From: an uncultured Pseudomonadota bacterium
Lineage (GTDB): Bacteria > Chloroflexota > UBA5177 > JAJPKF01
DNA: 64,000 nt
Reading direction: 5' to 3'
Assembly: GCA_963836045.1 (NCBI GenBank)
Contig: CAWIIC010000004.1
Coordinates: forward strand, 313,726 to 377,725
The translations under genes and the position numbers were made by a program. The notes under the pieces were generated by a model. That model was not told the origin of the DNA, did not search any database, and saw nothing but the letters and a program-made list of their open reading frames with translations. Each line of letters begins with the position of its first letter. The stretch's first letter is position 1. Shown here piece by piece: positions 1-64,000 of this stretch.

Positions 1-1120
1 GGCCAGCTGTCCCGCTTGCCGTACTCTGCCGTAGCAGCCTCCCACGCGTGACGGTCCTCCGGGTTGTCGAGCATCAACAAAAGGCAATTACATAGTGACT
101 CGGCGCTCCGGAACTCGCTGAGTAAGCCCCGGCCTTCGGCCAGCGCCTCAGTCGCATGCGGATAAGGTGTCGAGATTATGGCGCGCCCCGTGCCCACGGC
201 AAATGCAAGTGTGCCGCTGGTGATCTGATTGCGGTCAAGATAGGGCGTCATATACACATCGGTGGCTTGAAGGTAGTCGACCACCTCGCGATCCGAAAGA
301 TATTGGTTGACAAACCTGACGTTCCGCGCAACCCCAAGCTCCCGCGCCAGCGCCGTCAGCTCGTTTCGATACTGCTCTCCCGCCCGTTTGCGCAGCTCCG
401 GATGCGTCTCGCCGACTACAAGGTACAGCGCCTCCGGATGGTGCTCGACGACCTCAGGTAGTGCTTGGATGGCGTATTCGATACCCTTGCGCGGGTCGAG
501 TAACCCCATGGTGGTAATCAGCGTCCTGCCCTCGAGCCCCAACCGTTTCTTGAAGTATCGTCGCGGACGGTGCTCCACCACGGGCACACCATGCGGTATG
601 CGCACGAGCTTGTCGGGCGAAACCCCGTAATCGTCCATCAAAATCATGGCCCCGGTACGAACCATGACCACGGTTGCCGCCGACCCCTCGACGATTCCAT
701 GCATGATTTGACGTTCGTAGTCTGTTGGAACTGGACGGATGGTGTGGAGGGTTGAAACCACTGGAATCCCCTCCTTCTGTGCTGCTTCCAAAAAGGCTCC
801 GGTATGGTCGACCTCAGGTCCGGCATCCCCCCACTCGCCCCAGATGCCGTATTCATGCTGCACGCAGAGTACGTCTGCCCGCGCTTTCTTTGCTACTTTG
901 ACGGCATTCGAGTAAGCTTCCGGCTCGTCCTGCTCGATACGTGCCATGACCCGTGCTCCGTACGAGTAGCTTTCATCTGGAGGTTCGATAGCCACGACTT
1001 GCACGCTGATATTCCTGTCTGGAACCAGCGCTCGGCTGAGGTCGGCCGCGAACGTTGCCAGCCCGCATTGTCTCGGAGGGTAGCTGCTCACCATGACAAC
1101 ACGAAGGTGACCTAGGGCCA
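1..1120 (-). CDS. glycosyltransferase family 4 (GT1/GT4 fold), partial: C-terminus runs off the window start
   Basis: The reverse-strand translation from the ATG at 1120 reads MALGHLRVVMVSSYPPRQCGLATFAADL...GETHPELRKRAG...VYMTPYLDRNQITSGTLAFAVGTGRAIISTPYPHATE, a typical retaining GT-B glycosyltransferase. It is absent from the ORF track because its stop lies outside the window. Confidence 0.7.
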
Positions 1121-1184
1121 TTCGCCGTGCCCCAGGGTGCTGCTTGACATATTTCAATATAAGGCACAGGACGTGCCGCGAACC

Positions 1185-1345
1185 GCAGACCGACAGTCGT
1201 CTACCGTAACCGTCTACCGAAAGGGTCTATCGAAACCGTCTACGGAAAGGGTCTATCGTAAACTGTTAACTGCTTACCGTAAACTGTCTACCGTCTACCG
1301 TAAACCGTCTACCGTCTACTGTTTACCGTTTACGTATACGGCCTT
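1185..1345 (+). repeat. tandem heptanucleotide repeat array (TACCGTC/AACCGTC/AACTGTT heptads, about 20 units)
   Basis: Direct reading shows cgtctac|cgtaacc|gtctacc|... with strict 7-nt periodicity. The 170-aa + ORF at 1137..1649 is a translation artefact of this repeat. Confidence 0.8.
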
Positions 1346-1349
1346 CGGC

Positions 1350-1586
1350 CTACTGCCGCCGCGTCCCCTCAGACTCCTCGCGAGCCAGCAGCTCCTGGTA
1401 CTCTCGGGCGCGCGCCCTGAGATACGCCAAACTGTGCCGTTGACAGTAATAACCGCCATCCCACAGCTCATGGTCGTCGCCGTTGTATATGTCGCCCTTG
1501 CACACGACACACCGCGCCACGATCTTTGCTCCGTCTCTCCTGAGCATCTTCCCCCTGCCGCCCCGTTTTGGAATTCTACTCGCCAC
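1350..1586 (-). CDS. small zinc-ribbon protein (hypothetical)
   Basis: 78-aa ORF with a C-x2-C ... C-x2-H arrangement (CVVCKGD...YYCQRH). It sits between two heptad-repeat arrays. Confidence 0.35.
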   Translation of the reverse strand: MASRIPKRGGRGKMLRRDGAKIVARCVVCKGDIYNGDDHELWDGGYYCQRHSLAYLRARAREYQELLAREESEGTRRQ

Positions 1587-1597
1587 GCGTACTCGGT

Positions 1598-1690
1598 TGC
1601 CACCGACCCGACGACAACTGTAAACCGACTACCGTCAACCCTGAACTGACTAGCCGTTTTTACCGTCTACGGCCCACCGTCCCTTTAGAG
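1598..1690 (+). repeat. heptanucleotide repeat block (aactgta|aaccgac|taccgtc|aaccctg|aactgac...)
   Basis: 7-nt periodic units that bridge the TACCGTC and AACTGAC heptad variants. Confidence 0.6.
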
Positions 1691-1703
1691 CCAACACCCT
1701 GCA

Positions 1704-3173
1704 TCAGGCCGCTACCTTCGTACGAAGCAAGTTGTGGGCCTTGCTCAAGTAACCCGCAAAGCGGACCGGGCGGCCGAGCGCGACCTCGATGTCTGCCGGC
1801 GTCATGTTGTCAAGTAACTTTGTCCCCGTCTTGTCCAACATCACCTCGGGAAGCAGGATCAGGCTTCCACGAAGCCGGCCCTGGTTCTCGACGACGTCCC
1901 GTCCCGTCAGCAGGCCCGAGACCTTGACCCGCGGTCCAAAGAACGTATTACGAATCGGAACCACCTCGGCATCGACCCCCACCAAAGCCGCCCACTCCGC
2001 GACCAGCGGCTCGACGATCGGCGCCGCCAGCTCCCCACATACCACCGAAACCGACCGGTGTTCCATGCGCTCAACGGACTTCTCCAGCCGTCGCCTGGTT
2101 CGGGCCCAGTCGTCAATGAAATCTCGCACCATGCCGATGCCATTCTCGTACTGCGGATACCCATCGTAAGCTCGGGCCGCCGGAACCCGTGCGCCCGCCA
2201 GCAGGTAGAACTCGTCTGAAGCGTAGACCAATGTCTTGCCGTGCCGGCGACGGTTTGCCTGTTGCAGCGGTTGGACTTGCTCCAGGAGAGCCCTGGCCTC
2301 ACGCGGCTCGAATTGTCGCAGCCCGAGATTCGCGGCGCTCGGTAGTATTCTGCTGCACGATGGCTCCGGATCGGACAGAATTTCCTCGGGTGTTCGCGTC
2401 AGCCCGACGGGCACCACCCCGATCGACAGCACGTCCGGATAACGCTCGTTGAGGTCGTGCAGCGTGGCGTCAAGGGCGGCGCCATCGTTGATCCCGGGGC
2501 ACACGACCACTTGGCTGTGTATCTTGATGCCGATGTCGCGGAGCCGATCTAGCTGTCGCCGTATATCGGGAATGCGTTCGTTGCCCAAGAGCAAACGCCG
2601 GAGCTTCGGATCTGTCGCATGTATGGACACGTAGAGCGGGCTTAGCTTCTGCTCCTCCAGCCGCTGCCAGTCCTTCTCGTTGAGGTTCGTCAGCGTGACG
2701 AAGTTTCCGAACAGAAACGAGTAACGATAATCGTCGTCCCGAATATAGAGACTGCTTCGCATCTCGTGCGGCAGCTGGTCGATGAAACAGAATGGACAGT
2801 GATTGTTGCACTCTCTGATCGGTGCGAAAGTCGGCTGAGTAAAGGTAATTCCCAGAGATTCGCCCTCGTCCTTGACCACGTAGAGTGTCTCCGGCGTGTC
2901 CGGCGAGGAATGTCGCGCCGCCTCTAGAATGACAACTGCGTCGGCGGCATGGAATTGGTAGTCGATGACGTCCCGCAGTCGATGTCGATTGACGGTGAAA
3001 ATAACGTCCCCGGGAGCGATGCCCGCTGCGGCTGCAGGACTGCCCGGCGCCACCGACTCCACCACGCCACCGCGCCTCCCTCGAGACGTGGTCTGGCGGG
3101 CATGGGTTCCTGCGAGCTCGATGCCCTCGACGAGGTCACCGGGCGCACCTATCGGGCGAAGGCGGCTGGTCAT
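1704..3173 (-). CDS. radical SAM protein with N-terminal PDZ domain (DUF512/TIGR03279-like)
   Basis: 489 aa. The N-terminus looks like a PDZ domain (VVESVAPGSPAAAAGIAPGDVIFTVN). A CNNHCPFC (C-x3-C-x2-C) radical-SAM cluster motif follows. Confidence 0.8.
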   Translation of the reverse strand: MTSRLRPIGAPGDLVEGIELAGTHARQTTSRGRRGGVVESVAPGSPAAAAGIAPGDVIFTVNRHRLRDVIDYQFHAADAVVILEAARHSSPDTPETLYVVKDEGESLGITFTQPTFAPIRECNNHCPFCFIDQLPHEMRSSLYIRDDDYRYSFLFGNFVTLTNLNEKDWQRLEEQKLSPLYVSIHATDPKLRRLLLGNERIPDIRRQLDRLRDIGIKIHSQVVVCPGINDGAALDATLHDLNERYPDVLSIGVVPVGLTRTPEEILSDPEPSCSRILPSAANLGLRQFEPREARALLEQVQPLQQANRRRHGKTLVYASDEFYLLAGARVPAARAYDGYPQYENGIGMVRDFIDDWARTRRRLEKSVERMEHRSVSVVCGELAAPIVEPLVAEWAALVGVDAEVVPIRNTFFGPRVKVSGLLTGRDVVENQGRLRGSLILLPEVMLDKTGTKLLDNMTPADIEVALGRPVRFAGYLSKAHNLLRTKVAA

Positions 3174-3385
3174 GTTCGTGTGCCTCTTTCAGGCACGTCG
3201 CCGGCCTGAGGAAACTGATGTGGCCGTACAAGCGGGCGTCCGGACCTGAAAAGTTCCGGTGCCGTCCTAAAGCCGTCCTGTCATTATCGCAGGCCACGGA
3301 CGCAAGAACGGGAAGCGTCTCCGCTTCCCGCTCCAAAGTTCGCCAGCTAAGTTCGCCGGCTAGCCTCGTCAGCTACGTATGGCGA

Positions 3386-3802
3386 CTACTTCTTGACGTG
3401 ATACACGGCGTCGACCGTAGCGTGGTGTCCCATGATCTCAAAAACGAGCTTGCTTCCCATATGCATGGGCTTGTTGCCCATGGCGCCCATGACGTTCCAG
3501 TGCCCAAACGGCCAGGTCATCTTGTCGGTCGGCGTCTCGCTTAGATGCAGCTTGACCATGTGCGGGACCATGTATGTACACGATGCCGTCTTGCAGACGC
3601 CCGCCTTGTGCATCATTCCGTGGGCCATGTACTTGACGCTGACCATGCCCCATACGGTGCCGCTGGTGGTCGTGATGTTCACCGTCACCTTGTCCATCCC
3701 CATCGCCTTGTGTGCCGGAGCGGCCAAGCTGCTGCCGGCAGTAGCCAGGCCGATCGCGCCAATCGCCAGGAGCGCGAGAGCTGAGTTTCGGAGTTTCCGC
3801 AT
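3386..3802 (-). CDS. secreted Met/His-rich protein, possible Cu(I)-binding periplasmic protein
   Basis: Start taken at the internal MRKLRNSALALLAIGAIGLATAGSSLAAPA signal peptide. The mature part is dense in M and H (MGMDK, MAHGMMHKAG, MVPHMVK, MGNKPMHMG, MGHHATVDAVYHV). Confidence 0.5.
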   Translation of the reverse strand: MRKLRNSALALLAIGAIGLATAGSSLAAPAHKAMGMDKVTVNITTTSGTVWGMVSVKYMAHGMMHKAGVCKTASCTYMVPHMVKLHLSETPTDKMTWPFGHWNVMGAMGNKPMHMGSKLVFEIMGHHATVDAVYHVKK

Positions 3803-4231
3803 GAAGAATCCATTCCTTTCAGTGCACGTGTAAGTAACGGGTTCATCACCCATCCAGGATCAGTCTGACGGGTGAAGCTTACGAAACTATTACGAAGCTT
3901 GCCGGCTCGATCACCGCTTTCACACCGGATCCCTTGTATTCCGCCTATCGTAAGTTCAGGAAGTCCCAAGCACTGCCACGAGAATGGCATCGGAATCCTC
4001 CACGGCACGGCCGCCGCGACTGCTGTGGCCGTCTTCTAGCCAGTTCTCACCCACATATAAGGAAACCGATGCTGTCATGCGTCCGTCCGGCACGACAAAT
4101 GCAGACAAGAGGAAAGCTGCTCGGTCCGCGACGCTGAACCGGGCTCGAAGATTAACGCTAACTGTCGGCGGCGGCATGGAGGAGTCCGTGGCTCGGGCCA
4201 CCGCCTTTCGACAAGGGGAAAGGCAAAAGCA

Positions 4232-4495
4232 ATGAATGTTATTCGATCGGTGCCCCACATGGCTCTCCTCAGTGCGGCCGCCGTCTTTGGGTTAGGTGGC
4301 TTCCTGACCATCCTGGCCGGCCCACTCGATGGGTTTCATACCGTCATGGTTCTTGGTGTAGACATGGGACTGCTTTCTATGTTCCTGACGGCTTCGTGGC
4401 ACATGTCTAGTGATGATAGGAGCAAACCTCCCGGCCGATTGAAGCGCCTGGCCGCAGACCACCACTCTCAGGCCAGAAAACTCCTCGGCGTCTGA
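4232..4495 (+). CDS. small hypothetical membrane protein
   Basis: 87-aa ORF with two hydrophobic helices (ALLSAAAVFGLGGFLTILAG; VMVLGVDMGLLSMFL). No homology recognised. Confidence 0.25.
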   Translation: MNVIRSVPHMALLSAAAVFGLGGFLTILAGPLDGFHTVMVLGVDMGLLSMFLTASWHMSSDDRSKPPGRLKRLAADHHSQARKLLGV

Positions 4496-4892
4496 GCTGC
4501 CGTCCCGGAGACTCAAGAGACTCCGGACTCCGCTTGGAGGACACGGAATGCAGATGGCAATCATTTAACTCCGTACAAAAAGGTCGGCGCATATGGCAAA
4601 TTCACATGGAGCGACTCGTTCCAGAAACGCGCCGGGATCGCGGATCCAATCCTCTCACGCCGAGTTCGGAGGGTATGAGACCAATGTGCCTCGCGTAGAA
4701 ACCATGATTTCGGAAGGCAATGAGCTGCTCTCCAAAGCCGACGCCCTGGCGGACGGATGATGACGTAGGGGTGCTGGTCGGAGCGGGTTGCTGCATTGAG
4801 CCGGCCCTAACTCAGTTGCGATTGTGCTTTCGGGCGGACTGTCGTAGAGTATCGAGTAGGACCTTTCATCGGAGACTGCTCGCGATCAAGCG

Positions 4893-4960
4893 CTTCCGCT
4901 CTTCCGGTTTTACCGTCTAGCGTCCACCTCTATTCTTCTACCGTCTACCGTCTACCCCCT
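4893..4960 (+). repeat. TACCGTC heptad repeat block
   Basis: ttttaccgtctagcgtcc...ttctaccgtctaccgtctaccccc lies directly upstream of the RBS of the 4981 gene. Confidence 0.6.
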
Positions 4961-4980
4961 ATCAAGGAGGACAACCTGCT

Positions 4981-5715
4981 ATGTCGAGGACAAGAGCTTC
5001 CCTAGATGGCGCAATGGAAAGCAATGCGTCGCCCACGGGACGGATACCCCGATCGGGACTGCTTAAAGGCGCGATTGGTGCGCTGGCCGGAGTCCTTGGC
5101 GCCGGTCTGTTCGCCGGCGCCGGGTCACAAAATGCTGATGCCGCTGGCACTGCCGCCAGCAACTTCACCGCCTATGGCACCGACACAACCTTCACCGGCA
5201 ATCCACAGATCGGCTTTGACGCCTCAGACCAGAACGCAGGGTTCATAGAGGGCGTATATGGCACCGGTACCATTGCGGGAGTAATCGGCGTCGTCGGAAA
5301 TCCCGGTAAAGGCACACAGGCGGCAGGCGTACTCGGCCTCGCTCACAGCGGCCATCTGCCCGGAGGAATTCCGTACAAGGCTGGGACGGGCGTTTTCGCG
5401 GTCGCTGCGAAAGGAGCGATTGGAGTTGACGCGTATGGTTCTGGAGGCATCGCCGTGCACGGCACGACAAGAAGCGATTCTAGCCCCGGCATCCTTGGAC
5501 AGAACAACTCACGGGGCCCGGGCATTCGTGGAGCTAGCCAGCTCGGGCGGGGAGGCGTCTTTGAGGGCGGCCTGGCCGCCGTCCGCCTAGCGCCGTCGAC
5601 GGCTCCTACTCACCCCCGTGGTGGTCAGGTTGGCGATTTGATGGTTGACTCGGCCCACCGTCTGTGGTTCTGTAAGCGTGGGGGTAACCCCGCCCGCTGG
5701 AAGCAGTTGGCGTAA
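4981..5715 (+). CDS. secreted glycine-rich repeat protein (hypothetical)
   Basis: An AGGAGG RBS sits 8 nt upstream. The N-terminus has an RIPRSGLLKGAIGALAGVLGAGL signal or Tat-like region. The body carries long GxxG-type repeats and a conserved-looking C-terminal WFCKRGGNPARWKQLA. Confidence 0.55.
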   Translation: MSRTRASLDGAMESNASPTGRIPRSGLLKGAIGALAGVLGAGLFAGAGSQNADAAGTAASNFTAYGTDTTFTGNPQIGFDASDQNAGFIEGVYGTGTIAGVIGVVGNPGKGTQAAGVLGLAHSGHLPGGIPYKAGTGVFAVAAKGAIGVDAYGSGGIAVHGTTRSDSSPGILGQNNSRGPGIRGASQLGRGGVFEGGLAAVRLAPSTAPTHPRGGQVGDLMVDSAHRLWFCKRGGNPARWKQLA

Positions 5716-5791
5716 ATCAAAATTCTCGTCCACTAACCGGGCGTGGATGAGGTCCTTCCTTCGTCGGACGATCATACAACTGGAACGCCGG

Positions 5792-7177
5792 CTACGGCTG
5801 AACCGCAGGCGAGTACGCGTCGTGCAACAAGATGACCGGCCGCCTTCTATGCGCTACCTCCTCGATGGAAGGTACGGGTACGTAGCCTCCCGCTCGTAGC
5901 TGGGTCAGCCCTAGCTTGCGATGGCGCCATAAGTTCTGGTCGGACGGAATCGCGGTATACACCACTGCTCCGTTGTGCAGGACATTGAGGTCGGCAAATC
6001 CGTAGTTGTCGGCTGAAGTAATCAGCTGGCGGCCACCGCCGTCGGCGCGAACCCGGTAGATACGGCTGTGGTACAGCGCGGACTCGACGACTGCCCAGTA
6101 TGGAGAACTTCCTCCGAACTGCATGCGGAACCGCACCGAGCGATACGAGGAGCGCGAGACGAAGTACAGCCATTGACCGTCGCTCGACCACACGGGATCG
6201 TATCCCCAGCCAACACGAGCCAATCTCCCCGGTCTGCCTGGGCTCTCAACGTAGATGGGGCCTGAGGCGACCCGCTCCGTGCCCCAGGCGCTTTTGAAAG
6301 TCTTGGGGGCGCAGCCTGGCTTGCCATGCCCAAGCGCGACGAGACAGCTGGGAATGATGCCCGCTAGCTTTCCCGTCGGAGACAAGGCCACCTGGCTGAA
6401 TGCTGGAAATGCCAGCGAAGAGCTGCCTCCAGTCATGGTGTCGAGGCTCTGCCAGAAGTATGGCGGGCCGTCGATTGAGAAGGATGCGACTAAGATGCGA
6501 TGGGCCCTCGGCAGCCAGTAGCTCCGCCGATTGTCCTCTCGCCACGCGCGTAGCCAAATGTCTGCAGCCGGGTCCCGGGCGTCGCCGGAAAACTGTACGG
6601 TGTCGTCTGCCGGTATGAATTTTGGGTCAGTCCGAAGCTGCGTGACCTGGCCCCGTACAGTCTCTCCGAAGAAACCACCCCAGAACGAGCCGTTGTAGAG
6701 GCCCCGTCCGCTGAGCAGGATCTGCGTGGCGCCTGGGGCCCAGGTGGGATTGAAGCCTACCATTTCGCCTCCCCCTGGCGTCAGCGGTCGTATCAGCTTT
6801 CCCGATGGTCCAAGCAGCTGGATAGGGAGATACTGGCTGTCAAATCCGTTCGGGTCCAGGTTATCCAGTAGATATTTGCCGTCCGGAGACCAAGAGTAAG
6901 CACGGGGACGCTGATCGAACGACCCGCCGTTTTGGTCGACGAATCGAGGAAGCTGGTGCCAGCGCCCGCCACTAAGAGAGCGGACGTACGTCCAACCTCC
7001 ATGAAAGTCGTGCCAAGTCCAAGGAGACGTGAAGACGATCTGCGTGTCCGAGAACGGGGTGTGAGGGCTGGCTCGGCTAGTTGGCCCGAACTCCCAGGCC
7101 GTTCCGACGACGGTTGCGGAAAGCAGCAGAACGACGCCTGCGACGCGTCGAAGTCCAATCCTATCCACCCGCCTCAT
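5792..7177 (-). CDS. secreted TolB-like beta-propeller protein
   Basis: Signal peptide. WD40-like/TolB propeller repeats are present (SWSPDGKYLL, VWSSDGQWLYFVS). Confidence 0.6.
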   Translation of the reverse strand: MRRVDRIGLRRVAGVVLLLSATVVGTAWEFGPTSRASPHTPFSDTQIVFTSPWTWHDFHGGWTYVRSLSGGRWHQLPRFVDQNGGSFDQRPRAYSWSPDGKYLLDNLDPNGFDSQYLPIQLLGPSGKLIRPLTPGGGEMVGFNPTWAPGATQILLSGRGLYNGSFWGGFFGETVRGQVTQLRTDPKFIPADDTVQFSGDARDPAADIWLRAWREDNRRSYWLPRAHRILVASFSIDGPPYFWQSLDTMTGGSSSLAFPAFSQVALSPTGKLAGIIPSCLVALGHGKPGCAPKTFKSAWGTERVASGPIYVESPGRPGRLARVGWGYDPVWSSDGQWLYFVSRSSYRSVRFRMQFGGSSPYWAVVESALYHSRIYRVRADGGGRQLITSADNYGFADLNVLHNGAVVYTAIPSDQNLWRHRKLGLTQLRAGGYVPVPSIEEVAHRRRPVILLHDAYSPAVQP

Positions 7178-7439
7178 ACTCCCCCCAATGCCTGAAAAAC
7201 TCTTCCCCGCCAGGTAGCTCCTCCTCGAATGGTCCAGCTGCCGCTGCCAGTGCTATCCCCGATGCCGAACGTGATGGCCCAGCAGCATTCACCTCGACGC
7301 TGCCCTCACGCACTCTTGCGCGGAAGACGGCCCCAGCCAATCATGATAATCATCAGCCGAATACAGCTGCGTGCGTCACCGAGTCGGCAGGATTTCACCA
7401 CCGGAGTGCTATTCCTCGGACGATCCAGACTTCGTTCCG

Positions 7440-7715
7440 CCGCAAACGGCTTCATCCGCTGTCCCGAGCCCCTTTGTTCGAAAATGGCGTCGGACTCCTC
7501 CACGTTACTTTCGGCCGCGATCGCCGTGGCTCGTTCTTCCATCGCCCTTGTCCTCGCGGTCGCCTGGACTGAAAACTGAAACTTGAAGTGGCGTCGGAAG
7601 CCTAAATGGCGACGACCGCGCGAATACTGCGCTCCTGTTCGTCCAATGCCCGGGCGATGGCGGTCGCCTGGACTGACAACTGAAAACTGAAAACTGAAAA
7701 CTGAAAACTGAAAAC
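7440..7715 (+). repeat. two tandem copies of the dispersed heptad-tailed intergenic element (family 1)
   Basis: Each copy has a gttcgaaaatggcg module, a ccatcgccc..cgcggtcgcctgga core and a ctgaaaa/ctgacaa heptad tail. The 7306..7764 and 7505..7798 minus ORFs (FQFSVFSFQFSV) are repeat artefacts. Confidence 0.8.
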
Positions 7716-7848
7716 TTCCGACTGACCGGCCTCCCCTTTCCCCTGGAATACGAGTCTCCGGCATCGCAGTGAACCGTGCCTCTAATCGGTGTTGTCAATC
7801 GAGTACCTGCTTGGGTACCATGAGACGCAGAACAGGAGGGTTACGCTC

Positions 7849-9021
7849 ATGAAGCCGTCGTCTCCTCGCGCTTTCGCTCTGTTACTGATCCCGGTACTTG
7901 CTCTTGGGCTAGTCGGCATGGGCAATGGACCGTTCGCTGCTAACGCTGCCGCCTCGTCCCCGATTCGGCTCCAGCAGCTGCACATGGTCACTTCGAGGTA
8001 CGGCTGGGCCACCGCTGGTCACAGGGTGCTTCGAACCAGGGATGGTGGACGGAATTGGCATACGGTTCTCTCGATTTCTGTCGGCCCCAGGCCCCAGACA
8101 GCTCCCATTGCCTTGACCACGCTGGGCCTCTCCTCCGTGTGGCTGGCTGTGCCCGATACCGGCAAATACTGCGCTGTTTTCCGCAGCTTCGATGGCGGCT
8201 CTCGCTGGCAGCTCTTCTTCAAGACGATCGCGTCGACGGCGTGTGGAATGGGAGTCGTCTCTTCCTTCCAGTTCGTTACTCGCAGCCGCGGCTGGCTGAT
8301 GGCCACCTGTTGCGCCGCTGCCGGCCACGTCGGCCACATCCTCTTTCGCACGGGCGACGGTGGCGCCCACTGGAAAGCAGTCGAGTCCAATCTCCCTCGT
8401 CGTGTAACTCCGGGAGCCATTCCCAACTGCGACTTCCAGGCGAATGTGACGTTCCGGAGCTATATCGACGGTTGGGCGACCGGCCAGTGCGGTCCCGCTG
8501 CTCAGGCGGAGAGTCTCTACCGAACAACTGACGGCGGTCGAACCTGGGCCCCGCGACAGTTCCCCGCTCCGCCCGGCTGGCACATCTGCAGCTCGCTGGA
8601 CTGCAATGGGTACGTCTTCACCTACCCGCCCACGTTCTCCGGTAACTTCGGCTCTCTCCCCGTGAGCCTCGCACCCAAGCCCGCCCTCGTCCTCTATTCC
8701 ACCACGAACGGCGGCGCTACATGGCGTCCAGGAACGCCGCTGCGCGTGCACACCAGCTCTCCCCTCACTGGTCCCATGCCCGTCCTGGCATCACTTAACA
8801 GCAGCACCGTCTGGGCGCTGATGAATTCCCGGCTGTACATGACGTCGGACACCGGCCGCCACTGGCAGGTGGTGAAGAATCACCCCGGACTCGGCGCCAA
8901 TCCGGTAATTCAGTTCGTAACGTCAAGCTGTAGGCTTTGCTCTCTCTCCCGGCAAAAACTTCATCCGCGAAACCTCCGACGGCGGTCACAACTGGCACAA
9001 GGTGTTCACTCGATTCTCTGA
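7849..9021 (+). CDS. secreted BNR/Asp-box repeat protein (Ycf48/sialidase-like); probable frameshift near the 3' end
   Basis: An AGGAGG RBS precedes the MKPSSPRAFALLLIPVLALGLVG signal. Six S/T-x-D-G-G-x-x-W BNR motifs are present. A seventh BNR (ETSDGGHNWHKV) is encoded in the +1 frame at about 8940..9025. Confidence 0.65.
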   Translation: MKPSSPRAFALLLIPVLALGLVGMGNGPFAANAAASSPIRLQQLHMVTSRYGWATAGHRVLRTRDGGRNWHTVLSISVGPRPQTAPIALTTLGLSSVWLAVPDTGKYCAVFRSFDGGSRWQLFFKTIASTACGMGVVSSFQFVTRSRGWLMATCCAAAGHVGHILFRTGDGGAHWKAVESNLPRRVTPGAIPNCDFQANVTFRSYIDGWATGQCGPAAQAESLYRTTDGGRTWAPRQFPAPPGWHICSSLDCNGYVFTYPPTFSGNFGSLPVSLAPKPALVLYSTTNGGATWRPGTPLRVHTSSPLTGPMPVLASLNSSTVWALMNSRLYMTSDTGRHWQVVKNHPGLGANPVIQFVTSSCRLCSLSRQKLHPRNLRRRSQLAQGVHSIL

Positions 9022-9155
9022 CTGACAGCCCCTGTGGACACCGCCCCCCCCCACATGGAGCCCTAGAAGCCCAACTTACTGCCGGAGGGTCACAGCAACC
9101 TGCCGACTCCGAGTCAACCAAAGTGGTGCCTGTGTTCCCAGGCATCTTCTATGAC

Positions 9156-9605
9156 CTATACGTAAAGTCGAATAATCCGTTCCGCTACGCAAACCGGTTT
9201 GGACTGCCCGTCCCGCTCCACCGTCGAGGCGATGACCAGCTGCACTCCCCCCTCCAATTCGGTAACTTCACTGACGGCAAACCTCGCGCGCACCCGGCTC
9301 CCCACGGGAACCGGGGCCGGGAATCGCACTCGATTCAGACCGTAGTTTATGCTCGTGGCGAACCCTTCCAGAGTGATCGCTTGCTCCCAAAAATACGGCA
9401 GCAAAGACAGCGTGAGGAATCCGTGGGCAATGGTGCTGCCGAACGGTCCACCCTGAGCCCGCTTCGGATCGACGTGTATCCACTGAGGGTCGCTTGTGGC
9501 CTCGGCAAAAATGTCGATACGACTCTGATCGATCTCAAGCCACTCGGTTGGCGGGATGCTGGTATCCGCGAGTTGCTTCACCCCTTGAACACCCGTTACC
9601 TTCAT
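9156..9605 (-). CDS. MaoC-like (R)-specific enoyl-CoA hydratase / hot-dog dehydratase
   Basis: 149 aa with hot-dog fold signatures (DPQWIHVDPKRA...GSTIAHGFLT). Confidence 0.8.
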   Translation of the reverse strand: MKVTGVQGVKQLADTSIPPTEWLEIDQSRIDIFAEATSDPQWIHVDPKRAQGGPFGSTIAHGFLTLSLLPYFWEQAITLEGFATSINYGLNRVRFPAPVPVGSRVRARFAVSEVTELEGGVQLVIASTVERDGQSKPVCVAERIIRLYV

Positions 9606-9645
9606 GCCCTACGCCGAACGCGTACTCGGCATTCATCCCGATCCG

Positions 9646-10389
9646 TCATAACTGATATCCACCGCCGACGTTGATGACCTCACCCGTGACATAAGCGGCT
9701 TCGTCGGATGCCAGGAACGCCACGACGTTTCCCACATCTTTCGGATCGCCTGCCCGTCCGAGCGGTATCTTCGCAAGTTGCGCCTCCCGAATCTGATCCG
9801 GTATCCCACGCGTCATCTCCGTGTCGATGAACCCTGGGCAGATCGCATTGGCTCGCACTTGATACCGAGCCAGCTCCTTGGACGCCGTCTTGGTGAGCCC
9901 GACCACCCCTGCCTTCGCCGCGGCGTAGTTCGCTTGCCCGATGTTCCCCATCCAGCTCGCCGACGAGATGTTGACAATGCTCCCCGACCGTGCCTCCCGC
10001 ATCACCCTGCTGCCTGCCCTCGTCATGTAGAAGACGCCATTGAGGTCAACCGCAATCACGGCGTCCCACTGGTCGTTGTCCATCTTGTGCAGCATGGCGT
10101 CCCGATTGATCCCGGCATTGTTGACCATGACATCTAGCCGCCCAAATCGCTCCACGACTCGAGCGACCAGAGCATCGTCTTGCTCGGAGTCCGAAACATC
10201 GACCCGCTCCGCCCGCGACTCACCCCCACAAGTCCCGGCCACGCGCTCCGCATCCTCGATATTCTGGTCGGCGCAAACCACCGTAGCCCCCTCCGCCGCG
10301 AGAGTTAAGGCGATCCCCGCTCCGATCCCCCGCCCCGCCCCGGTAACAATAGCGACCCTATCCTGAAGCCTCAAGACAACTCCTCCCAA
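9646..10389 (-). CDS. SDR family oxidoreductase (FabG-like 3-oxoacyl reductase)
   Basis: TGAGRGIG Rossmann motif. NAG and YxxxK catalytic motifs (NNAG; YAAAKAG). Confidence 0.85.
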   Translation of the reverse strand: MGGVVLRLQDRVAIVTGAGRGIGAGIALTLAAEGATVVCADQNIEDAERVAGTCGGESRAERVDVSDSEQDDALVARVVERFGRLDVMVNNAGINRDAMLHKMDNDQWDAVIAVDLNGVFYMTRAGSRVMREARSGSIVNISSASWMGNIGQANYAAAKAGVVGLTKTASKELARYQVRANAICPGFIDTEMTRGIPDQIREAQLAKIPLGRAGDPKDVGNVVAFLASDEAAYVTGEVINVGGGYQL

Positions 10390-10492
10390 TCGAAATTACC
10401 GCCGATCAAACAGTCCCGCCTCCGAGCGCCGCCCGAAACCGAAAACCGAAAGGCTCATCACTGAGAAGTCAATTGACACCCACGTCACGACT

Positions 10493-11413
10493 ATGGTAAC
10501 ACTGTCCTATAGTGATCTAGAACAGCTTGAGGAACCAGTGCGCCCCTTCCAGTATCTGCGGCCTATGAGCGTAGCCGAAGCCTGTGAGTCATTGTCGGAA
10601 TGGGGCAGCGACGCCCAGGTGCTCGCCGGGGGAACCGACCTGGTACTGGCACTGAAAGAAGGCAGAAAGCGGCCCGCCTGTGTGATCGACGTGAAGGCGC
10701 TCCACGAGCTTCAATCGCCGGTCCAGCTCATCGATCACACCGTCACGTTCGGGGCCGGTGCTTCGATGCATACCCTCGCCACACAACTCCCGGAGTTCTG
10801 CCCAGCTTTGGCCGAGGCCGCCGGTGTGGTGGGCTCTCGACAGATCAGAAACCGGGCTACCGTCGGCGGCAACGTTATGCAGGCGTCGCCGGCGGCTGAA
10901 ACTATACCGCCCTTGGTAGTTCTTGGTGCGAGCGCAGAACTATGTTCGTCTCAAAGCTCTCGGGTCGCTCCGCTTGAGGATTTCTTTTCTGGTCCACAGA
11001 CGACAAACCGTCGACCGGACGAGATGCTTACTGGCATTCGCGTTCCTATCCCCGCTCGAGGCACCAGTGCGGCCTATCTTCGTTTCACGCCCCGTCGGGC
11101 GATGGATATAGCCGTCGTCAACGTCGCTGTCTCAGTCACGATCAATCTCACCGGCGAGTGCGGGGATTGCCGCATAGTGCTCGGAGCCGTCGGTCCGACC
11201 GTCCTCCGCTCGCGTCGGGCCGAAGAAAGGCTTCGTGGCAATATGCTGAGCCCCGGTTTAATCGACGAGGCGGCCATACTCGCCTCCAACGACGCCCAGC
11301 CGATCGACGACGTGCGGGCAACGGCCGGGTTCAGGCGAGATCTTGTAGCAGCTTTGGTCCGCCGGGCTACGGCAGTCGCCGTAACTCGCCAAACCCCGGG
11401 GGCACGCGAATGA
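10493..11413 (+). CDS. molybdenum hydroxylase FAD-binding (medium) subunit, CoxM/XdhB family
   Basis: AGGTDL FAD-binding motif and a CO-dehydrogenase flavoprotein C-terminal domain. Its TGA overlaps the next gene's ATG (ATGA). Confidence 0.85.
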   Translation: MVTLSYSDLEQLEEPVRPFQYLRPMSVAEACESLSEWGSDAQVLAGGTDLVLALKEGRKRPACVIDVKALHELQSPVQLIDHTVTFGAGASMHTLATQLPEFCPALAEAAGVVGSRQIRNRATVGGNVMQASPAAETIPPLVVLGASAELCSSQSSRVAPLEDFFSGPQTTNRRPDEMLTGIRVPIPARGTSAAYLRFTPRRAMDIAVVNVAVSVTINLTGECGDCRIVLGAVGPTVLRSRRAEERLRGNMLSPGLIDEAAILASNDAQPIDDVRATAGFRRDLVAALVRRATAVAVTRQTPGARE

Positions 11414-11880
11414 ACTGCGAACTCCAGCTCGAGGTCAATGGCGAGCCGCTTCGGCGTCTGGTTCCCGCAAACCGAACCCTGGCGGACTTTCTGCGTGAGG
11501 ACCTTGACTTGACCGGCACCAAGATAGCCTGCGGCACCGGAGATTGCGGTGCCTGTACCGTGATCCTCGACGGAGCCACGGTGACGTCTTGCTTGATTCT
11601 CGCCCTCGAAGCAGCCGGCGGTCGGGTGACAACCATTGAGGGCCTGACGCCTGACGGCGTCCCATCCGTCATCCAGGAGGAACTGGTCGCGTCAGGAGGT
11701 GTGCAGTGCGGGTTTTGTACCCCCGGCTTCGTGGTCGCCGCCCATGCGCTTCTGAACGAGAACGCCCGCCCTGACGAGCAGGAGATCCGGGCTGGTCTCG
11801 CTGGCAACATCTGCCGTTGCACCGGGTACATGAAGATCCTCGAAGCTGTGAAGAATGCCTCCCTGAGGCTGGCCTCGTGA
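11410..11880 (+). CDS. molybdenum hydroxylase (2Fe-2S)-binding small subunit, CoxS family
   Basis: Two 2Fe-2S cysteine clusters (CGTGDCGACTV; CGFCTPGF...CRCTGY). Start taken at MNCELQLEVNGE, overlapping the upstream stop. Confidence 0.85.
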   Translation: MNCELQLEVNGEPLRRLVPANRTLADFLREDLDLTGTKIACGTGDCGACTVILDGATVTSCLILALEAAGGRVTTIEGLTPDGVPSVIQEELVASGGVQCGFCTPGFVVAAHALLNENARPDEQEIRAGLAGNICRCTGYMKILEAVKNASLRLAS

Positions 11881-14165
11881 CCACCGGACCGATTGGCCAG
11901 CGCGTCAAGCGCCACGAGGTCATGGCAAAGGCCATGGGCCGCACGGAGTACACTGTCGACAAAACTGCCCGCAACATGCTCTGGGCTCGGCTCGTTCGCT
12001 CCACGGTTCCTCATGGGTACATCCGCGACGTATTCACCGAGGCGGCTCGTGCCGTTCCAGGAGTCAAGGCCGTGTTGACCGCCGCCGATGTCCCCGCAAC
12101 CAGATTCGGCCCCTTCGTACACGACCAGGAAATCATAGCAAGGGATAAGGTTCGCTTCGCGGGAGAAATTGTCGCTGCGATCGCGGCGACGTCTCTGGAG
12201 GCGGCCGACGAGGCGGCCGAGCTGGTGCGCCTGGAGATCGACCCCTTGCCCCCCATATACGACGTCGAGACGTCCATGGCCCCTGGTTCCGCGCCCATCC
12301 ACGAGAAGCTGCAGGACTATGAGAGCGCACCCGAAGGCCTCATCCGACACGGCAACGTGGGCTTCTTTACCCGCCTTGGACGAGGCGACGTGAACCAGGG
12401 ATTCGCCGAGGCAGATGTCGTTCTCGAACGCCGTTACACTGCTCAGGCTATTCATCAGTGCTCCTTGGAACCCCACGCGGTACTCGCGGAAACAGGCACC
12501 AACGGACAGGTGACCGTGTGGACGAGCGCGCAAGAGCCCTTCAAAGTGCGTTCGATTCTGGCCGGTATCTTGGGCCTGCCTCTAACGAAGATTCGTGTGG
12601 TCGCTCCTCCGCTCGGCGGCGGTTTTGGCGGCAAGGAGGAGCTCCTCGCCGAGCCGCTAGCAGTTCTGCTCGCTCAAGCGACGCATCGCCCAGTGAAACT
12701 GGTGTTCACGCGCGCCGAAGAGTTCGAGGGCGGATTCCCGCGGCCACCCTGCACTATGGACGTGAAGACCGGCGCCAAATTGAACGGCATGCTGACTGCT
12801 CGATCGGTCCGCCTTTTCTACGAGGCCGGTGCCTACATGCAGCACTGCATTGGCGAGGCCGCCTTTGGTGCCTGGACCGCTCCAGGCCCGTACAAAACCC
12901 CCAATCTCCTGGTCGAGTCCTACGCGATCTACACCAATAAAGTTCACTTCGGCTGCTACCGGGGCTACGGCTGCATGCAGCCCGCATTTGCCACCGAAAG
13001 TCAGCTCGACGAGCTCTCGCAGACCCTAAACATCGACCCGGTCGAGCTTCGTCTCATGAACGCGGTGGAGTCCGGCGACTGCGATATCACGGGCCAGGTC
13101 ATGACAAACGTCGCACTGAAGCAAACCATCCAAGCCGCTGCGGAACGCGTCGACTGGGACCATCGTGGTGACCGTGGTCCCGGACGTGGGTTCGGAATTG
13201 CCTGTGCGTATAAAGGAATTGGCGGCATTTCCTCGTCGGCAGTGCTGAAAGTGAATCAAGACGGCACCGCGACGATCTTGTCCGGGACCGCGGACATGGG
13301 TACCGGCGGCGACACCGCGCTGATCCAGATCGCCGCTGCCGAGCTTGGCCTGCGTTACGAGGATGTCAACATTCTCATCGCTGACACCGACGGCACGCCG
13401 TATGACTTTGGCAGCGTAGCTACTCGAGTAACCCACGACGTCGGCAACGCGGTGAGGCGGGCCGCCCGCGACGCCCGAAACCAGCTACTGAGCCTAGCCG
13501 CCGAACAGCTCCATTCCGATGTTGAGAACCTCGAGATCCACGATGGATTCGTGGTCGATTCGACTGATCCGGCCTCTCGTTTGTCGATCGCTCAGCTCGC
13601 GGACTCCAGCCACTTCACCCACCGCGGGCCCATCATCGGTCGGGGCTCCTACCTCGCCGAGGAGGATGTTCATCTCAATCCTTCGATCATGGAGGGCTTT
13701 CCCCTGGAGGCGGTGCCGACCCACGGCTTCGCTACTCAGATCGCGGAGGTTGAGGTGGACTCCGAGACGGGACAGGTGAACGTCGTCCAGGTAGTCGGCG
13801 CGCACGAGATCGGACGCGCCATCAACCCTACGGGCATCGAGGGTCAAATCGAGGGCGGCGTCTCCATGGGCATTGGCGGGGCGTTGACCGAAGAGATACG
13901 TTTTTGCGATGGCCGGATCGCTAATCCCAACTGGGTGGACTACCAGCTGCTGACTCCACTCGACATGCCCCACGTCGAATCCGTCATCGTTGAGGATCCT
14001 GATGCCTCCGGCCCTTTCGGTGCCAAGGGTTTGGGCGAACATACCGTTCTTCCGACCGCCGCGGCCATCGCAAATGCCGTCGATGACGCTACCGGAGTAC
14101 GTGTCCGCGACCTACCTATCACTCCCGAGCGCATGTTCAGAGCGACCCGTGCGCAAGGAAGATAG
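11877..14165 (+). CDS. molybdopterin-binding large subunit, xanthine dehydrogenase/aldehyde oxidase/CODH family
   Basis: About 760 aa. GTG start overlaps the small-subunit stop (GTGA). The active-site loop reads GCYRGYGCMQ. That matches neither form I (AYRCSFR) nor form II (AYRGAGR) CO dehydrogenase, so this is a generic Mo-hydroxylase. Confidence 0.85.
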   Translation: MTTGPIGQRVKRHEVMAKAMGRTEYTVDKTARNMLWARLVRSTVPHGYIRDVFTEAARAVPGVKAVLTAADVPATRFGPFVHDQEIIARDKVRFAGEIVAAIAATSLEAADEAAELVRLEIDPLPPIYDVETSMAPGSAPIHEKLQDYESAPEGLIRHGNVGFFTRLGRGDVNQGFAEADVVLERRYTAQAIHQCSLEPHAVLAETGTNGQVTVWTSAQEPFKVRSILAGILGLPLTKIRVVAPPLGGGFGGKEELLAEPLAVLLAQATHRPVKLVFTRAEEFEGGFPRPPCTMDVKTGAKLNGMLTARSVRLFYEAGAYMQHCIGEAAFGAWTAPGPYKTPNLLVESYAIYTNKVHFGCYRGYGCMQPAFATESQLDELSQTLNIDPVELRLMNAVESGDCDITGQVMTNVALKQTIQAAAERVDWDHRGDRGPGRGFGIACAYKGIGGISSSAVLKVNQDGTATILSGTADMGTGGDTALIQIAAAELGLRYEDVNILIADTDGTPYDFGSVATRVTHDVGNAVRRAARDARNQLLSLAAEQLHSDVENLEIHDGFVVDSTDPASRLSIAQLADSSHFTHRGPIIGRGSYLAEEDVHLNPSIMEGFPLEAVPTHGFATQIAEVEVDSETGQVNVVQVVGAHEIGRAINPTGIEGQIEGGVSMGIGGALTEEIRFCDGRIANPNWVDYQLLTPLDMPHVESVIVEDPDASGPFGAKGLGEHTVLPTAAAIANAVDDATGVRVRDLPITPERMFRATRAQGR

Positions 14166-14171
14166 GGGACG

Positions 14172-15180
14172 ATGCAGATCAAGATTGACCCTAAAGCCGA
14201 TGTAGCTCCGTACATCCAACTTCAGAGCGAGCTCGAGTATTTCATAGTCACCGGAATGCTGGGCCCCGGGGCACGCTTGCCATCAGTGCGCGAGCTGGCT
14301 CGGGAGTCTGGTCTCGCCCCGATGACCGTAACGAAATCCTTGCAGGGCCTTAATCGCAAGGGACTCATCCGGATCCAGCCAGGATTAGGTGCCTTTGTCC
14401 TCGGTGAGGAGGATGACGTCCGCGAAGCCGAGCGCGAGGTGGCTGATTCCATTCGCTCTGCACTACGGAGCGGGATGTCCCGTGATGATTTGAAGCGGGT
14501 GGTCTTCGACGCGCTGCTCGAAGACGTTGACCGCCATTCCAACCACTCGGTTGTGCTGATCGGTCCCGAGCGTGGCGGCCTATACGAGCGGGCGCGACTG
14601 CTCGAGTCGTATCTTGCCGACATCGGAGCCCTTGTCATTCCACTGAGCTTGGAGTCCCTGGAAGCAGACCCGGACGCAAGCCTGAGGAAGGTCGGCCCGG
14701 CTCAGGTCTTTGCCACCCTCATCTTTGATATTGCGGCCGTTCGCAGCATCCTGGCTCGCGCAGTCTGGGGGTCCTGCCATTGCTTGGCTTAATCAGGGAG
14801 GATGCGCGAAACAAGTCGGCTTCGTGGAACACAATGCCGCATCGCCATCGCCGCCAAAAGCCGCGAGAACTCAACGCCATGATGATCGCTCTCGAGATAT
14901 CGCTCGCTGAGCCAGAGATCGGACTGCGCTCCACTGAGGACATGGCTCTGTTCGCCGCGGTCCAAGCGGCCGACGTAGTTGTCAGGGCTCCGTGGCAAAG
15001 GACAAAATCAGATCGATCCTTCCATCCGGGACCCAGGCGATAGAGCCGCTGTACGATCTTGATCCACAATCGGTCAACTCGCATTCGGAAAGCGCTGAGC
15101 GTGTCGTCGGAGCGAGTCCTTGTAGCAAATGCAAGAGCGGGAGAGTGAGCTATGACCAGCCGACCTGATTAGAGGCGGTA
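14172..15180 (+). pseudogene. GntR-family regulator, C-terminal domain disrupted by frameshift(s)
   Basis: The N-terminal 206 aa are intact, with the GntR HTH (paralog of 33132..34106). Homology to the paralog's C-terminal domain then continues in other frames (GVLPLLGLIREDARNKS matches GLEIIPLLMTPSEEVRERI). Confidence 0.5.
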
Positions 15181-15639
15181 AATGTCGTGACCATGGACGG
15201 TGAGCGAGGCAAATCGAAGGCGGCGATGTGATCGAAGTGGCTTGATTGTTCAGGTAGGCACCGGCTTGGAGTCTGACAGCGGAGCCGCTGGCGCTACTGC
15301 ATCGACGCTGCCGGAAAGGCCGTGTCCAGGCCTTGTCGATGCTCAGGCATTCTCAAAACGGGCTGATTGAGCTACGGCCGACGACGCCTTGGGACTTCGC
15401 TGGCTGAACACGTTCATCAACCCAATGCATCGAGAGATCACCCTGAGGATGCGTATACCGCTCCCTGTCAGCATGGCGAGATCATCCAAGTCCGGCTCAG
15501 CGCGGCGTTGATATCGGGCGTCGTAGGCCTCGCTGTGCGGACGCCGCGAAAAGCTCGGCGTCCGCACTGATCCCTGACCCTACATCACCGATCGCCTCGC
15601 ATTTCATTACTTTGAAACCTTTGAGGACAATCCCACGTC

Positions 15640-16440
15640 TTGTCGAAGTCGCCACAACTCGGCCCGCGTCCGCGTCAAGTTTCGTATGGAATCGAGCCTC
15701 TCCCGTACTCCACTACAGATCTCTACCGGCGCGCCCGGAAAGGCGGGCCAAACACGGAGTTGGCATCCGTCTCCACGCGAACTGCGAGGCAGGCGAGGTC
15801 GCATACTCGATCGATCGTTCGCCAAACCTCCCATCATCTGTTCAACAATCGGGAAATCTCGGACATGGCTGCGGTGGTCGGGCACGGTGTTGTCTCACGA
15901 TCGCGAGATCGAGTTGTGGCGGCACGGACCTCGGCCATTCATTGTCCACAGACGGGCATGAAGGTAGCTTTGGGCATCGCATCCGTCCTCGAGCTCTCGT
16001 CGGGCTGGTGTTACTGTCGGCCGGGCAATGGATGGTACGGCTGAGAATGGCAACCTGGACATGGTTGATACATTGAAGTACGCGGCACTCCTGCAGAAGC
16101 TCAATAAAATGGACCCGACTGTCCTTCCCGCCTACGAGGTCCTGGAACTCGCGACCATCGGAGGTGCCAAAGCTCTCGGCCTTGACGAGGACATTGGCTC
16201 CATCGAGGTCGGCAAGCAAGGCTGACGTCGTCGTGATCGATCGCAGTGCCATCTTCGTATGACTCCGATCCATCTGGGAGAATACGACAACACCGTCACC
16301 TCCATCGTGTACTCGGTCTTTATCGGATGAACGAGAAATACGGTCATCATCGACGGCCAGCTCGTCCTCGCGGATCGTAAGCTGACCCGCAAGTCGGAGG
16401 AGGAGATCGTCGAGCGCGCGATGGTGTTGGTCGCGAGATG
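15640..16440 (+). pseudogene. amidohydrolase-family (MtaD/atrazine-chlorohydrolase-like) gene remnant, multiple frameshifts
   Basis: Fragments IHCPQTGMKVALGIASVLEL..., TAENGNLDMVDTLKYAALLQK..., ATIGGAKALGLDEDIGSIEVGKQ(A)DVVVIDRSAIF and VIIDGQLVLADRKLT are spread over three frames. Confidence 0.5.
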
Positions 16441-16505
16441 ATCGCTCGCCGAGAGCAGTGGGTTCAGTCCCGTGATCGCGAGCTGGATAAGGTGTTCTAA
16501 CCGGC

Positions 16506-17190
16506 ATGGCCTACGAGACCATCAATGACTCCGTAGAGTCAGGCGTTGCAACCATCGAACTGAACCGCCCCGATGCGCCCAATGTCATTACCCGTGAAAT
16601 GCACAACGAATGGGTCGGCCGCCTCGAAGCGGCGCGCCAGGAGGACGACGTCAGGGTGGTCGTGATCCAGGGAGCCGGGCGAGCCTTCCCTGCCGGCCAT
16701 GACCTTAAACAGGACGTCGAGCCCCCCTTGCGCAAGCCGAGGACGGCGGGCCGCCCTCGGCAATGAATCTCTTATCGCACTGCTATCTGGGACTTCGACA
16801 AGCCTGTCATCGCCGCGGTGCATGGCGACTGTCTCGGCAAAGGCATGTCAGGTCGCTCTGGGCCTGTGACTTTGTGATCGCCGCCGAGGATGCTGTGATT
16901 GGCGAGCGGGAAGTGCGATCCGCTAACTCAGCGACGCTTCCCGCTTTCCATAGCTCGTTGGTCTCCGAAGGGCCTAGCATCTGCGTACGCTGGGCAGGAC
17001 GGTGACGGGCCGGCGAAGCTGAGAGCATGGGCATGTCTCGGTTTGCCTGCCCGCCGGCCGAGCTTCGACCACGAACGAAGACCTTGCCGGCGAGGTGGCC
17101 TCTATTCCACCTGCTGCAATCCGTCTGAACAAACGCAGTGTCAATCATGCCTTTGAGCTCATGGGGTTGCGGTCGGCAAGCCTCTAAACA
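16506..17190 (+). pseudogene. enoyl-CoA hydratase/isomerase (crotonase) remnant with at least two frameshifts
   Basis: VATIELNRPDAPNVI...VVIQGAGRAFPAGHDLK in one frame, WDFDKPVIAAVHGDCLGKGM in a second, and ACDFVIAAEDAVIGEREVRS in a third. Confidence 0.55.
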
Positions 17191-17299
17191 ACTTGGAAAC
17201 GCTGTCGTTGACGATTGCCGCGAGCTTCCAGGTCAAGCCGAGTACCGAACTTCGACCGCATTCGTCGTGACAAGGGCCTGAAGGCGGCGATAGCTGACC

Positions 17300-19331
17300 G
17301 TGACCGGGCCTCGTGGACGGGGCAAGTCAACCCTTGAGGAACCCTCCTGCGCCCATCGTCGGTCGCGGTCGGTCGGCGTCTCTCCATCGTTTGAGCCCGG
17401 GCAGCCGCGTGATCCACAAATCTGCGCGATGGCGGATTCCCTGGAAATATATCCGGTCAACCCAAAATACTCAAACAGTCGCGGACCTCCCCTGTGACCC
17501 GTTCGGTGAACTCCATTGGCGCTCACGTCGACACGGTCGTCATCGCTGTAGCGGGTCGCCACGTTCCCGACATCGTTGGCGAAGCAGTCGAGTGCGGAGT
17601 GGCCCTCGCTGTGATCCTCCCGAGCGGATTCGGTGAGTCAGATGAGGAGGGCTGCTGTCTGGAGCTCAAGGCTTGTGGCTTTGCGCGGACAGATCAGCAT
17701 CGTAGGTCCAAACTGTATGGGCTTCTTCTCATGTTGACGACCGGGGTCGCTGCTGATAGCGGGCTGACTGAGGGCATTCGTTCTGGGCAGGCTCTGCCAT
17801 CGTGACGCAGAGCTGGAGTCAGAGGATGCTGGCTCGCGAACGCGGCTGAGTCACAGGGAATCGGCCTTAGCTATCGGATATCGAGTGGGGATTGTCTGGC
17901 AACCTCGGCACCGCTGCATATGTTGATTTCCTGGCGGAAGATCCGAACACGACCGTCATCGCGCTCTACCTGGAAAGCGTTGCTGATGGCCGGGCCTCGA
18001 TCCAGGCTTCACTCTGGCGCCGCGAAGCAGGCAAGGCGTTGGTCGCACTAAAACCAGGAATTTCAGAAGCCGGACGGCGCGCCTTGACTTCCCACACGGC
18101 CGCCCTCTCAGCAGGAACGACTGCAGCAGCTCTTGCGCTGCATTCAACGCAGGCAGGAAGTCCCGCTCGTGCTGGATGTCCATGAGCTGATACAGTGCCT
18201 ATCTCTCTTCTGCGGCGTTGTCGGCTTCCTCCAGGGCTCCGCGGCTATAACTCACTCGACCTCCGGAACCAAGGACCCGCGCCTGCTCGCCCATCTTCTC
18301 GCCGCTGAGGCGCACTTCCTGCTCTGCCGCCCTTCGCTCCCTATACCCGCATTGAAACTCTGGCAACAGGCCGCTCTCCCTGACTACGCCTTATTCGCGA
18401 ATCCTCTGGAATACCCACCTGGGCGGGGATTGTCTAGGGCTACACGGACGCGTACCGTCGCGCGCTCGAGATCACGGCTCTCGACCCCGACGTTGGCCTC
18501 GTAGTCGCCGCTCAGGACGCCTTTAATGGCCTCGACGTTCAAAGCCGGAAGTACGTCATGCTTCGATAGATTCCGCGGCAGCCGGGGTGGCTGTATCTGC
18601 TTCGACACACACCAATCCGAATCCTTGTCTACGTCGGCCGCGCCGATAGACGACGAGCCGCGGGCGATCCTGAGGGGTGGTCATGTCCCCGACCTTTATG
18701 GTGCTCGGCGCCGGGTCTGAGTGCTTTGGCTGATTTCGTCTCGTTCATCTTTACTCTCAGTCCACGGATTCCGCCCGCGAGCCTCCAATGGGGAACTGCT
18801 CTCTCAACCGGGGATCCTGGGTGAGCGCAGAGCCAAAGGCCTACTCCCAGACGACGGCATACCAACCATGGAAGCCACGCTGGCAAGGTCGTGAGATGCG
18901 GCCGTGGAAGCCGCCCGGAGGGCTCGGCTTCCCTGTCGCCTGAAAATAGAAGCCGAAGGCGTCTACACCACAAGAGCGACGTCGGCGGAGTCCGCCTAGG
19001 CTTGGAAGACGACGTGGCCGTGCGGCTCGCCTACGACGATATCATTGCTCGGCTCGGCATGAATTCTAGGTTTGGCGAACAAGGGCGCCAGGCAGCCTCG
19101 GCGGTGCAGCTGATGGCTCCGGCAGGCGTCGAGCTGATCTGCGGGGGCCCTCGAAGTTTGATCCGGCATTCGGCTAGACCTGTGTGGTTCGGGTTGGGCG
19201 GAGTATCAGCCGAAGTGCTCGACGACGAGTGTCTTCGACCCCATCCTCACCACCTTGACACGGCCTGTTTGATGATCCAGGAGATAAAAGGCGCCCCCAC
19301 GAATGGCTCCCCGCGGCGCTGCCCCCTGTGA
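17300..19331 (+). pseudogene. ADP-forming acetyl-CoA synthetase (acetate--CoA ligase family) remnant
   Basis: Pieces of the CoA-binding domain (VDTVVIAVAGRHVPDIVGEAVECG...GFGESDEEG), the linker (TVIALYLESVADGR...ALKPGISEAGRRALTSHTAAL) and the ATP-grasp domain (VGGVRLGLEDDVAVRLAYDDII) sit in different frames. All match the intact paralog at 25233..27365. Confidence 0.5.
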
Positions 19332-19678
19332 TATGGAGGCCATTGCCCTAATCCTGGTCGTCCCTTCTTGAAGCCTTGTGTTCTACTTTCATGGCTCCAT
19401 TCGTGAGATCGACATCAACCTGCTCGTGGTTGCACTTGACGGCGGAGGTGTAGCGGTCGTGGACGCCCTGATCGTATGCGCCGAAGAAGCCGCCGAACAG
19501 ATGGACCTGGAACACCTGTTCGGCACCTGTTCCGGCGGCTAACTGCTTGCAATGAACGCCCTTGCGTCCCCACGTGCCCGCGAAAGAGGAATCGAGTATC
19601 TTCAAAAAAAACTACTCACCGCTTTGAGTTTTGTTCGCCCACCCACCTCAGCTAATCACGCGCAAAAATAGGCTTGAT

Positions 19679-20700
19679 ATGAAAACCATCGCTTGCTTAT
19701 CGGCATGCGCCTTTGTCTTCCTCGCCAGCTCCCTGGTATCAGGCAATCAACCCAGCTTAAAAGTCCCCTCCTCTGAAACATGTTACGGCGATGTTCTATC
19801 GGGCTCCCGAACGCCGCCCACTCTGGCTCTGGGACGCGGCCATGGCCCGCGGTTACATGAAAGCAAAGGGAATTCTGCGGCAAAGGGTCGAAGTGCTCTT
19901 CGATAGGTCCGATCCCGCCAAGCTCGTCGGAGCAGGCTCCGTGACCTTCGCCGACGCTGATATCGGCGACGTCGTGACCGCTAAGAGTGCTGGAGTCGGC
20001 ATACCCGCGGCGATGGCCTTGGTCCAGCACCCTCTCGAGGCCATCCTGAGCCTGAAGACCTCATACATAACCCGTCCGTCGCAGCTTCCAAGGGCATACG
20101 ATCGGTATCTCAGGAGACCCGGCTGACTACGCTATCCTTGACTCTCATGGTGCTCGCCGATCACGGCACCGAAGGTCAAGACTGTTACGCTCGAGCATGA
20201 ACACCCTGGCGGCGCTCATCGCTGGTCGCGTGGATGCGATCATCGGCTTTTGGAGCGACGAAGGTGTGAACTCTCGCACTCCAGGGTCATAAGGCCTACG
20301 CGATGCGCGTGGACAAATACGGGGGCGCCGAACAGCAAACCAGGTCGTCCATAATAGCCTCCAACTGGACGGTGAAAGACAAACAGGCCAGCCGGTGATC
20401 CGTCGCAGCCTGGGTCAAGGGGCAGTAAGACGCGATCGCTCACCCCAAACAGGCAATTCATTACCTCGCTTCACAGGCCGGTGGCATTGACACGAAGACG
20501 AACCTGAAGCAGCTTGAAAACACGGATCCCGGTCATGCGAGACAAGCACGGGCGTGACTGCACTCTGCAGCCGGCTATGTGGCAGCGCTACGCGGATCGG
20601 CTGGCAAAAAACAAGCTGCTCAGCCATCTCTTTCAGCATCAGTCCTGCTGTCACCAAACAGTTCTTGCTGGAGTTTTCATGGCAGGGAGGATCTGTCCTC
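19679..20700 (+). pseudogene. NitT/TauT (NMT1-like) ABC substrate-binding protein remnant
   Basis: Lipoprotein-like signal MKTIACLSACAFVFLASSL. Further fragments (ALIAGRVDAIIGFWSDEGV; MWQRYADRLAKNKLL) in other frames match the substrate-binding protein at 29050..30108. Confidence 0.45.
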
Positions 20701-20850
20701 CCTGCCCGACCCTCTTTGCTCAATCGAGGACCGCAACGGCATCTGATAGCCCTTATAGTCCCTCAGGCAACTCCGTTGAAGCGGTGCGTAAGATCGTAAA
20801 CACGCTGGGTATGCCGTCTATTCAACCGGGGCAATGAACTCATTTCCGCC

Positions 20851-21555
20851 GTGGAAGACATTCACCTCCACGCTGATGATGGAGAGTTCGTCAGCGTGAT
20901 CGGTCCGAGCGGCTGCGGGAAGAGCACGCTGTTCAATATCTTGGCCGGGTTGGACATGCCGAGCAAGGGTCAGGTGCTCCTCGACGGGCGTGTGGAACAG
21001 CGTCGCATCGGCCGCGTCGGCTATATGCCCCAGAAAGACCTTCTGCTCCCATGGCTGACGGTTCTCGACAACACCGCGCTTGGTCCGCTCATGGCGGGCA
21101 TGAGCAAGGAGAAGGCGCGCGCCCAGGCGCTGCCATGGTTCGAACAGTTTGGGCTCGCGGGCTTCGAGAAACATTATCCCTTCACCATCTCGGGTGGCAT
21201 GCGGCAGCGAGCAGCGCTCCTCAGGACGTTCCTCGCTGACCGCGAGGTCCTTCTGCTGGACGAGCCTTTCGGAGCTCTTGACTCACTGACCCGGGGCGAA
21301 ATGCAGGAATGGCTCCTCGACGTCTGGAGCCAGTTCAGAAAAACTGTCGTGTTTGTGACTCACGACATCGACGAGGCAGTCCTACTGTCCGACCGCATTT
21401 ACGTGATGTCGCCACGGCCGGGGAGGGTCATCGAGGTGCTCCAGGTCGAGATGCCCCGTCCCCGCATAGCGGAAATGCTGGTGGAAGCGGAGGGCACAAG
21501 ACTCAAACAGCACATGATCGGCTTACTGAGACGCCGCAAGAAGGAACGACAGTGA
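20851..21555 (+). CDS. ABC transporter ATP-binding protein (NitT/TauT family)
   Basis: Walker A (GPSGCGKST), signature (SGGMRQR) and Walker B (LLLDEPFGALD). Paralog of 28197..29069. Confidence 0.85.
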   Translation: MEDIHLHADDGEFVSVIGPSGCGKSTLFNILAGLDMPSKGQVLLDGRVEQRRIGRVGYMPQKDLLLPWLTVLDNTALGPLMAGMSKEKARAQALPWFEQFGLAGFEKHYPFTISGGMRQRAALLRTFLADREVLLLDEPFGALDSLTRGEMQEWLLDVWSQFRKTVVFVTHDIDEAVLLSDRIYVMSPRPGRVIEVLQVEMPRPRIAEMLVEAEGTRLKQHMIGLLRRRKKERQ

Positions 21556-22391
21556 CGACGATAGCCGAGGCAGGAACCGACGACCTGATTCCGGCCGCGG
21601 GGCGACCAGCATGGCTTCGGCTCCTCGAGCGGTATCTCCCGCCTGCCGTCTTGATCTGTGCGGTCATTCTCCTGTGGCAGTGGGCAACGGGATTTTTTAA
21701 GATTCAGGCCTGGTTGCTGCCCTCTCCCAGCGAGATCTTTACGGCCTTCCACGTCGACTGGCCGCTGATCCAGTCGAACATTCTGCCGACCATCGAGGAG
21801 ACCCTCGTCGGGTTCTCGCTTGCCCTCGTTATCGGCATCGGGCTTGCGCTCGTTATCCACTACTCTCGGGTGATGGAGCACGCACTCTACCCGTGGATCA
21901 TAGCCTCTCAAACCATTCCCACGATCGCCATAGCTCCAATCTTGGTGGTCTGGTTCGGATATAATCTCACTCCGAAGATCCTCGTCGTAGCCTTGTTCTG
22001 CTTCTTTCCCATCGTCGTGAGCACCGTGGATGGTCTGAATGCGGCAGATGCCGACATGATGAACATGATGCGTACTCTTGGAGCATCGCGATGGAAGGTG
22101 TTTCGCTACGTGGAGTTCCCTGGCGCCCTGCCTGCCGTGTTTGCGGGCCTCAAAATCGCGATCACGTTTAGCGTTATCGGTGCGGTCCTCGGCGAGTGGG
22201 TTGGCTCTACGGAAGGACTCGGCTACCTACTGCTTCAATCCACCGCGCAGTTCCAGACGGCCCGCGGCTTTGCGATCCTGGCGGTGCTGTCCGCTATGGG
22301 TATCACTCTCTTCATTACGGTGTCACTGCTCCAGCGCCTGCTCATGCCGTGGTGGCGCGAAGAAACCAAGCGTCGCGCGAACGCGCGATGA
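21552..22391 (+). CDS. ABC transporter permease (NitT/TauT family)
   Basis: GTG start overlaps the ATPase stop. It has six TM segments and a binding-protein-dependent transport motif. The 21309 start in the ORF track is an overlap artefact. Confidence 0.8.
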   Translation: MTTIAEAGTDDLIPAAGRPAWLRLLERYLPPAVLICAVILLWQWATGFFKIQAWLLPSPSEIFTAFHVDWPLIQSNILPTIEETLVGFSLALVIGIGLALVIHYSRVMEHALYPWIIASQTIPTIAIAPILVVWFGYNLTPKILVVALFCFFPIVVSTVDGLNAADADMMNMMRTLGASRWKVFRYVEFPGALPAVFAGLKIAITFSVIGAVLGEWVGSTEGLGYLLLQSTAQFQTARGFAILAVLSAMGITLFITVSLLQRLLMPWWREETKRRANAR

Positions 22392-22482
22392 TGTCACGGT
22401 ATCTTTCCGGAAAGAGCCAAGGTTTGCAGACCCTCCCAATCTCAAGTCAGCCATAGAGTCAGCCGCAAGGAAAAGGAAAGAA

Positions 22483-23667
22483 GTGGATAAGAGCGACATT
22501 GTCATAGTCGGAGGAGCACGGACGCCAATAGGAAAGTATGGAGGCGCCTTCAAAGATACCCCCGCGCACGTCCTTGGCGCAGTCGCCATCAAGGCTGCTC
22601 TTGAGAGCTCGAGCGTCAGCCCGGACGACGTCGACGAGGTGATCATGGGTCAGGTCGGCCAAGTTGGGCCAGATGCGTTCAATGCCCGACGCTGCGCCCT
22701 CGAAGCCGGCATCCCGGAGACCAGTACCGCTCTGAACGTGAACCGGCTATGCGGCAGCGGGTTGCAGGCCATCTGGACCGCCGCCATGGAGATCATGACC
22801 GGGCAGGCGGGCGTTGTCGTGGCCGGCGGCGATGAGAACATGACGATGCAGCCTTTTCTCGACTATGACGGTCGGAAGGGCTATGCGCTGGCTAATAGAA
22901 CGCTGATTGATGGAACCCTCTCATTGGTCACCGATCCGTTTGGCTGCTACCCCATGGGAGCAACGGCCGAAAATGTAGCCGAGAAGCATCGCGTTACTCG
23001 CGAAGATCAGGATGCTTTCGCCCTTCGCAGCCAGCAGCGGGCGGCCCTCGCAATTGATGAACGTCGGTTCAGCGACCAGATCGTGCCTGTTATCGTGGCT
23101 GAGAAAAAGACCCAGCGAGAGATCACCGTCGATGAGCATGTCAGACGTGACGTTAGCCTGGAAGCCCTCGCCAAACTGCGGCCTACGTTTCGTGAAGGAG
23201 GCTCAGTAACCCCTGGCAACTCTTCCGGCATAAATGATGCTGCCGCAGCCGTCGTAGTGACAAGCGAGGAAAGAGCGGCGGCCGAGGGCTGGCAGCCTTG
23301 GCTGCGTTTAACCGCGGTAGCCGTCGCCGGTGTCGAGCCTGCGGTGATGGGGTACGCCCCTACCTTCGCCATACGAAAAGTGCTGGACCAGACAGGCATG
23401 ACCCCGAACGATATTCACCTCATGGAGTTGAACGAGGCCTTCGCGGCCCAGGCGGTACCCGTCATCCGCGACACTGGTTTCGATGAAGAGAAGGTGAACG
23501 TCAACGGAGGCGCGATAGCTCTCGGCCATCCTGTAGGCGCCACCGGCGCGATCCTGACCATCAAGCTAATGCACGAGCTCAGGCGCCGTAGTCAGGAATT
23601 CGGCCTCGTGACGATGTGCATCGGAGGAGGTCAGGCGATAGCGGCCATCTTCCAAAATGCCGCCTAG
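22483..23667 (+). CDS. acetyl-CoA C-acetyltransferase (thiolase II)
   Basis: GTG start after an aaggaaaagga RBS ([21 protein letters not shown]). Active-site Cys motif ([10 protein letters not shown]) and C-terminal GGGQAIA. The 529-aa ORF's N-terminal extension is an antisense artefact. Confidence 0.9.
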
Positions 23668-23674
23668 AGCTCAA

Positions 23675-24433
23675 CTAAGCCGCCCCATCACAAGGTTCTC
23701 CGCGACTTCCTCCATCTTCGCCAAAATACCACCGATGTGATCGCAATATCGGGTCGTGACCCGGCACCATCTCCCAGCCGGCACGTCGCGATCGTGCTTG
23801 AAATTCCCTAGTCTCATTGACATCGTGACAGGCTGGCGGAACCATCTCCGTGTTCGCCATCATCGGAATAATATCCGCACAAAGACACACCGGACCATCC
23901 TTTGTCTCCACGAGCACCGACTGATGCCCGGGCGTGTGCCCTCCATTTGGGAGAACGGTGACGCCGGATACAACTTCTTCCTCTCCCCCGATCTCGGTCA
24001 ACCTGCCTCTTTCAGCTTCCAGCCAGTGACCGATGTCTAGATAGAACCGATCGCCATTGGGAGAATTCGCCCACTCCACCTCCCTTCTCTGCACCAACAC
24101 TGCTGCTAGCGGAAACATGTCGTCATTCTGCATGTGGTCGTAATGCAGGTGACTATGGACTATCCTTCCGACAGCATCCGTGGCAAGCTTCCGGTAATCG
24201 AGCGCGGCGAGCAACGATCCAACCGGATCGCCCCGTATCAGTAGATGCGCCTTCGTGGCCTGCACGGGACTCGGTCCACTGTCGACCAGCACTGCGTGCC
24301 CGTCTCGCGACAGCAGATAGCAATAACAAGGAACGTCGAGCCTCGACTCGTCGGGCGCGTCCGGGATATACAGGTTGAGCGGCAGGTCGGGAATGACGCC
24401 GACTTCGATGATATCGACCGTCCACTCGCTCAT
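23675..24433 (-). CDS. MBL-fold metallo-hydrolase (lactonase-like)
   Basis: HSHLHYDH metal-binding motif. Start taken at MSEWTV; its ATG overlaps the upstream SDR stop (ATGA). Confidence 0.75.
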   Translation of the reverse strand: MSEWTVDIIEVGVIPDLPLNLYIPDAPDESRLDVPCYCYLLSRDGHAVLVDSGPSPVQATKAHLLIRGDPVGSLLAALDYRKLATDAVGRIVHSHLHYDHMQNDDMFPLAAVLVQRREVEWANSPNGDRFYLDIGHWLEAERGRLTEIGGEEEVVSGVTVLPNGGHTPGHQSVLVETKDGPVCLCADIIPMMANTEMVPPACHDVNETREFQARSRRAGWEMVPGHDPILRSHRWYFGEDGGSRGEPCDGAA

Positions 24434-25191
24434 GTCCGGGTCGTCAAGAGCATGCCACCATCGACAAAGAGCATTGACCCGGTGACGTAACCGGCGTCTT
24501 CGGAGCACAGGAACGAAACCGGTCCGGCGATATCCTCCGGCATGCCCGGCCTCCCGAACGGGATAGTCGGCACTACTTCGTTCAGGTAATCGGGGTCTGG
24601 TTTCCCAGTCAGATTGGTCAGCACCAGACCTGGCCCGATCGCGTTAACGGCTATGTCGTGCTGCGCAAGCTCCAGCGCGAGGTTTCGCGTCAGCATCCAC
24701 ACCCCGCCTTTCGCTGCATCGTAGTGCGCCAGTCCCCGCCCCGGAGCTATGGAATGGACGGACGCGATATTGACGATCCGCCCGCCACGGCCCGCGACGA
24801 CCATTACCCGAGCGGCTGCTTGACAGCAGAGAAACGTGCCCGTCAGATCGACGTCGAGCACCCGCTGCCAGTCCTCGTAACTCAGCTCGAGGGCAGGGCT
24901 GATGCTCAAAATTCCGGCGGAGTTTACCAATGCATAGATGTCCCCGACGTCGGTCGCAATCCAATCGAATGCCTCCTGAACCTCCTGAGGAGAACTCACG
25001 TCGACCACCCGCCCGAACGCGGTACCTCCCTTTTGGCGAATGCCCGCTACCGCCTCTCCGACACCAGCCTCGTTCCGGTCGAGCACGGCCACAGCGAATC
25101 CGTCCCGCGCGAGCCGTTCGGCGCAAGCTCTCCCTATCCCCGATGCCGCCCCCGTCACCGCGGCTACCCGTGCGCGAGCTGTCTCAGTCAC
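24430..25191 (-). CDS. SDR family oxidoreductase
   Basis: TGAASGIG Rossmann motif and NSAG/YxxxK catalytic motifs. Confidence 0.85.
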   Translation of the reverse strand: MTETARARVAAVTGAASGIGRACAERLARDGFAVAVLDRNEAGVGEAVAGIRQKGGTAFGRVVDVSSPQEVQEAFDWIATDVGDIYALVNSAGILSISPALELSYEDWQRVLDVDLTGTFLCCQAAARVMVVAGRGGRIVNIASVHSIAPGRGLAHYDAAKGGVWMLTRNLALELAQHDIAVNAIGPGLVLTNLTGKPDPDYLNEVVPTIPFGRPGMPEDIAGPVSFLCSEDAGYVTGSMLFVDGGMLLTTRT

Positions 25192-25232
25192 TTTCCACCT
25201 ATCATGCGCGATTCCCAGGAGTCCGGTCGCCG

Positions 25233-27365
25233 CTAGCGCGACACGAGCTTCGCATCGACGAGTGCCACCCCGTCATGTAATGCGATCAGCGGATTGATGT
25301 CCAGCGCTTCGACGTCCGGCTCTGCCGCCAGCTGCGAAATTGCCACCAGGTTCCTGTACAGCGAGTCCATGTCCGCCCCCGGTGCTCCTCGCCACCCTTG
25401 CAACAGCCGGAACGCTTTCGTACTCTCGACCATTCGTTGCGCCTGATGCAGGTCCATTGGCGCCAGTGCGACGCTGACGTCGTCGATGAGCTCCAGGAGT
25501 ACGCCTCCAGCTCCGCACATCACCACGGGCCCAAATTGCTCGTCTCGCATCGCCCCGACGAACAGCTCGACGCCACCCTCCACCATTCGCTGCACGAGGA
25601 CCGACCCGGCAGTAATCCCGCGAGCCAGAGCATTGGCCATCAGCTCACGCCACGCCGTCCGGACCTCTGATGGGGAATGAAGACCCAGGCGCACGCCATC
25701 AATCTCCGTCCGGTGCAAAATGCCCAATCCGTCGAGCTTCAGCGCAACCGGATAGCCCAGTAAGCTTGCTGCCAGAACTGCCTCGTCCTCGCTGCCGGCC
25801 CGCTCTGTTGCCCACACATCTGCTCCCGCGCGCTTCAATCGTTGCATGGCGTCATACCCGGTCGTCGACCTCAAGTTCCTCGCTGCGAGATATCGTGCCG
25901 CGCCGGCCCACGCCGGCTGCCCCGACCCGAATTGACGGTGAATGAACTGGGCCAGTGCGCTCATGCCCGGCTGCAGTCCGATAAGGAGCGGAAGACCATT
26001 ATCCTTGAGAAATCGCCGCGCTCGCTCGTCGAGCTGACCGGCAGACGGAGTGAGGACGACCACCGGCTTGCCTAAATCCGAGACCGCCTCCCAGGTAGCT
26101 GCGATGCCGTCGACGAACAGATCCGACTCTTGTCGCGCCTGCACCCACCCGTTCTTCGCGTCCTCGCAGATCAGTATCATGTCGACCTCGGGGTCGCTCG
26201 CCAGAATGCGGGAGGCCGTCGCATGGCCTGTCCCGTCCCCTTCGACCAACCCCATCCCCGTCGTGTCCAGTGGATTCGACGCCGATCCGAACACGGGAAG
26301 CGCCTCCGCCAGCTTCCGCGTTGTATCCTCTCCGAGCCTTGCCAGCGGGACGTTCACTCGCTCCGCGATATCCGCCAGTAGCAGCCGCTCCCCTCCCGAG
26401 ATGGTGATGACTCCGAGGTTGGGACCCGCCGGCTTCCGGAACAGCGAACACAGCTGAATGAGGGCGGAGAACTCCTCGAGATCGTTGGCGATCAGGACCC
26501 CAGATGAACGCCAGAGTGATTGTTGGACCACGTCCGACCCGGCCACGGCTCCCGTGTGCGTGAGGGCTGCCTCCCCACCCGCCTTGGTGCGCCCGGCTTT
26601 GAGCAGCACGACCATCTTATCGGCGGCCTGCGCGGTCTCCAGCGCTTCCAGCAAGCGCCGCCCATCCTGGAACCCCTCTACATAGCACGCGATCACCTGA
26701 ACCGCGGGCCTCGTGGACATGTAACTGACGTAGTCCTCGACGGAGAGGTCCATCTGGTTGCCCGTCGTAATGATGTGACTGAAGCGGATGTTCCGCTCCG
26801 CCGCTATGCCGGTCAACGTACAGGCGAGAGCGCCGCTATTGGAAATGAGAGCGACGTTACCGCATCCTTCCTGCTCCATCAGCGGACCACTGTACGGAGC
26901 GACCCGCTCTTCGAGATTGACGAATCCTAGGCAGTTCGGCCCCATGAGAGCCATTCCGCCGGACACCCTCCGTAAATGGTGGTCCAACTCCCGGCCGCGC
27001 GCGTCAGACTCCCCGAATCCCGCGCCGAGTAGCAGCCCCGCCATAGATCCGATCTCCCCGGCTTCCGCCATCGCCTCCACCGCGACCTCCCGATTGACTG
27101 CCACGACGACGAGATCGGGCCTGTCGGGCAGAGCGCTCAGAGACGGATATGTGTCTCTGCCGCCAACCGTGGCCCGTTTCGGGTTGATCAGGTATAGCTC
27201 ACCTGCGAATCCGACGGTCACGAGATTTGACAGCACCCGTTGCCCTGGACCCTGCCGGTCCGAGGCTCCCACTAACGCGATCGATCTCGGTTGCAGCAGC
27301 ATCGTGCATCTGTCGACCGCGTCTCCACGGACCGTTCCAGCGTCGCCGGGCAGAGTCTGAGTCAT
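25233..27365 (-). CDS. ADP-forming acetyl-CoA synthetase (acetate--CoA ligase family, fused alpha/beta), ACS#1
   Basis: CoA-binding domain (IALVGASDRQG), succinyl-CoA-synthetase-like domain and ATP-grasp domain. Start MTQTLPG at 27365, overlapping the permease stop. The first roughly 235 aa of the 945-aa track ORF is another frame of the permease gene. Confidence 0.8.
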   Translation of the reverse strand: MTQTLPGDAGTVRGDAVDRCTMLLQPRSIALVGASDRQGPGQRVLSNLVTVGFAGELYLINPKRATVGGRDTYPSLSALPDRPDLVVVAVNREVAVEAMAEAGEIGSMAGLLLGAGFGESDARGRELDHHLRRVSGGMALMGPNCLGFVNLEERVAPYSGPLMEQEGCGNVALISNSGALACTLTGIAAERNIRFSHIITTGNQMDLSVEDYVSYMSTRPAVQVIACYVEGFQDGRRLLEALETAQAADKMVVLLKAGRTKAGGEAALTHTGAVAGSDVVQQSLWRSSGVLIANDLEEFSALIQLCSLFRKPAGPNLGVITISGGERLLLADIAERVNVPLARLGEDTTRKLAEALPVFGSASNPLDTTGMGLVEGDGTGHATASRILASDPEVDMILICEDAKNGWVQARQESDLFVDGIAATWEAVSDLGKPVVVLTPSAGQLDERARRFLKDNGLPLLIGLQPGMSALAQFIHRQFGSGQPAWAGAARYLAARNLRSTTGYDAMQRLKRAGADVWATERAGSEDEAVLAASLLGYPVALKLDGLGILHRTEIDGVRLGLHSPSEVRTAWRELMANALARGITAGSVLVQRMVEGGVELFVGAMRDEQFGPVVMCGAGGVLLELIDDVSVALAPMDLHQAQRMVESTKAFRLLQGWRGAPGADMDSLYRNLVAISQLAAEPDVEALDINPLIALHDGVALVDAKLVSR

Positions 27366-28216
27366 GGCCGGCGACCTGCGTCTGCCCGCCAGGGAACTGC
27401 GATCCGTTCCAGCAGCGCCATCAATAAGAACGCCCCGAGAGCTAGCATCGTGGAAACGAAGACCGCCGCCCAAAGCTGTGGAGTCTTGAACTCGAAGGTG
27501 AAGTTGATGACCAGGTATCCCAGGCCCTTCGGAGCTCCAATCCATTCCGCGACGATCGCGCCGATCACACTCGTGGTGGCCGTGATCCGGAACGCGACGA
27601 ATATATACGGCAATGCGTTTGGCAGCCTGAGTTTCCACAATACCTTCCACGAAGAGGCGTGAACGCTCTGAAACAGATCGAGCAGCGACGGCTCGACAGC
27701 CTGCAGCCCTCGCACGGTGTTGACCAGAGTTGGGAAGAAGGCGATGATCGCCGTCAGCACTACTTTGGAGGAGTAGCCTTCGCCAAGCGTGTCCACCAGA
27801 ATCGGAGCGATGCACACGATCGGGATGCTCTGAACGGCGATCGCCAGAGGGTAGAAAGCGTGCCGGGCCGTCTTGAATTCGACGAACAGCACCGCCGACA
27901 CCAGCGCCGTTATGCTCCCTATCACGAACCCGCCGGCCGCTTCCTCGATCGTTGGAACGGCGTTGGACATGATGAGGTCCCAGTTGGCTCCCAGCGCCTG
28001 CGCCACGGCTACCGGCGATGGGATGAAGAACGACTGCCAGTGAAAGATTCTGGTCGCCGCCACTTGCCACGCCACGACCAGCGCGACCACTACCAGCACC
28101 GGTAATATGATCGCTGTGCTCGCCTTTGCCGCCTTGCGAGCCCAGCCGCGGCCCTCGATCCTCCTGCCTGCGTATCTGCTGCTTACCGCTTCGCGACTAT
28201 TGGAAGAGGAGGTCAC
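27362..28216 (-). CDS. ABC transporter permease (NitT/TauT family)
   Basis: Paralogous to 21552..22391. Six TM segments. Confidence 0.8.
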   Translation of the reverse strand: MTSSSNSREAVSSRYAGRRIEGRGWARKAAKASTAIILPVLVVVALVVAWQVAATRIFHWQSFFIPSPVAVAQALGANWDLIMSNAVPTIEEAAGGFVIGSITALVSAVLFVEFKTARHAFYPLAIAVQSIPIVCIAPILVDTLGEGYSSKVVLTAIIAFFPTLVNTVRGLQAVEPSLLDLFQSVHASSWKVLWKLRLPNALPYIFVAFRITATTSVIGAIVAEWIGAPKGLGYLVINFTFEFKTPQLWAAVFVSTMLALGAFLLMALLERIAVPWRADAGRRP

Positions 28217-29069
28217 GAAGATCCTGCCTGAGATGGAGAAATTCTGCCGACGACCTCACGCGTGGATCGCGCGGTCTGGGTAAATCAACATCAACCACGT
28301 TGACGATCCTTCCAGGGCGGACGCTCATGACCATCACTAGATCAGAGAGAAATACCGCTTCCTCGATGTTGTGCGTCACGAAAATCACGGAATTCTTCAG
28401 CTGCTCCCAAATCCGCAGCAGTTCGTTGTTCAATGTCTCGCGCTGGAACTCGTCCAGCGCCGCGAATGGCTCATCCATCAAAAGAATCGGCGGGTCGATC
28501 GCCAGAGCCCGAGCGATGGCGACTCGCTGGCGCATGCCTCCAGAAAGCTGGTGTGGCCTCGCCTGCTCGAACCCTGTGAGCCCGACCAGATCGATCAGCT
28601 CCTGCGTCCGTCTCCGTGCGTGGTTCCGGGACTGCCCGACCAATTCACACAGAAGCTGCACGTTCGCGCGAACGGATCGCCATGGCAGAAGCACCGGGTC
28701 CTGAAACACGAAACCGAACTCATGTCCGCGCTGCGCCGCCTCGGGACCGACGCCGTCCACCACGATCGATCCTGCAGTGGGCTTCAGAATTCCCGCGATC
28801 AACCGCAGCAGCGTTGACTTGCCGCAGCCGGATGGCCCTATCAAGCTGACGAATTGTCCGGGAGCGATTCTCAACGACACGTCGTCGAGGGCATGCACCG
28901 GTGGCCGGCCCGGATAGTCCAGGCACACGCTCTCGCACTGCACCCCCGATCGCTGTCCTTCCCAGGTGGGTTGGTTGCGGCGGGCGCCTAGGGCGCCCGC
29001 CACATCCTCAAGTCCGCCGTCCAGAGTACCCCCGGATTGAGGGACTGGATTAGTGGAGCTTGCTGGCAA
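28197..29069 (-). CDS. ABC transporter ATP-binding protein (NitT/TauT family)
   Basis: Walker A (GPSGCGKSTLL), signature (SGGMRQR) and Walker B (LLMDEPFAALD). Start uncertain (20-nt overlap with the substrate-binding protein gene). Confidence 0.8.
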   Translation of the reverse strand: MPASSTNPVPQSGGTLDGGLEDVAGALGARRNQPTWEGQRSGVQCESVCLDYPGRPPVHALDDVSLRIAPGQFVSLIGPSGCGKSTLLRLIAGILKPTAGSIVVDGVGPEAAQRGHEFGFVFQDPVLLPWRSVRANVQLLCELVGQSRNHARRRTQELIDLVGLTGFEQARPHQLSGGMRQRVAIARALAIDPPILLMDEPFAALDEFQRETLNNELLRIWEQLKNSVIFVTHNIEEAVFLSDLVMVMSVRPGRIVNVVDVDLPRPRDPRVRSSAEFLHLRQDLRDLLFQ

Positions 29070-30108
29070 GATTCAGGATCTTCTGCGTTTCCACGTCGGA
29101 GGGCTTCAGGTTCTTGGTGACCAGATGCTGCTTGAACAGGAAACTCAGTGAGCGCTTCCAGGTCGCCGTGTTCATCCACAGCAGGCCGTGCTGGCGCGTA
29201 TCTTTCGATACCAGTAGCTTGGCCTCAACGCCCATTTGCAGTTTCTGCTGCTTGGGGTCTTGCCCCGTGGAGTATTTCTTGAGGACCAGCTGCGTGACGG
29301 CTTTCTGGTGCGTCAGCGTGTACTTCCATCCCAGCTGCGTTGCCTTGAGGAAACCTGCCAGCACGTGCGGGTCGCTCTTTACCGTCGATTTCCGCGCGAT
29401 GAATACGTCCCCGTACGACGGCAGCCCCATCGAGGAGAACGACAGGCAATGCGTCTTGATTCCCTGAAGGGACATGGCGATTGGCTCGTTGAACGCGAAC
29501 GCGGTGTATGCGTCGACCTTGCCTACCGCGAAGGGCGTGGGATCGAACCCGACGATCTGGAGCTTTACCTTGTTTAAGGGGACGTGCTCGTAGTTCAGCA
29601 TGCCCTTCACCTGATCGCGTGCCTGCGTCTGCAGGCCGATTGTCTTGCCGATAAATCCCTTGGCGTTCTTTATGCCGGAGTTGGCCCGCACCATGAAACA
29701 GCCTGGATTCTGCTGGTAGATCGAGCCGAACACCGTCAGATTGGCGCCCTGCGCATCCGCGATCGCCTCGTCGGTCCCGACGGCTACGGTCCCGATTGTC
29801 GCCGCCCCGTTGGCTACCACCGAACGCGGGTCTATCGTTCCGCCCCCGGACATGACGTTGACCTTTAGGCCGTACTTCTTGAAAAATCCTCGTTCCTGTG
29901 CCACGTAGATTCCGGCGAATTCGACGTTGTTGAGCCAGCTTACCTGGACGCTTACAGAGGTTAGCTTGGCTGGTGCTGCGGCAGCAATCGAGCCGTAGCT
30001 CGGTACGACCGCGGCGCCAAGCATCGCCAGCGCCGCCACGCTGACCAGGCCCCTTCTGCCGATACCGGACATTGCTCCATTCACGGTGAACCCTAAACGC
30101 TCAATCAT
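29050..30108 (-). CDS. ABC transporter substrate-binding protein (NMT1/THI5-like, NitT/TauT family)
   Basis: Tat-like signal (SGIGRRGLVSVAALAMLGAA). Periplasmic binding fold. Confidence 0.8.
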   Translation of the reverse strand: MIERLGFTVNGAMSGIGRRGLVSVAALAMLGAAVVPSYGSIAAAAPAKLTSVSVQVSWLNNVEFAGIYVAQERGFFKKYGLKVNVMSGGGTIDPRSVVANGAATIGTVAVGTDEAIADAQGANLTVFGSIYQQNPGCFMVRANSGIKNAKGFIGKTIGLQTQARDQVKGMLNYEHVPLNKVKLQIVGFDPTPFAVGKVDAYTAFAFNEPIAMSLQGIKTHCLSFSSMGLPSYGDVFIARKSTVKSDPHVLAGFLKATQLGWKYTLTHQKAVTQLVLKKYSTGQDPKQQKLQMGVEAKLLVSKDTRQHGLLWMNTATWKRSLSFLFKQHLVTKNLKPSDVETQKILNLASKLH

Positions 30109-30148
30109 CGATCAGATCCTTTCTTGTGGGACGCTCTGTGCTGATCGG

Positions 30149-31080
30149 TTAACTCCGATCGCGCTTCCGTACGAACTCCTTGAACTCCATCTCCTGTCGG
30201 TCTTCTTCGAGCTTCCGGTACGCTTGGGTGCCGTTGGCGACCGTCGACATCATGTAGTTGTCCTGGATTGCCGCCAGCATTCCCTGCCGCTCGTAGGTCC
30301 GGTTTATCGCCAGCTTGTGAAGCTTCATTGCCTCCCGAGGCATCGCCCCCAGGCGACTCGCCAGCGCCACGGCATGATCGTCCAGTTCTATCTCAGATAC
30401 CACCTCCGTTACGAATCCCATACGCCATGCATCTGAGGCGTCGATCATATCCCCGGTCAGCAGGACCGCCTTCGCCGCCTTCATTCCCACCAGCCACGGC
30501 AGCATGCACGCCCCCGGCCCGGAAGGATGGCGTATCTCCGGGGATCCGAATTTTGCGCTCTCTGCCGCGATGGTGAAGTCGCATAGAAGGGACAGCTCTA
30601 GCGCAGCCTCCCAGGTTGTAGCCCCGCACTGCCGCTACATAGGGCTTGTCGCTCTGCCAGATGCGTAGAAAAACCTTCCAGTCCTCACGGAATCGGTCCA
30701 GCCACACTTCGACCGGCAGTGAGCCTTCCTCTGCCTCTGACTTCAGATCAAAGCCAGCCAAGAAGGCCCTTCCCGCCCCCGTGAAGAATCCACGCAGCTC
30801 ACCGAATCGTCGGCCTCCAGCTCCGAGAGTGCCGCGTCCAGCCCGTCAAGAAAATCTCGATTGATCGCGTTCAGGACCTTGGGTCTGTTGAACGTCACTC
30901 GAGCGACTCCGTCCGCCGGCCCGTCGACTACAATCGCGTCGATCGTGACACCTCCACCGTTTTCTGCGTGGCGTTCCTCGTCGTGTCGCGGTTCATGTCC
31001 CCGCCAGCCCAAGGTTCCTGGCGGTCCGGCGCGCGCACAGTGATCTTCGGCGTTGACCACGATGGCGCCGGCTGGCCCCA
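30149..31080 (-). pseudogene. enoyl-CoA hydratase (crotonase), frameshifted at about 30590 and about 30760 (and possibly near 30950)
   Basis: Three pieces lie in three frames: VTIDAIVVDGPADGVARVTFNRPKVLNAIN..., then GFDLKSEAEEGS...KPYVAAVRGYNLGG, then ELSLLCDFTIAAESAKFGSPEIRHPSGPGACMLPWLVGMKAAKAVLLTG...RKRDRS. Confidence 0.55.
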
Positions 31081-33129
31081 CGACCACTGGATTGAGGTCG
31101 AGAGTCGAAAAATCGCCGCCAAGATCCACCGCCACGAGCGTCCCGCGATGCGCCACCATAGCTAGCGACTCGAGATCCACCAGGCCGCGCACTGCCGGAG
31201 TGCTCAACCACCGTCCGGCCGCCGTTTCTCCGATCAGTCGTAAGATCGCATCCTGAGAAATCGGGCATCTGGCAATGGCCACATCAGACCGGTTCTCTAC
31301 CTCTGGACCACCCCCTCCCACGATGACCATGAGGCCGAATCGTTCGTCCACGATCACCCCGACGTAAAACTCTAGGCCGCCTCCGGCCTGCGCCTGTACC
31401 ATGACCACCCCATCTCGCTCGAGGTCATCATAAGCAGCCAATAATGCGTCTTCGGTCTCCAACCCTAAACGGACGCCCCCAGCTCCTGGTGCGCCGAGTT
31501 CGCTACCTTGACCACGACCGGATAGCCTATCTCGCCCGCGGCGCGGACAGCCTCGATCTGGGAGGTCGCCTGCCGCCAAGATGCCACGGGTATCCCAGCA
31601 CGCTCGAACAGGCGCATCGTTGGATCTGCCGCTATCTGGCTCGACCCGCGAGGCGCCGGCTCCGCAAGCCTTCGCGCGTCGGATGCCCGCTGGAGACCAC
31701 CCACAGCAGCCCGTCCCAATCGTCGACATAATGCCGTCCCGCCGCCACCCACCTGGACCATGCCTCGTTGCTCTGCAGGCTGCACTCCGACCCCACGATG
31801 AGTCGCCCGGCCGCTCGATCCCAAACCGGGCCAACGGCATCCAGCAGGGCCTCCAGTCCCGGCATATCGTTGACGAGAAGCAGCACCGCGTCCGCGCCGT
31901 CATCCTCGACCAGCGCCTGGATGGCGCCTGCCCTCTCTTGCATCGAGCCGTCCGCCGCCTCGAGGTCGAGTGGATTGGAAATCGGCTGGAACAGCGCAAC
32001 GGCATCGCTTCCGTTTGCCGATTCTTCCCGATCCGTCATCAGCGGGACTTCCTTGCGTGAAGATATGGCGGAAGCTGGGTCGCGCCGGTCCTCCCCGTTC
32101 ACGGCGTTGGTCCCTTGCGTTCCGAGGACCGCCGCCGGCTTCCCTACCCTCATACGCGACACCGCCGACGGTCCGGGCAGCTCCAACCCGAGCTCATCAG
32201 CTCTGTCTGCCGCGATAGCGGCCAGCCCGCCCGAAACTGTCACCAGGAACATCCGCCGTCCTGGTGCCCCCAGTGCTGGGAATGCCGCGAGAAGCTCGTG
32301 CGGATCGCTCACCGTCACGACGCCAAGCTCCTTGGCTAGCCGCCCGAACATCCGGCCGTCGCTCGTCAGCGCTTGTGTGTGCGCGCGGGTTGCCCGCTGC
32401 CCAGTGGCGCTGGCGCCGCTCTTCAGCACGACCAGACGTTTACCGCTTGCCCGTAGCGCGTTCGCAGCCATCTCGAAACGCTGGACATCTATGTCCTCCA
32501 TGTACGCGGCCACGACCTGCAGCGGCTCCATGCACGCGATCTCGGTCAGAAAGTCTTCCACCGAGAGCTGGGCCTGGCTCCCCGTGGACACGCACAGTCC
32601 CAAGCCGAGCCCCAGATCCGCAGCCCGTGCATGAAGCACCCCCATCAAGGCGCCGCTCTGACTGACCAGCGCGAACGGGCCCGGCCGGAGTGGGCGTTCC
32701 AGACTGATCGAGCTCGAAAGCGCGGTCGACACATTGGCGTGAATGAGCCCGAGGCAATTCGGACCGAGGAGCGTTACATGGCCCTCATCCGCGATGGACC
32801 GAAGCTCTCTCTCCTGACCCAGCGAATCGCGGGCTAACACGACGGCTGCACTGGACACCGATTTCACCGGCCTCCCGCAGAACGTCGGGCACGGCTCCGC
32901 TCGGAATGGCCAGCACGGCGACGTCGGGCACGACATCGAGTGCGCTGAGAGAGGTGGCACATGGTCCGGACGTCACCGCTCCGGATCGCCGGTTGACCCC
33001 CACCGCTACCCCGCGAAAGTCGCGCCTCAGGTAGCGCCACGCACGCCCCCCATAACTCGTAGCCTCGTCGCTTGCGCCAACCACCGCAACGGCCCGCGGA
33101 TAGAGCAGGGCGTCGAGATGCCGTGCCAC
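31000..33129 (-). pseudogene. ADP-forming acetyl-CoA synthetase paralog (ACS#2), with at least two frameshifts
   Basis: The three domains lie in three frames: CoA-binding N-terminus (AVAVVGASDEATSYGGRAW...) at 32785..33129, the middle domains at 31632..32960, and the ATP-grasp (DPTMRLFERAGIPVASW... / GGVRLGLETEDALLAAYDDL...LDLNPVVV). Confidence 0.5.
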
Positions 33130-33131
33130 CC

Positions 33132-34106
33132 CTATCCCCGTCCCTCTTCCAGCAGCATCGCGCGCAGGCGCTGGACCGAGGTCTCGTCAGGCACATACAT
33201 CAATTCGATTCCCTCGACGGAGTTCGGGAGGCACTCGTTAACCATCGCGCGCCCCAGCGTCCCGTAAATGACGCACTCGCACCTGTCTAGCAGCCGCTTC
33301 AGTCGTCGGCGGTCACGCGTGTCTGTTGTGCCCGTGATGACCACGTTGGGATTGAAGGTTGTGACTCCTGTGATCATCCCATCGACGAACTCGAGGGAGC
33401 TTGCCACAATGCCGACCTGCGTTCCAGGCGGCAGATGAATGATCCGCTCCCGAACCTCCTCGCTCGGAGTCATCAACAAAGGAATGATCTCGAGGCCCTG
33501 ACCGTGCAACAGCGCTCGGGCCTGCTTTATATCGAACAAAAGAGCCAGCACGTGAGAAGCCCGCCGTAGCCTGGGGATCCACGCTTCCCGGTCGTTGGCC
33601 AGGTCCTCGAGGGATAAACCGCTGACCTCGACATTGAGATCAGCCAGGGAGTGGCGTAGCCGCATGGCCAGCTCCTCGAGTCGACCGTCGCGTTTCGACA
33701 CCATGACGACTTCCGGCTTCGCCAGCGCGACCCTCATCTCCGCCACGGCCGCCATGAAGATCTGCGTGACCTGATCCAGCGACAGCTCGTTCTGAACGGC
33801 ACGGTGTAGCAGCTGTTGAATTTCGTCACGGACTTCCCCGTGACTCCCGTGCCGGGACAGGTCGTTCCCCAGTACGAAATACCCCACGCCACCATTCGGC
33901 ACTGCTAGACCCGCAGCCTCTAGCTCGCCGTAAGCGCGAACCATCGTCGCGGTTCCTATGCCAAGTGCGCGCGAAACCTCGCGAATCGAAGGAAGCTTTG
34001 AGCCCGGCGGTAGTTGCCCCGTGACGATCAGGTACTCAAACTGACTCTTGAGCTGCAGAAATCGCGGGATTGGAGAGTCGCGCGTAATGTGCAAGTTCTC
34101 GATCAC
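33132..34106 (-). CDS. GntR-family transcriptional regulator with C-terminal periplasmic-binding-like domain
   Basis: N-terminal GntR wHTH (KLPSIREVSRALGIGTATMVRAYGELEAAGL), 324 aa. Paralog of the 14172 pseudogene. Confidence 0.8.
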   Translation of the reverse strand: MIENLHITRDSPIPRFLQLKSQFEYLIVTGQLPPGSKLPSIREVSRALGIGTATMVRAYGELEAAGLAVPNGGVGYFVLGNDLSRHGSHGEVRDEIQQLLHRAVQNELSLDQVTQIFMAAVAEMRVALAKPEVVMVSKRDGRLEELAMRLRHSLADLNVEVSGLSLEDLANDREAWIPRLRRASHVLALLFDIKQARALLHGQGLEIIPLLMTPSEEVRERIIHLPPGTQVGIVASSLEFVDGMITGVTTFNPNVVITGTTDTRDRRRLKRLLDRCECVIYGTLGRAMVNECLPNSVEGIELMYVPDETSVQRLRAMLLEEGRG

Positions 34107-34332
34107 GTATCCTCACGAACTACCGCGTACTGATACAGGGTGATACGCCAACCATATCACACTCCGATTGCGCAGTCCACTGCTCAACTCGGCATCCAGC
34201 TAGGGCACCTGAGACGACCTAAACATTGGCTGTCAACTTAACTCGCCAGGTCGGCCTACCCGGCCATACGGATCCGTCCCGCTACCGCAGACCGCGCTCG
34301 ATGGCTACTTGGGACGCGATAACTCGTCTCCT

Positions 34333-34758
34333 CTAGTAAACATCGAACTCGTTTCCTTCCGGGTCGACCATCGCCACGGCATAGTGCTCCAGGCCCTCTT
34401 GCTCGAGGGCTCGTATCTTGACCGCTCCTAGTCCCGTAAGGCGCTGAACCTCCCCTTCCACCAGCCGTCTTCGAGTGGACATGTCGTTGGAGCGGCCCCC
34501 ACTAACACTGATGTCGAAGTGAATTCTGTTCTTGACCACCTTGCTCTCCGGCACCCACTGAAACCAGATCCTCGGTCCCGCACCAGCCGGATCGACGATT
34601 GAATCTCCCTCTGGCCCAGCTCCTCTTCTGGCACCCCCGACAGTCCTCCGGTAACTATCCCAACTGACAAAGCCTGCTGGCGGATCCTCGATCTTGTGGC
34701 CCAAGGCTTCGGCCCAGAAACTGGCCTGTCGTTCCGGATTCGCACAGTCTACGACCAA
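34333..34758 (-). CDS. VOC/glyoxalase-like domain protein
   Basis: VVDCANPERQASFWAEALG is a typical glyoxalase-like N-terminus. 141 aa. Confidence 0.6.
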   Translation of the reverse strand: MVVDCANPERQASFWAEALGHKIEDPPAGFVSWDSYRRTVGGARRGAGPEGDSIVDPAGAGPRIWFQWVPESKVVKNRIHFDISVSGGRSNDMSTRRRLVEGEVQRLTGLGAVKIRALEQEGLEHYAVAMVDPEGNEFDVY

Positions 34759-35043
34759 CCTGTAACCGTCCAGTCACGTGTTGCCTCCTCTAAGTTCCTC
34801 GCGTTGTCGAGCCTAATGTTATCCCTGGTTCGAGGAGAGTCGGACCCAGGGTGCCGACGAGAAAGACAGGTATCCATAACCTTAAGCAACATATTGGTAC
34901 GCTACCGCATCGCGTGGGTTCCCATGGCCACCACTATCCCCAGGTTCCTCATTCGCGGACGAGATAACCGCGAGATCGCGTTCGGATGTCGCGGCTCCTC
35001 GGATGGCGAATCACTCAGAAACCGCCGAGGTTTTCGCTGGAAC

Positions 35044-36204
35044 TTAGTGGCGAGCCGAAATCCGTCGCCACATGCGGCCGGAGTCGAAAGTCACGTAGAT
35101 GTCGTGGCCAATTCGTGGCAGAACGAAGCCAACCCTGGTGGTTACGAAGTCGATCTGTGGCAGGACACCAGGCTGCGGGCCGGACCCGAACGCCGTGTGA
35201 CCGCTCATCACCGACCAGCCGGCGCCGCCATTCGTCGTACGGCGCAGCACGTGCTTAATGAGCACCCAGCTGGTGGTGGAGCTCAGCGCGCCATAGCTGT
35301 ACGGTGGGCCAATGTCGGATACACACCCACCTCCAAAGGCAACTGCATGCTTGTGCTGGCAGCTGATCTTCACCTGAATTGACTTCGAGGCGTGCCAGGT
35401 CGAACCACCATCGCCCGATCGATACAGGACGAAGGCAGAGGGAGACATGAGTGAGACCGGCATGGACAGGCGCGACCCCGTCACCCACACCAATCCGGCA
35501 TCGAAGTAGCTTACCTTGAATCCTGGCGTTTTGACGGCAAACTTAGACCAGGTCCGTCCCCCGTCGTTCGTGCGATACAGTTCCTGTATCTGAGTGGCGG
35601 CGAAGCACATGCCGGTCTTGAATCCAACCTTTGGTCCGGTGAAGGACAGATTGTTCAAGGCACCGTTGCAGCTCCCACTCTTCTGCGTCACCCTCCAACT
35701 GCTGCCACCGTCGGCGGTCCGGAGGATCGTGTACGTAATGCTGCCCGCGCCGGGCTGGCCGTAGAGCAGAAGCCAGCCGTGCAGCGGGTCGGAGAACAGG
35801 AGTTGCGTGGGAGCATTGGCCCACGCCGAATCCGGTATCACCTGCTCGTGCTCCGACCATGACCCACCGGCGTTGGTGGTATGGTAGCTCCGCAGCTTCT
35901 TAGATCCGGCAGACGCGACCACCCAAGCCTGACGGGTTCCCATGGAGGCAAATGTGACCCTGGTGAACCCGGACTGCCCAGGACCCTGGCGGATCTGGAG
36001 GACTGTCTTCCAGACGTGGCCCCCATCTGCCGTTCGGAGAATGCCGTCGGCTCCGACAGCCCAACCTTGCGTCGCGCTCGTCATGACAAGGTGACTCAAC
36101 TGCGGTCCGTTCGACGCAGTCGCCGGTACTCCCAGCGCCGTGCCGACAGATCCAAACATTGTCAGTACCACTACCACAACGATCAACCGCGCCTTCAGTG
36201 CCAT
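35044..36204 (-). CDS. secreted BNR/Asp-box repeat protein (paralog of 7849..9021)
   Basis: Signal peptide MALKARLIVVVVVLTMFGSVGTALG. Six SxDGGxxW motifs (TADGGHVWKTV, TNAGGSWSE, TADGGSSWRV, TNDGGRTWSKF, SGDGGSTWHAS, TTNGGAGWSVM). Confidence 0.7.
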   Translation of the reverse strand: MALKARLIVVVVVLTMFGSVGTALGVPATASNGPQLSHLVMTSATQGWAVGADGILRTADGGHVWKTVLQIRQGPGQSGFTRVTFASMGTRQAWVVASAGSKKLRSYHTTNAGGSWSEHEQVIPDSAWANAPTQLLFSDPLHGWLLLYGQPGAGSITYTILRTADGGSSWRVTQKSGSCNGALNNLSFTGPKVGFKTGMCFAATQIQELYRTNDGGRTWSKFAVKTPGFKVSYFDAGLVWVTGSRLSMPVSLMSPSAFVLYRSGDGGSTWHASKSIQVKISCQHKHAVAFGGGCVSDIGPPYSYGALSSTTSWVLIKHVLRRTTNGGAGWSVMSGHTAFGSGPQPGVLPQIDFVTTRVGFVLPRIGHDIYVTFDSGRMWRRISARH

Positions 36205-36399
36205 GAGCTCACCTCTATCCACAACATAGTTCGAACGAGCCCGCATGTCCAGGACCACGTTCCCTTTCCACGTCGAGTTCTGCTCGTGGCGAGAGGCGTC
36301 TGGAGCAGGAGGACGGCCCAGACCCCTTGCCGGTTCTGTCGATCGTCACTACTACATGGCTTGACGGAGACCTTCCCGCGCCGCAGCTTCCTTCGCCCG

Positions 36400-36590
36400 C
36401 CCGACGCTTGACCCTGCCGCCCGAGTCCGAAGATGGCGTTGGAACCCCTCCACGGCGACCATCGCCGCGACCACTCTAGCCGGTCCTCCCTGGCCGGGGC
36501 GCGGATCCCGGTTGTGGCGCGGTCATCCACGGCTCGCTGGTAGCGGTCGCCTGAAACTGAAAACTGAAAACTGAAAACTGACCCAGCGTC
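36400..36590 (+). repeat. heptad-tailed intergenic element (family 1)
   Basis: ccacggcgaccatcgccgcgaccact...gcggtcgcctgaaactgaaaactgaaaactgaaaactga. Confidence 0.75.
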
Positions 36591-36635
36591 ACGCTGGCTC
36601 CCCAGGCTCAAGGGCTAACTTTACATGCTGGCTCG

Positions 36636-37307
36636 CTATGAACTGAGGTCCCAGAACGGCTCCCTGAGCCCAAGGCTTCGAAAAACAGACTGCGCGTCGG
36701 CGACGGTCCGGCGACGCCAATCGGGCCGCAGCCTATCCGAGTACCATATGTCGGCCAGTTGCCACATGGTCTCCAGAGGAATGGTGGCCCGGACGTCGAT
36801 ACCTACGTTCGCTGCCCACCTGCTCTCGTGCTCCTCCGACCGGAAGAGAAGCATGGTCGTTCAGGTGTAGATGATGTCATCCCACCAGTGGGTAGCCGGA
36901 ACGCCGACGGTCGCGACGCCAGTTCCCGAAACAATCGAGCCGGCGGCGACCTCCAGTGTCTGACTAGCTCCGCAATCGGCACACTCGGCCGCCATGGTTC
37001 CTGTCCCGCCCAGGCAGGCGATGATGCCGAGCCCATCCCACACACAATTGCCGAAGTAGGAGCGGTCGCCCACAGTCACGGAGAACGGAGTCGGCACCGC
37101 TGAGAATGGGTTGGCCATGCGCAAGCGGTCGTCAGTGCCAGGTTCGAGCACGAAAACGTGCTCGCGATGAAGCTCGTGGAACGCGGCTACAACTTCGTCT
37201 TTGCTGACTACGAGTGCCCCGGCCACAGTACTGGCGTCCGGCACCGTCCCACTGTCGCGGGTAGCCCTCATGACCGCCAAGCGAACACTTTCGATAAAAG
37301 GTTCCAT
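36636..37307 (-). CDS. MerB-like organomercurial lyase homolog with an in-frame TGA aligned to catalytic Cys159; candidate selenoprotein, or else a nonsense pseudogene
   Basis: The N-terminal part (36864..37307) aligns to MerB: TVAGALVVSKDEVVAAF matches TLAGILDWPAERVAAVL, GDRSYFGNCVWD matches DDRRLYAWCALD (Cys96/Asp99), and AECADCG matches SHCAATG. TGA is at 36861..36863. Downstream in-frame TTMLLFRSEEHESRW matches CHVHFFASVPTAEDW. Confidence 0.6.
36831..36848 (-). promoter_or_regulatory. candidate bacterial SECIS-like hairpin (CUCUUCC-GGUC-GGAGGAG) 12 nt downstream of the MerB-like TGA
   Basis: 7-bp stem with one G·U pair. The 4-nt GGUC apical loop resembles the SelB-binding loop of E. coli fdhF. 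Spacing from the UGA fits the bacterial SECIS range. Confidence 0.3.
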
Positions 37308-37363
37308 GCGCCGCCTCTCAAGAGAAGATTCGTCGTACTGCTACCATCCGCTTTCCTCGCGGG

Positions 37364-38767
37364 TCACTTGACATCCTCGCACCTCGCCCGGCTCGTGCAC
37401 TGACTGGGTATCCAGTCTGTCGCCCGGTAGTCCTTGGTCACTTTAAAGTCCAGAAACTTCAGCAGGGTGCCACCCGCGGCCGACGAGAATGCGAGATAGA
37501 GGTTGTAGTGTATCGCCGTGAGATTCTCGCCGCAATCGGCCTCGTGGAAAGCAAAGAAGTTCGCGGGGCGACCGCAGAAAGACGCCTCGTATAGCTTCAT
37601 GGTCATGTGCTGAGGACTCTTGTGCGGAACGACGGCCAGATTGGTGGCATACGTGCCGAGCAGCTCACTCAGCTTGTCCGCGTATGGCACCTCTCCAAGC
37701 CACTGCTGGAGATGTGAGCCCACTTCATTGCTGAGGATGGGGTTGCTTATGTAGTGGGTGATGAGATCGGCGAGGCCCGGACTGTGGAAGTCGGTGAGGC
37801 CGTGATCGGCGATGTGGAACTTGCCCTGAAACCACTCGACCAGCGCGAAGCTCGCAATGGGTCCGTACAACGGTACACCCTTGGCCAGCGCATGCAGGGC
37901 GCCCCTGAGAGGCGCGTCGCTGGTCACGGCCGCCACTCGATCGAGCATCCTGTCGATCGCCTTCAGGTGCACCTTGTTGGTGATGGAGGGGACCCGATTG
38001 TCGTGCCATTCGACCAGCGCGCCTTCTTCGTCCGGGGCCAGCGAGATGTTGTGAACCGCGTAGAAGAGGTGGGGCTCAACGGGCAAAGGCTGTTCGCCGT
38101 ATCCATTCGCGGCAGGACAAGAGTTCAGACACTTGCTGGCTTTCGCCGAGATGGTCGTCGTAACCTCGGCTCTGACTCCCGGAGCCCAGTACCGGAGAAA
38201 AGCCATTCCCTGACCATCGGTAGTGGCCTTGGTAATCCCGGTGGTGCACTTGCGGCTTCCAGCCTCAAAGATGGAGCCCACGTCGCACAGGTAGCCACCA
38301 CCCTGAGCTCCGTTGACGACCTCTGCGCCTCCGAGGTGCGTGACGCTTGCCTCAACCTGCGCGCCATCGACCGCCTGCCCTTGGCTATCCTTGACGGTCA
38401 CGAGCACGTTGGTGCAACCGGAGACGCACGTATCCTCGAAGTCGCTCTGGTGAAGTCCCTTCTTCAGGAAGCCCGCCTGAGGCGAATCCCCGGGCAGATA
38501 CGAGGCGCCTGACGTGAGAGGACTGGTCAGCGGCGTTACGGTAACATCCAGACTGCACTCGTCTTGCGCCGCCTGGCCGTGGGGAGTCCCAGAGCGCAGC
38601 GAGTTGCCTGAGGACCCGGTAGTGCATCCGTAGGTGTAGTTGTCTGCTGAAGAAGCTGCGCTTGTGATGCCTCCCGCATTCACCCGCACGTCCGTGAGCA
38701 GCTTGGAGATGCTACTCATCTGAGGCCGCGCGTCGGCAGTCACGGCGGTGATGCGTGTGTCGCTCAC
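37364..38767 (-). CDS. hypothetical Cys-rich protein (467 aa)
   Basis: Long ORF with no recognisable domain. Its last roughly 55 codons are duplicated at 39860..40030. Confidence 0.5.
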   Translation of the reverse strand: MSDTRITAVTADARPQMSSISKLLTDVRVNAGGITSAASSADNYTYGCTTGSSGNSLRSGTPHGQAAQDECSLDVTVTPLTSPLTSGASYLPGDSPQAGFLKKGLHQSDFEDTCVSGCTNVLVTVKDSQGQAVDGAQVEASVTHLGGAEVVNGAQGGGYLCDVGSIFEAGSRKCTTGITKATTDGQGMAFLRYWAPGVRAEVTTTISAKASKCLNSCPAANGYGEQPLPVEPHLFYAVHNISLAPDEEGALVEWHDNRVPSITNKVHLKAIDRMLDRVAAVTSDAPLRGALHALAKGVPLYGPIASFALVEWFQGKFHIADHGLTDFHSPGLADLITHYISNPILSNEVGSHLQQWLGEVPYADKLSELLGTYATNLAVVPHKSPQHMTMKLYEASFCGRPANFFAFHEADCGENLTAIHYNLYLAFSSAAGGTLLKFLDFKVTKDYRATDWIPSQCTSRARCEDVK

Positions 38768-38811
38768 GACGGCGATGTTGCTCGCCGGGAGGGCCGTGCC
38801 TCCTGGCGGCG

Positions 38812-39733
38812 TCAGGGCGACGCCGACGTTGTCACCCGGGGAGCCGAAGCCGGTCCCGCTGATAGTGATTGCCGTTCCTCCCTTCGACGGGCCATCCGTC
38901 GGGCTAACACTGGAAACGGTAGGACCCGGGCGATGTGTATGGCCATGGTGAACCCGGCTCCATCGCTCGTGAGGTTGGAGGTGGCGATGGTGATGACGTT
39001 TGCTCCATCCAGGTTCACCTGAGCAAGGTCGTTCACGTGGGCAAGTGATTCGCCATCGACGGTCACGCTGCTGAACGAAACCTGACTAAACTCGCCCAGG
39101 CCATATCCCGGATCAGGGAATCCGCCAATCTGCGTCGAGACGACTGTCGCCCCCGAACCCGCGAAGGCCTGAGCTTGCCCATCCGTGTGATCGTCGTACG
39201 AAACCGTGGTCCCCGATGGCGTGACGTTGTCCGTGAGCGTGATGACGTCACCGGGGTATGCCCTGCCGAAACCGTAGCGGTTGTACCGAATGCCTGGAAT
39301 CTCGAAGTCAAACCGGTAGATCGGCTGATATGCTCCGCACAGGTTCTGGCTATAGACGGTCGACTGTCCTCCGACCGAGGTCGACTCGAGAATGCCAACG
39401 TCGAGGGAGCCCACGTAGGATGCCTTGCAGGTAAGAGCGGGCTCGACGAAAGTGACGGACACGCTGCTGGAGGTCTCGGTCCTTGTCCACGCGTACCCGG
39501 CCGAGTTGCTGCTCGGCACGATCCCAACCCTGACGTTGGGAAGCTGGTTGGAGCGAATGACCGTTGGGCGCGGGTTTCGGTGCGAAGAAAGCGGTGGCCG
39601 GCCCAGCGTTGGTGGAGGTGGGCAGCCATACCGAGAGGAAGGCAACCAGAAGCGCCGCGATCCAGCCGACGACCCTGAGAGGGAACCCGGCGTGAGTATC
39701 TGCTTCACTTCCTTCGGACAGGTGATGAGTCAT
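38812..39733 (-). CDS. hypothetical membrane-anchored/secreted protein, frameshift near 39570
   Basis: N-terminus MTHHLSEGSEADTHAGFPLRVVGWIAALLVAFLSVWLPTSTNAG in one frame. It continues as ...IRSNQLPNVRVGIVPSSNSAGYAWTRTETSSSVSVTF... in the -1 frame. Confidence 0.4.
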
Positions 39734-40055
39734 CGCGTTTCCTTTCGTGGCATGTCTTCAATGATGCGGTTCGATCGCAGGCGCCGAGGGCGCTCAACTG
39801 CCGCGTGCCCAGAGCGCGGACGCCCGGCCGGTGCTCCGTCCCGGCTGGGCGCCGCGGTCGCGTGACATCCTCGCACTTTGCGCGGCTCGTGCACTGACTG
39901 GGTATCCAGTCTGTCGCCCGGCAGTTCCTGGTCGCTTTGAAGTCCAGATACTTCAGAACGGCGCCACCCGCGGCCGACGAGAATGCGAGATAGAGGTTGT
40001 AGTGCATCGCCCTAAGATCGTGAGCAGGCGTCGGTCTGGTCATGGTTTGACTCAC
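39705..40055 (-). CDS. hypothetical ORF carrying a duplicated 3' fragment of gene 37364..38767
   Basis: HYNLYLAFSSAAGGAVLKYLDFKATRNCRATDWIPSQCTSRAKCEDV is near-identical to the C-terminus of the 467-aa protein. Confidence 0.3.
   Translation of the reverse strand: MSQTMTRPTPAHDLRAMHYNLYLAFSSAAGGAVLKYLDFKATRNCRATDWIPSQCTSRAKCEDVTRPRRPAGTEHRPGVRALGTRQLSALGACDRTASLKTCHERKRDDSSPVRRK
39860..40030. repeat. about 170-bp near-identical duplicate of 37364..37540 (3' end of the 467-aa hypothetical gene)
   Basis: Nucleotide identity is over 85% by eye (gacatcctcgca...ggctcgtgcactgactgggtatccagtctgtcgcccgg...gccgacgagaatgcgagatagaggttgtagtg). Confidence 0.8.
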
Positions 40056-40117
40056 AGTAGATACGCGCGACTTTGAAGAATCCTCGGTTCGGTGCCCATG
40101 TCTTGCAACGAGTTTAG

Positions 40118-40144
40118 ACGGATGTCCACGACTTGTCTATGCAG
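40118..40144. promoter_or_regulatory. perfect 10-bp inverted repeat ATGAACATGA-n7-TCATGTTCAT in an AT-rich intergenic stretch (possible operator)
   Basis: Read directly from the sequence (atgaacatgaattgaaatcatgttcat). AT-rich island in a GC-rich genome, upstream of the 39705..40055 ORF. Confidence 0.3.
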
Positions 40145-40839
40145 AATGAACATGAATTGAAATCATGTTCATTGGGCCGCTCGTCGGCGGGCAACTGAAG
40201 AAAACTCCCACCTAATCCCGCCGAGAAGCGGACGTATTCGACACCCAAGACGCTTTCGGGACGTGACTAGCGGGAGGCGAGCCGACCCATGCTCACGCTA
40301 GAGTCGGCTTCCCTGTGTCTCGGCGCTGCTGTCCTCCGGTGAAATCTCTCCACTCGTCGGTCAAAGAGAGAACCTCCATAACGTGGCCTTCTTGACTTCA
40401 GGCCCGAACACGTTTGCGCTCCCCAACGGCTCGTGCTCGTCCAGGCCTGGCAGCGTCCCTGTCCTCCCGCGTCTCGACCCGATCGTGTATCGCCGCGTGC
40501 GACCTTTTGCACCCCGCAGTCAACCACCACCTCCTAGCAAACCGGCCGTAGGCAACCACCTCTTCCGACCAAACCAAGCGCAGCCAGCTGTTTCAGCCAA
40601 AAAGTAGACCCGCGTTTTTCAGCCTTACCCAAAGTTCGCGGGACTGCTTTTCTAGCACCGGCGCGGCTCGCCAGCCGGGTACAAAAAGTTACAACGACAC
40701 ATCCTTGATATCCTGCCACTCAACTCCGGTGCCCAAAGGCGACCTTCCCGGATACGGTAGTCCAGTCCTCCACCGCCGGTCGCCCCTCAGGAGCCGTCTC
40801 TACCCCCGACTTCCCGACGACGCAGCCAGCCCTAACTTT

Positions 40840-41480
40840 CAGGTGGTTGACTGAGCCCAACCCGCGTCTGTGCGCCGGCCCCCGACGACCGCAGCCGGGC
40901 TTCCCCTTTCCGAAGACTGACCCCAGTCCGCGCCCGTCCGCCAACTCTCGACAACATCCGCTTGGTCCTCCGTGGCTCTGGGCGGTCGACACGTCTGTGC
41001 GCCGCTCCCCCGACAACCCCCAGCCTCCCGTGCCCAGCCGGTCGCGCCCGTGCGCCAACCGCCGACAACGTCTGCCCCACACTCCGCGAACCGGTCGCAG
41101 CGTCTGTGCGCCGGCCTCGCTAACGTCGCCACGGTTTTCCGTCCCCAGGCGGTTGCCGCGTCTCTGCGCTGACCGCCGACAACGTCCGCCCGATATTCCG
41201 TACTCAGGCGGTCACGGCGTCTGCGCCCCCTCCCCCGACAAACCCGCCCAGCCTTCTGCGCCCGGGCGGTTGCCGCGTTCTGCACTGACTGCCGACAACG
41301 TCCGCCCGATATTCCGTGCTCAGGCGGTCACGGCGTCTGCGCGGCCCTCCCCGACAACCCCAGGCCAACCTACCGTGCGCTGGGCGGTTGCCGCGTCTCT
41401 GCGCTGACCGCCGACAACGCCCGCCCGACATTCCGTGCTGAGACGGTCACGGTGTCTGTGCGCCGCCCCTCCCCGACAAC
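40840..41480 (+). repeat. degenerate tandem array, about 5.5 copies of a roughly 120-nt unit made of two roughly 60-nt sub-repeats
   Basis: Sub-repeat A is ggcggtcacggcgtctgcgc..ccccgacaaccc.gcccagcctaccgtgc.cgggc. Sub-repeat B is ggttgccgcgtctctgcgctgaccgccgacaacgtccgcccgatattccgtgctcag. There are no unique spacers. The array merges into a family-1 element. Confidence 0.8.
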
Positions 41481-41562
41481 CCCGCCCAGCCTACCGTGCC
41501 CGGGCGATCGCGGTCGCTGGAACTGAAAACTGACAACTGAAAACTGACAACTCCCTACCGTG
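41480..41562 (+). repeat. heptad-tailed intergenic element (family 1), abutting the stop of the LCP gene
   Basis: ccgggcgatcgcggtcgctggaactgaaaactgacaactgaaaactgacaact. Confidence 0.75.
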
Positions 41563-43609
41563 TCCACACAATCGGTGACGTCGGATCGAGATTCGGCATC
41601 GAGAACATCTCATGTCGAGCTCCCGTTGGCCAGCCGTTGTGCAGCTCGGCCACCCATAGTTGGAAGTCGTTGCCTACGAGCTTGTAGTATGCCAGATGCC
41701 GCCCGTCAGGCGAGTACGACGGCATCGAAACCACCCCGTAGTCCACGGCTTTAGCCGTGGAGGTCTTGAGATGGCCATTGGTGTAGTTTGCTATGAAAAT
41801 CTTGGAGCCCGCATTGCCATTCGTCTGAACATACGCGATCCTGTGCCCCCACGGCTGCCAGGCCGGTTGAGAATCGTTCTGGCTGTAGGGGGAGAGCGGC
41901 GTCGTTTGATCCGTCGTCAGGTTGAGGAGTGTCAGCTGCGACATCACCGACTCGTCATTGCGGTATGAGTAGGCAGTGTAGACGAGCTGTTGTTGGTTGA
42001 CCGGATCGAAGCGCGGATCCGTGTCGCCGCCCGCCCCCGCCGCTGGGTACGTAACCTGGGTCGTGTTTCCGGTCGTCCGATCTTGTGCGTACAGTCCGAG
42101 ATCGATGTTTCCCGTCGGGTTCGTCAGCTTGTACGCGTCGGACGAGTAAACTATCGTGTTTCCGTTCGGTGAGATCTCAGGGTTGAACGCCCAGAGGTTG
42201 TCCTGCACGACTCCGTCAGTCGCCCGGTCGTGGGTAATCTGCCCGTGTTGACCGGTCTGTAGATTTAACGTGAATATGTCCGAAACGACCGGGCTCCAGC
42301 GCCGGGCGTACGTCAGCCAGCGTCCGTTCCCCGTCACCGATACTCCCGAAACGTCATGCGTGTTCGTCAGACGCGCGGTCGACGTGCCGTCGTACGTCCA
42401 AACATTGCCATTGGACACGAAGTAGACATGACCCCGAAAAGGAGCTGGAGCGACGGTTGGAGTTGGCTTCGGTGGTTTGGGTGGGGGTGCCTGAGTGTTC
42501 ACGGCCACTATCTTTGAGAGGCGGGCTCGAACTTCGGCCGCGGTCGGCGGATGATACGTTTTGGGGGATTTCGGTCGGTACGGATGTGACCCCGAGATCG
42601 GAGCAAACATCTTTTTCACTGCTGGGTCGATAGCCGACCAGAATGGCGTAACCGCCGACTCGCCGTCAGCCTCGGTGGCGCCCGTGGAGTACCTCGGCGG
42701 TGAAAGCACCAATTGGTGTATCTCCGATGGGTTGAGCGAGCGGGCAAACGAGACCATCGCCGGCAGCTGCCCCGTACCTACGTCGCTTTTTACGAATCCC
42801 GATAAGTCGTTGACTAAAGGGTTGAGCTGCTGAATACTGGTCAAAGTGTTCATGCTGTCCACCCGCCGGCGTAAGCCGAGTAGCATCTGCTCCTGCCTCG
42901 CGCCTCGGCCGAAGTCGCCGATCAGATCAGCGTGACGTGATCTGACATACTGCAGCGCCGTCTCGCCGTTCATGTACTGTGGTCCCGGCGCGATATATAC
43001 CCGGGTATAGGAGAAGGGATCGGCACCCTTCGTCATATCATTTGGATAGTTGTCGTCGACGATCGGGTGCGAGGCGTCGATGACGACTCCGTGAAACGTC
43101 TTTATGACGTTGACGAAGCCCTGGAGTCCCACCCAGGCATAGTAGTCGATCGGGATCTTGAAGTTGGCTTCGACGGTCGCCTCTGCGAGTGCCACCCCGC
43201 CCGCGAATCCGCCCTTCCCTCCATCCATGCCCGCTGTCCCGTACGACATGGCCGCGTCGATCTTGGCGTACGTGTTCACACCCGGAATCCATACCCAGAA
43301 GTCGCGCGGAATCGACAGCAGTCCGACCCTTTTGTGAACTGGGTCAATGGTCACGACCATCATGGTCTGGCTGAGCTTGGGTATGCCCTTCTTGTCCGTG
43401 TCGGTGCCCAGAAGCAAGATGTTGATCCGCTTGTTGCCCGTCAGCGTCGGTAGCGTGCCTTTGGGGTCGTACTTCGTCTTGATGTGATGGGGCACATAGA
43501 CGCCCACGATCTGCTGAACCCCTCTGTAGAGGCTATACGCCTCTAAGCCGCCTGCGGCGAGAACCAGCAGCACGAGTACGCCGACTGCGATCAGGACCTT
43601 ACGAAGCAT
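41555..43609 (-). CDS. LytR-CpsA-Psr (LCP) family protein with C-terminal TolB-like beta-propeller
   Basis: N-terminal TM anchor and LCP domain (INILLLGTDTD...MMVVTIDPVHKRVGLLSIPRD). C-terminal propeller repeats (SPNGNTIVYSSDA; SPDGRHLAYY). Confidence 0.8.
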   Translation of the reverse strand: MLRKVLIAVGVLVLLVLAAGGLEAYSLYRGVQQIVGVYVPHHIKTKYDPKGTLPTLTGNKRINILLLGTDTDKKGIPKLSQTMMVVTIDPVHKRVGLLSIPRDFWVWIPGVNTYAKIDAAMSYGTAGMDGGKGGFAGGVALAEATVEANFKIPIDYYAWVGLQGFVNVIKTFHGVVIDASHPIVDDNYPNDMTKGADPFSYTRVYIAPGPQYMNGETALQYVRSRHADLIGDFGRGARQEQMLLGLRRRVDSMNTLTSIQQLNPLVNDLSGFVKSDVGTGQLPAMVSFARSLNPSEIHQLVLSPPRYSTGATEADGESAVTPFWSAIDPAVKKMFAPISGSHPYRPKSPKTYHPPTAAEVRARLSKIVAVNTQAPPPKPPKPTPTVAPAPFRGHVYFVSNGNVWTYDGTSTARLTNTHDVSGVSVTGNGRWLTYARRWSPVVSDIFTLNLQTGQHGQITHDRATDGVVQDNLWAFNPEISPNGNTIVYSSDAYKLTNPTGNIDLGLYAQDRTTGNTTQVTYPAAGAGGDTDPRFDPVNQQQLVYTAYSYRNDESVMSQLTLLNLTTDQTTPLSPYSQNDSQPAWQPWGHRIAYVQTNGNAGSKIFIANYTNGHLKTSTAKAVDYGVVSMPSYSPDGRHLAYYKLVGNDFQLWVAELHNGWPTGARHEMFSMPNLDPTSPIVWTR

Positions 43610-43772
43610 CTACACCATCCGCATGGCTCAGCGTGCGAGCCAACGTCCATGCTCGCACATCCAGCTAGAGTACCCATTCCCTTGACTAACTGTCAACACT
43701 CCTGCCCCTCTTATACGATACGCTAGGCTGGTTTGACGACCGTTAGAATGTCATCCTCTAAGTTGAGGCAGC

Positions 43773-44480
43773 ATGCAATTCGAGAACACCTTTTCCGTTG
43801 ACGCTCCGATCGACAGGGTCTGGAGCTACCTCCTTGACGTGCAAGCGGTCGCCCCTTGTGTCCCCGGAGCAGAACTGACCGAGATAGTGAGTGACACGGA
43901 GTTCAAGGGCACGGTCAAGGTCAAACTCGGCGCCGTCCAGGTTTCCTACAAAGGAACACTAGCCTTGAAGGAGGTGGACGAAGCTGCGAGGAAGGTCGTG
44001 TTGGTCGCCAGCGGCAACGAAACCCGCGGGTCCGGCAGCGCCTCCGGAACGGTCACCTCGCATCTGGTTGCCGAAAGCGCCGCGCGCACCTCCGTCCGCA
44101 TAGTCTCGGAAGTCAACATCACGGGCCGTGTCGCTCAATTCGGCCGCAACATCATGCAGGACGTCTCCAACCGTCTCATCCGTGAGTTCGCCAAGTGCGT
44201 GGAGAGCAATCTGGTTGCTCGTGAGGCCCAGCTTCCCCCATCCCTCGGGGCGACTGCTGACGGCAACGATGAGTCCCCGGCCACACCTAACGCCCCCGAG
44301 CAGCCTGTCGGCTCAAGTGCGACGCCGCAGGCGGAGGCTGAACTCCGCCCTCCCTCCGCGAACCCCGAATTCGGCGCTCCCTCCGCGAACCCTGATTCTG
44401 CCGCTCGCTCCGCGAACCTGATTCAGGCGCTCGCTCCACGAACCCTCAGTTCGGCGAGCCCTCCACCAACCCTGATTTAG
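43773..44480 (+). CDS. SRPBCC-family CoxG-like protein with C-terminal low-complexity repeat tail
   Basis: MQFENTFSVDAPIDRVWSYLLDVQAVAPCVPGAELTEI is a CoxG family signature. The tail runs into the 27-nt tandem repeat. Confidence 0.7.
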   Translation: MQFENTFSVDAPIDRVWSYLLDVQAVAPCVPGAELTEIVSDTEFKGTVKVKLGAVQVSYKGTLALKEVDEAARKVVLVASGNETRGSGSASGTVTSHLVAESAARTSVRIVSEVNITGRVAQFGRNIMQDVSNRLIREFAKCVESNLVAREAQLPPSLGATADGNDESPATPNAPEQPVGSSATPQAEAELRPPSANPEFGAPSANPDSAARSANLIQALAPRTLSSASPPPTLI

Positions 44481-44600
44481 ACGCTCGCTCCACCGACCCT
44501 GAACTCGGCGGGCCATCCACCAACCCTGGATTCGGCTCTCGCTCTGAATTCGGCGGGTCCTCCACCAACCCTGAATTCGGCGCTAGCTCCGCGAACCGAC
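44340..44600 (+). repeat. tandem 27-nt repeat (about 9 copies, consensus cctgaattcggcgctcgctccgcgaac) at and after the 3' end of the CoxG-like gene
   Basis: It encodes PEFGAPSANP-like nonapeptides in the gene frame. Repeat copies differ by indels, so the frame breaks. Confidence 0.75.
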
Positions 44601-44789
44601 CCGTTTCTTCGTCGACGGACACAGGCTCCGTCCCCAGCCCTGCGACCCCACCCAGTCCGCCCTACTCGGAGGCCGAGCCGCTGAAACTGATGCCCTTGTT
44701 GATGGACATCGCACGCTCCCGCCTGGCCGCTGCCCTACGCGCCCTCGCCAAGCTGGTTGAACCGCCGCCCCAAGAGTAGCCTGAGGTCC

Positions 44790-45100
44790 GAAAGCGCCGT
44801 CGGAATCCACCACGGCGACTGTCGCCACCACTATCGTGGCCCCAGCCCTCCGTTTCCGTGGGGCGGGTCGCGGTCGTGCCTTGTTCTTCCATCGCCCGGG
44901 CGATCGCGGTCGCCTGGAACTGAAACCTAAAACTACTTTTCATGCTTCGTGACGCGTCAAGGGCATGGGAGGCTGTTCGAAAATGCGTCGCAATCCAGCC
45001 ACGGCGACCACCGTCGCGACCACTGTGGCCCGTTCGTCCATCGCCCGTGCGCTTGCGGTCGCTGGAACTGAAAACTGAAAACTGAAAACTGACAACTTAA
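44790..45100 (+). repeat. two tandem copies of the heptad-tailed intergenic element (family 1)
   Basis: Both copies contain catgcttcgtg / gttcgaaaatg / ccaccacggcgac..tcgcc.c.accact / ccatcgcccgggcgatcgcggtcgc(c)tggaactgaaa... modules. The 44662..44943 minus ORF is an artefact. Confidence 0.8.
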
Positions 45101-47550
45101 ATCTTCTTCGTCACTCGCTTATCCAGATAGTCCAACAGAACGTGCTCCCCGAGGTGATACGGACCCGTGAGAAATGCGCGTCCCCGGTTGACCGCCGTCA
45201 TCCGCTCTACAAACGATACGAGTGCCTGGTCGGCGTCGAGCATGAACGTGTTGATGACGATGCCCTCCCGGTAACAGCGTGCAGCCTCCGTGAGCGCGGC
45301 CCGCCGTACAAACCCCGGAGCGGGGTAATTGACGTAAATCCCCCCATTCGGTACGCAACACGCGGTCGGCTCCCCATCGGTGACGAAGAGAATCTGGCGG
45401 TTTCCTCCCCGATGGCGAGCGAGCAGCCGGCGTGACAGCGCCAGAGCCATCTCGTAGTTGGTGCCCTGCACCATGTAGTTCTCCGCCAGTGCCGGCAGAT
45501 CGTCTCTCGTCAGTTCGTAAGCCACGTCGGCGAACCCGATAATCTGCAAGACGTCGTGCGGGAACTGTCCCCGGATCAGGCTGTCGAGCGCGAGAGCGGT
45601 CTTCTTGGCCTCTAAGAACAATCCCCTCAAAAACATCGATCGTGACGTGTCAATCGCCAGCACCGTGGCGTGCCGCACCGCCCGCTCTGTCTCGAAAACG
45701 TCGAAATCTGAAGGCATGAGTCGGAGCGGAGACCGTGCTCCTCGACGCACGCCGTTCATCAGAGTGCTCCTAAGGTCAACGTGAAACGGGTCGCCAAAGT
45801 TGTACGGCTTGCTGTGGGCGGCTAGATCGCCGCCCTGCCCTCTTCGGTGCGTCTGGTGTCCACCCTGACGGTCGTCCTTGAGCTTCTGAAAAATCTCCTT
45901 GAGTGCGCTGTCGCCGAGTTTGCGAATAGCCCGTGGAGTCAATTCCAACCGCTCGCCGTTGCGCTTGAGGTACCCCGCCTCGAGGAGGGACTCGGCCATG
46001 TCCTTCACCGCCTCGATCTGAGCCCCCATTCGCCGTCCGAATAACGAGCTCGGGCTGAGCCCGCTGGTGTTGTTGGCAGCGTCGCTAAGTGCCGACAACG
46101 GGTCTCGCGCCAGCGCTTCCTCCAGCTGCTCCATGGCTTGGAGCCTGCGCATCATGTCCAAAGACTCGCCGAACCCGGGCGCGTCCGACCCTTCGAAGGG
46201 AAAGCCCCCTCCCTGAATCGGGTATCCCATGGCTTCGAGGTTCGCGCCCAGCTGCGCCAGGTCGAGCTGCAACCGGTCGTCCCGCAGCAGCTCGCTCATC
46301 ATGTCAAGCAGCTCTTGTCGAGATTGCGGGTCCATGCTGTCCAGCAGGGCCTGTACCTGTGACGCCTGTTGCTGCAAGTAGCTCAAGAGGTCGTCCAGCG
46401 TCTCGATGTCGGGCGGAAAGTTCTGACCCCATTTGTTCATGAACTCTTGAAAAGCGTGCCGATCACCCTGGCGGCTTGCCTCGATCATCTGATTGAGGTC
46501 CTGGACCATCTGCCGCGTCGCGTCCAGCATCTCGGGCGTTATCTGCCCGACGCCGTCCTTCAAAGATTGGGAATACTGCTGCAGCAATCGACGCTGCAGA
46601 TCGCCGACCAGGCTCTCGAAAGCCTCTCGAGCCTCTGCCGACATAAAGTCATACTCGCGCAGGCTGCGTATCCGTCCCGCGTTGTCCGGCGGCAGTTGAT
46701 CTAGCTGCGATCGCTTACGTTCCAGCATGCGCTCGAGCATGGCTTCGAGCTCGCGTACATCGCCTCCTGAACCGTCTGCACCTCCGTCGCCGGCGTGCTC
46801 ACCGCCCTGCTGCGGCGCCGATCCGCCCGGCTGAGAACCCTGCGGACCTCCGTCGCCGGCACGCTCACTGCCCTGCTGCGGCGCCGATCCGCCCGGCTGA
46901 GAACCCTGTGAACGTCCGTCGCCGGCACGCCCACCGCCCTGCTGCGGCGCCGATCGGCCCGGCTGAGAACCCTGTGAACGTCCGTCGCCGGCACGCTCAC
47001 TGCCCCTCTGCCGCCCCCCGTCGGACTGAGAACCGTCTGCGAAGCCGCCTGCCCTCTGTTGCCCCGCCTGCCCCTGCTCCCGGCCCGGCTCAGAACCCCC
47101 GGGAAGACCAGCCGTCTGTTGCCCTGCTTGCCCCTGCTCCCTGCCCGACTCGCCTTCCCCTGGCTTGGATGGGCTCTCGCCCGTCGAGCTCCCGTCTGAT
47201 CCTTCCGTGCTGCTCCGATTCGTGCCTCGACTCTCGATGCTCTCCCGCTCCATCTGGATGATCTCGTCCAGCTTCTCTCGGATGGCATCGATGGTTCGCG
47301 ACGGATCGTAACGGTCCAGCATGGCTTCGCGCTCGCGCTGCATCTGCTGCAGCAGCCGCCTGAGGCCGTCAAAACGGCGACCGTCAGGCAGCGTAAAGCC
47401 CCGCTGCAGCAGGTTCCGCAAAGCCTTGCGCGGATCTCCCGCGCGAAGCAGGTCGTCGGCTAGCTGGTCGAGTATGTCGTCGGCAGAGAAGTCCGGCACT
47501 TCTTGCGTGCCGTCCCAAGCCGAGTACTGATAGGGCTGTCGTGCCTCCAT
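45097..47550 (-). CDS. VWA domain-containing protein (CoxE-like C-terminal vWA) with long acidic N-terminal region and internal tandem repeats
   Basis: The C-terminus (VLAIDTSRSMF...ILFVTDGEPTA) matches the VWA_CoxE pattern. The central region holds about 4.5 copies of a 60-nt repeat encoding QGSQPGGSAPQQG(G/S)ERAGDGR. Confidence 0.75.
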   Translation of the reverse strand: MEARQPYQYSAWDGTQEVPDFSADDILDQLADDLLRAGDPRKALRNLLQRGFTLPDGRRFDGLRRLLQQMQREREAMLDRYDPSRTIDAIREKLDEIIQMERESIESRGTNRSSTEGSDGSSTGESPSKPGEGESGREQGQAGQQTAGLPGGSEPGREQGQAGQQRAGGFADGSQSDGGRQRGSERAGDGRSQGSQPGRSAPQQGGGRAGDGRSQGSQPGGSAPQQGSERAGDGGPQGSQPGGSAPQQGGEHAGDGGADGSGGDVRELEAMLERMLERKRSQLDQLPPDNAGRIRSLREYDFMSAEAREAFESLVGDLQRRLLQQYSQSLKDGVGQITPEMLDATRQMVQDLNQMIEASRQGDRHAFQEFMNKWGQNFPPDIETLDDLLSYLQQQASQVQALLDSMDPQSRQELLDMMSELLRDDRLQLDLAQLGANLEAMGYPIQGGGFPFEGSDAPGFGESLDMMRRLQAMEQLEEALARDPLSALSDAANNTSGLSPSSLFGRRMGAQIEAVKDMAESLLEAGYLKRNGERLELTPRAIRKLGDSALKEIFQKLKDDRQGGHQTHRRGQGGDLAAHSKPYNFGDPFHVDLRSTLMNGVRRGARSPLRLMPSDFDVFETERAVRHATVLAIDTSRSMFLRGLFLEAKKTALALDSLIRGQFPHDVLQIIGFADVAYELTRDDLPALAENYMVQGTNYEMALALSRRLLARHRGGNRQILFVTDGEPTACCVPNGGIYVNYPAPGFVRRAALTEAARCYREGIVINTFMLDADQALVSFVERMTAVNRGRAFLTGPYHLGEHVLLDYLDKRVTKKI
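46780..47110. repeat. in-frame 60-nt tandem repeat (about 4.5 copies) inside the VWA gene
   Basis: ccgcccggctgagaaccctgcggacctccgtcgccggcacgctcactgccctgctgcggcgccgat repeated with minor variation. Confidence 0.75.
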
Positions 47551-47589
47551 GAGGGCTCCTGAGGTTGGGTCGCGTGGTCCCTCATTCTA

Positions 47590-47922
47590 GTAGGCGGACT
47601 TCTGCCAAGAAGATGGCCTCGGAATCCACCACGTCCCCCGTGGCCACGACTACTGCAGTCCGGCCCTCGGTGGTCGGGAGGAGAATCGCGGTCGTGGCCC
47701 GTCTTTAATGGCCCGAGCGGTCGCGGTCGCCTGCAGCTGACGCATGACAACTAAGAGCTATTTTTCCATGCTGCGCGGTAGCCCCGCGCATGGGTGGCTA
47801 GTGGGAAAATAGCACCGGATTCCGCACCGCGATCCCCGCAGCGACACTGGCCCGGTCTTCCACCGCTCGCGCGCTAGCGGTCGCTGGAACTGAAAACTGA
47901 CAACTGAAAACTGACAACTCCG
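47590..47922 (+). repeat. two tandem copies of the heptad-tailed element (the first has a degenerate tail)
   Basis: ccaccacgtcccccgtggccacgactact...gcggtcgcggtcgcctgcagctgacgcatgacaact and tttttccatgctgcgcgg...gcggtcgctggaactgaaaactgacaactgaaaactgacaact. Confidence 0.75.
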
Positions 47923-47924
47923 GC

Positions 47925-48287
47925 CTACTGATCGCCCGCCAGCCCCACAAAGTGCAGAAGTGTCCTCAGCGTGAAGGGCTTGGGCAGCCACCCTTCAAAG
48001 CACGCCTGCGCTCGTCCGCGCACGGCCATTGGGTCGGCGGTGGACATGGCGATGATGGGCACCTCGCTGCAGGCCCCTAACTTGAGCTCCTCCGCCATAC
48101 CGATTCCTGCCTCGACCGGCAGCACCAGATCCATGAGTACGAGATCGGGTTTCTGTTCTTCGGCCAGCCTCAGAGCTTCAACAGTGCTGCGAGCCGCCCG
48201 AACCCCATATCCCTCCTCACCCAGAACCAGCGTGAGCATGCGGAGCATTTCAACATCGTCGTCTACGACGAGGATGTCGTATGCCAT
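47925..48287 (-). CDS. stand-alone response regulator receiver (CheY-like)
   Basis: MAYDILVVDDDVEMLRML...KPDLVLMDLVLP carries the conserved Asp pocket. 120 aa. The 314-aa track ORF has a spurious N-terminal extension. Confidence 0.7.
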   Translation of the reverse strand: MAYDILVVDDDVEMLRMLTLVLGEEGYGVRAARSTVEALRLAEEQKPDLVLMDLVLPVEAGIGMAEELKLGACSEVPIIAMSTADPMAVRGRAQACFEGWLPKPFTLRTLLHFVGLAGDQ

Positions 48288-48425
48288 GGCCACCTCTTCC
48301 GTCTCCCTGCTGAAGAGTACCACTCCGATTGCGGTGTCGTGCTCGGAATACGCGGCCGGTGCCGGCGGTAGACTGGATCGGAATTTAACCGCCTGGCTGG
48401 CCCTACGAAAGGGATGACAGTAATG

Positions 48426-49364
48426 AAAGTAATCGTGACGGGTGCTACCGGTTTTGTCGGTTCCGCCCTCGTGAGGAGGCTGCTGTCGCGGGGCGATCGC
48501 GTCGTCGCCGTCTCCCGCAATCCCGACAAGGCAGCAGTAGTGCTTGGGAACGATGTAACGGCCGTCCCCTGGTCCCCCCCGGCTTCGAACGCCGCCCTGG
48601 TAGACGAGGTCAACGGCGCGGACGCTATCGTCAACCTCGCCGGTGAGCCTCTGGCCGATAAACGCTGGACCCCGGAGGAGAAGGATCGCATCCTGCGCAG
48701 CCGCGTTGATGCCGGCCGTTCCATTCTTGAGGCCGTGCGTATGGCGACTTCGCGGCCCGGCGTCCTGATCAACGCCTCCGCGATCGGGTATTACGGCGAC
48801 CGGGGCGACGAGCGCTTGGTCGAGTCGAGTCCTCCGGGACATGACTTCCTCGCTGATGTGGTTCGGCAATGGGAGGCTTCAGTCGGGCCCGTAATCGAGT
48901 TGGGAGTGCGCCTCGTCCTGCTTCGCACCGGATTTCCGGTTCTCGGCTCGTCCGGCGGCGCACTGCCCCGGTTTGCGTTGCCGTTCAGATTCTTTGGCGG
49001 CGGCGTGCTCGGCCCTCGCGACCAGTGGGTTTCCTGGATCCACATCGAAGACGAGGTCGACCTCATACTCTTCGCCCTGGACTCGGACGTCGTATCCGGC
49101 CCCGTCAACGCCACCGCGCCGAACCCCGTTACTATGGCAGAGTTCTCCAACGGCATCGGGCACGCGCTCAAACGCCCTGTCTGGGTACCGGCGGTCCCAA
49201 CGTTCCTGCGGTTAGTGTTGGGCGAGAGGGCCGAGCCTCTGTTCACGAGTCAGCGTGTCTTCCCCGATCGCGCGCTAGGCCTAGGATTCCAATTCAAATA
49301 CGTGAACGCCAACCAAGCCCTGGACTCTCTCCTAGGAAACCCCCATCCCCAGCCCTCCCGGTAA
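48426..49364 (+). CDS. TIGR01777/DUF1731 family NAD-dependent epimerase/dehydratase (YfcH-like)
   Basis: MKVIVTGATGFVGSALVRRLL Rossmann motif and a C-terminal DUF1731-like region. Confidence 0.75.
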   Translation, partial: KVIVTGATGFVGSALVRRLLSRGDRVVAVSRNPDKAAVVLGNDVTAVPWSPPASNAALVDEVNGADAIVNLAGEPLADKRWTPEEKDRILRSRVDAGRSILEAVRMATSRPGVLINASAIGYYGDRGDERLVESSPPGHDFLADVVRQWEASVGPVIELGVRLVLLRTGFPVLGSSGGALPRFALPFRFFGGGVLGPRDQWVSWIHIEDEVDLILFALDSDVVSGPVNATAPNPVTMAEFSNGIGHALKRPVWVPAVPTFLRLVLGERAEPLFTSQRVFPDRALGLGFQFKYVNANQALDSLLGNPHPQPSR

Positions 49365-49369
49365 TCGCC

Positions 49370-49560
49370 TGCCTACCACCGGACAGCTTACCGTCTACAG
49401 TCCCTCCCGGTAATCTCAGTCTTAACATCCGACAGCTTACCGTCTACAGTCCGTCGTCAACCGGTCTACCGTCGACCGACTTCCCCGGTGGTCTATTTTC
49501 ACTCAATCGTCAATCAACCACTGAAAAACTGACAACTGATAACTGACAACTGAAAACTTA
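49370..49560 (+). repeat. composite heptad block: TACCGTC-type units followed by AACTGAC/AACTGAA units
   Basis: cagcttaccgtctacagtcc...cagcttaccgtctacagtccgtcgtcaaccggtctaccgtcgacc...ccactgaaaaactgacaactgataactgacaactgaaaactta. Confidence 0.7.
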
Positions 49561-50643
49561 GAAAACGATGACCGACCGCAACACCTCTCCCCTATGCATC
49601 GCCGCGAACGCCTCGTCCGTGTCCTCGAGCCCGATTCGTCGAGTTACCACTTCGTCGAGCAGCAGATCCCCCTTGAGGTACAGATCACAGAGAAGCGGGA
49701 AGTCCCGAGACGGCAGGCAGTCTCCGTACCATGACACCCGCAGCGAGCCGCCAAGGCCGAAGTAGCGCTGCAGCGGAAGCTCTATCGCTGCCGCCGCCCC
49801 GTGCACTCCGATCATGACGCATGTCCCGGCCAGGTCTCGCGACCATAACGCCTGTTCGACGGTGTCCGGCCTCCCGGCCGACTCAAACGAGTAGTCGACC
49901 CCCAATCCGTCAGTGAGTTCCTTGATCCGTTCAACCGGATCAGTGTTTCGTGCGTCGACCGTGTCCGTTGCCCCGAATTGCTTTGCCCACGCAAGCTTGT
50001 TGTCCGCGACGTCGACCGCAATGATCCGCCGTGCGTGGGCTAGGCGCGCCCCTTGGATCACGCTTACTCCGACACCTCCACACCCGTAAACGGCAACTGT
50101 GCTGCCGGCTCGGACGTTGGCCGCATACAACGCGGCGCCAACGCCGGTCATTACCCCACACCCAATGAGAGATGCCTGAGCCGGCGGGACGCTCCGCGGG
50201 ACCACGACCGCCTGCTGCGCCGCGACTACCGTGTGGGTGGCAAATGTTCCAATTCCCAACGCCGGTGACAATAGCTTCCCGTCGCTGGTTCTCATTTTCG
50301 GCGCCGCGTTGAGACTGTCGGCACAGAGGTTTGGCTGCCCGATCGAGCAGAAGCGGCATCGTCCGCATGGCGCTCGCCACGCCAGGATGACGTAGTCTCC
50401 CGCCATCGGCTCCGCGACGTTCGGGCCTACCGCCTCGACGATCCCCGCTCCCTCGTGTCCCAGGAGGTAAGGGAAATCGTTCCCGACGTCGCCGTCGATG
50501 TACATCAGGTCTGTGTGGCAGACGCCGCTGGCTTCTAGCCGGACCAGAACCTCGCCTGGCCCCGGATCGTCAATCGTAAAATCCTCCACCGTGGTGGGGC
50601 CGCCGGCCGTCCGAACAATGACTCCGCGGGCCTGTGTGGTCAC
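49558..50643 (-). CDS. zinc-dependent alcohol dehydrogenase, class III-like (S-(hydroxymethyl)mycothiol/glutathione dehydrogenase family)
   Basis: GHEGAGIVEAVG, structural-zinc cysteines C-x2-C-x2-C-x7-C (CGRCRFCSIGQPNLC), and GCGGVG nucleotide motif. Confidence 0.85.
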   Translation of the reverse strand: MTTQARGVIVRTAGGPTTVEDFTIDDPGPGEVLVRLEASGVCHTDLMYIDGDVGNDFPYLLGHEGAGIVEAVGPNVAEPMAGDYVILAWRAPCGRCRFCSIGQPNLCADSLNAAPKMRTSDGKLLSPALGIGTFATHTVVAAQQAVVVPRSVPPAQASLIGCGVMTGVGAALYAANVRAGSTVAVYGCGGVGVSVIQGARLAHARRIIAVDVADNKLAWAKQFGATDTVDARNTDPVERIKELTDGLGVDYSFESAGRPDTVEQALWSRDLAGTCVMIGVHGAAAAIELPLQRYFGLGGSLRVSWYGDCLPSRDFPLLCDLYLKGDLLLDEVVTRRIGLEDTDEAFAAMHRGEVLRSVIVF

Positions 50644-50721
50644 GGTTTCCTCCCTTGGCAGCGATAGTTTACCTGCGCCGATTCTACAATTGGTGGCGTA
50701 CCACTACGAGGAGAATAGCCA

Positions 50722-51765
50722 ATGGTCCTGGCCACCGATACTGACTCGCCTCCAGCAAAGTCCCGGACGGCTGAGAAACCCGTGGTTTTTTCGGGGATTC
50801 AGCCCTCCGGCTACCTGACGTTGGGAAACTACTTAGGCGCGATCAGGAATTGGGTAAACGACCAGGATCAGTTCGCTAACATCTTTGCCATCGTCGATCT
50901 TCACGCTATTACTGTTCCCCAAGATCCGAAGGAACTGTCGAACGCCATCCGCACGCTTGCCACTCTCTATCTCGCTGCCGGCATCGACCCCAACAAATCG
51001 GCGATCTTCGTCCAGTCGGAAGTCGATGAGCATGCCGTGCTGGCCTGGATCTTGAACTCCGTAACGCCGATTGGCTGGCTGAACCGCATGACTCAGTTCA
51101 AGACAAAGTCGGCCAAGCAGCGCGAGCAGACCTCGGCCGGCTTGTTCGACTATCCTGTCCTAATGGCCGCCGACATCCTCCTCTACAACGCTCGGTATGT
51201 GCCCGTCGGCGAAGACCAGAAGCAGCACGTCGAGCTCACCAGAGACATCGCCGAGCGCTTCAATGGCATGTTCGGCGAGACATTCGTTATTCCGCAGCCC
51301 GCAATCCGGGAGGTGGGTGCGCGGATCATGTCCCTGACCAATCCTGACGCCAAGATGAGCAAGAGCGAGCCCGAGGGAGCTATCGGCCTTCTCGATTCTC
51401 CCGACTTGACCCGGAAGAAGATCATGCGCGCCCAGACCGATTCATTCCGAGATATCGTGTTTGACGCGTCCCGTCCCGGTCTGTACAACCTGCTGTCGAT
51501 ATTCGAGTTGCTCAGCGCGATGAGTCGCCCCGAGATCGAAGACCACTTTGCTGGGAAGGGGTACGGAGATCTCAAACGTGAGCTGGCCGACCTCGTCGTG
51601 GCCTCACTCCAGCCCCTGCAAGAACGCTACCGGCAGCTCGACGCCGCGCCCGACTATGTCCAATCTATCCTGCGGAACGGTGCAAGCCAGGTAAGGCCGA
51701 CTGCTAAACGAACCGTTTCGACGGTGCGGGAGCGGGTGGGACTGGGCGCTGGTACAATCGGCTGA
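50722..51765 (+). CDS. trpS: tryptophan--tRNA ligase
   Basis: SGIQPSG...TLGNY (HIGH-class motif) and KMSKS (KMSKSEPEG). Confidence 0.9.
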   Translation: MVLATDTDSPPAKSRTAEKPVVFSGIQPSGYLTLGNYLGAIRNWVNDQDQFANIFAIVDLHAITVPQDPKELSNAIRTLATLYLAAGIDPNKSAIFVQSEVDEHAVLAWILNSVTPIGWLNRMTQFKTKSAKQREQTSAGLFDYPVLMAADILLYNARYVPVGEDQKQHVELTRDIAERFNGMFGETFVIPQPAIREVGARIMSLTNPDAKMSKSEPEGAIGLLDSPDLTRKKIMRAQTDSFRDIVFDASRPGLYNLLSIFELLSAMSRPEIEDHFAGKGYGDLKRELADLVVASLQPLQERYRQLDAAPDYVQSILRNGASQVRPTAKRTVSTVRERVGLGAGTIG

Positions 51766-51771
51766 TCAAAC

Positions 51772-52113
51772 ATGCACCAGGATGCCGACTGTCTCTGCCC
51801 CAAGTATTGTCGTGCTATTGACGTACTTGGGAAGCGCTGGACGTGTCTCATCCTCAGTGTTCTTCTCCAAGGGCCGAGGCGGTTCTCGGAAATCGAGCAC
51901 GCGGTGCCGGGAATCGGAGGACGGATGTTGACGGAGCGTCTCAAAGATCTCGAGGTGCACGGTATTGTGGAGCGCCATGTCTCTGCCTCTCCCGCGAGGA
52001 TGGAGTATGGGCTTACGGCGAAAGGACACGCGTTGCACCGTGTCGTCTACGAGATTGAGCTGTGGGCTGATCAATGGGAGTCAACAACGCCCGGGGCGGT
52101 GGTTACCGCATAG
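51772..52113 (+). CDS. HxlR-family winged-helix transcriptional regulator
   Basis: CPKYCRAIDVLGKRWTCLILSVLLQGPRRFSEIEHAVPGIGGRMLTERLKDLEVHGIVER is the canonical HxlR pattern. Confidence 0.8.
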   Translation: MHQDADCLCPKYCRAIDVLGKRWTCLILSVLLQGPRRFSEIEHAVPGIGGRMLTERLKDLEVHGIVERHVSASPARMEYGLTAKGHALHRVVYEIELWADQWESTTPGAVVTA

Positions 52114-52287
52114 CTAGGGGTTGTCAGAAGAGGTAAAACCCTTTAGGATGGTATGGCGTCCCGCCACGGACGCTTACGGGTATGGAGATTGCACTACGGC
52201 TACCCATCGGGCTTGCCGCTGAGTCCCGATGCGGGGCGGGCGCCGTCGACAGGCTCCACTTTCTTTTGTGCGCTAGGGGAAGATCGG

Positions 52288-52620
52288 ATGCTGAGACGAA
52301 AGAAACAAAAACGCGTCGTCGACATGACCAACGAAGAGGCCGCGGCGTTTTACGTGCGGCGCGCAGTAATGGCGGAGAACAGCGGGAACTACGGCCGGGC
52401 GAACCACCTGTTCCACACTGCTGCGCTGCATGACCCAGCCAACGTCGACGCCAGTGCCGGCATCGAGCGGACTGGGCCGATCTGCGAGCAGCAGCAAAAA
52501 GCGGCCGCCGCGGCTCCCGCCACGACTACGTATACTCACCAGCACTCGCCTGGTCGTCGCCGCCGAACTCGTCGCCCCTGGTGGAAGAAAGCCCTCAGCT
52601 CGGTGAAGCTCGGGAGCTAA
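52288..52620 (+). CDS. hypothetical protein
   Basis: ORF with a basic N-terminus (MLRRKKQKR) and a TPR-like segment. No RBS seen. Weak call. Confidence 0.3.
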   Translation: MLRRKKQKRVVDMTNEEAAAFYVRRAVMAENSGNYGRANHLFHTAALHDPANVDASAGIERTGPICEQQQKAAAAAPATTTYTHQHSPGRRRRTRRPWWKKALSSVKLGS

Positions 52621-52699
52621 CCGCGACATCTGACGCTTCGGCCCAGCCTCCAAACTCGCTGACTTTCCGGTTTGAAAAGGCTGTTTCATTAGGCTGCTT

Positions 52700-53085
52700 A
52701 CGCCTTAACCGGCAGGGGGATCCCCATGCTTCGTGGTGCCTGAAAGTCATACTGATCCCGTTCGACCATGGCCGTCGTAATCCTCCCCGCCGACCATTGC
52801 CGCGACTACACCAACCCTGACTTCCATACCCCGGGCGGGTGCGGTCGCTGGAACTGACAACTGAAAACTGACAACTGAAAACTGACAACCATTTTCTCCA
52901 TGCTTCGTGGTGTCCAACGCCCTGGGAGGCCAGTTCGAAAATGGAAACGGATCGAGGAGAGCCTCCCCGCCGACCATCGCCGCGACTACAGCAACCCTGG
53001 CTTCCATGCCCCGGGCGGTTGCGGTCGCTGGAACTGAAAACTGAAAACTGACGACTGAAAACTGAATCATGTACCATGATGTGCT
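52700..53085 (+). repeat. two tandem copies of the heptad-tailed intergenic element (family 1)
   Basis: catgcttcgtggtg...ccgccgaccat(t/c)gccgcgactaca..aaccctg(a/g)cttccat(a/g)ccccgggcgg(g/t)tgcggtcgctggaactga(c/a)aactgaaaactga... repeated twice. The 52595..53077 and 52747..53211 minus ORFs are artefacts. Confidence 0.8.
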
Positions 53086-53154
53086 GACCCTATTGCGGGT
53101 AGGGCTGCCGCGACTTCGTCGTCGCACATGACCCGGGAGTATGCACCTGTCCTC

Positions 53155-54174
53155 ATGAAGCTGTTGGTCACCGGCGGTGCCGGTTTCATCGGATCGAATT
53201 TCGTACGCCATGCCTTAGAGCGTTGGCCCGACTGCCGTATCACCGTGCTCGACAAGCTTACCTATGCGGGAAATCTCGAGAACCTCACCGGTGTTAGCGC
53301 CGACCCCCGCTTCGCCTTTGTCCACGGAGACATTTGTGACTCAACCCTTGTCCGTGCCGGCGCCGCCGGCTGCGATGCAATTCTCAATTTTGCGGCCGAA
53401 ACGCACGTCGACAGGTCGATCCACTCCTCCGGTGACTTTGTGCGCACCGACGTGGAGGGCACGAGAACGCTGCTCGACGCCGCTCTTGAGTGCGGCGTCG
53501 GTCGCTACATTCAAGTGAGCACCGATGAGGTCTACGGAGACATGCCTCCAGGTCGTCGTGCGGCCGAGGAGTCTCCACTGCGACCGCGCAGCCCTTACTC
53601 GGCATCGAAGGCTGGCGGCGACCTGATGGTTCAGGCATATCATGTGACGTACGGGCTCGACACTGTAATCACGCGCTCGTCCAACAATTACGGCCCCTAT
53701 CAGTTCCCCGAGAAGCTAATCCCTCTCTTCGTCACGAACGCTTTTCAGGGAGCTCCTCTCCCTGTCTATGGCGATGGCCTGCAGTATAGGGACTGGATCT
53801 ACGTCGACGATCACTGTCGAGCCCTATGCTTGATTCTGGAGAAGGGCGCAACCGGCGAGTCCTACAACGTGGGCACCGAGGTCGAGCGGCCTAACATCGA
53901 TGTTGTCGACGAGATCGTGCGTCTCACTGGAGCCGATCGGTCCACGGTCACTTACGTCGAAGATCGCCCTGGCCACGATCGTCGGTATGCTCTGGATTGC
54001 ACCAAGCTGCGGAAGCTAGGCTGGCAGCCTGAAACTAGCTTTGCTGAGGGACTGGCCGCCACCGTCGCTTGGTACCAAGCGAATGAGCCGTGGTGGCGCT
54101 CTTCCCGCGATGGGGCCTTTCAGCAATTCTACGAACTTCAATACGGAAATAGACTACAGAAAGCATCAACATGA
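53155..54174 (+). CDS. rfbB: dTDP-glucose 4,6-dehydratase
   Basis: MKLLVTGGAGFIGSNFVRH, catalytic YSASKAG, and the characteristic C-terminus. Its stop overlaps the rmlD start (ATGA). Confidence 0.9.
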   Translation: MKLLVTGGAGFIGSNFVRHALERWPDCRITVLDKLTYAGNLENLTGVSADPRFAFVHGDICDSTLVRAGAAGCDAILNFAAETHVDRSIHSSGDFVRTDVEGTRTLLDAALECGVGRYIQVSTDEVYGDMPPGRRAAEESPLRPRSPYSASKAGGDLMVQAYHVTYGLDTVITRSSNNYGPYQFPEKLIPLFVTNAFQGAPLPVYGDGLQYRDWIYVDDHCRALCLILEKGATGESYNVGTEVERPNIDVVDEIVRLTGADRSTVTYVEDRPGHDRRYALDCTKLRKLGWQPETSFAEGLAATVAWYQANEPWWRSSRDGAFQQFYELQYGNRLQKAST

Positions 54175-55037
54175 AAGCCTTTATCACCGGTGCCGGAGGG
54201 CAAGTAGGCTCGGAGCTCCGAGCACTCCTTCCCAGCGCCATTGCCGCCGATCACGCCACCCTCGACGTCTCTGACGAGGACAGCGTCTGGCGAGCCCTGA
54301 CTAACAAGAAGATAGATGTCGTGTTCCACACGGCTGCTATGACGGATGTGGATGCCTGTGAGCGAAGCCCGGCTTCGGCCCGTCGCGTGAATGCGCTGGG
54401 TGCTCGCAACCTCGCTTGCGTGTGCGGAACCCTCGGAATATACCTTGTTGCCCTGAGCACCGATTACGTATTCGATGGTCGAGGACACATCGACCATGAT
54501 GAGGACGCGACTACTAAGCCCATCTCCGTCTACGGCAAGTCAAAGCTCGAGGGGGAGATCGCCGTAGCCGAGAATTGCCCTCAGGCCGCTGTGGTCAGAA
54601 CCTCGTGGGTGTACGGCTCCGGCCGCCGCAACTTCGTTCGGAAAGTGCTTGAACGAGCATCGACTGGAGAAAACATCTCGATGGTGACTCATCAGGTGTC
54701 AACCCCTACCTGGGCACGAGATCTCGCTCCTGCCCTGATCAAGCTTGCGCGACGTAGACCCGCCGGCACGTTTCATCTGACGAACGAGGGACATGCCTCT
54801 CGGTGTGAGTGGGCTCGGGCTATTGTCGAGCTTGTCGGTCTCGATCCCGATAGAGTTCAGCCCGTCGAAAGCGTTCCCACCTTCGCTCGGCGCCCCGCCT
54901 ACTCCGTGCTCGCCAACCGTCGCGCTCGTGCATTAGGAATTTCACTCCGCCCGTGGCAGGAGTCGCTTGCCGACTTCATCGAGGTGGACGGCGACATCAG
55001 AACTATGCTCGCTAATGCCAGAGAGCCCGTTGCCTGA
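54171..55037 (+). CDS. rfbD: dTDP-4-dehydrorhamnose reductase
   Basis: MKAFITGAGGQVGSEL, STDYVFDG and YGKSKLEGE motifs. Confidence 0.85.
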   Translation: MKAFITGAGGQVGSELRALLPSAIAADHATLDVSDEDSVWRALTNKKIDVVFHTAAMTDVDACERSPASARRVNALGARNLACVCGTLGIYLVALSTDYVFDGRGHIDHDEDATTKPISVYGKSKLEGEIAVAENCPQAAVVRTSWVYGSGRRNFVRKVLERASTGENISMVTHQVSTPTWARDLAPALIKLARRRPAGTFHLTNEGHASRCEWARAIVELVGLDPDRVQPVESVPTFARRPAYSVLANRRARALGISLRPWQESLADFIEVDGDIRTMLANAREPVA

Positions 55038-55159
55038 CGACCTCAAGCGGCGACGCGGCTAACATCAGCCGCGTCGTGACCTTCCTTACAACGTCAAACT
55101 ACACCCGTTCTTCGGTGGTAGTGGACCGGAAAGGCTAAGCGGCTCCTCGGCGGTTCACC

Positions 55160-55447
55160 CTACGCCTCTACCGGCTGCAGATAACCCTCGTCTGTAAACA
55201 AACGCTTCGCCTCGATAACGGAAATGTCCGACGGCGGGAGGATGAGGTCGGACGGGACGACTCTGTCGTTCGGCACCTTCGTGCCTCGCTCTTCAATCAG
55301 ATCCACCAAAGCCTTCAGCACCTTGTGGAAGTTCGGCGAGTCCTGCGTATCGACGGCCTTGAACAGCTGGCCGTCGAGCTCGTCGAGACGCTGGCGCGCG
55401 TCGTCGTCAAGCTCGTACTGTCCCTCGCCCTGAATTCGAACGATCAC
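55160..55447 (-). CDS. small PspA-associated protein (PspAA-like), hypothetical
   Basis: 95-aa acidic protein immediately downstream of and overlapping pspA. MIVRIQGEGQYELDDD is a typical start for the PspA-adjacent family. Confidence 0.5.
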   Translation of the reverse strand: MIVRIQGEGQYELDDDARQRLDELDGQLFKAVDTQDSPNFHKVLKALVDLIEERGTKVPNDRVVPSDLILPPSDISVIEAKRLFTDEGYLQPVEA

Positions 55448-56208
55448 GCTTCCCCCTTCGCCGGCGGTGTGGCTTCGCTGTCAGGCAGCTGGCCCTGGGG
55501 AGCCGGAGAAGGCAATCCCATCTGTTGCTTCATCTGCTCCAGCTGCAGGTCTACCGCTGATCCTCCCGAAACTTGCTTGAGTTTCCTGTCGAGGTCGTCT
55601 TCCGTACTCGTGTAATCGGTCAACGCCCCCGAGTCCATCAGCTCATCCATGGCGCCTGCTCTGGCCTGGAGTTGCTGCGTTTTGTCCTGAGCCCTCTGCA
55701 CCGCCATGCCGACGTCGGCGAACTCTTCCGAGATACCGGTAGCCGCTTCGCTGACCTTCACCTGCGCAGAAGCCGCTGTGTACTGGGCCTTGATGACCTC
55801 CTTCTGGCTTCGGAAGGCCTCGATCTTCGCCTGCAGGCGCTGCTGGGCGTCGGTCAGCTTCGCTTGTTGGTCTTCGAGTCCTGCAATCTGCTGGCTGAGG
55901 CTCGCCAGGCTGTCGTCGATGACCTGCTTCCGCTGCAAAGCCTCCCTCGCGATATCTTCGTGACCCGAGGCAAGCGCCTGTCGTGCTTGATCCTCTCGCT
56001 TCTGCGACTCCGCCCGAAGCTTATCCGCCTCTAGCTGCGTTCGACGCTTCGACGTCACCAGCTCCGCTAACCCTCGCTTGACGTTTTGCAGGAGCTCCAG
56101 CTGCTTCTCGTAGGAGTAGTCAAGAGTTTCGTTGGGGTTCTCGGCGCGATCAAGCACCTTGTTCATCTTCGCGCCGAAGATGGTGTTCATTCGTCTGAAT
56201 ACGCTCAT
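55444..56208 (-). CDS. pspA: PspA/IM30 family protein
   Basis: MSVFRRMNTIFGAKMNKVLDRAENP...LDYSYEKQLELLQNVKRGLAELVT is the canonical PspA N-terminus. Coiled-coil throughout. Confidence 0.85.
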   Translation of the reverse strand: MSVFRRMNTIFGAKMNKVLDRAENPNETLDYSYEKQLELLQNVKRGLAELVTSKRRTQLEADKLRAESQKREDQARQALASGHEDIAREALQRKQVIDDSLASLSQQIAGLEDQQAKLTDAQQRLQAKIEAFRSQKEVIKAQYTAASAQVKVSEAATGISEEFADVGMAVQRAQDKTQQLQARAGAMDELMDSGALTDYTSTEDDLDRKLKQVSGGSAVDLQLEQMKQQMGLPSPAPQGQLPDSEATPPAKGEA

Positions 56209-56311
56209 GGAAATTAGTCCACCCTGTTGTGTCAATTACCTGGAGAAAGGAAGACCTGACTCTCTGAGTTAGACTACTCGCTAAGACTCATGGTGTCAAT
56301 CGAGAACAGGC

Positions 56312-57199
56312 TTATCCTGGGCTCGAAAGTGGTCGGCTCGGCACCAGGCTCCGAACCATGCTAACTGTCCTTCCGGCCGCTGTGAGAAGTATCGCCGCCA
56401 GTGCCACCGTAACCACCGCACCGACTGCGTCGAGAATCCAGTGATTAGCTGAGATCAACACCACCGCTAGCATGACGAAGGGGTAGATTCCACCCAGAAT
56501 TCGTAGCCAGAGGTGCCTGCCCAACACTACTAAACTTGCACCTACGATGATGGCATACACCAGATGCAGGCTGGGCATCGCTGCAAATGGATTGTACGTG
56601 TACGAGGTGAGCTGAGCTCCCCCGGACTGCGTCAAGCCGATCGCCTGGCTGGGATCGACAAACCCGAAGTTCGGGAAGTAGCGAGGCGGTGCCGTGGGGA
56701 AGGTCATGTACACGATAAGCGCAATGCCCGTCGACATATAAAGCAGGTTCCGGACGAACCCGAACGCCTCGTTCCGGCGCACGTACAACCATATGAGAAA
56801 TCCAAGCGTGACGAACAAGTGAGCCAAAGCATAGAATCCGTCGATCGCATGCATCAGAAGGTTATCGGGCAAAAACAGCTGTTGAATGCGCGACTCTATA
56901 AAGAAGCCGTGTCCGATCTCGAAATCCAGTAGCTTATACCCGTTCGAATACGCCACCGCGGTAAGTTGCGCGACCGTCACGTGAGCCCGAGAGAACTCAT
57001 ACAGCCGCTCCAGCATCAGCGTCATCCCGATCTGAAGCACGAGCCCAAAGAATCGTGGGAACCGGGGCGCTTGCCCAGCCGAGTAAAAGCGAGTATACAG
57101 CCGCCACACTGCCCAGGCGGCGAGCAGCGACAGCGCGACGATGAACAGATAATCGCCTTGGGCGATGTCGCTCAGAAGATCGAAAAGCCAGCCGAACAT
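56312..57199 (-). CDS. PAP2-superfamily integral membrane protein
   Basis: Multi-pass membrane protein with PSLH and HWILD, matching the PAP2 C2/C3 motifs. Confidence 0.6.
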   Translation of the reverse strand: MFGWLFDLLSDIAQGDYLFIVALSLLAAWAVWRLYTRFYSAGQAPRFPRFFGLVLQIGMTLMLERLYEFSRAHVTVAQLTAVAYSNGYKLLDFEIGHGFFIESRIQQLFLPDNLLMHAIDGFYALAHLFVTLGFLIWLYVRRNEAFGFVRNLLYMSTGIALIVYMTFPTAPPRYFPNFGFVDPSQAIGLTQSGGAQLTSYTYNPFAAMPSLHLVYAIIVGASLVVLGRHLWLRILGGIYPFVMLAVVLISANHWILDAVGAVVTVALAAILLTAAGRTVSMVRSLVPSRPLSSPG

Positions 57200-57616
57200 G
57201 GGCCTTCCCCGCAGGTGTCTCGCCCTAAGTCTACCGCGCAAGCAGCCCCTTGAGCTTTGCCCGTACCGTAAGTCCAGGCCTCGATCAACCCGCTAAAACG
57301 CTCCGGTATGCGCGATTGCTCGCGCACAATGCGGCTCTGCCTGCCCCAGCTCGGCTCACATCACAGTTACATCACGCTCAGGCTGATTCTGCGTTCGAAG
57401 CATGAGTGTGAATCTCATCACACCGCCCGCGTATGACGCCAGGTTTGAGAGATCGAGGGCCGAGTGGCCTAAGCGCTATCACCCCTTGTCGCGCCGCCGT
57501 CAGGCCTCGGCATGCTTCCGTGTGGCATTCAGCTTAACGCGATCGAACGTCGCAGATTGCGGCACAAAAAGACAAATGCCGGGCCGTCCTCGCTTGGACA
57601 GCCCGGCACTCTTGAG

Positions 57617-59002
57617 CTACTCGCTCCCGAAGGGTCCCGAGGTGTCCGGCTCCGTGTTGACGATGGCGTCGGTGACTTCCATGAGATGGTCGTTCAGCTG
57701 ACGGTGCTGATCGATGTTCTTGATGACCTCTGACCCAAGCCGTCTCGCAGTCTCGGCTGCCTGTCGCAAGATGTGGTCATGACGGGATCGGCCCTCGGCA
57801 ATGATCCGCCTGGCCTCCTGTTGGGCCCGATCTCGAGTCGCCGCGGCCTGCTGCTCGGCTTCCGTCCTGATCTGATCGGCAATCGTGTCCGCCGCTTTGA
57901 TTGTCTGCTCGCCATAACGACGCATACTGTCAAGATGAGACACGCTGTCGCTCAGCTCCGAAAGCTGGGCTTCCAAAGCTTGAGATCGTTTGGTCAGTTG
58001 TGCGAGGACCGCGACGACCTCATTTTCCCGCAGCCCGCCATCCGAAGTCCTCGCGAATGTAAAACCGAGCACCTCGAGTGACGGTGGGACAGTCTGTCGA
58101 GGGGGCACTTCGGCAGGGGTCGTTGGCAAAGGCGCGGAAGCAGCAACTGTCGGCGGCATAGGTGCGGGATCCGGGACCGTCGCCGGCATAGGCGCGGGGT
58201 CCGGGACCGTCGATGGCTGAGAAAAAGCCTGCGCAGGTGGAGTCGGAGCTGCCTCATAGGTAGGAGCGGGTGGCACCGGGACGCGATCGTTCGGTGACTG
58301 AACGGAAGCAGGCTGCGGCACCCTCGTCGGCTCCGACGTTTGGGTGGGAGGTGGCGCCGATACCTCTTGCTCTGTAACGCTCGAAGCAGGTGCAAGCGCC
58401 CCCTCGATGTCGGCGGTCTCCGAACCCAGAGATTGCCGTTTCGTTACAAATTCCTGGGCGTCTGGCTTCGGAGTCGCCTGCTGGCGCTCTGGTTCCGGTG
58501 CCTGGGCCCCAACTGATGGCGCGGTGGGCTGCTGCTCGTTCTCCTCTAATGGAGCTGCCTGGCTGGGCCACGCCTCCGGTGCTGGTTCTTGACCAATTGC
58601 CTCAAACTCGAAGGCGGATGACTCGATTACCGGCTCACTGGCGTCCACCGGCCCGGCTGGCTGCTGTCGGTCGGGTGTATGGTGTCCGTTTGTGTACTCG
58701 GACGGCTGAGCTGGTGCTTCTGAGCTGGGTGCGCTCCTGAAGGGGGCCCAATCCGCCTCTGATCCAAGAGATACGCTTCCTTCATCAAGTCGCTGTCGCA
58801 AGATAACTGCCTCCAGACTCTGACGGTCGATCGCGCCCATTTCCTCGAGAATTGTCCCCAGGAGAACGTGGAATCCCGCCTTGCTCATTCTCTTCTGTCG
58901 ATTCAGTGCCTCATCCAGCTGTTCGGCTTTCAGCACCCCCGCGTCAATCAGGTACTGGCCGACCCGTTTCGCTGAAAGTGCATTTTCTGCTGAGTTAGTC
59001 AT
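57617..59002 (-). CDS. hypothetical protein with N-terminal T2SSE_N/MshEN-like domain, Pro/Thr-rich linker and C-terminal DivIVA-like coiled coil
   Basis: VGQYLIDAGVLKAEQLDEALNRQKR...LGTILEEMGAIDRQSLEAVI resembles the GspE N-terminal domain. The linker carries PDPAPMP repeats. The C-terminus is a coiled coil. Confidence 0.55.
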   Translation of the reverse strand: MTNSAENALSAKRVGQYLIDAGVLKAEQLDEALNRQKRMSKAGFHVLLGTILEEMGAIDRQSLEAVILRQRLDEGSVSLGSEADWAPFRSAPSSEAPAQPSEYTNGHHTPDRQQPAGPVDASEPVIESSAFEFEAIGQEPAPEAWPSQAAPLEENEQQPTAPSVGAQAPEPERQQATPKPDAQEFVTKRQSLGSETADIEGALAPASSVTEQEVSAPPPTQTSEPTRVPQPASVQSPNDRVPVPPAPTYEAAPTPPAQAFSQPSTVPDPAPMPATVPDPAPMPPTVAASAPLPTTPAEVPPRQTVPPSLEVLGFTFARTSDGGLRENEVVAVLAQLTKRSQALEAQLSELSDSVSHLDSMRRYGEQTIKAADTIADQIRTEAEQQAAATRDRAQQEARRIIAEGRSRHDHILRQAAETARRLGSEVIKNIDQHRQLNDHLMEVTDAIVNTEPDTSGPFGSE

Positions 59003-59111
59003 GATGTCCCCGTTGTTTCTCCAGGCAGTTCAAGATCGTTGGCGAAGTTACTAGGCAGTTTGCTGGTCTTAACAAGCAACACAATAGGATTTTATGGCTA
59101 GCTGGGAAGGG

Positions 59112-60485
59112 TCAGCCCTTCACGCGTTTTCTCACCTTGAGCAGCAGCTCAGATGGTTTCGGTCGCTGCTTCGACTTGGACTCCGGTCGGCTGACTGCGA
59201 ATGCCAGGTCCTCGATCGCGCGTGATACCGGCAAGTCCGGATCCACCATGACAAGCGGCGTGCCCCGGTTGATGGAGTCCATCATTTTCCCACCTCCCGA
59301 TGGAACCGGTGTGACGAACCGGTGCAAACCCGCCTCGACGTGCTTTCGCGAAAGCCCTACCTTGGGAAATACTTCGTTGAGAACAGGTATGACGCGTTCA
59401 TCCTGGATAGATAGCGCTCGGAAGATGTCGAGCGCGGTGTTCGCGGCCCTCACCGACGATATGTCGGAGATGAGCGGAAGTATGATCACGTCTGCCATCT
59501 CCAGCGCGACCAGCGTGTGCTCGGAGAAGTTGGAGGCGGTGTCGATGACCACATAGTCGAATGCGTCCCGCAACAATCCCAGCACGTTTCTCACGGTTGA
59601 TGCTTGAATGAGCTCCGCTCGCTCCGGTGATTGAGGAGCCGCTAGGAGACTGACTCCGGACTTGTGACGGCCCAGATACTGGGCCGCTATCTCCGCCGTG
59701 AGCCGCCCATTCTGACGAGCTAGGTCGTCAAGGGTTGATGTCGGCAGCATGTCGAGCAATATGTTGAGCGACCCTGACTCCAGACTGAGGTCGATGAGCG
59801 CCGTTGGCTCGCCCCAGAGCTGCTGCAAGGATATGGCGAGATTGGTCGCGATAGATGTGGTGCCCACCCCGCCTTTCAGGCTGAACACGGTAATGATCTT
59901 CCCGCCTGTAACTGATCGCGAGAGGGCGAGTGATGGGGCTGCCGCGTCGAACGACGCCTCCATTACGGCGGTAGCCGAGGTCGCGCTTAGCGCGGATCGA
60001 GTCGCCGCGGATGACTGATCTCCCGTTGGTGGATCTGTCACCTGGGAAACGGCTAAGTTTGCCGAATTGGTAGACTCCTCGCGATCAGGTGCCGCTACAT
60101 TTTCTTTACCGGACACCTTGAGCCTGCGTTTGACTCGCGCGATCAGATCGACTGGGTCTATCGGCTTTATAAGGTATGCGTCGGCGGGTACCTCTGAAGC
60201 GCCGGCGCGTGCCTTGCCCTCGAGTTCTTTTGTTCTAAGCATGAGCGTTGGAATGTCGGGCGAGCCTGGAAGCGACCGTACGCGGCGCAGCAGCTCGTAG
60301 CCATCCATGTGCGGCATGTCGACATCGATGATCGCGAGATCAAATGTTTGCGATGCCAAAATGCTGAGGGCCTCCGCGCCTGACAAAGCCTGTACCACGC
60401 CAAAGCCCGCGGCCTGTAGCACGTCCCGCACGACGTCGTTCACCAGGCAGCTGTCGTCGACAACGAGGATCGTATGGTCCGCCAT
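59112..60485 (-). CDS. CpaE/TadZ-like protein: N-terminal response-regulator receiver plus C-terminal ParA/MinD-type ATPase
   Basis: Receiver domain (ILVVDDS...DLAIIDVDMP...YLIKP). Deviant Walker A (SLKGGVGTTSIATNLA). Start taken at MADHTILVV. Confidence 0.75.
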   Translation of the reverse strand: MADHTILVVDDSCLVNDVVRDVLQAAGFGVVQALSGAEALSILASQTFDLAIIDVDMPHMDGYELLRRVRSLPGSPDIPTLMLRTKELEGKARAGASEVPADAYLIKPIDPVDLIARVKRRLKVSGKENVAAPDREESTNSANLAVSQVTDPPTGDQSSAATRSALSATSATAVMEASFDAAAPSLALSRSVTGGKIITVFSLKGGVGTTSIATNLAISLQQLWGEPTALIDLSLESGSLNILLDMLPTSTLDDLARQNGRLTAEIAAQYLGRHKSGVSLLAAPQSPERAELIQASTVRNVLGLLRDAFDYVVIDTASNFSEHTLVALEMADVIILPLISDISSVRAANTALDIFRALSIQDERVIPVLNEVFPKVGLSRKHVEAGLHRFVTPVPSGGGKMMDSINRGTPLVMVDPDLPVSRAIEDLAFAVSRPESKSKQRPKPSELLLKVRKRVKG

Positions 60486-60673
60486 TACTCTCTCAATGCG
60501 TGCAATCGACTGAAGGGAGACGCCATCGGCTCTGCTCTTTGACTTCGTCCCTAGTATGAGCGCGGATGGCGGCGCCATTGTTAGTACTTTTCGGCTGCGC
60601 CTCATGGGCCATTTCTCACGCCTGTCAAGTGAGTCACTATATGCCCAGTGTGAAGTAGCACGGGAAGGGCAAC

Positions 60674-61141
60674 ATGAAAACGCTGAGCACCCTGTCTCAC
60701 GAGGAGTGGGAGGAGATCAGGGAGCGGTACCGGGTTTCTAAGGTACTGATCTGGCGGGCTCCCACAGTAGAGGAGAGCAAACGGCATCAAGGCATGCCCG
60801 TCGGCATGCGCCTCCTTGAAGATGGAACCTATGAGGTCCAGATCAATGCCGATGCCATACGCTGCAGGCCGCGTGCCGTCGCTCGCGAACAGTACACCTT
60901 GTACTGTCTGTTCTGCTGCCTCGCTCATATCGAGCTCGGCCATCTGGATGAACGTCGACAGCAGCAGTGGCTTAAATCACGCATCCGCAACGGACGGCGG
61001 AAGGGCCTGAAAACCCTACGTGCGGAGCTGGACCGCGAGGCCTCCCAGTGGGCCCTCCAGCAGTTGAGTAGAGCTTCGCTGACACCATCTATTGCAGCAC
61101 CCGAACCGCTGCGCCTGGACCGCATAAGCGCGGTTAGCTAA
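60674..61141 (+). CDS. hypothetical protein
   Basis: 155-aa ORF with no recognised domain. Confidence 0.35.
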   Translation: MKTLSTLSHEEWEEIRERYRVSKVLIWRAPTVEESKRHQGMPVGMRLLEDGTYEVQINADAIRCRPRAVAREQYTLYCLFCCLAHIELGHLDERRQQQWLKSRIRNGRRKGLKTLRAELDREASQWALQQLSRASLTPSIAAPEPLRLDRISAVS

Positions 61142-61224
61142 GCCCAACACCTCTCTAACGCACAGCTTTCGTACGATAGACTTAAGGGGTGTGCGGCAGA
61201 GCCGCGCCCAGCGAGGGCGTGCAA

Positions 61225-61881
61225 ATGGAGATCAGCTACCTCGGTCATTCCTGCTTTCGTATCCGCGGACGCGAAGCCAGCATCTTGACCGATCCCTTTC
61301 CCCCGACCTATGGCCTGTCCATGGGTCGGCCGTCGGCCGCCGTGGTGACCGTCAGCAACCACGATCCCAATCACGAGTTTTCTGCGGGCGTTAGCGGCGA
61401 GTACCGCTTGATCACGGGACCCGGCGAGTATGAGATCGCCGACGTGTTGATAAACGGCGTGCAAACGTACCGCAATCTCGACGGCGGCTCCGGAAACGGG
61501 TCTCGCCCCAAACCCAACACAGCCTACGTGTTTGAGGTAGATGACCTACGCGTGTGTCACCTCGGAGATCTAGCGCAGAGGCTCAACGACGATCAGATCG
61601 AGGGCCTGGGCACGATCAACATTTTGATGGTCCCGGTGGGAGGCCACGGAGCTATAGGTCCGAATATGGCCTCTGACGTCGTGAGCAAACTCGAGCCGTC
61701 AGTCGTGATACCTATGAGGTTCCGCATCGAAAAAACTCAGGGCGAAAACCTCGAGCCGGTCGATCGCTTCGTGCGGGAGATGGGGGTCAAAGAGTGGAGT
61801 CCCATCCCGAAAGTCAGTATCACGAAATCGTCGTTGCCCAGTGAAATTCAAGTCATGGTGATGGAGCCAAGAAAAGCGTGA
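61225..61881 (+). CDS. MBL-fold metal-dependent hydrolase (UPF0173 family)
   Basis: [25 protein letters not shown] and [10 protein letters not shown]. Its stop overlaps the pyrG start. Confidence 0.75.
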
Positions 61882-63614
61882 CCAGATCAGAAACTCCCGA
61901 CACGAAGTACATTTTCGTCACCGGCGGAGTAGTGAGCTCTCTAGGTAAGGGGATCGCTGCCGCGTCGATCGGACGCGTGCTGAAGAGTCGGGGGATAGAA
62001 GTCTCCATTCAAAAGCTCGATCCGTACATCAACGTCGATCCCGGCACGATGGCACCAAATCAGCATGGCGAGGTCTTCGTAACCGAAGACGGAGCCGAAA
62101 CTGATCTGGACCTTGGGCATTACGAGCGCTTTATAGACGAGAACCTGACCAGAAACAGCAATGTGACCACCGGCCAGATCTACGCCTCGGTAATCGCCAA
62201 GGAGCGACGCGGCGAGTACCTCGGCGGCACCATTCAGGTCATTCCCCACATTACCGACGAGATGAAGGATCGCATCAAGCGGGTTGCCCGCCAGAGTAAG
62301 GCACAAGTCGTCATCGTTGAGGTTGGCGGCACCGTGGGCGACATCGAGGGACTGCCTTTCCTGGAAGCGATTCGCCAAATGCGCAAGGATGTCGGCCGTA
62401 ACAACGTGCTGTACATCCATGTGACCTTGTTGCCTCACATAGGGGCCACCGACGAGTTGAAGACTAAGCCCACTCAGCACAGCGTCAACGAGCTGCGCCG
62501 CATCGGCATCCAGCCCGATGTCTTGATCTGTCGTGCCGACTACGAGGTGACTCGGGAGCTTCGCGAGAAGATATCCCTGTTCGGAGACGTGCGCGAAGAG
62601 GCAGTCATCCCCTTACCCACCAGCGACACCATCTACGAAGTCCCCTTGGTGCTGGAGAAGACCGGCTTGGGTCGGCTGATTGTTAGCGAGCTTGGCCTCG
62701 AAGCCGGTCCCCCCGATCTGATTAGCTGGGCCGAGCTCGTCCGTCAAATCAAACGACAAAAGCCCGTCCTTCCCATCGCCATAGTCGGCAAATACGTGAA
62801 GAGCCCCGACGCCTACATGAGCATTGTCGAGGCCCTGAAACATGCCGGACTCAACAGTGACACGGACATACGCATCAATTGGGTCGATTCGGAGGATCTC
62901 GAGGGAGACGCGGACGTGGCCGAGTTGTTGGGGGATGTGCGCGGGATCGTGATAGGTCCTGGATTCGGCCCCCGTGGAGTCGAGGGAAAGATTCGAGCGG
63001 CGAGATACGCCCGCGAGAACAAGATCCCTTATTTGGGCCTCTGTCTGGGTATGCAGGTTGCCGTTATCGAGTTTGCGCGACATGTGTTCCAATCTGATGC
63101 GCCCAACAGCACAGAGTTCGACGAGTACACTGATCGGCCCGTGATCGACATCATGCCCGATCAGCGAGACGTCGCCGATAAGGGCGGAACGATGCGACTC
63201 GGTGTCTGGGCGTGCAAGCTGACTCCCGACACGAAGGCGGCCGAAGCCTACGATCAACCGGTGATCTATGAGCGCCACCGTCACCGCTATGAATTCAATA
63301 ACGAGTACCGCGAGAAACTGACTGAAGCCGGCATGATCCTCAGTGGCCTCTCCCCGGACGGCCGTCTCGTCGAGGTGATCGAGCTCCAGGATCACCCTTG
63401 GTTCGTGGGCACTCAGTTCCACCCCGAGTTCAAGTCACGGCCGGACCGGCCGCATCCCTTGTTCTGCGATTTCTTGAAGGCGGCGCAATCTACGAAAGTA
63501 GCCCGCGATTTCGACTCTCCGACCTTTGAGCCTCCGTTTGAAGAAGCAGCTTCCGCCGCCTCTGTTTCCGAAGCTGACGAGTCACTACTTGGAGTCAGCG
63601 TCACCTCCACGTGA
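61878..63614 (+). CDS. pyrG: CTP synthase
   Basis: [18 protein letters not shown]-terminus. Glutamine amidotransferase triad region (GLCLGMQ; ...H..E). Confidence 0.92.
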
Positions 63615-64000
63615 CAGGCTATGCCGGCGTGGTGCCCTTGACCCGGTTGGGCCGGGCCGGCACCGCCTATACCTACGCTATTCCAGACTGTCTGAATGAC
63701 GTCCGCGCCGGCACTCTAGTGGCGATTCCGTTTATCAATCGCAGGATCACGGGAATCGTGCTGGACGTTTCAGAGCACGCAGACCGCGATAACCTCAAGC
63801 ACATTATTGAGATCGTAGATCCCGAGCCGTCTCTCGTCGCGTACCAGCTCGAGCTTGCTCGATGGATTAGCTCCGAGTACGCGGCCCCGCTGGGTGCCAC
63901 AATTTCCGCCATGGTCCCTCCGGGATACGCGGCGAAGGGTGCTGTAGAGCCCACTCGACGCCGGCCGGTCCGGACCGTGCGCCTCCTTCCGCTGGGGCTG
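63611..64000 (+). CDS. priA: primosomal protein N' (PriA), N-terminal part; continues beyond the window
   Basis: GTG overlaps the pyrG stop. [26 protein letters not shown]...[18 protein letters not shown] is the PriA 3'-DNA-binding N-terminal pattern. Confidence 0.6.

Follow-up and report, generated by a model that had tools for sequence, protein, structure and literature searches.

Directly 3' of a gene for an LCP (LytR-CpsA-Psr) protein, in DNA from an uncultured Chloroflexota population, lies a block of degenerate direct repeats. What kind of locus is this, how could it have arisen and does it serve the genes around it? We analysed the whole 64-kb stretch of DNA (the window) together with related loci, and give a probability of about three in four to the reading of the block as a hypervariable minisatellite (VNTR) that is non-coding and has no dedicated function.

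Structure of the array

The array comprises 11–12 direct head-to-tail units of 53–71 nt each, running from about 40786 to 41503 (Table 1). Tandem Repeats Finder (TRF) returned periods of 116 (41139–41506, 3.1 copies, 85% matches, score 542) and 59 (41137–41436, 5.1 copies, score 246), and a repeat search found a six-copy family with spacings of 66, 114, 114, 116 and 119 that extends back to 40863. A profile built from units u03–u11 and run against the window recovered 11 array units, nine of them at E values of 1e-9 to 1e-16 (64 kb searched) and two, u01 and u02, weakly (1e-3 and 5e-3). Outside the array, neither the 64 kb nor the related loci gave a profile match to this 58-nt unit. An extra degenerate unit, u00 (40786–40846), was recognised only by alignment to the single unit of a related contig (L129), which leaves the 5' edge of the array fuzzy.

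Table 1. Coordinates of the array and its flanking features in the window
Feature	Position	Strand	Basis or remark
Unique non-coding spacer, array to next minus-strand gene region	40056..40785		ORFs there without Pfam match
Degenerate oldest units u00, u01, u02 (61, 71, 63 nt)	40786..40980		Array's fuzzy 5' edge
u03 (A-like), u04 and u05 (both B-like); 59, 53, 56 nt	40981..41148		nhmmer E 9e-10 to 6e-9
Three clean B+A dimers, u06–u11 (117, 118, 120 nt)	41149..41503		Young, most homogeneous part; TRF
Family-1 tail: end of last A unit plus GCGATCGCGGTCGCTGGA	41485..41520	+	blastn and family-1 profile
Heptads (AACTGAA/AACTGAC) x 4.6	41521..41552	+	TRF; L001 and L129 alignments
LCP (LytR-CpsA-Psr) gene with C-terminal beta-propeller	41555..43609	-	Pfam PF03816 E 1e-33, PD40

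Comparison of the units with one another resolves two sub-repeats. Sub-repeat A is represented by u07, u09 and u11, and more loosely by u03; sub-repeat B by u06, u08 and u10. B units are 88–93% identical among themselves and A units 72–83% (81–83% within the clean dimers), with clean A/B alternation confined to the last three dimers. Identity between each unit and the next but one runs, from 5' to 3', through 64, 59, 66, 67, 63, 93, 81, 88 and 83%, against 50 ± 4% for random 58-mers drawn from the window. Units u00–u02 barely exceed this background, u01 and u02 sharing 49–64% identity with the other units.

An earlier note, made from the letters of this DNA, had described a tandem array between an ORF and the 3' end of the LCP gene, built of sub-repeats A and B and gaining in identity toward its 3' end. 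The array is real, since TRF, which that note had asked for, and the unit profile agree on it; the sub-repeats were correctly drawn, and the gradient exists, from 59–67% to 81–93%. Its count of about 5.5 higher-order repeats holds only in part: dimers exist, but just three are clean, u04 and u05 being of one type and u00–u02 near background.

On the minus strand the LCP gene lies next to the array on its upstream side, and homologues of the gene carry the name 'LCP family protein [Chloroflexota bacterium]'. On the other side, the unique spacer is 98–99% conserved in one related contig (L001) and about 80% conserved in L129, and holds a 32-nt repeat in two copies at 40514–40575. The only promoter-like site nearby, a CTGACA-17 nt-CACAAT match, stretches from the final heptad into LCP in antisense.

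Copy number differs by whole units between assemblies

We compared three alleles, those of the window, of L001 (an ENA contig) and of L129 (a JGI contig), all three from metagenome assemblies. All occupy one site, which immediately follows the stop codon of LCP. The window allele has 11–12 units and 4 heptads; L001, with flanks 98–99% identical, has 8 units and 8 heptads; and L129, 91–94% identical, has just one unit with 11 heptads, beyond which comes the sequence orthologous to window 40804–40553, although the exact unit counts, like some of the divergence within the array, could reflect assembly or consensus errors in repeats. The 167 nt missing from L001 correspond to window 40988–41154, that is, to u03–u05, and are removed in register with the units. 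The length polymorphism that the note had predicted for this locus is thus found, as whole-unit differences in copy number at the same site. L129 also has a 5.3-kb deletion nearby.

The array has diverged faster than its surroundings: orthologous dimers of the window and L001 are just 80–93% identical, against 98–99% for the flanks. There are also signs of conversion: L001 units l5 and l7 share 97% identity with one another as well as with w08. In L129 the lone unit resembles u00/u01 in its middle and u11 at its 3' end. This fits two histories alike, and the unit could be the ancestral single-copy state or what was left when the first and last units recombined and the array collapsed.

These features are lineage-specific: more distant relatives, with LCP genes 73–82% identical, have no array, no family-1 element and no heptads, and their intergenic gaps are 12–52 nt as against more than 300 nt in the window. 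A further contig with a homologue of the window's TIG-domain gene (L128) shows no array in the 200 nt upstream that it contains.

The array ends in a family-1 tail and heptads

The last unit passes directly into GCGATCGCGGTCGCTGGA and then into four AACTGAM heptads, which stop 2 nt short of the LCP stop codon (41555–41557, minus strand). By blastn, 41485/41498–41552 matches 52995–53063, 47865–47921, 45043–45097 and 7647–7702 at 84–93% identity, and a family-1 profile built without the array copy matches 41494–41521 (E 0.003). Direct reading and these matches bear out the proposal that the last unit continues into a family-1 tail. The companion proposal, that a segment of the array resembles the family-1 core, divides: within the window only the final 28–68 nt (41485/41494–41552) significantly resemble other family-1 copies, whereas similarity of the unit body to the family-1 body is not significant (z 0.7).

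Comparison between assemblies carries the connection further. The single element of L129, a unit with tail and heptads, is homologous to family-1, matching the profile over model positions 61–110 (49 nt; E 4e-4 to 2e-3). This supports an origin in which ~57 nt of a family-1 element were amplified in tandem, in line with the note's suggestion of local amplification of part of the element. Since unit-body similarity within the window is not significant, the link between array and family-1 draws on position and on this one 49-nt match (E about 1e-3), and we consider it modest.

Family-1 is itself variable. All 11 of its profile matches in the window lie on the plus strand, whose GC skew is uniformly negative, and four heptad tracts lie directly against stop codons on the minus strand. 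Heptad number differs between assemblies at three further loci, and the whole 180-nt element is duplicated in the window (52744–53066) and single in L001.

In public collections, an LCP query against GTDB species representatives returned only an irrelevant Blautia match, and blastn against PLSDB plasmids found no match. Querying JGI metagenome contigs with the family-1 tail gave 0 matches, which is weak evidence because the collection misses the exact match in L129, itself a JGI contig, and so covers only some of the JGI samples. A heptad-only scan of metagenome contigs gave more than 120 unrelated loci; (ACTGAMA)n runs are widespread, on contigs of 32–68% GC. None of the 120 that we fetched has the GC-rich palindromic tail GCGGTCGCTGGA with a body, and none has a long array capped by heptads.

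A model for origin and growth

These observations suggest how the locus may have grown. The founder would have been a single family-1-type intergenic element, made up of body, GC-rich palindromic tail and AACTGAM heptads, sitting immediately 3' of the stop codon of LCP. A head-to-tail duplication would then have copied a ~57-nt stretch of this element, running from ...CGTCTGT... as far as ...CCCGGGCGGTCGC, next to the tail on its upstream side; TCGC/ATCGC microhomology may have mediated that first event. Once two copies were present, units could have been gained and lost in register through replication slippage and through unequal recombination among them. The old, LCP-distal units would have decayed, and the A+B dimer (116–119 nt) would have been re-amplified last, at the tail-proximal end; together, these two processes would account for the identity gradient. 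The adjacent heptad tract would expand and contract on its own by slippage.

Alternative readings

The array could instead act in cis, as a functional element placed between LCP and the minus-strand genes downstream of it, in one of three forms. As a Rho-loading (rut-like) tract, its C-rich, G-poor, unstructured plus-strand RNA would stop antisense or convergent transcription; G-quadruplex motifs in minus-strand (sense) DNA or RNA could pause polymerases; or the repeated motifs could titrate a DNA- or RNA-binding protein. Composition and folding are in keeping with such a role. The plus strand of the clean dimers (41149–41503) is 45% C and 27% G, and over the whole array it folds more weakly than every shuffle (z +2.1; minus strand, -0.9). 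Of the ten canonical G-quadruplex motifs in the window, three are minus-strand motifs inside A units, and the prediction places no intrinsic terminator between LCP and the gene that follows. The composition is, however, simply inherited from the amplified unit. Moreover, L129 has one unit and the relatives at 73–82% LCP identity have none, unit number and sequence are free to vary, and the conserved columns of the units are not clustered in blocks or motifs (runs test P 0.8). A plus-strand gene or promoter upstream is also absent. We therefore regard a cis-acting role as unlikely and favour a minisatellite that is probably neutral, neutrality being here an argument from absence of evidence.

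Tandem small-RNA genes, with every unit or every A+B dimer a gene, are a much weaker candidate. Such arrays include NsiR1 upstream of hetF in Anabaena and CcsR1–4 (CcsR/'cuckoo' RNA type) in Rhodobacter. Our locus shares with them tandem, head-to-tail, non-coding intergenic units of ~60 nt; its A units carry an anti-Shine-Dalgarno-like tract, CCCUCCCC, and its B units a weak match to CTGACC-17 nt-GATATT (8/12, by eye). Unlike NsiR1 and CcsR, its units have neither a promoter nor a terminator consensus at the scan threshold. Alignments of the units on both strands show no conserved fold (consensus -1 to -1.6 kcal/mol, 0 compensatory pairs). Nothing in the window reaches the Rfam gathering threshold or E 0.1, and at E 1 the interval 39900–41700 gives only two chance-level Pyrobac-1 matches, the best sub-threshold match scoring 22 bits against a cut-off of 40; a tRNA search found none. 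The repeats are, moreover, lost or absent in L129. We hold small-RNA genes to be very improbable.

Just as improbable is an assembly artefact, in which a metagenome repeat joined or counted wrongly would account for all or part of the array. All three alleles do come from metagenome assemblies, and the window has frameshifted genes (its TIG-domain gene is split into three ORFs and is an intact 790-aa gene in L001) and a region at 16.5–20.85 kb that holds gene fragments only; a short-read contig, L130, breaks within the heptads. Yet two independent assemblies, the window and L001, agree on architecture, flanks and A/B order and differ in register with the units, and indels between assemblies are concentrated in intergenic DNA, not scattered.

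We give still less credence to a repetitive low-complexity protein, encoded either by a plus-strand ORF of 186 aa (40847–41407) or by minus-strand ORFs of 65–148 aa. Open frames of 120–186 aa do cross the array on both strands, but none of its ORFs on either strand has a Pfam match. The periods of the units (53–63 nt) and dimers (116–119 nt) are not multiples of 3, which places the units in different frames, and there are stops in the other frames. The 167-nt gap and 1-nt indels relative to L001 break the frame, and L129 lacks the array. The note's dismissal of the minus-strand ORFs as repeat artefacts is upheld on these grounds.

A degenerate or orphan CRISPR array is hardly credible: direct repeats with a ~58–60 nt period in the CRISPR range and a one-ended identity gradient beside an AT-richer tract, superficially like leader polarity, are offset by 'spacers' that recur in A/B alternation instead of being unique, a 'repeat' part conserved no better than the rest, the absence of a repeat hairpin, a one-unit allele that is a family-1 element, copy number that varies between assemblies, and the lack of cas genes both across the 64 kb and at related loci, where the ~50 ORFs and gene calls with Pfam annotation belong to housekeeping families only. 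The note's verdict of a minisatellite-like locus was therefore sound, and the combination it had named as contrary evidence, unique spacers with cas genes nearby, is present in neither part in the 64 kb.

Comparison with known repeats

The array looks like a new case of a known kind, an ordinary bacterial minisatellite or VNTR. Its direct repeats fall within 10–100 nt, exceed chance and are non-coding, and their number differs by whole units at one locus across three metagenome assemblies. In the strict sense, a mycobacterial interspersed repetitive unit (MIRU) is dispersed over many intercistronic loci in operon orientation, with short ORFs overlapping the flanking stop and start codons. MIRU-VNTR is reportedly one example of a bacterial minisatellite, from the work of Supply et al. 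in 1997/2000. Our array resembles it in having intergenic direct units of ~50–60 nt that appear to derive from a dispersed repeat family, and in differing by whole units between close strains, presumably through slippage or unequal recombination. Unlike MIRU-VNTR, its units are far more diverged and have an A/B higher-order structure, its parent element bears a heptad microsatellite, and the host is an uncultured Chloroflexota bacterium. We rejected a MIRU in the strict sense, since the unit profile matches a single locus over the 64 kb and related loci and no small ORF couples the flanking genes. REP/BIME elements, which are built of imperfect palindromes of about 35–40 nt, often alternate in orientation and go with a RAYT transposase in the genome, were likewise set aside: the units are direct and non-palindromic, and a transposase was not found in the window. 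MIRU-VNTR is in general use (PMC3182896).

The heptads have counterparts of their own. Cyanobacterial STRR heptamers are related to TAACTGA repeats. MacGregor 2015 (PMC4679880) described intergenic direct repeats of the heptamer TAACTGA in Beggiatoaceae, Cyanobacteria and Bacteroidetes, including heptamer sets between stop codons that are all of one chromosomal orientation; the AAACTGA and CAACTGA variants rarely form direct repeats in the BOGUAY genome. As there, the tail of our array is an intergenic NAACTGA direct repeat with forward stop codons in all three frames. The heptamer here is A/CAACTGA, repeated 4–11 times and ending 2 nt from a stop codon, so that the ACTGA core and the placement are common to both and TAACTGA is not. 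Unlike the repeats described there, these heptads cap a GC-rich palindromic tail with a body and are attached to a 58-nt array.

Significance

The locus is a compound VNTR, a 7-nt microsatellite adjoining a 58-nt minisatellite with 1, 8 and 12 units in three assemblies, and offers a ready strain-typing marker for this uncultured Chloroflexota population. It is also a site where metagenome assemblers will probably break contigs or get the count wrong. On the minisatellite reading, it documents a dispersed intergenic repeat seeding a minisatellite, and it also extends NAACTGA-type heptad repeats to Chloroflexota.

Alone, the array opens no new mechanism, and the nature of the co-oriented, stop-codon-abutting family-1 elements is the more interesting question. 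Family-1, with its body, palindromic tail and NAACTGA-type heptads, may be an undescribed non-autonomous mobile element of this Chloroflexota lineage that inserts in a single orientation 0–8 nt past stop codons and is prone to polar, in-register self-amplification, the 58-nt array being its runaway product. This is an unlikely proposal, for which orientation, stop-codon abutment, absence from the relatives at 73–82% LCP identity and variation at the 7-nt, 58-nt and 180-nt levels speak. Insertion in a single orientation, if true, could mean replication-coupled, single-strand transposition, and if family-1 is mobile, the 58-nt array would mark where the element 'grows'.

Structure of the array

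Re-reading the sequence bore out the repeat array of two alternating sub-repeats that the earlier note had placed at 40840-41562. Tandem Repeats Finder resolved it as 3.1 copies of period 116 (41139-41506; 85% matches, score 542) and 5.1 copies of period 59 (41137-41436), and a repeat search found a 44-nt family with spacings of 66, 114, 114, 116 and 119 nt that extends back to 40863. Eleven units of 53-71 nt (u01-u11, 5' to 3' on the plus strand) were delimited by eye. A profile built from u03-u11 and searched against the 64-kb window matched all 11 units and no other site, with E values of 1e-9 to 1e-16 for u03-u11 and weak matches to u01 (1e-3) and u02 (5e-3). Comparison with a relative revealed an extra, very degenerate unit, u00.

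Units u03, u07, u09 and u11 are of sub-repeat type A and u06, u08 and u10 of type B. Since u04 and u05 are both B-like, the clean higher-order repeat is restricted to the last three dimers. Identity between each unit and the next but one runs, 5' to 3', 64, 59, 66, 67, 63, 93, 81, 88 and 83%, compared with 50 ± 4% for random 58-mers of the window; hence the increase in identity toward the 3' end, as claimed previously, is real. Unit u11 runs on into GCGATCGCGGTCGCTGGA, which is followed by 4.6 heptads (AACTGAA/AACTGAC); a 2-nt gap separates these from the stop codon of the minus-strand LCP (LytR-CpsA-Psr) gene.

Positions of repeat features and selected genes in the window
Feature	Position	Strand	Basis or remark
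Extra unit u00	40786-40846		very degenerate
Unit starts, u01-u11	40847, 40918, 40981, 41040, 41093, 41149, 41208, 41266, 41324, 41384, 41444		by eye
Heptads after u11	41521-41552
G-quadruplex motifs in A-type units	41007-41035, 41226-41249, 41466-41487	minus	canonical motif
Family-1/heptad sites	3979-4036, 7465-7713, 36419-36576, 41485-41552, 44786-45094, 47609-47916, 49520-49558, 52744-53066	plus
Family-1, paired copies	7465-7670, 44786-45066, 47609-47888, 52744-53032	plus	profile
Family-1, single copy	36419-36554	plus	profile
Family-1, body-only copy	3979-4036	plus	profile
LCP gene, beta-propeller C-terminus	41555-43609	minus	Pfam PF03816, E 1e-33
TIG-domain gene	37364-40055	minus
Other tandem repeats	1198-1333, 4911-4956, 49353-49452, 44338-44597, 46769-47005

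Alleles in related assemblies

Comparison of related assemblies, three of which were obtained by exact-protein look-ups, is the decisive evidence. The flanks of L001 (ENA ERZ25039590 contig_19768, 349 kb) are 98-99% identical to the window. Its array has 8 units and lacks 167 nt equivalent to window 40988-41154, which removes u03-u05 in register. Positionally orthologous dimers of the window and L001 are only 80-93% identical, and two B units of L001 share 97% identity with one another and with u08 of the window; together these point to rapid turnover and conversion of the array.

L129 (JGI 3300050019 Ga0494709_0001658), found via cluster member P0124, is 91-94% identical to the window over genes. 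After its LCP stop codon come heptads, the tail and a single unit of 57 nt, the unit and the start of the tail reading CGCCGTCTGTACCGGGACCCCCAACGACCGCAGCTCGCTCTACTGTGCCCGGGC and GGTCGCGGTCGCTGGA; beyond lies the orthologue of window 40804-40553. The middle of this unit (CGACGACCGCAGC) resembles u00/u01 and its 3' end (CTAC(C/T)GTGCCCGGGC) resembles u11. The single unit represents either an ancestral or a collapsed state, collapse being plausible given a microhomology-bounded deletion next door. That difference spans 5.3 kb (window 35224-40553 versus L129 5219-5228), its right end 240 nt from the array, and takes in the TIG-domain gene, MerB, two small ORFs, a family-1 element and most of a BNR-repeat gene. 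Because the junction in L129 carries CCGGC-type microhomology and the BNR gene is truncated, it is probably a deletion in L129.

No array, family-1 element or heptads occur at the LCP-relative loci L004, L005 (82%), L003 (75%) and L006 (73% identical). L004 retains synteny with the window (epimerase, response regulator, Mb0984-like, CoxG, LCP) as far as the LCP stop codon, with intergenic gaps of 12-52 nt versus >300 nt in the window.

Heptad number also varies. The LCP locus (41541) has 4 copies in the window, 8 (four more) in L001 and 11 in L129; at 36554 and 49527 the window has one more than L001 at each; and in the run that follows the Mb0984-like gene, L129 has 5 copies and the window and L001 have 4 each. 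As counts differ between strains at several loci, the heptads behave as a hypermutable microsatellite. The whole family-1 element (period ~180 nt) at 52744-53066 is present as two tandem copies in the window versus one in L001 (744-881).

Coding, CRISPR and structured RNA readings

A protein-coding array was rejected. The ORFs across it (186 aa on the plus strand, 65-148 aa on the minus) have no Pfam match, unit and dimer lengths are not divisible by three, and the 98%-identical L001 differs across the array by the 167-nt gap and several 1-nt indels, while the ~92%-identical L129 has one unit and no tandem array. The earlier reading of the minus-strand ORFs as artefacts is thus supported, and so is the exclusion of CRISPR: whole units recur in A/B alternation, conserved unit columns are evenly spread without a repeat block (runs test P 0.8), unit-alignment folds on both strands gave no repeat hairpin, and the window revealed no cas gene.

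A set of structured RNAs was likewise rejected. The RNAalifold consensus of 15 units from two strains reached -1.0 kcal/mol on the plus strand and -1.6 kcal/mol on the minus strand, with zero compensatory pairs on either; whole-array fold z-scores were -0.9 (minus) and +2.1 (plus), and the best sub-threshold Rfam match scored 22 bits against a 40-bit cut-off. A promoter/terminator scan found nothing within the array. A promoter-like CTGACA-17 nt-CACAAT (9/12) at 41544-41572 on the plus strand begins in the last heptad and is directed antisense into the LCP 3' end, the heptads being a source of TTGACA-like hexamers.

Relation to family-1 elements

Family-1 elements comprise a body of ~80 nt, a palindromic tail (TTCCATCGCCCGGGCG..GCGGTCGCTGGA) and AACTGAM heptads, and are often tandem doublets. 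They fold into a weak conserved hairpin only (TCCA...TGGA) and have no Rfam match. Four heptad tracts end 0-8 nt from minus-strand stop codons (LCP, Mb0984-like, response regulator and alcohol dehydrogenase genes) and two more precede plus-strand start codons by 62-76 nt. GC skew is uniformly negative across the window.

A profile built from seven family-1 copies, with that at the array locus left out, gave 11 matches in the window at E <0.01, all on the plus strand. Within the array it matched 41494-41521 only (E 0.003), blastn matched other family-1 copies over 41485/41498-41552 only, and the family-1 consensus, when aligned locally to u09-u11, scored no better than shuffles (z 0.7). Hence the likeness suggested in the earlier note is confined, within the window, to the tail and unit junction (for example the common CCCGGGCGGTTGC). 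The single-unit allele of L129 matches the profile at model positions 61-110 (E 4e-4 for L129 alone, 2e-3 for all relatives searched), spanning the 3' two-thirds of the unit and the tail. This match, together with position, supports the proposal that the array arose by local tandem amplification of a family-1-type piece just upstream of the tail. The boundary of the unit falls at TCGC/ATCGC microhomology (upstream ...AATCGC then CGTCTGT..., in the tail ...G(A/G)TCGC then GGTCGC), where the founding slippage event may have taken place.

Mechanism and possible functions

The array is an in-register, polymorphic, fast-evolving, non-coding and unstructured tandem array beside a slippage-prone heptad tract. 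It would grow and shrink through replication slippage or unequal recombination; the A+B dimer may have been re-amplified recently at the tail-proximal end, and distal units would have decayed.

We infer that the array has no dedicated function. Three of the window's ten canonical G-quadruplex motifs fall in A-type units, yet a functional role for these motifs has low probability, as has a rut-like action of C-rich unstructured plus-strand RNA or titration of a protein by the array; close relatives can do without the array, and no motif in it is under evident constraint. The G-quadruplex strand is the sense strand for LCP.

Genomic neighbourhood

Homologues of the LCP gene are labelled as Chloroflexota MAG proteins, with no close relative among GTDB species representatives. 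Elsewhere the window carries unremarkable chromosomal genes, among them those for a radical-SAM/DUF512 protein, CO-dehydrogenase-type molybdoenzyme subunits, thiolase, NDP-forming acyl-CoA synthetases, ABC transporters, RmlD and epimerases, PspA, DivIVA and CTP synthase. It contains no tRNAs and no Rfam families at gathering threshold or E 0.1, and its genes included no transposase or integrase.

In L001 the TIG-domain gene is a single gene of 790 aa, whereas 1-nt indels break the window's copy into three ORFs of 467, 298 and 116 aa. The 3' end of the gene is copied just upstream of its start as a 163-nt direct repeat (39856-40018 versus 37362-37524, 89.6% identical). The region 16500-20850 has no ORF of at least 150 aa; its short plus-strand ORFs contain fragments of ECH, CoA_binding_2, Succ_CoA_lig, ATP-grasp_5 and NMT1 domains. 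The region resembles an inverted paralogue, full of frameshifts, of the intact cluster 25233-32005, and would be either an operon that has become a pseudogene or the result of errors in local assembly. Other tandem repeats include a second heptad family, TACCGTC, with 13/21/26-nt derivatives, and a 49-nt x 2 repeat. Internal repeats occur in the CoxG-like gene (27-nt x 10; product 335 aa in L001 versus 235 aa in the window) and the Mb0984-like gene (66-nt x 3.6).

Relation to known repeats and significance

The minisatellite reading is upheld overall, and in its behaviour the array is like bacterial minisatellite/VNTR loci of MIRU type. It does not belong to the MIRUs themselves, since its unit is restricted to one locus here and lacks coupling ORFs. 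The heptad tail appears to belong with the NAACTGA-type intergenic heptamer direct repeats of Beggiatoaceae, Cyanobacteria and Bacteroidetes, some of which follow directly on stop codons, in reverse orientation, while some sets between stop codons share one chromosomal orientation (MacGregor 2015, PMC4679880). In contrast to those, the repeat here is A/CAACTGA and is joined to a specific GC-rich tail. Runs of (ACTGAMA)n of at least 4 heptads occur in >120 unrelated JGI metagenome contigs of 32-68% GC, alongside the close variants ACTGACC, ACTGCCA, ACTGAGA and ACTGATA, and are often inverted pairs, (TTTCAGT)n ... (ACTGAAA)n, that flank a short spacer. None of these contigs has the family-1 tail or a long array, and their runs look like a widespread heptamer-repeat phenomenon of STRR/TAACTGA type. 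The chief practical gain is a compound VNTR marker for this uncultured lineage, and the array points to the more intriguing family-1/heptad elements.
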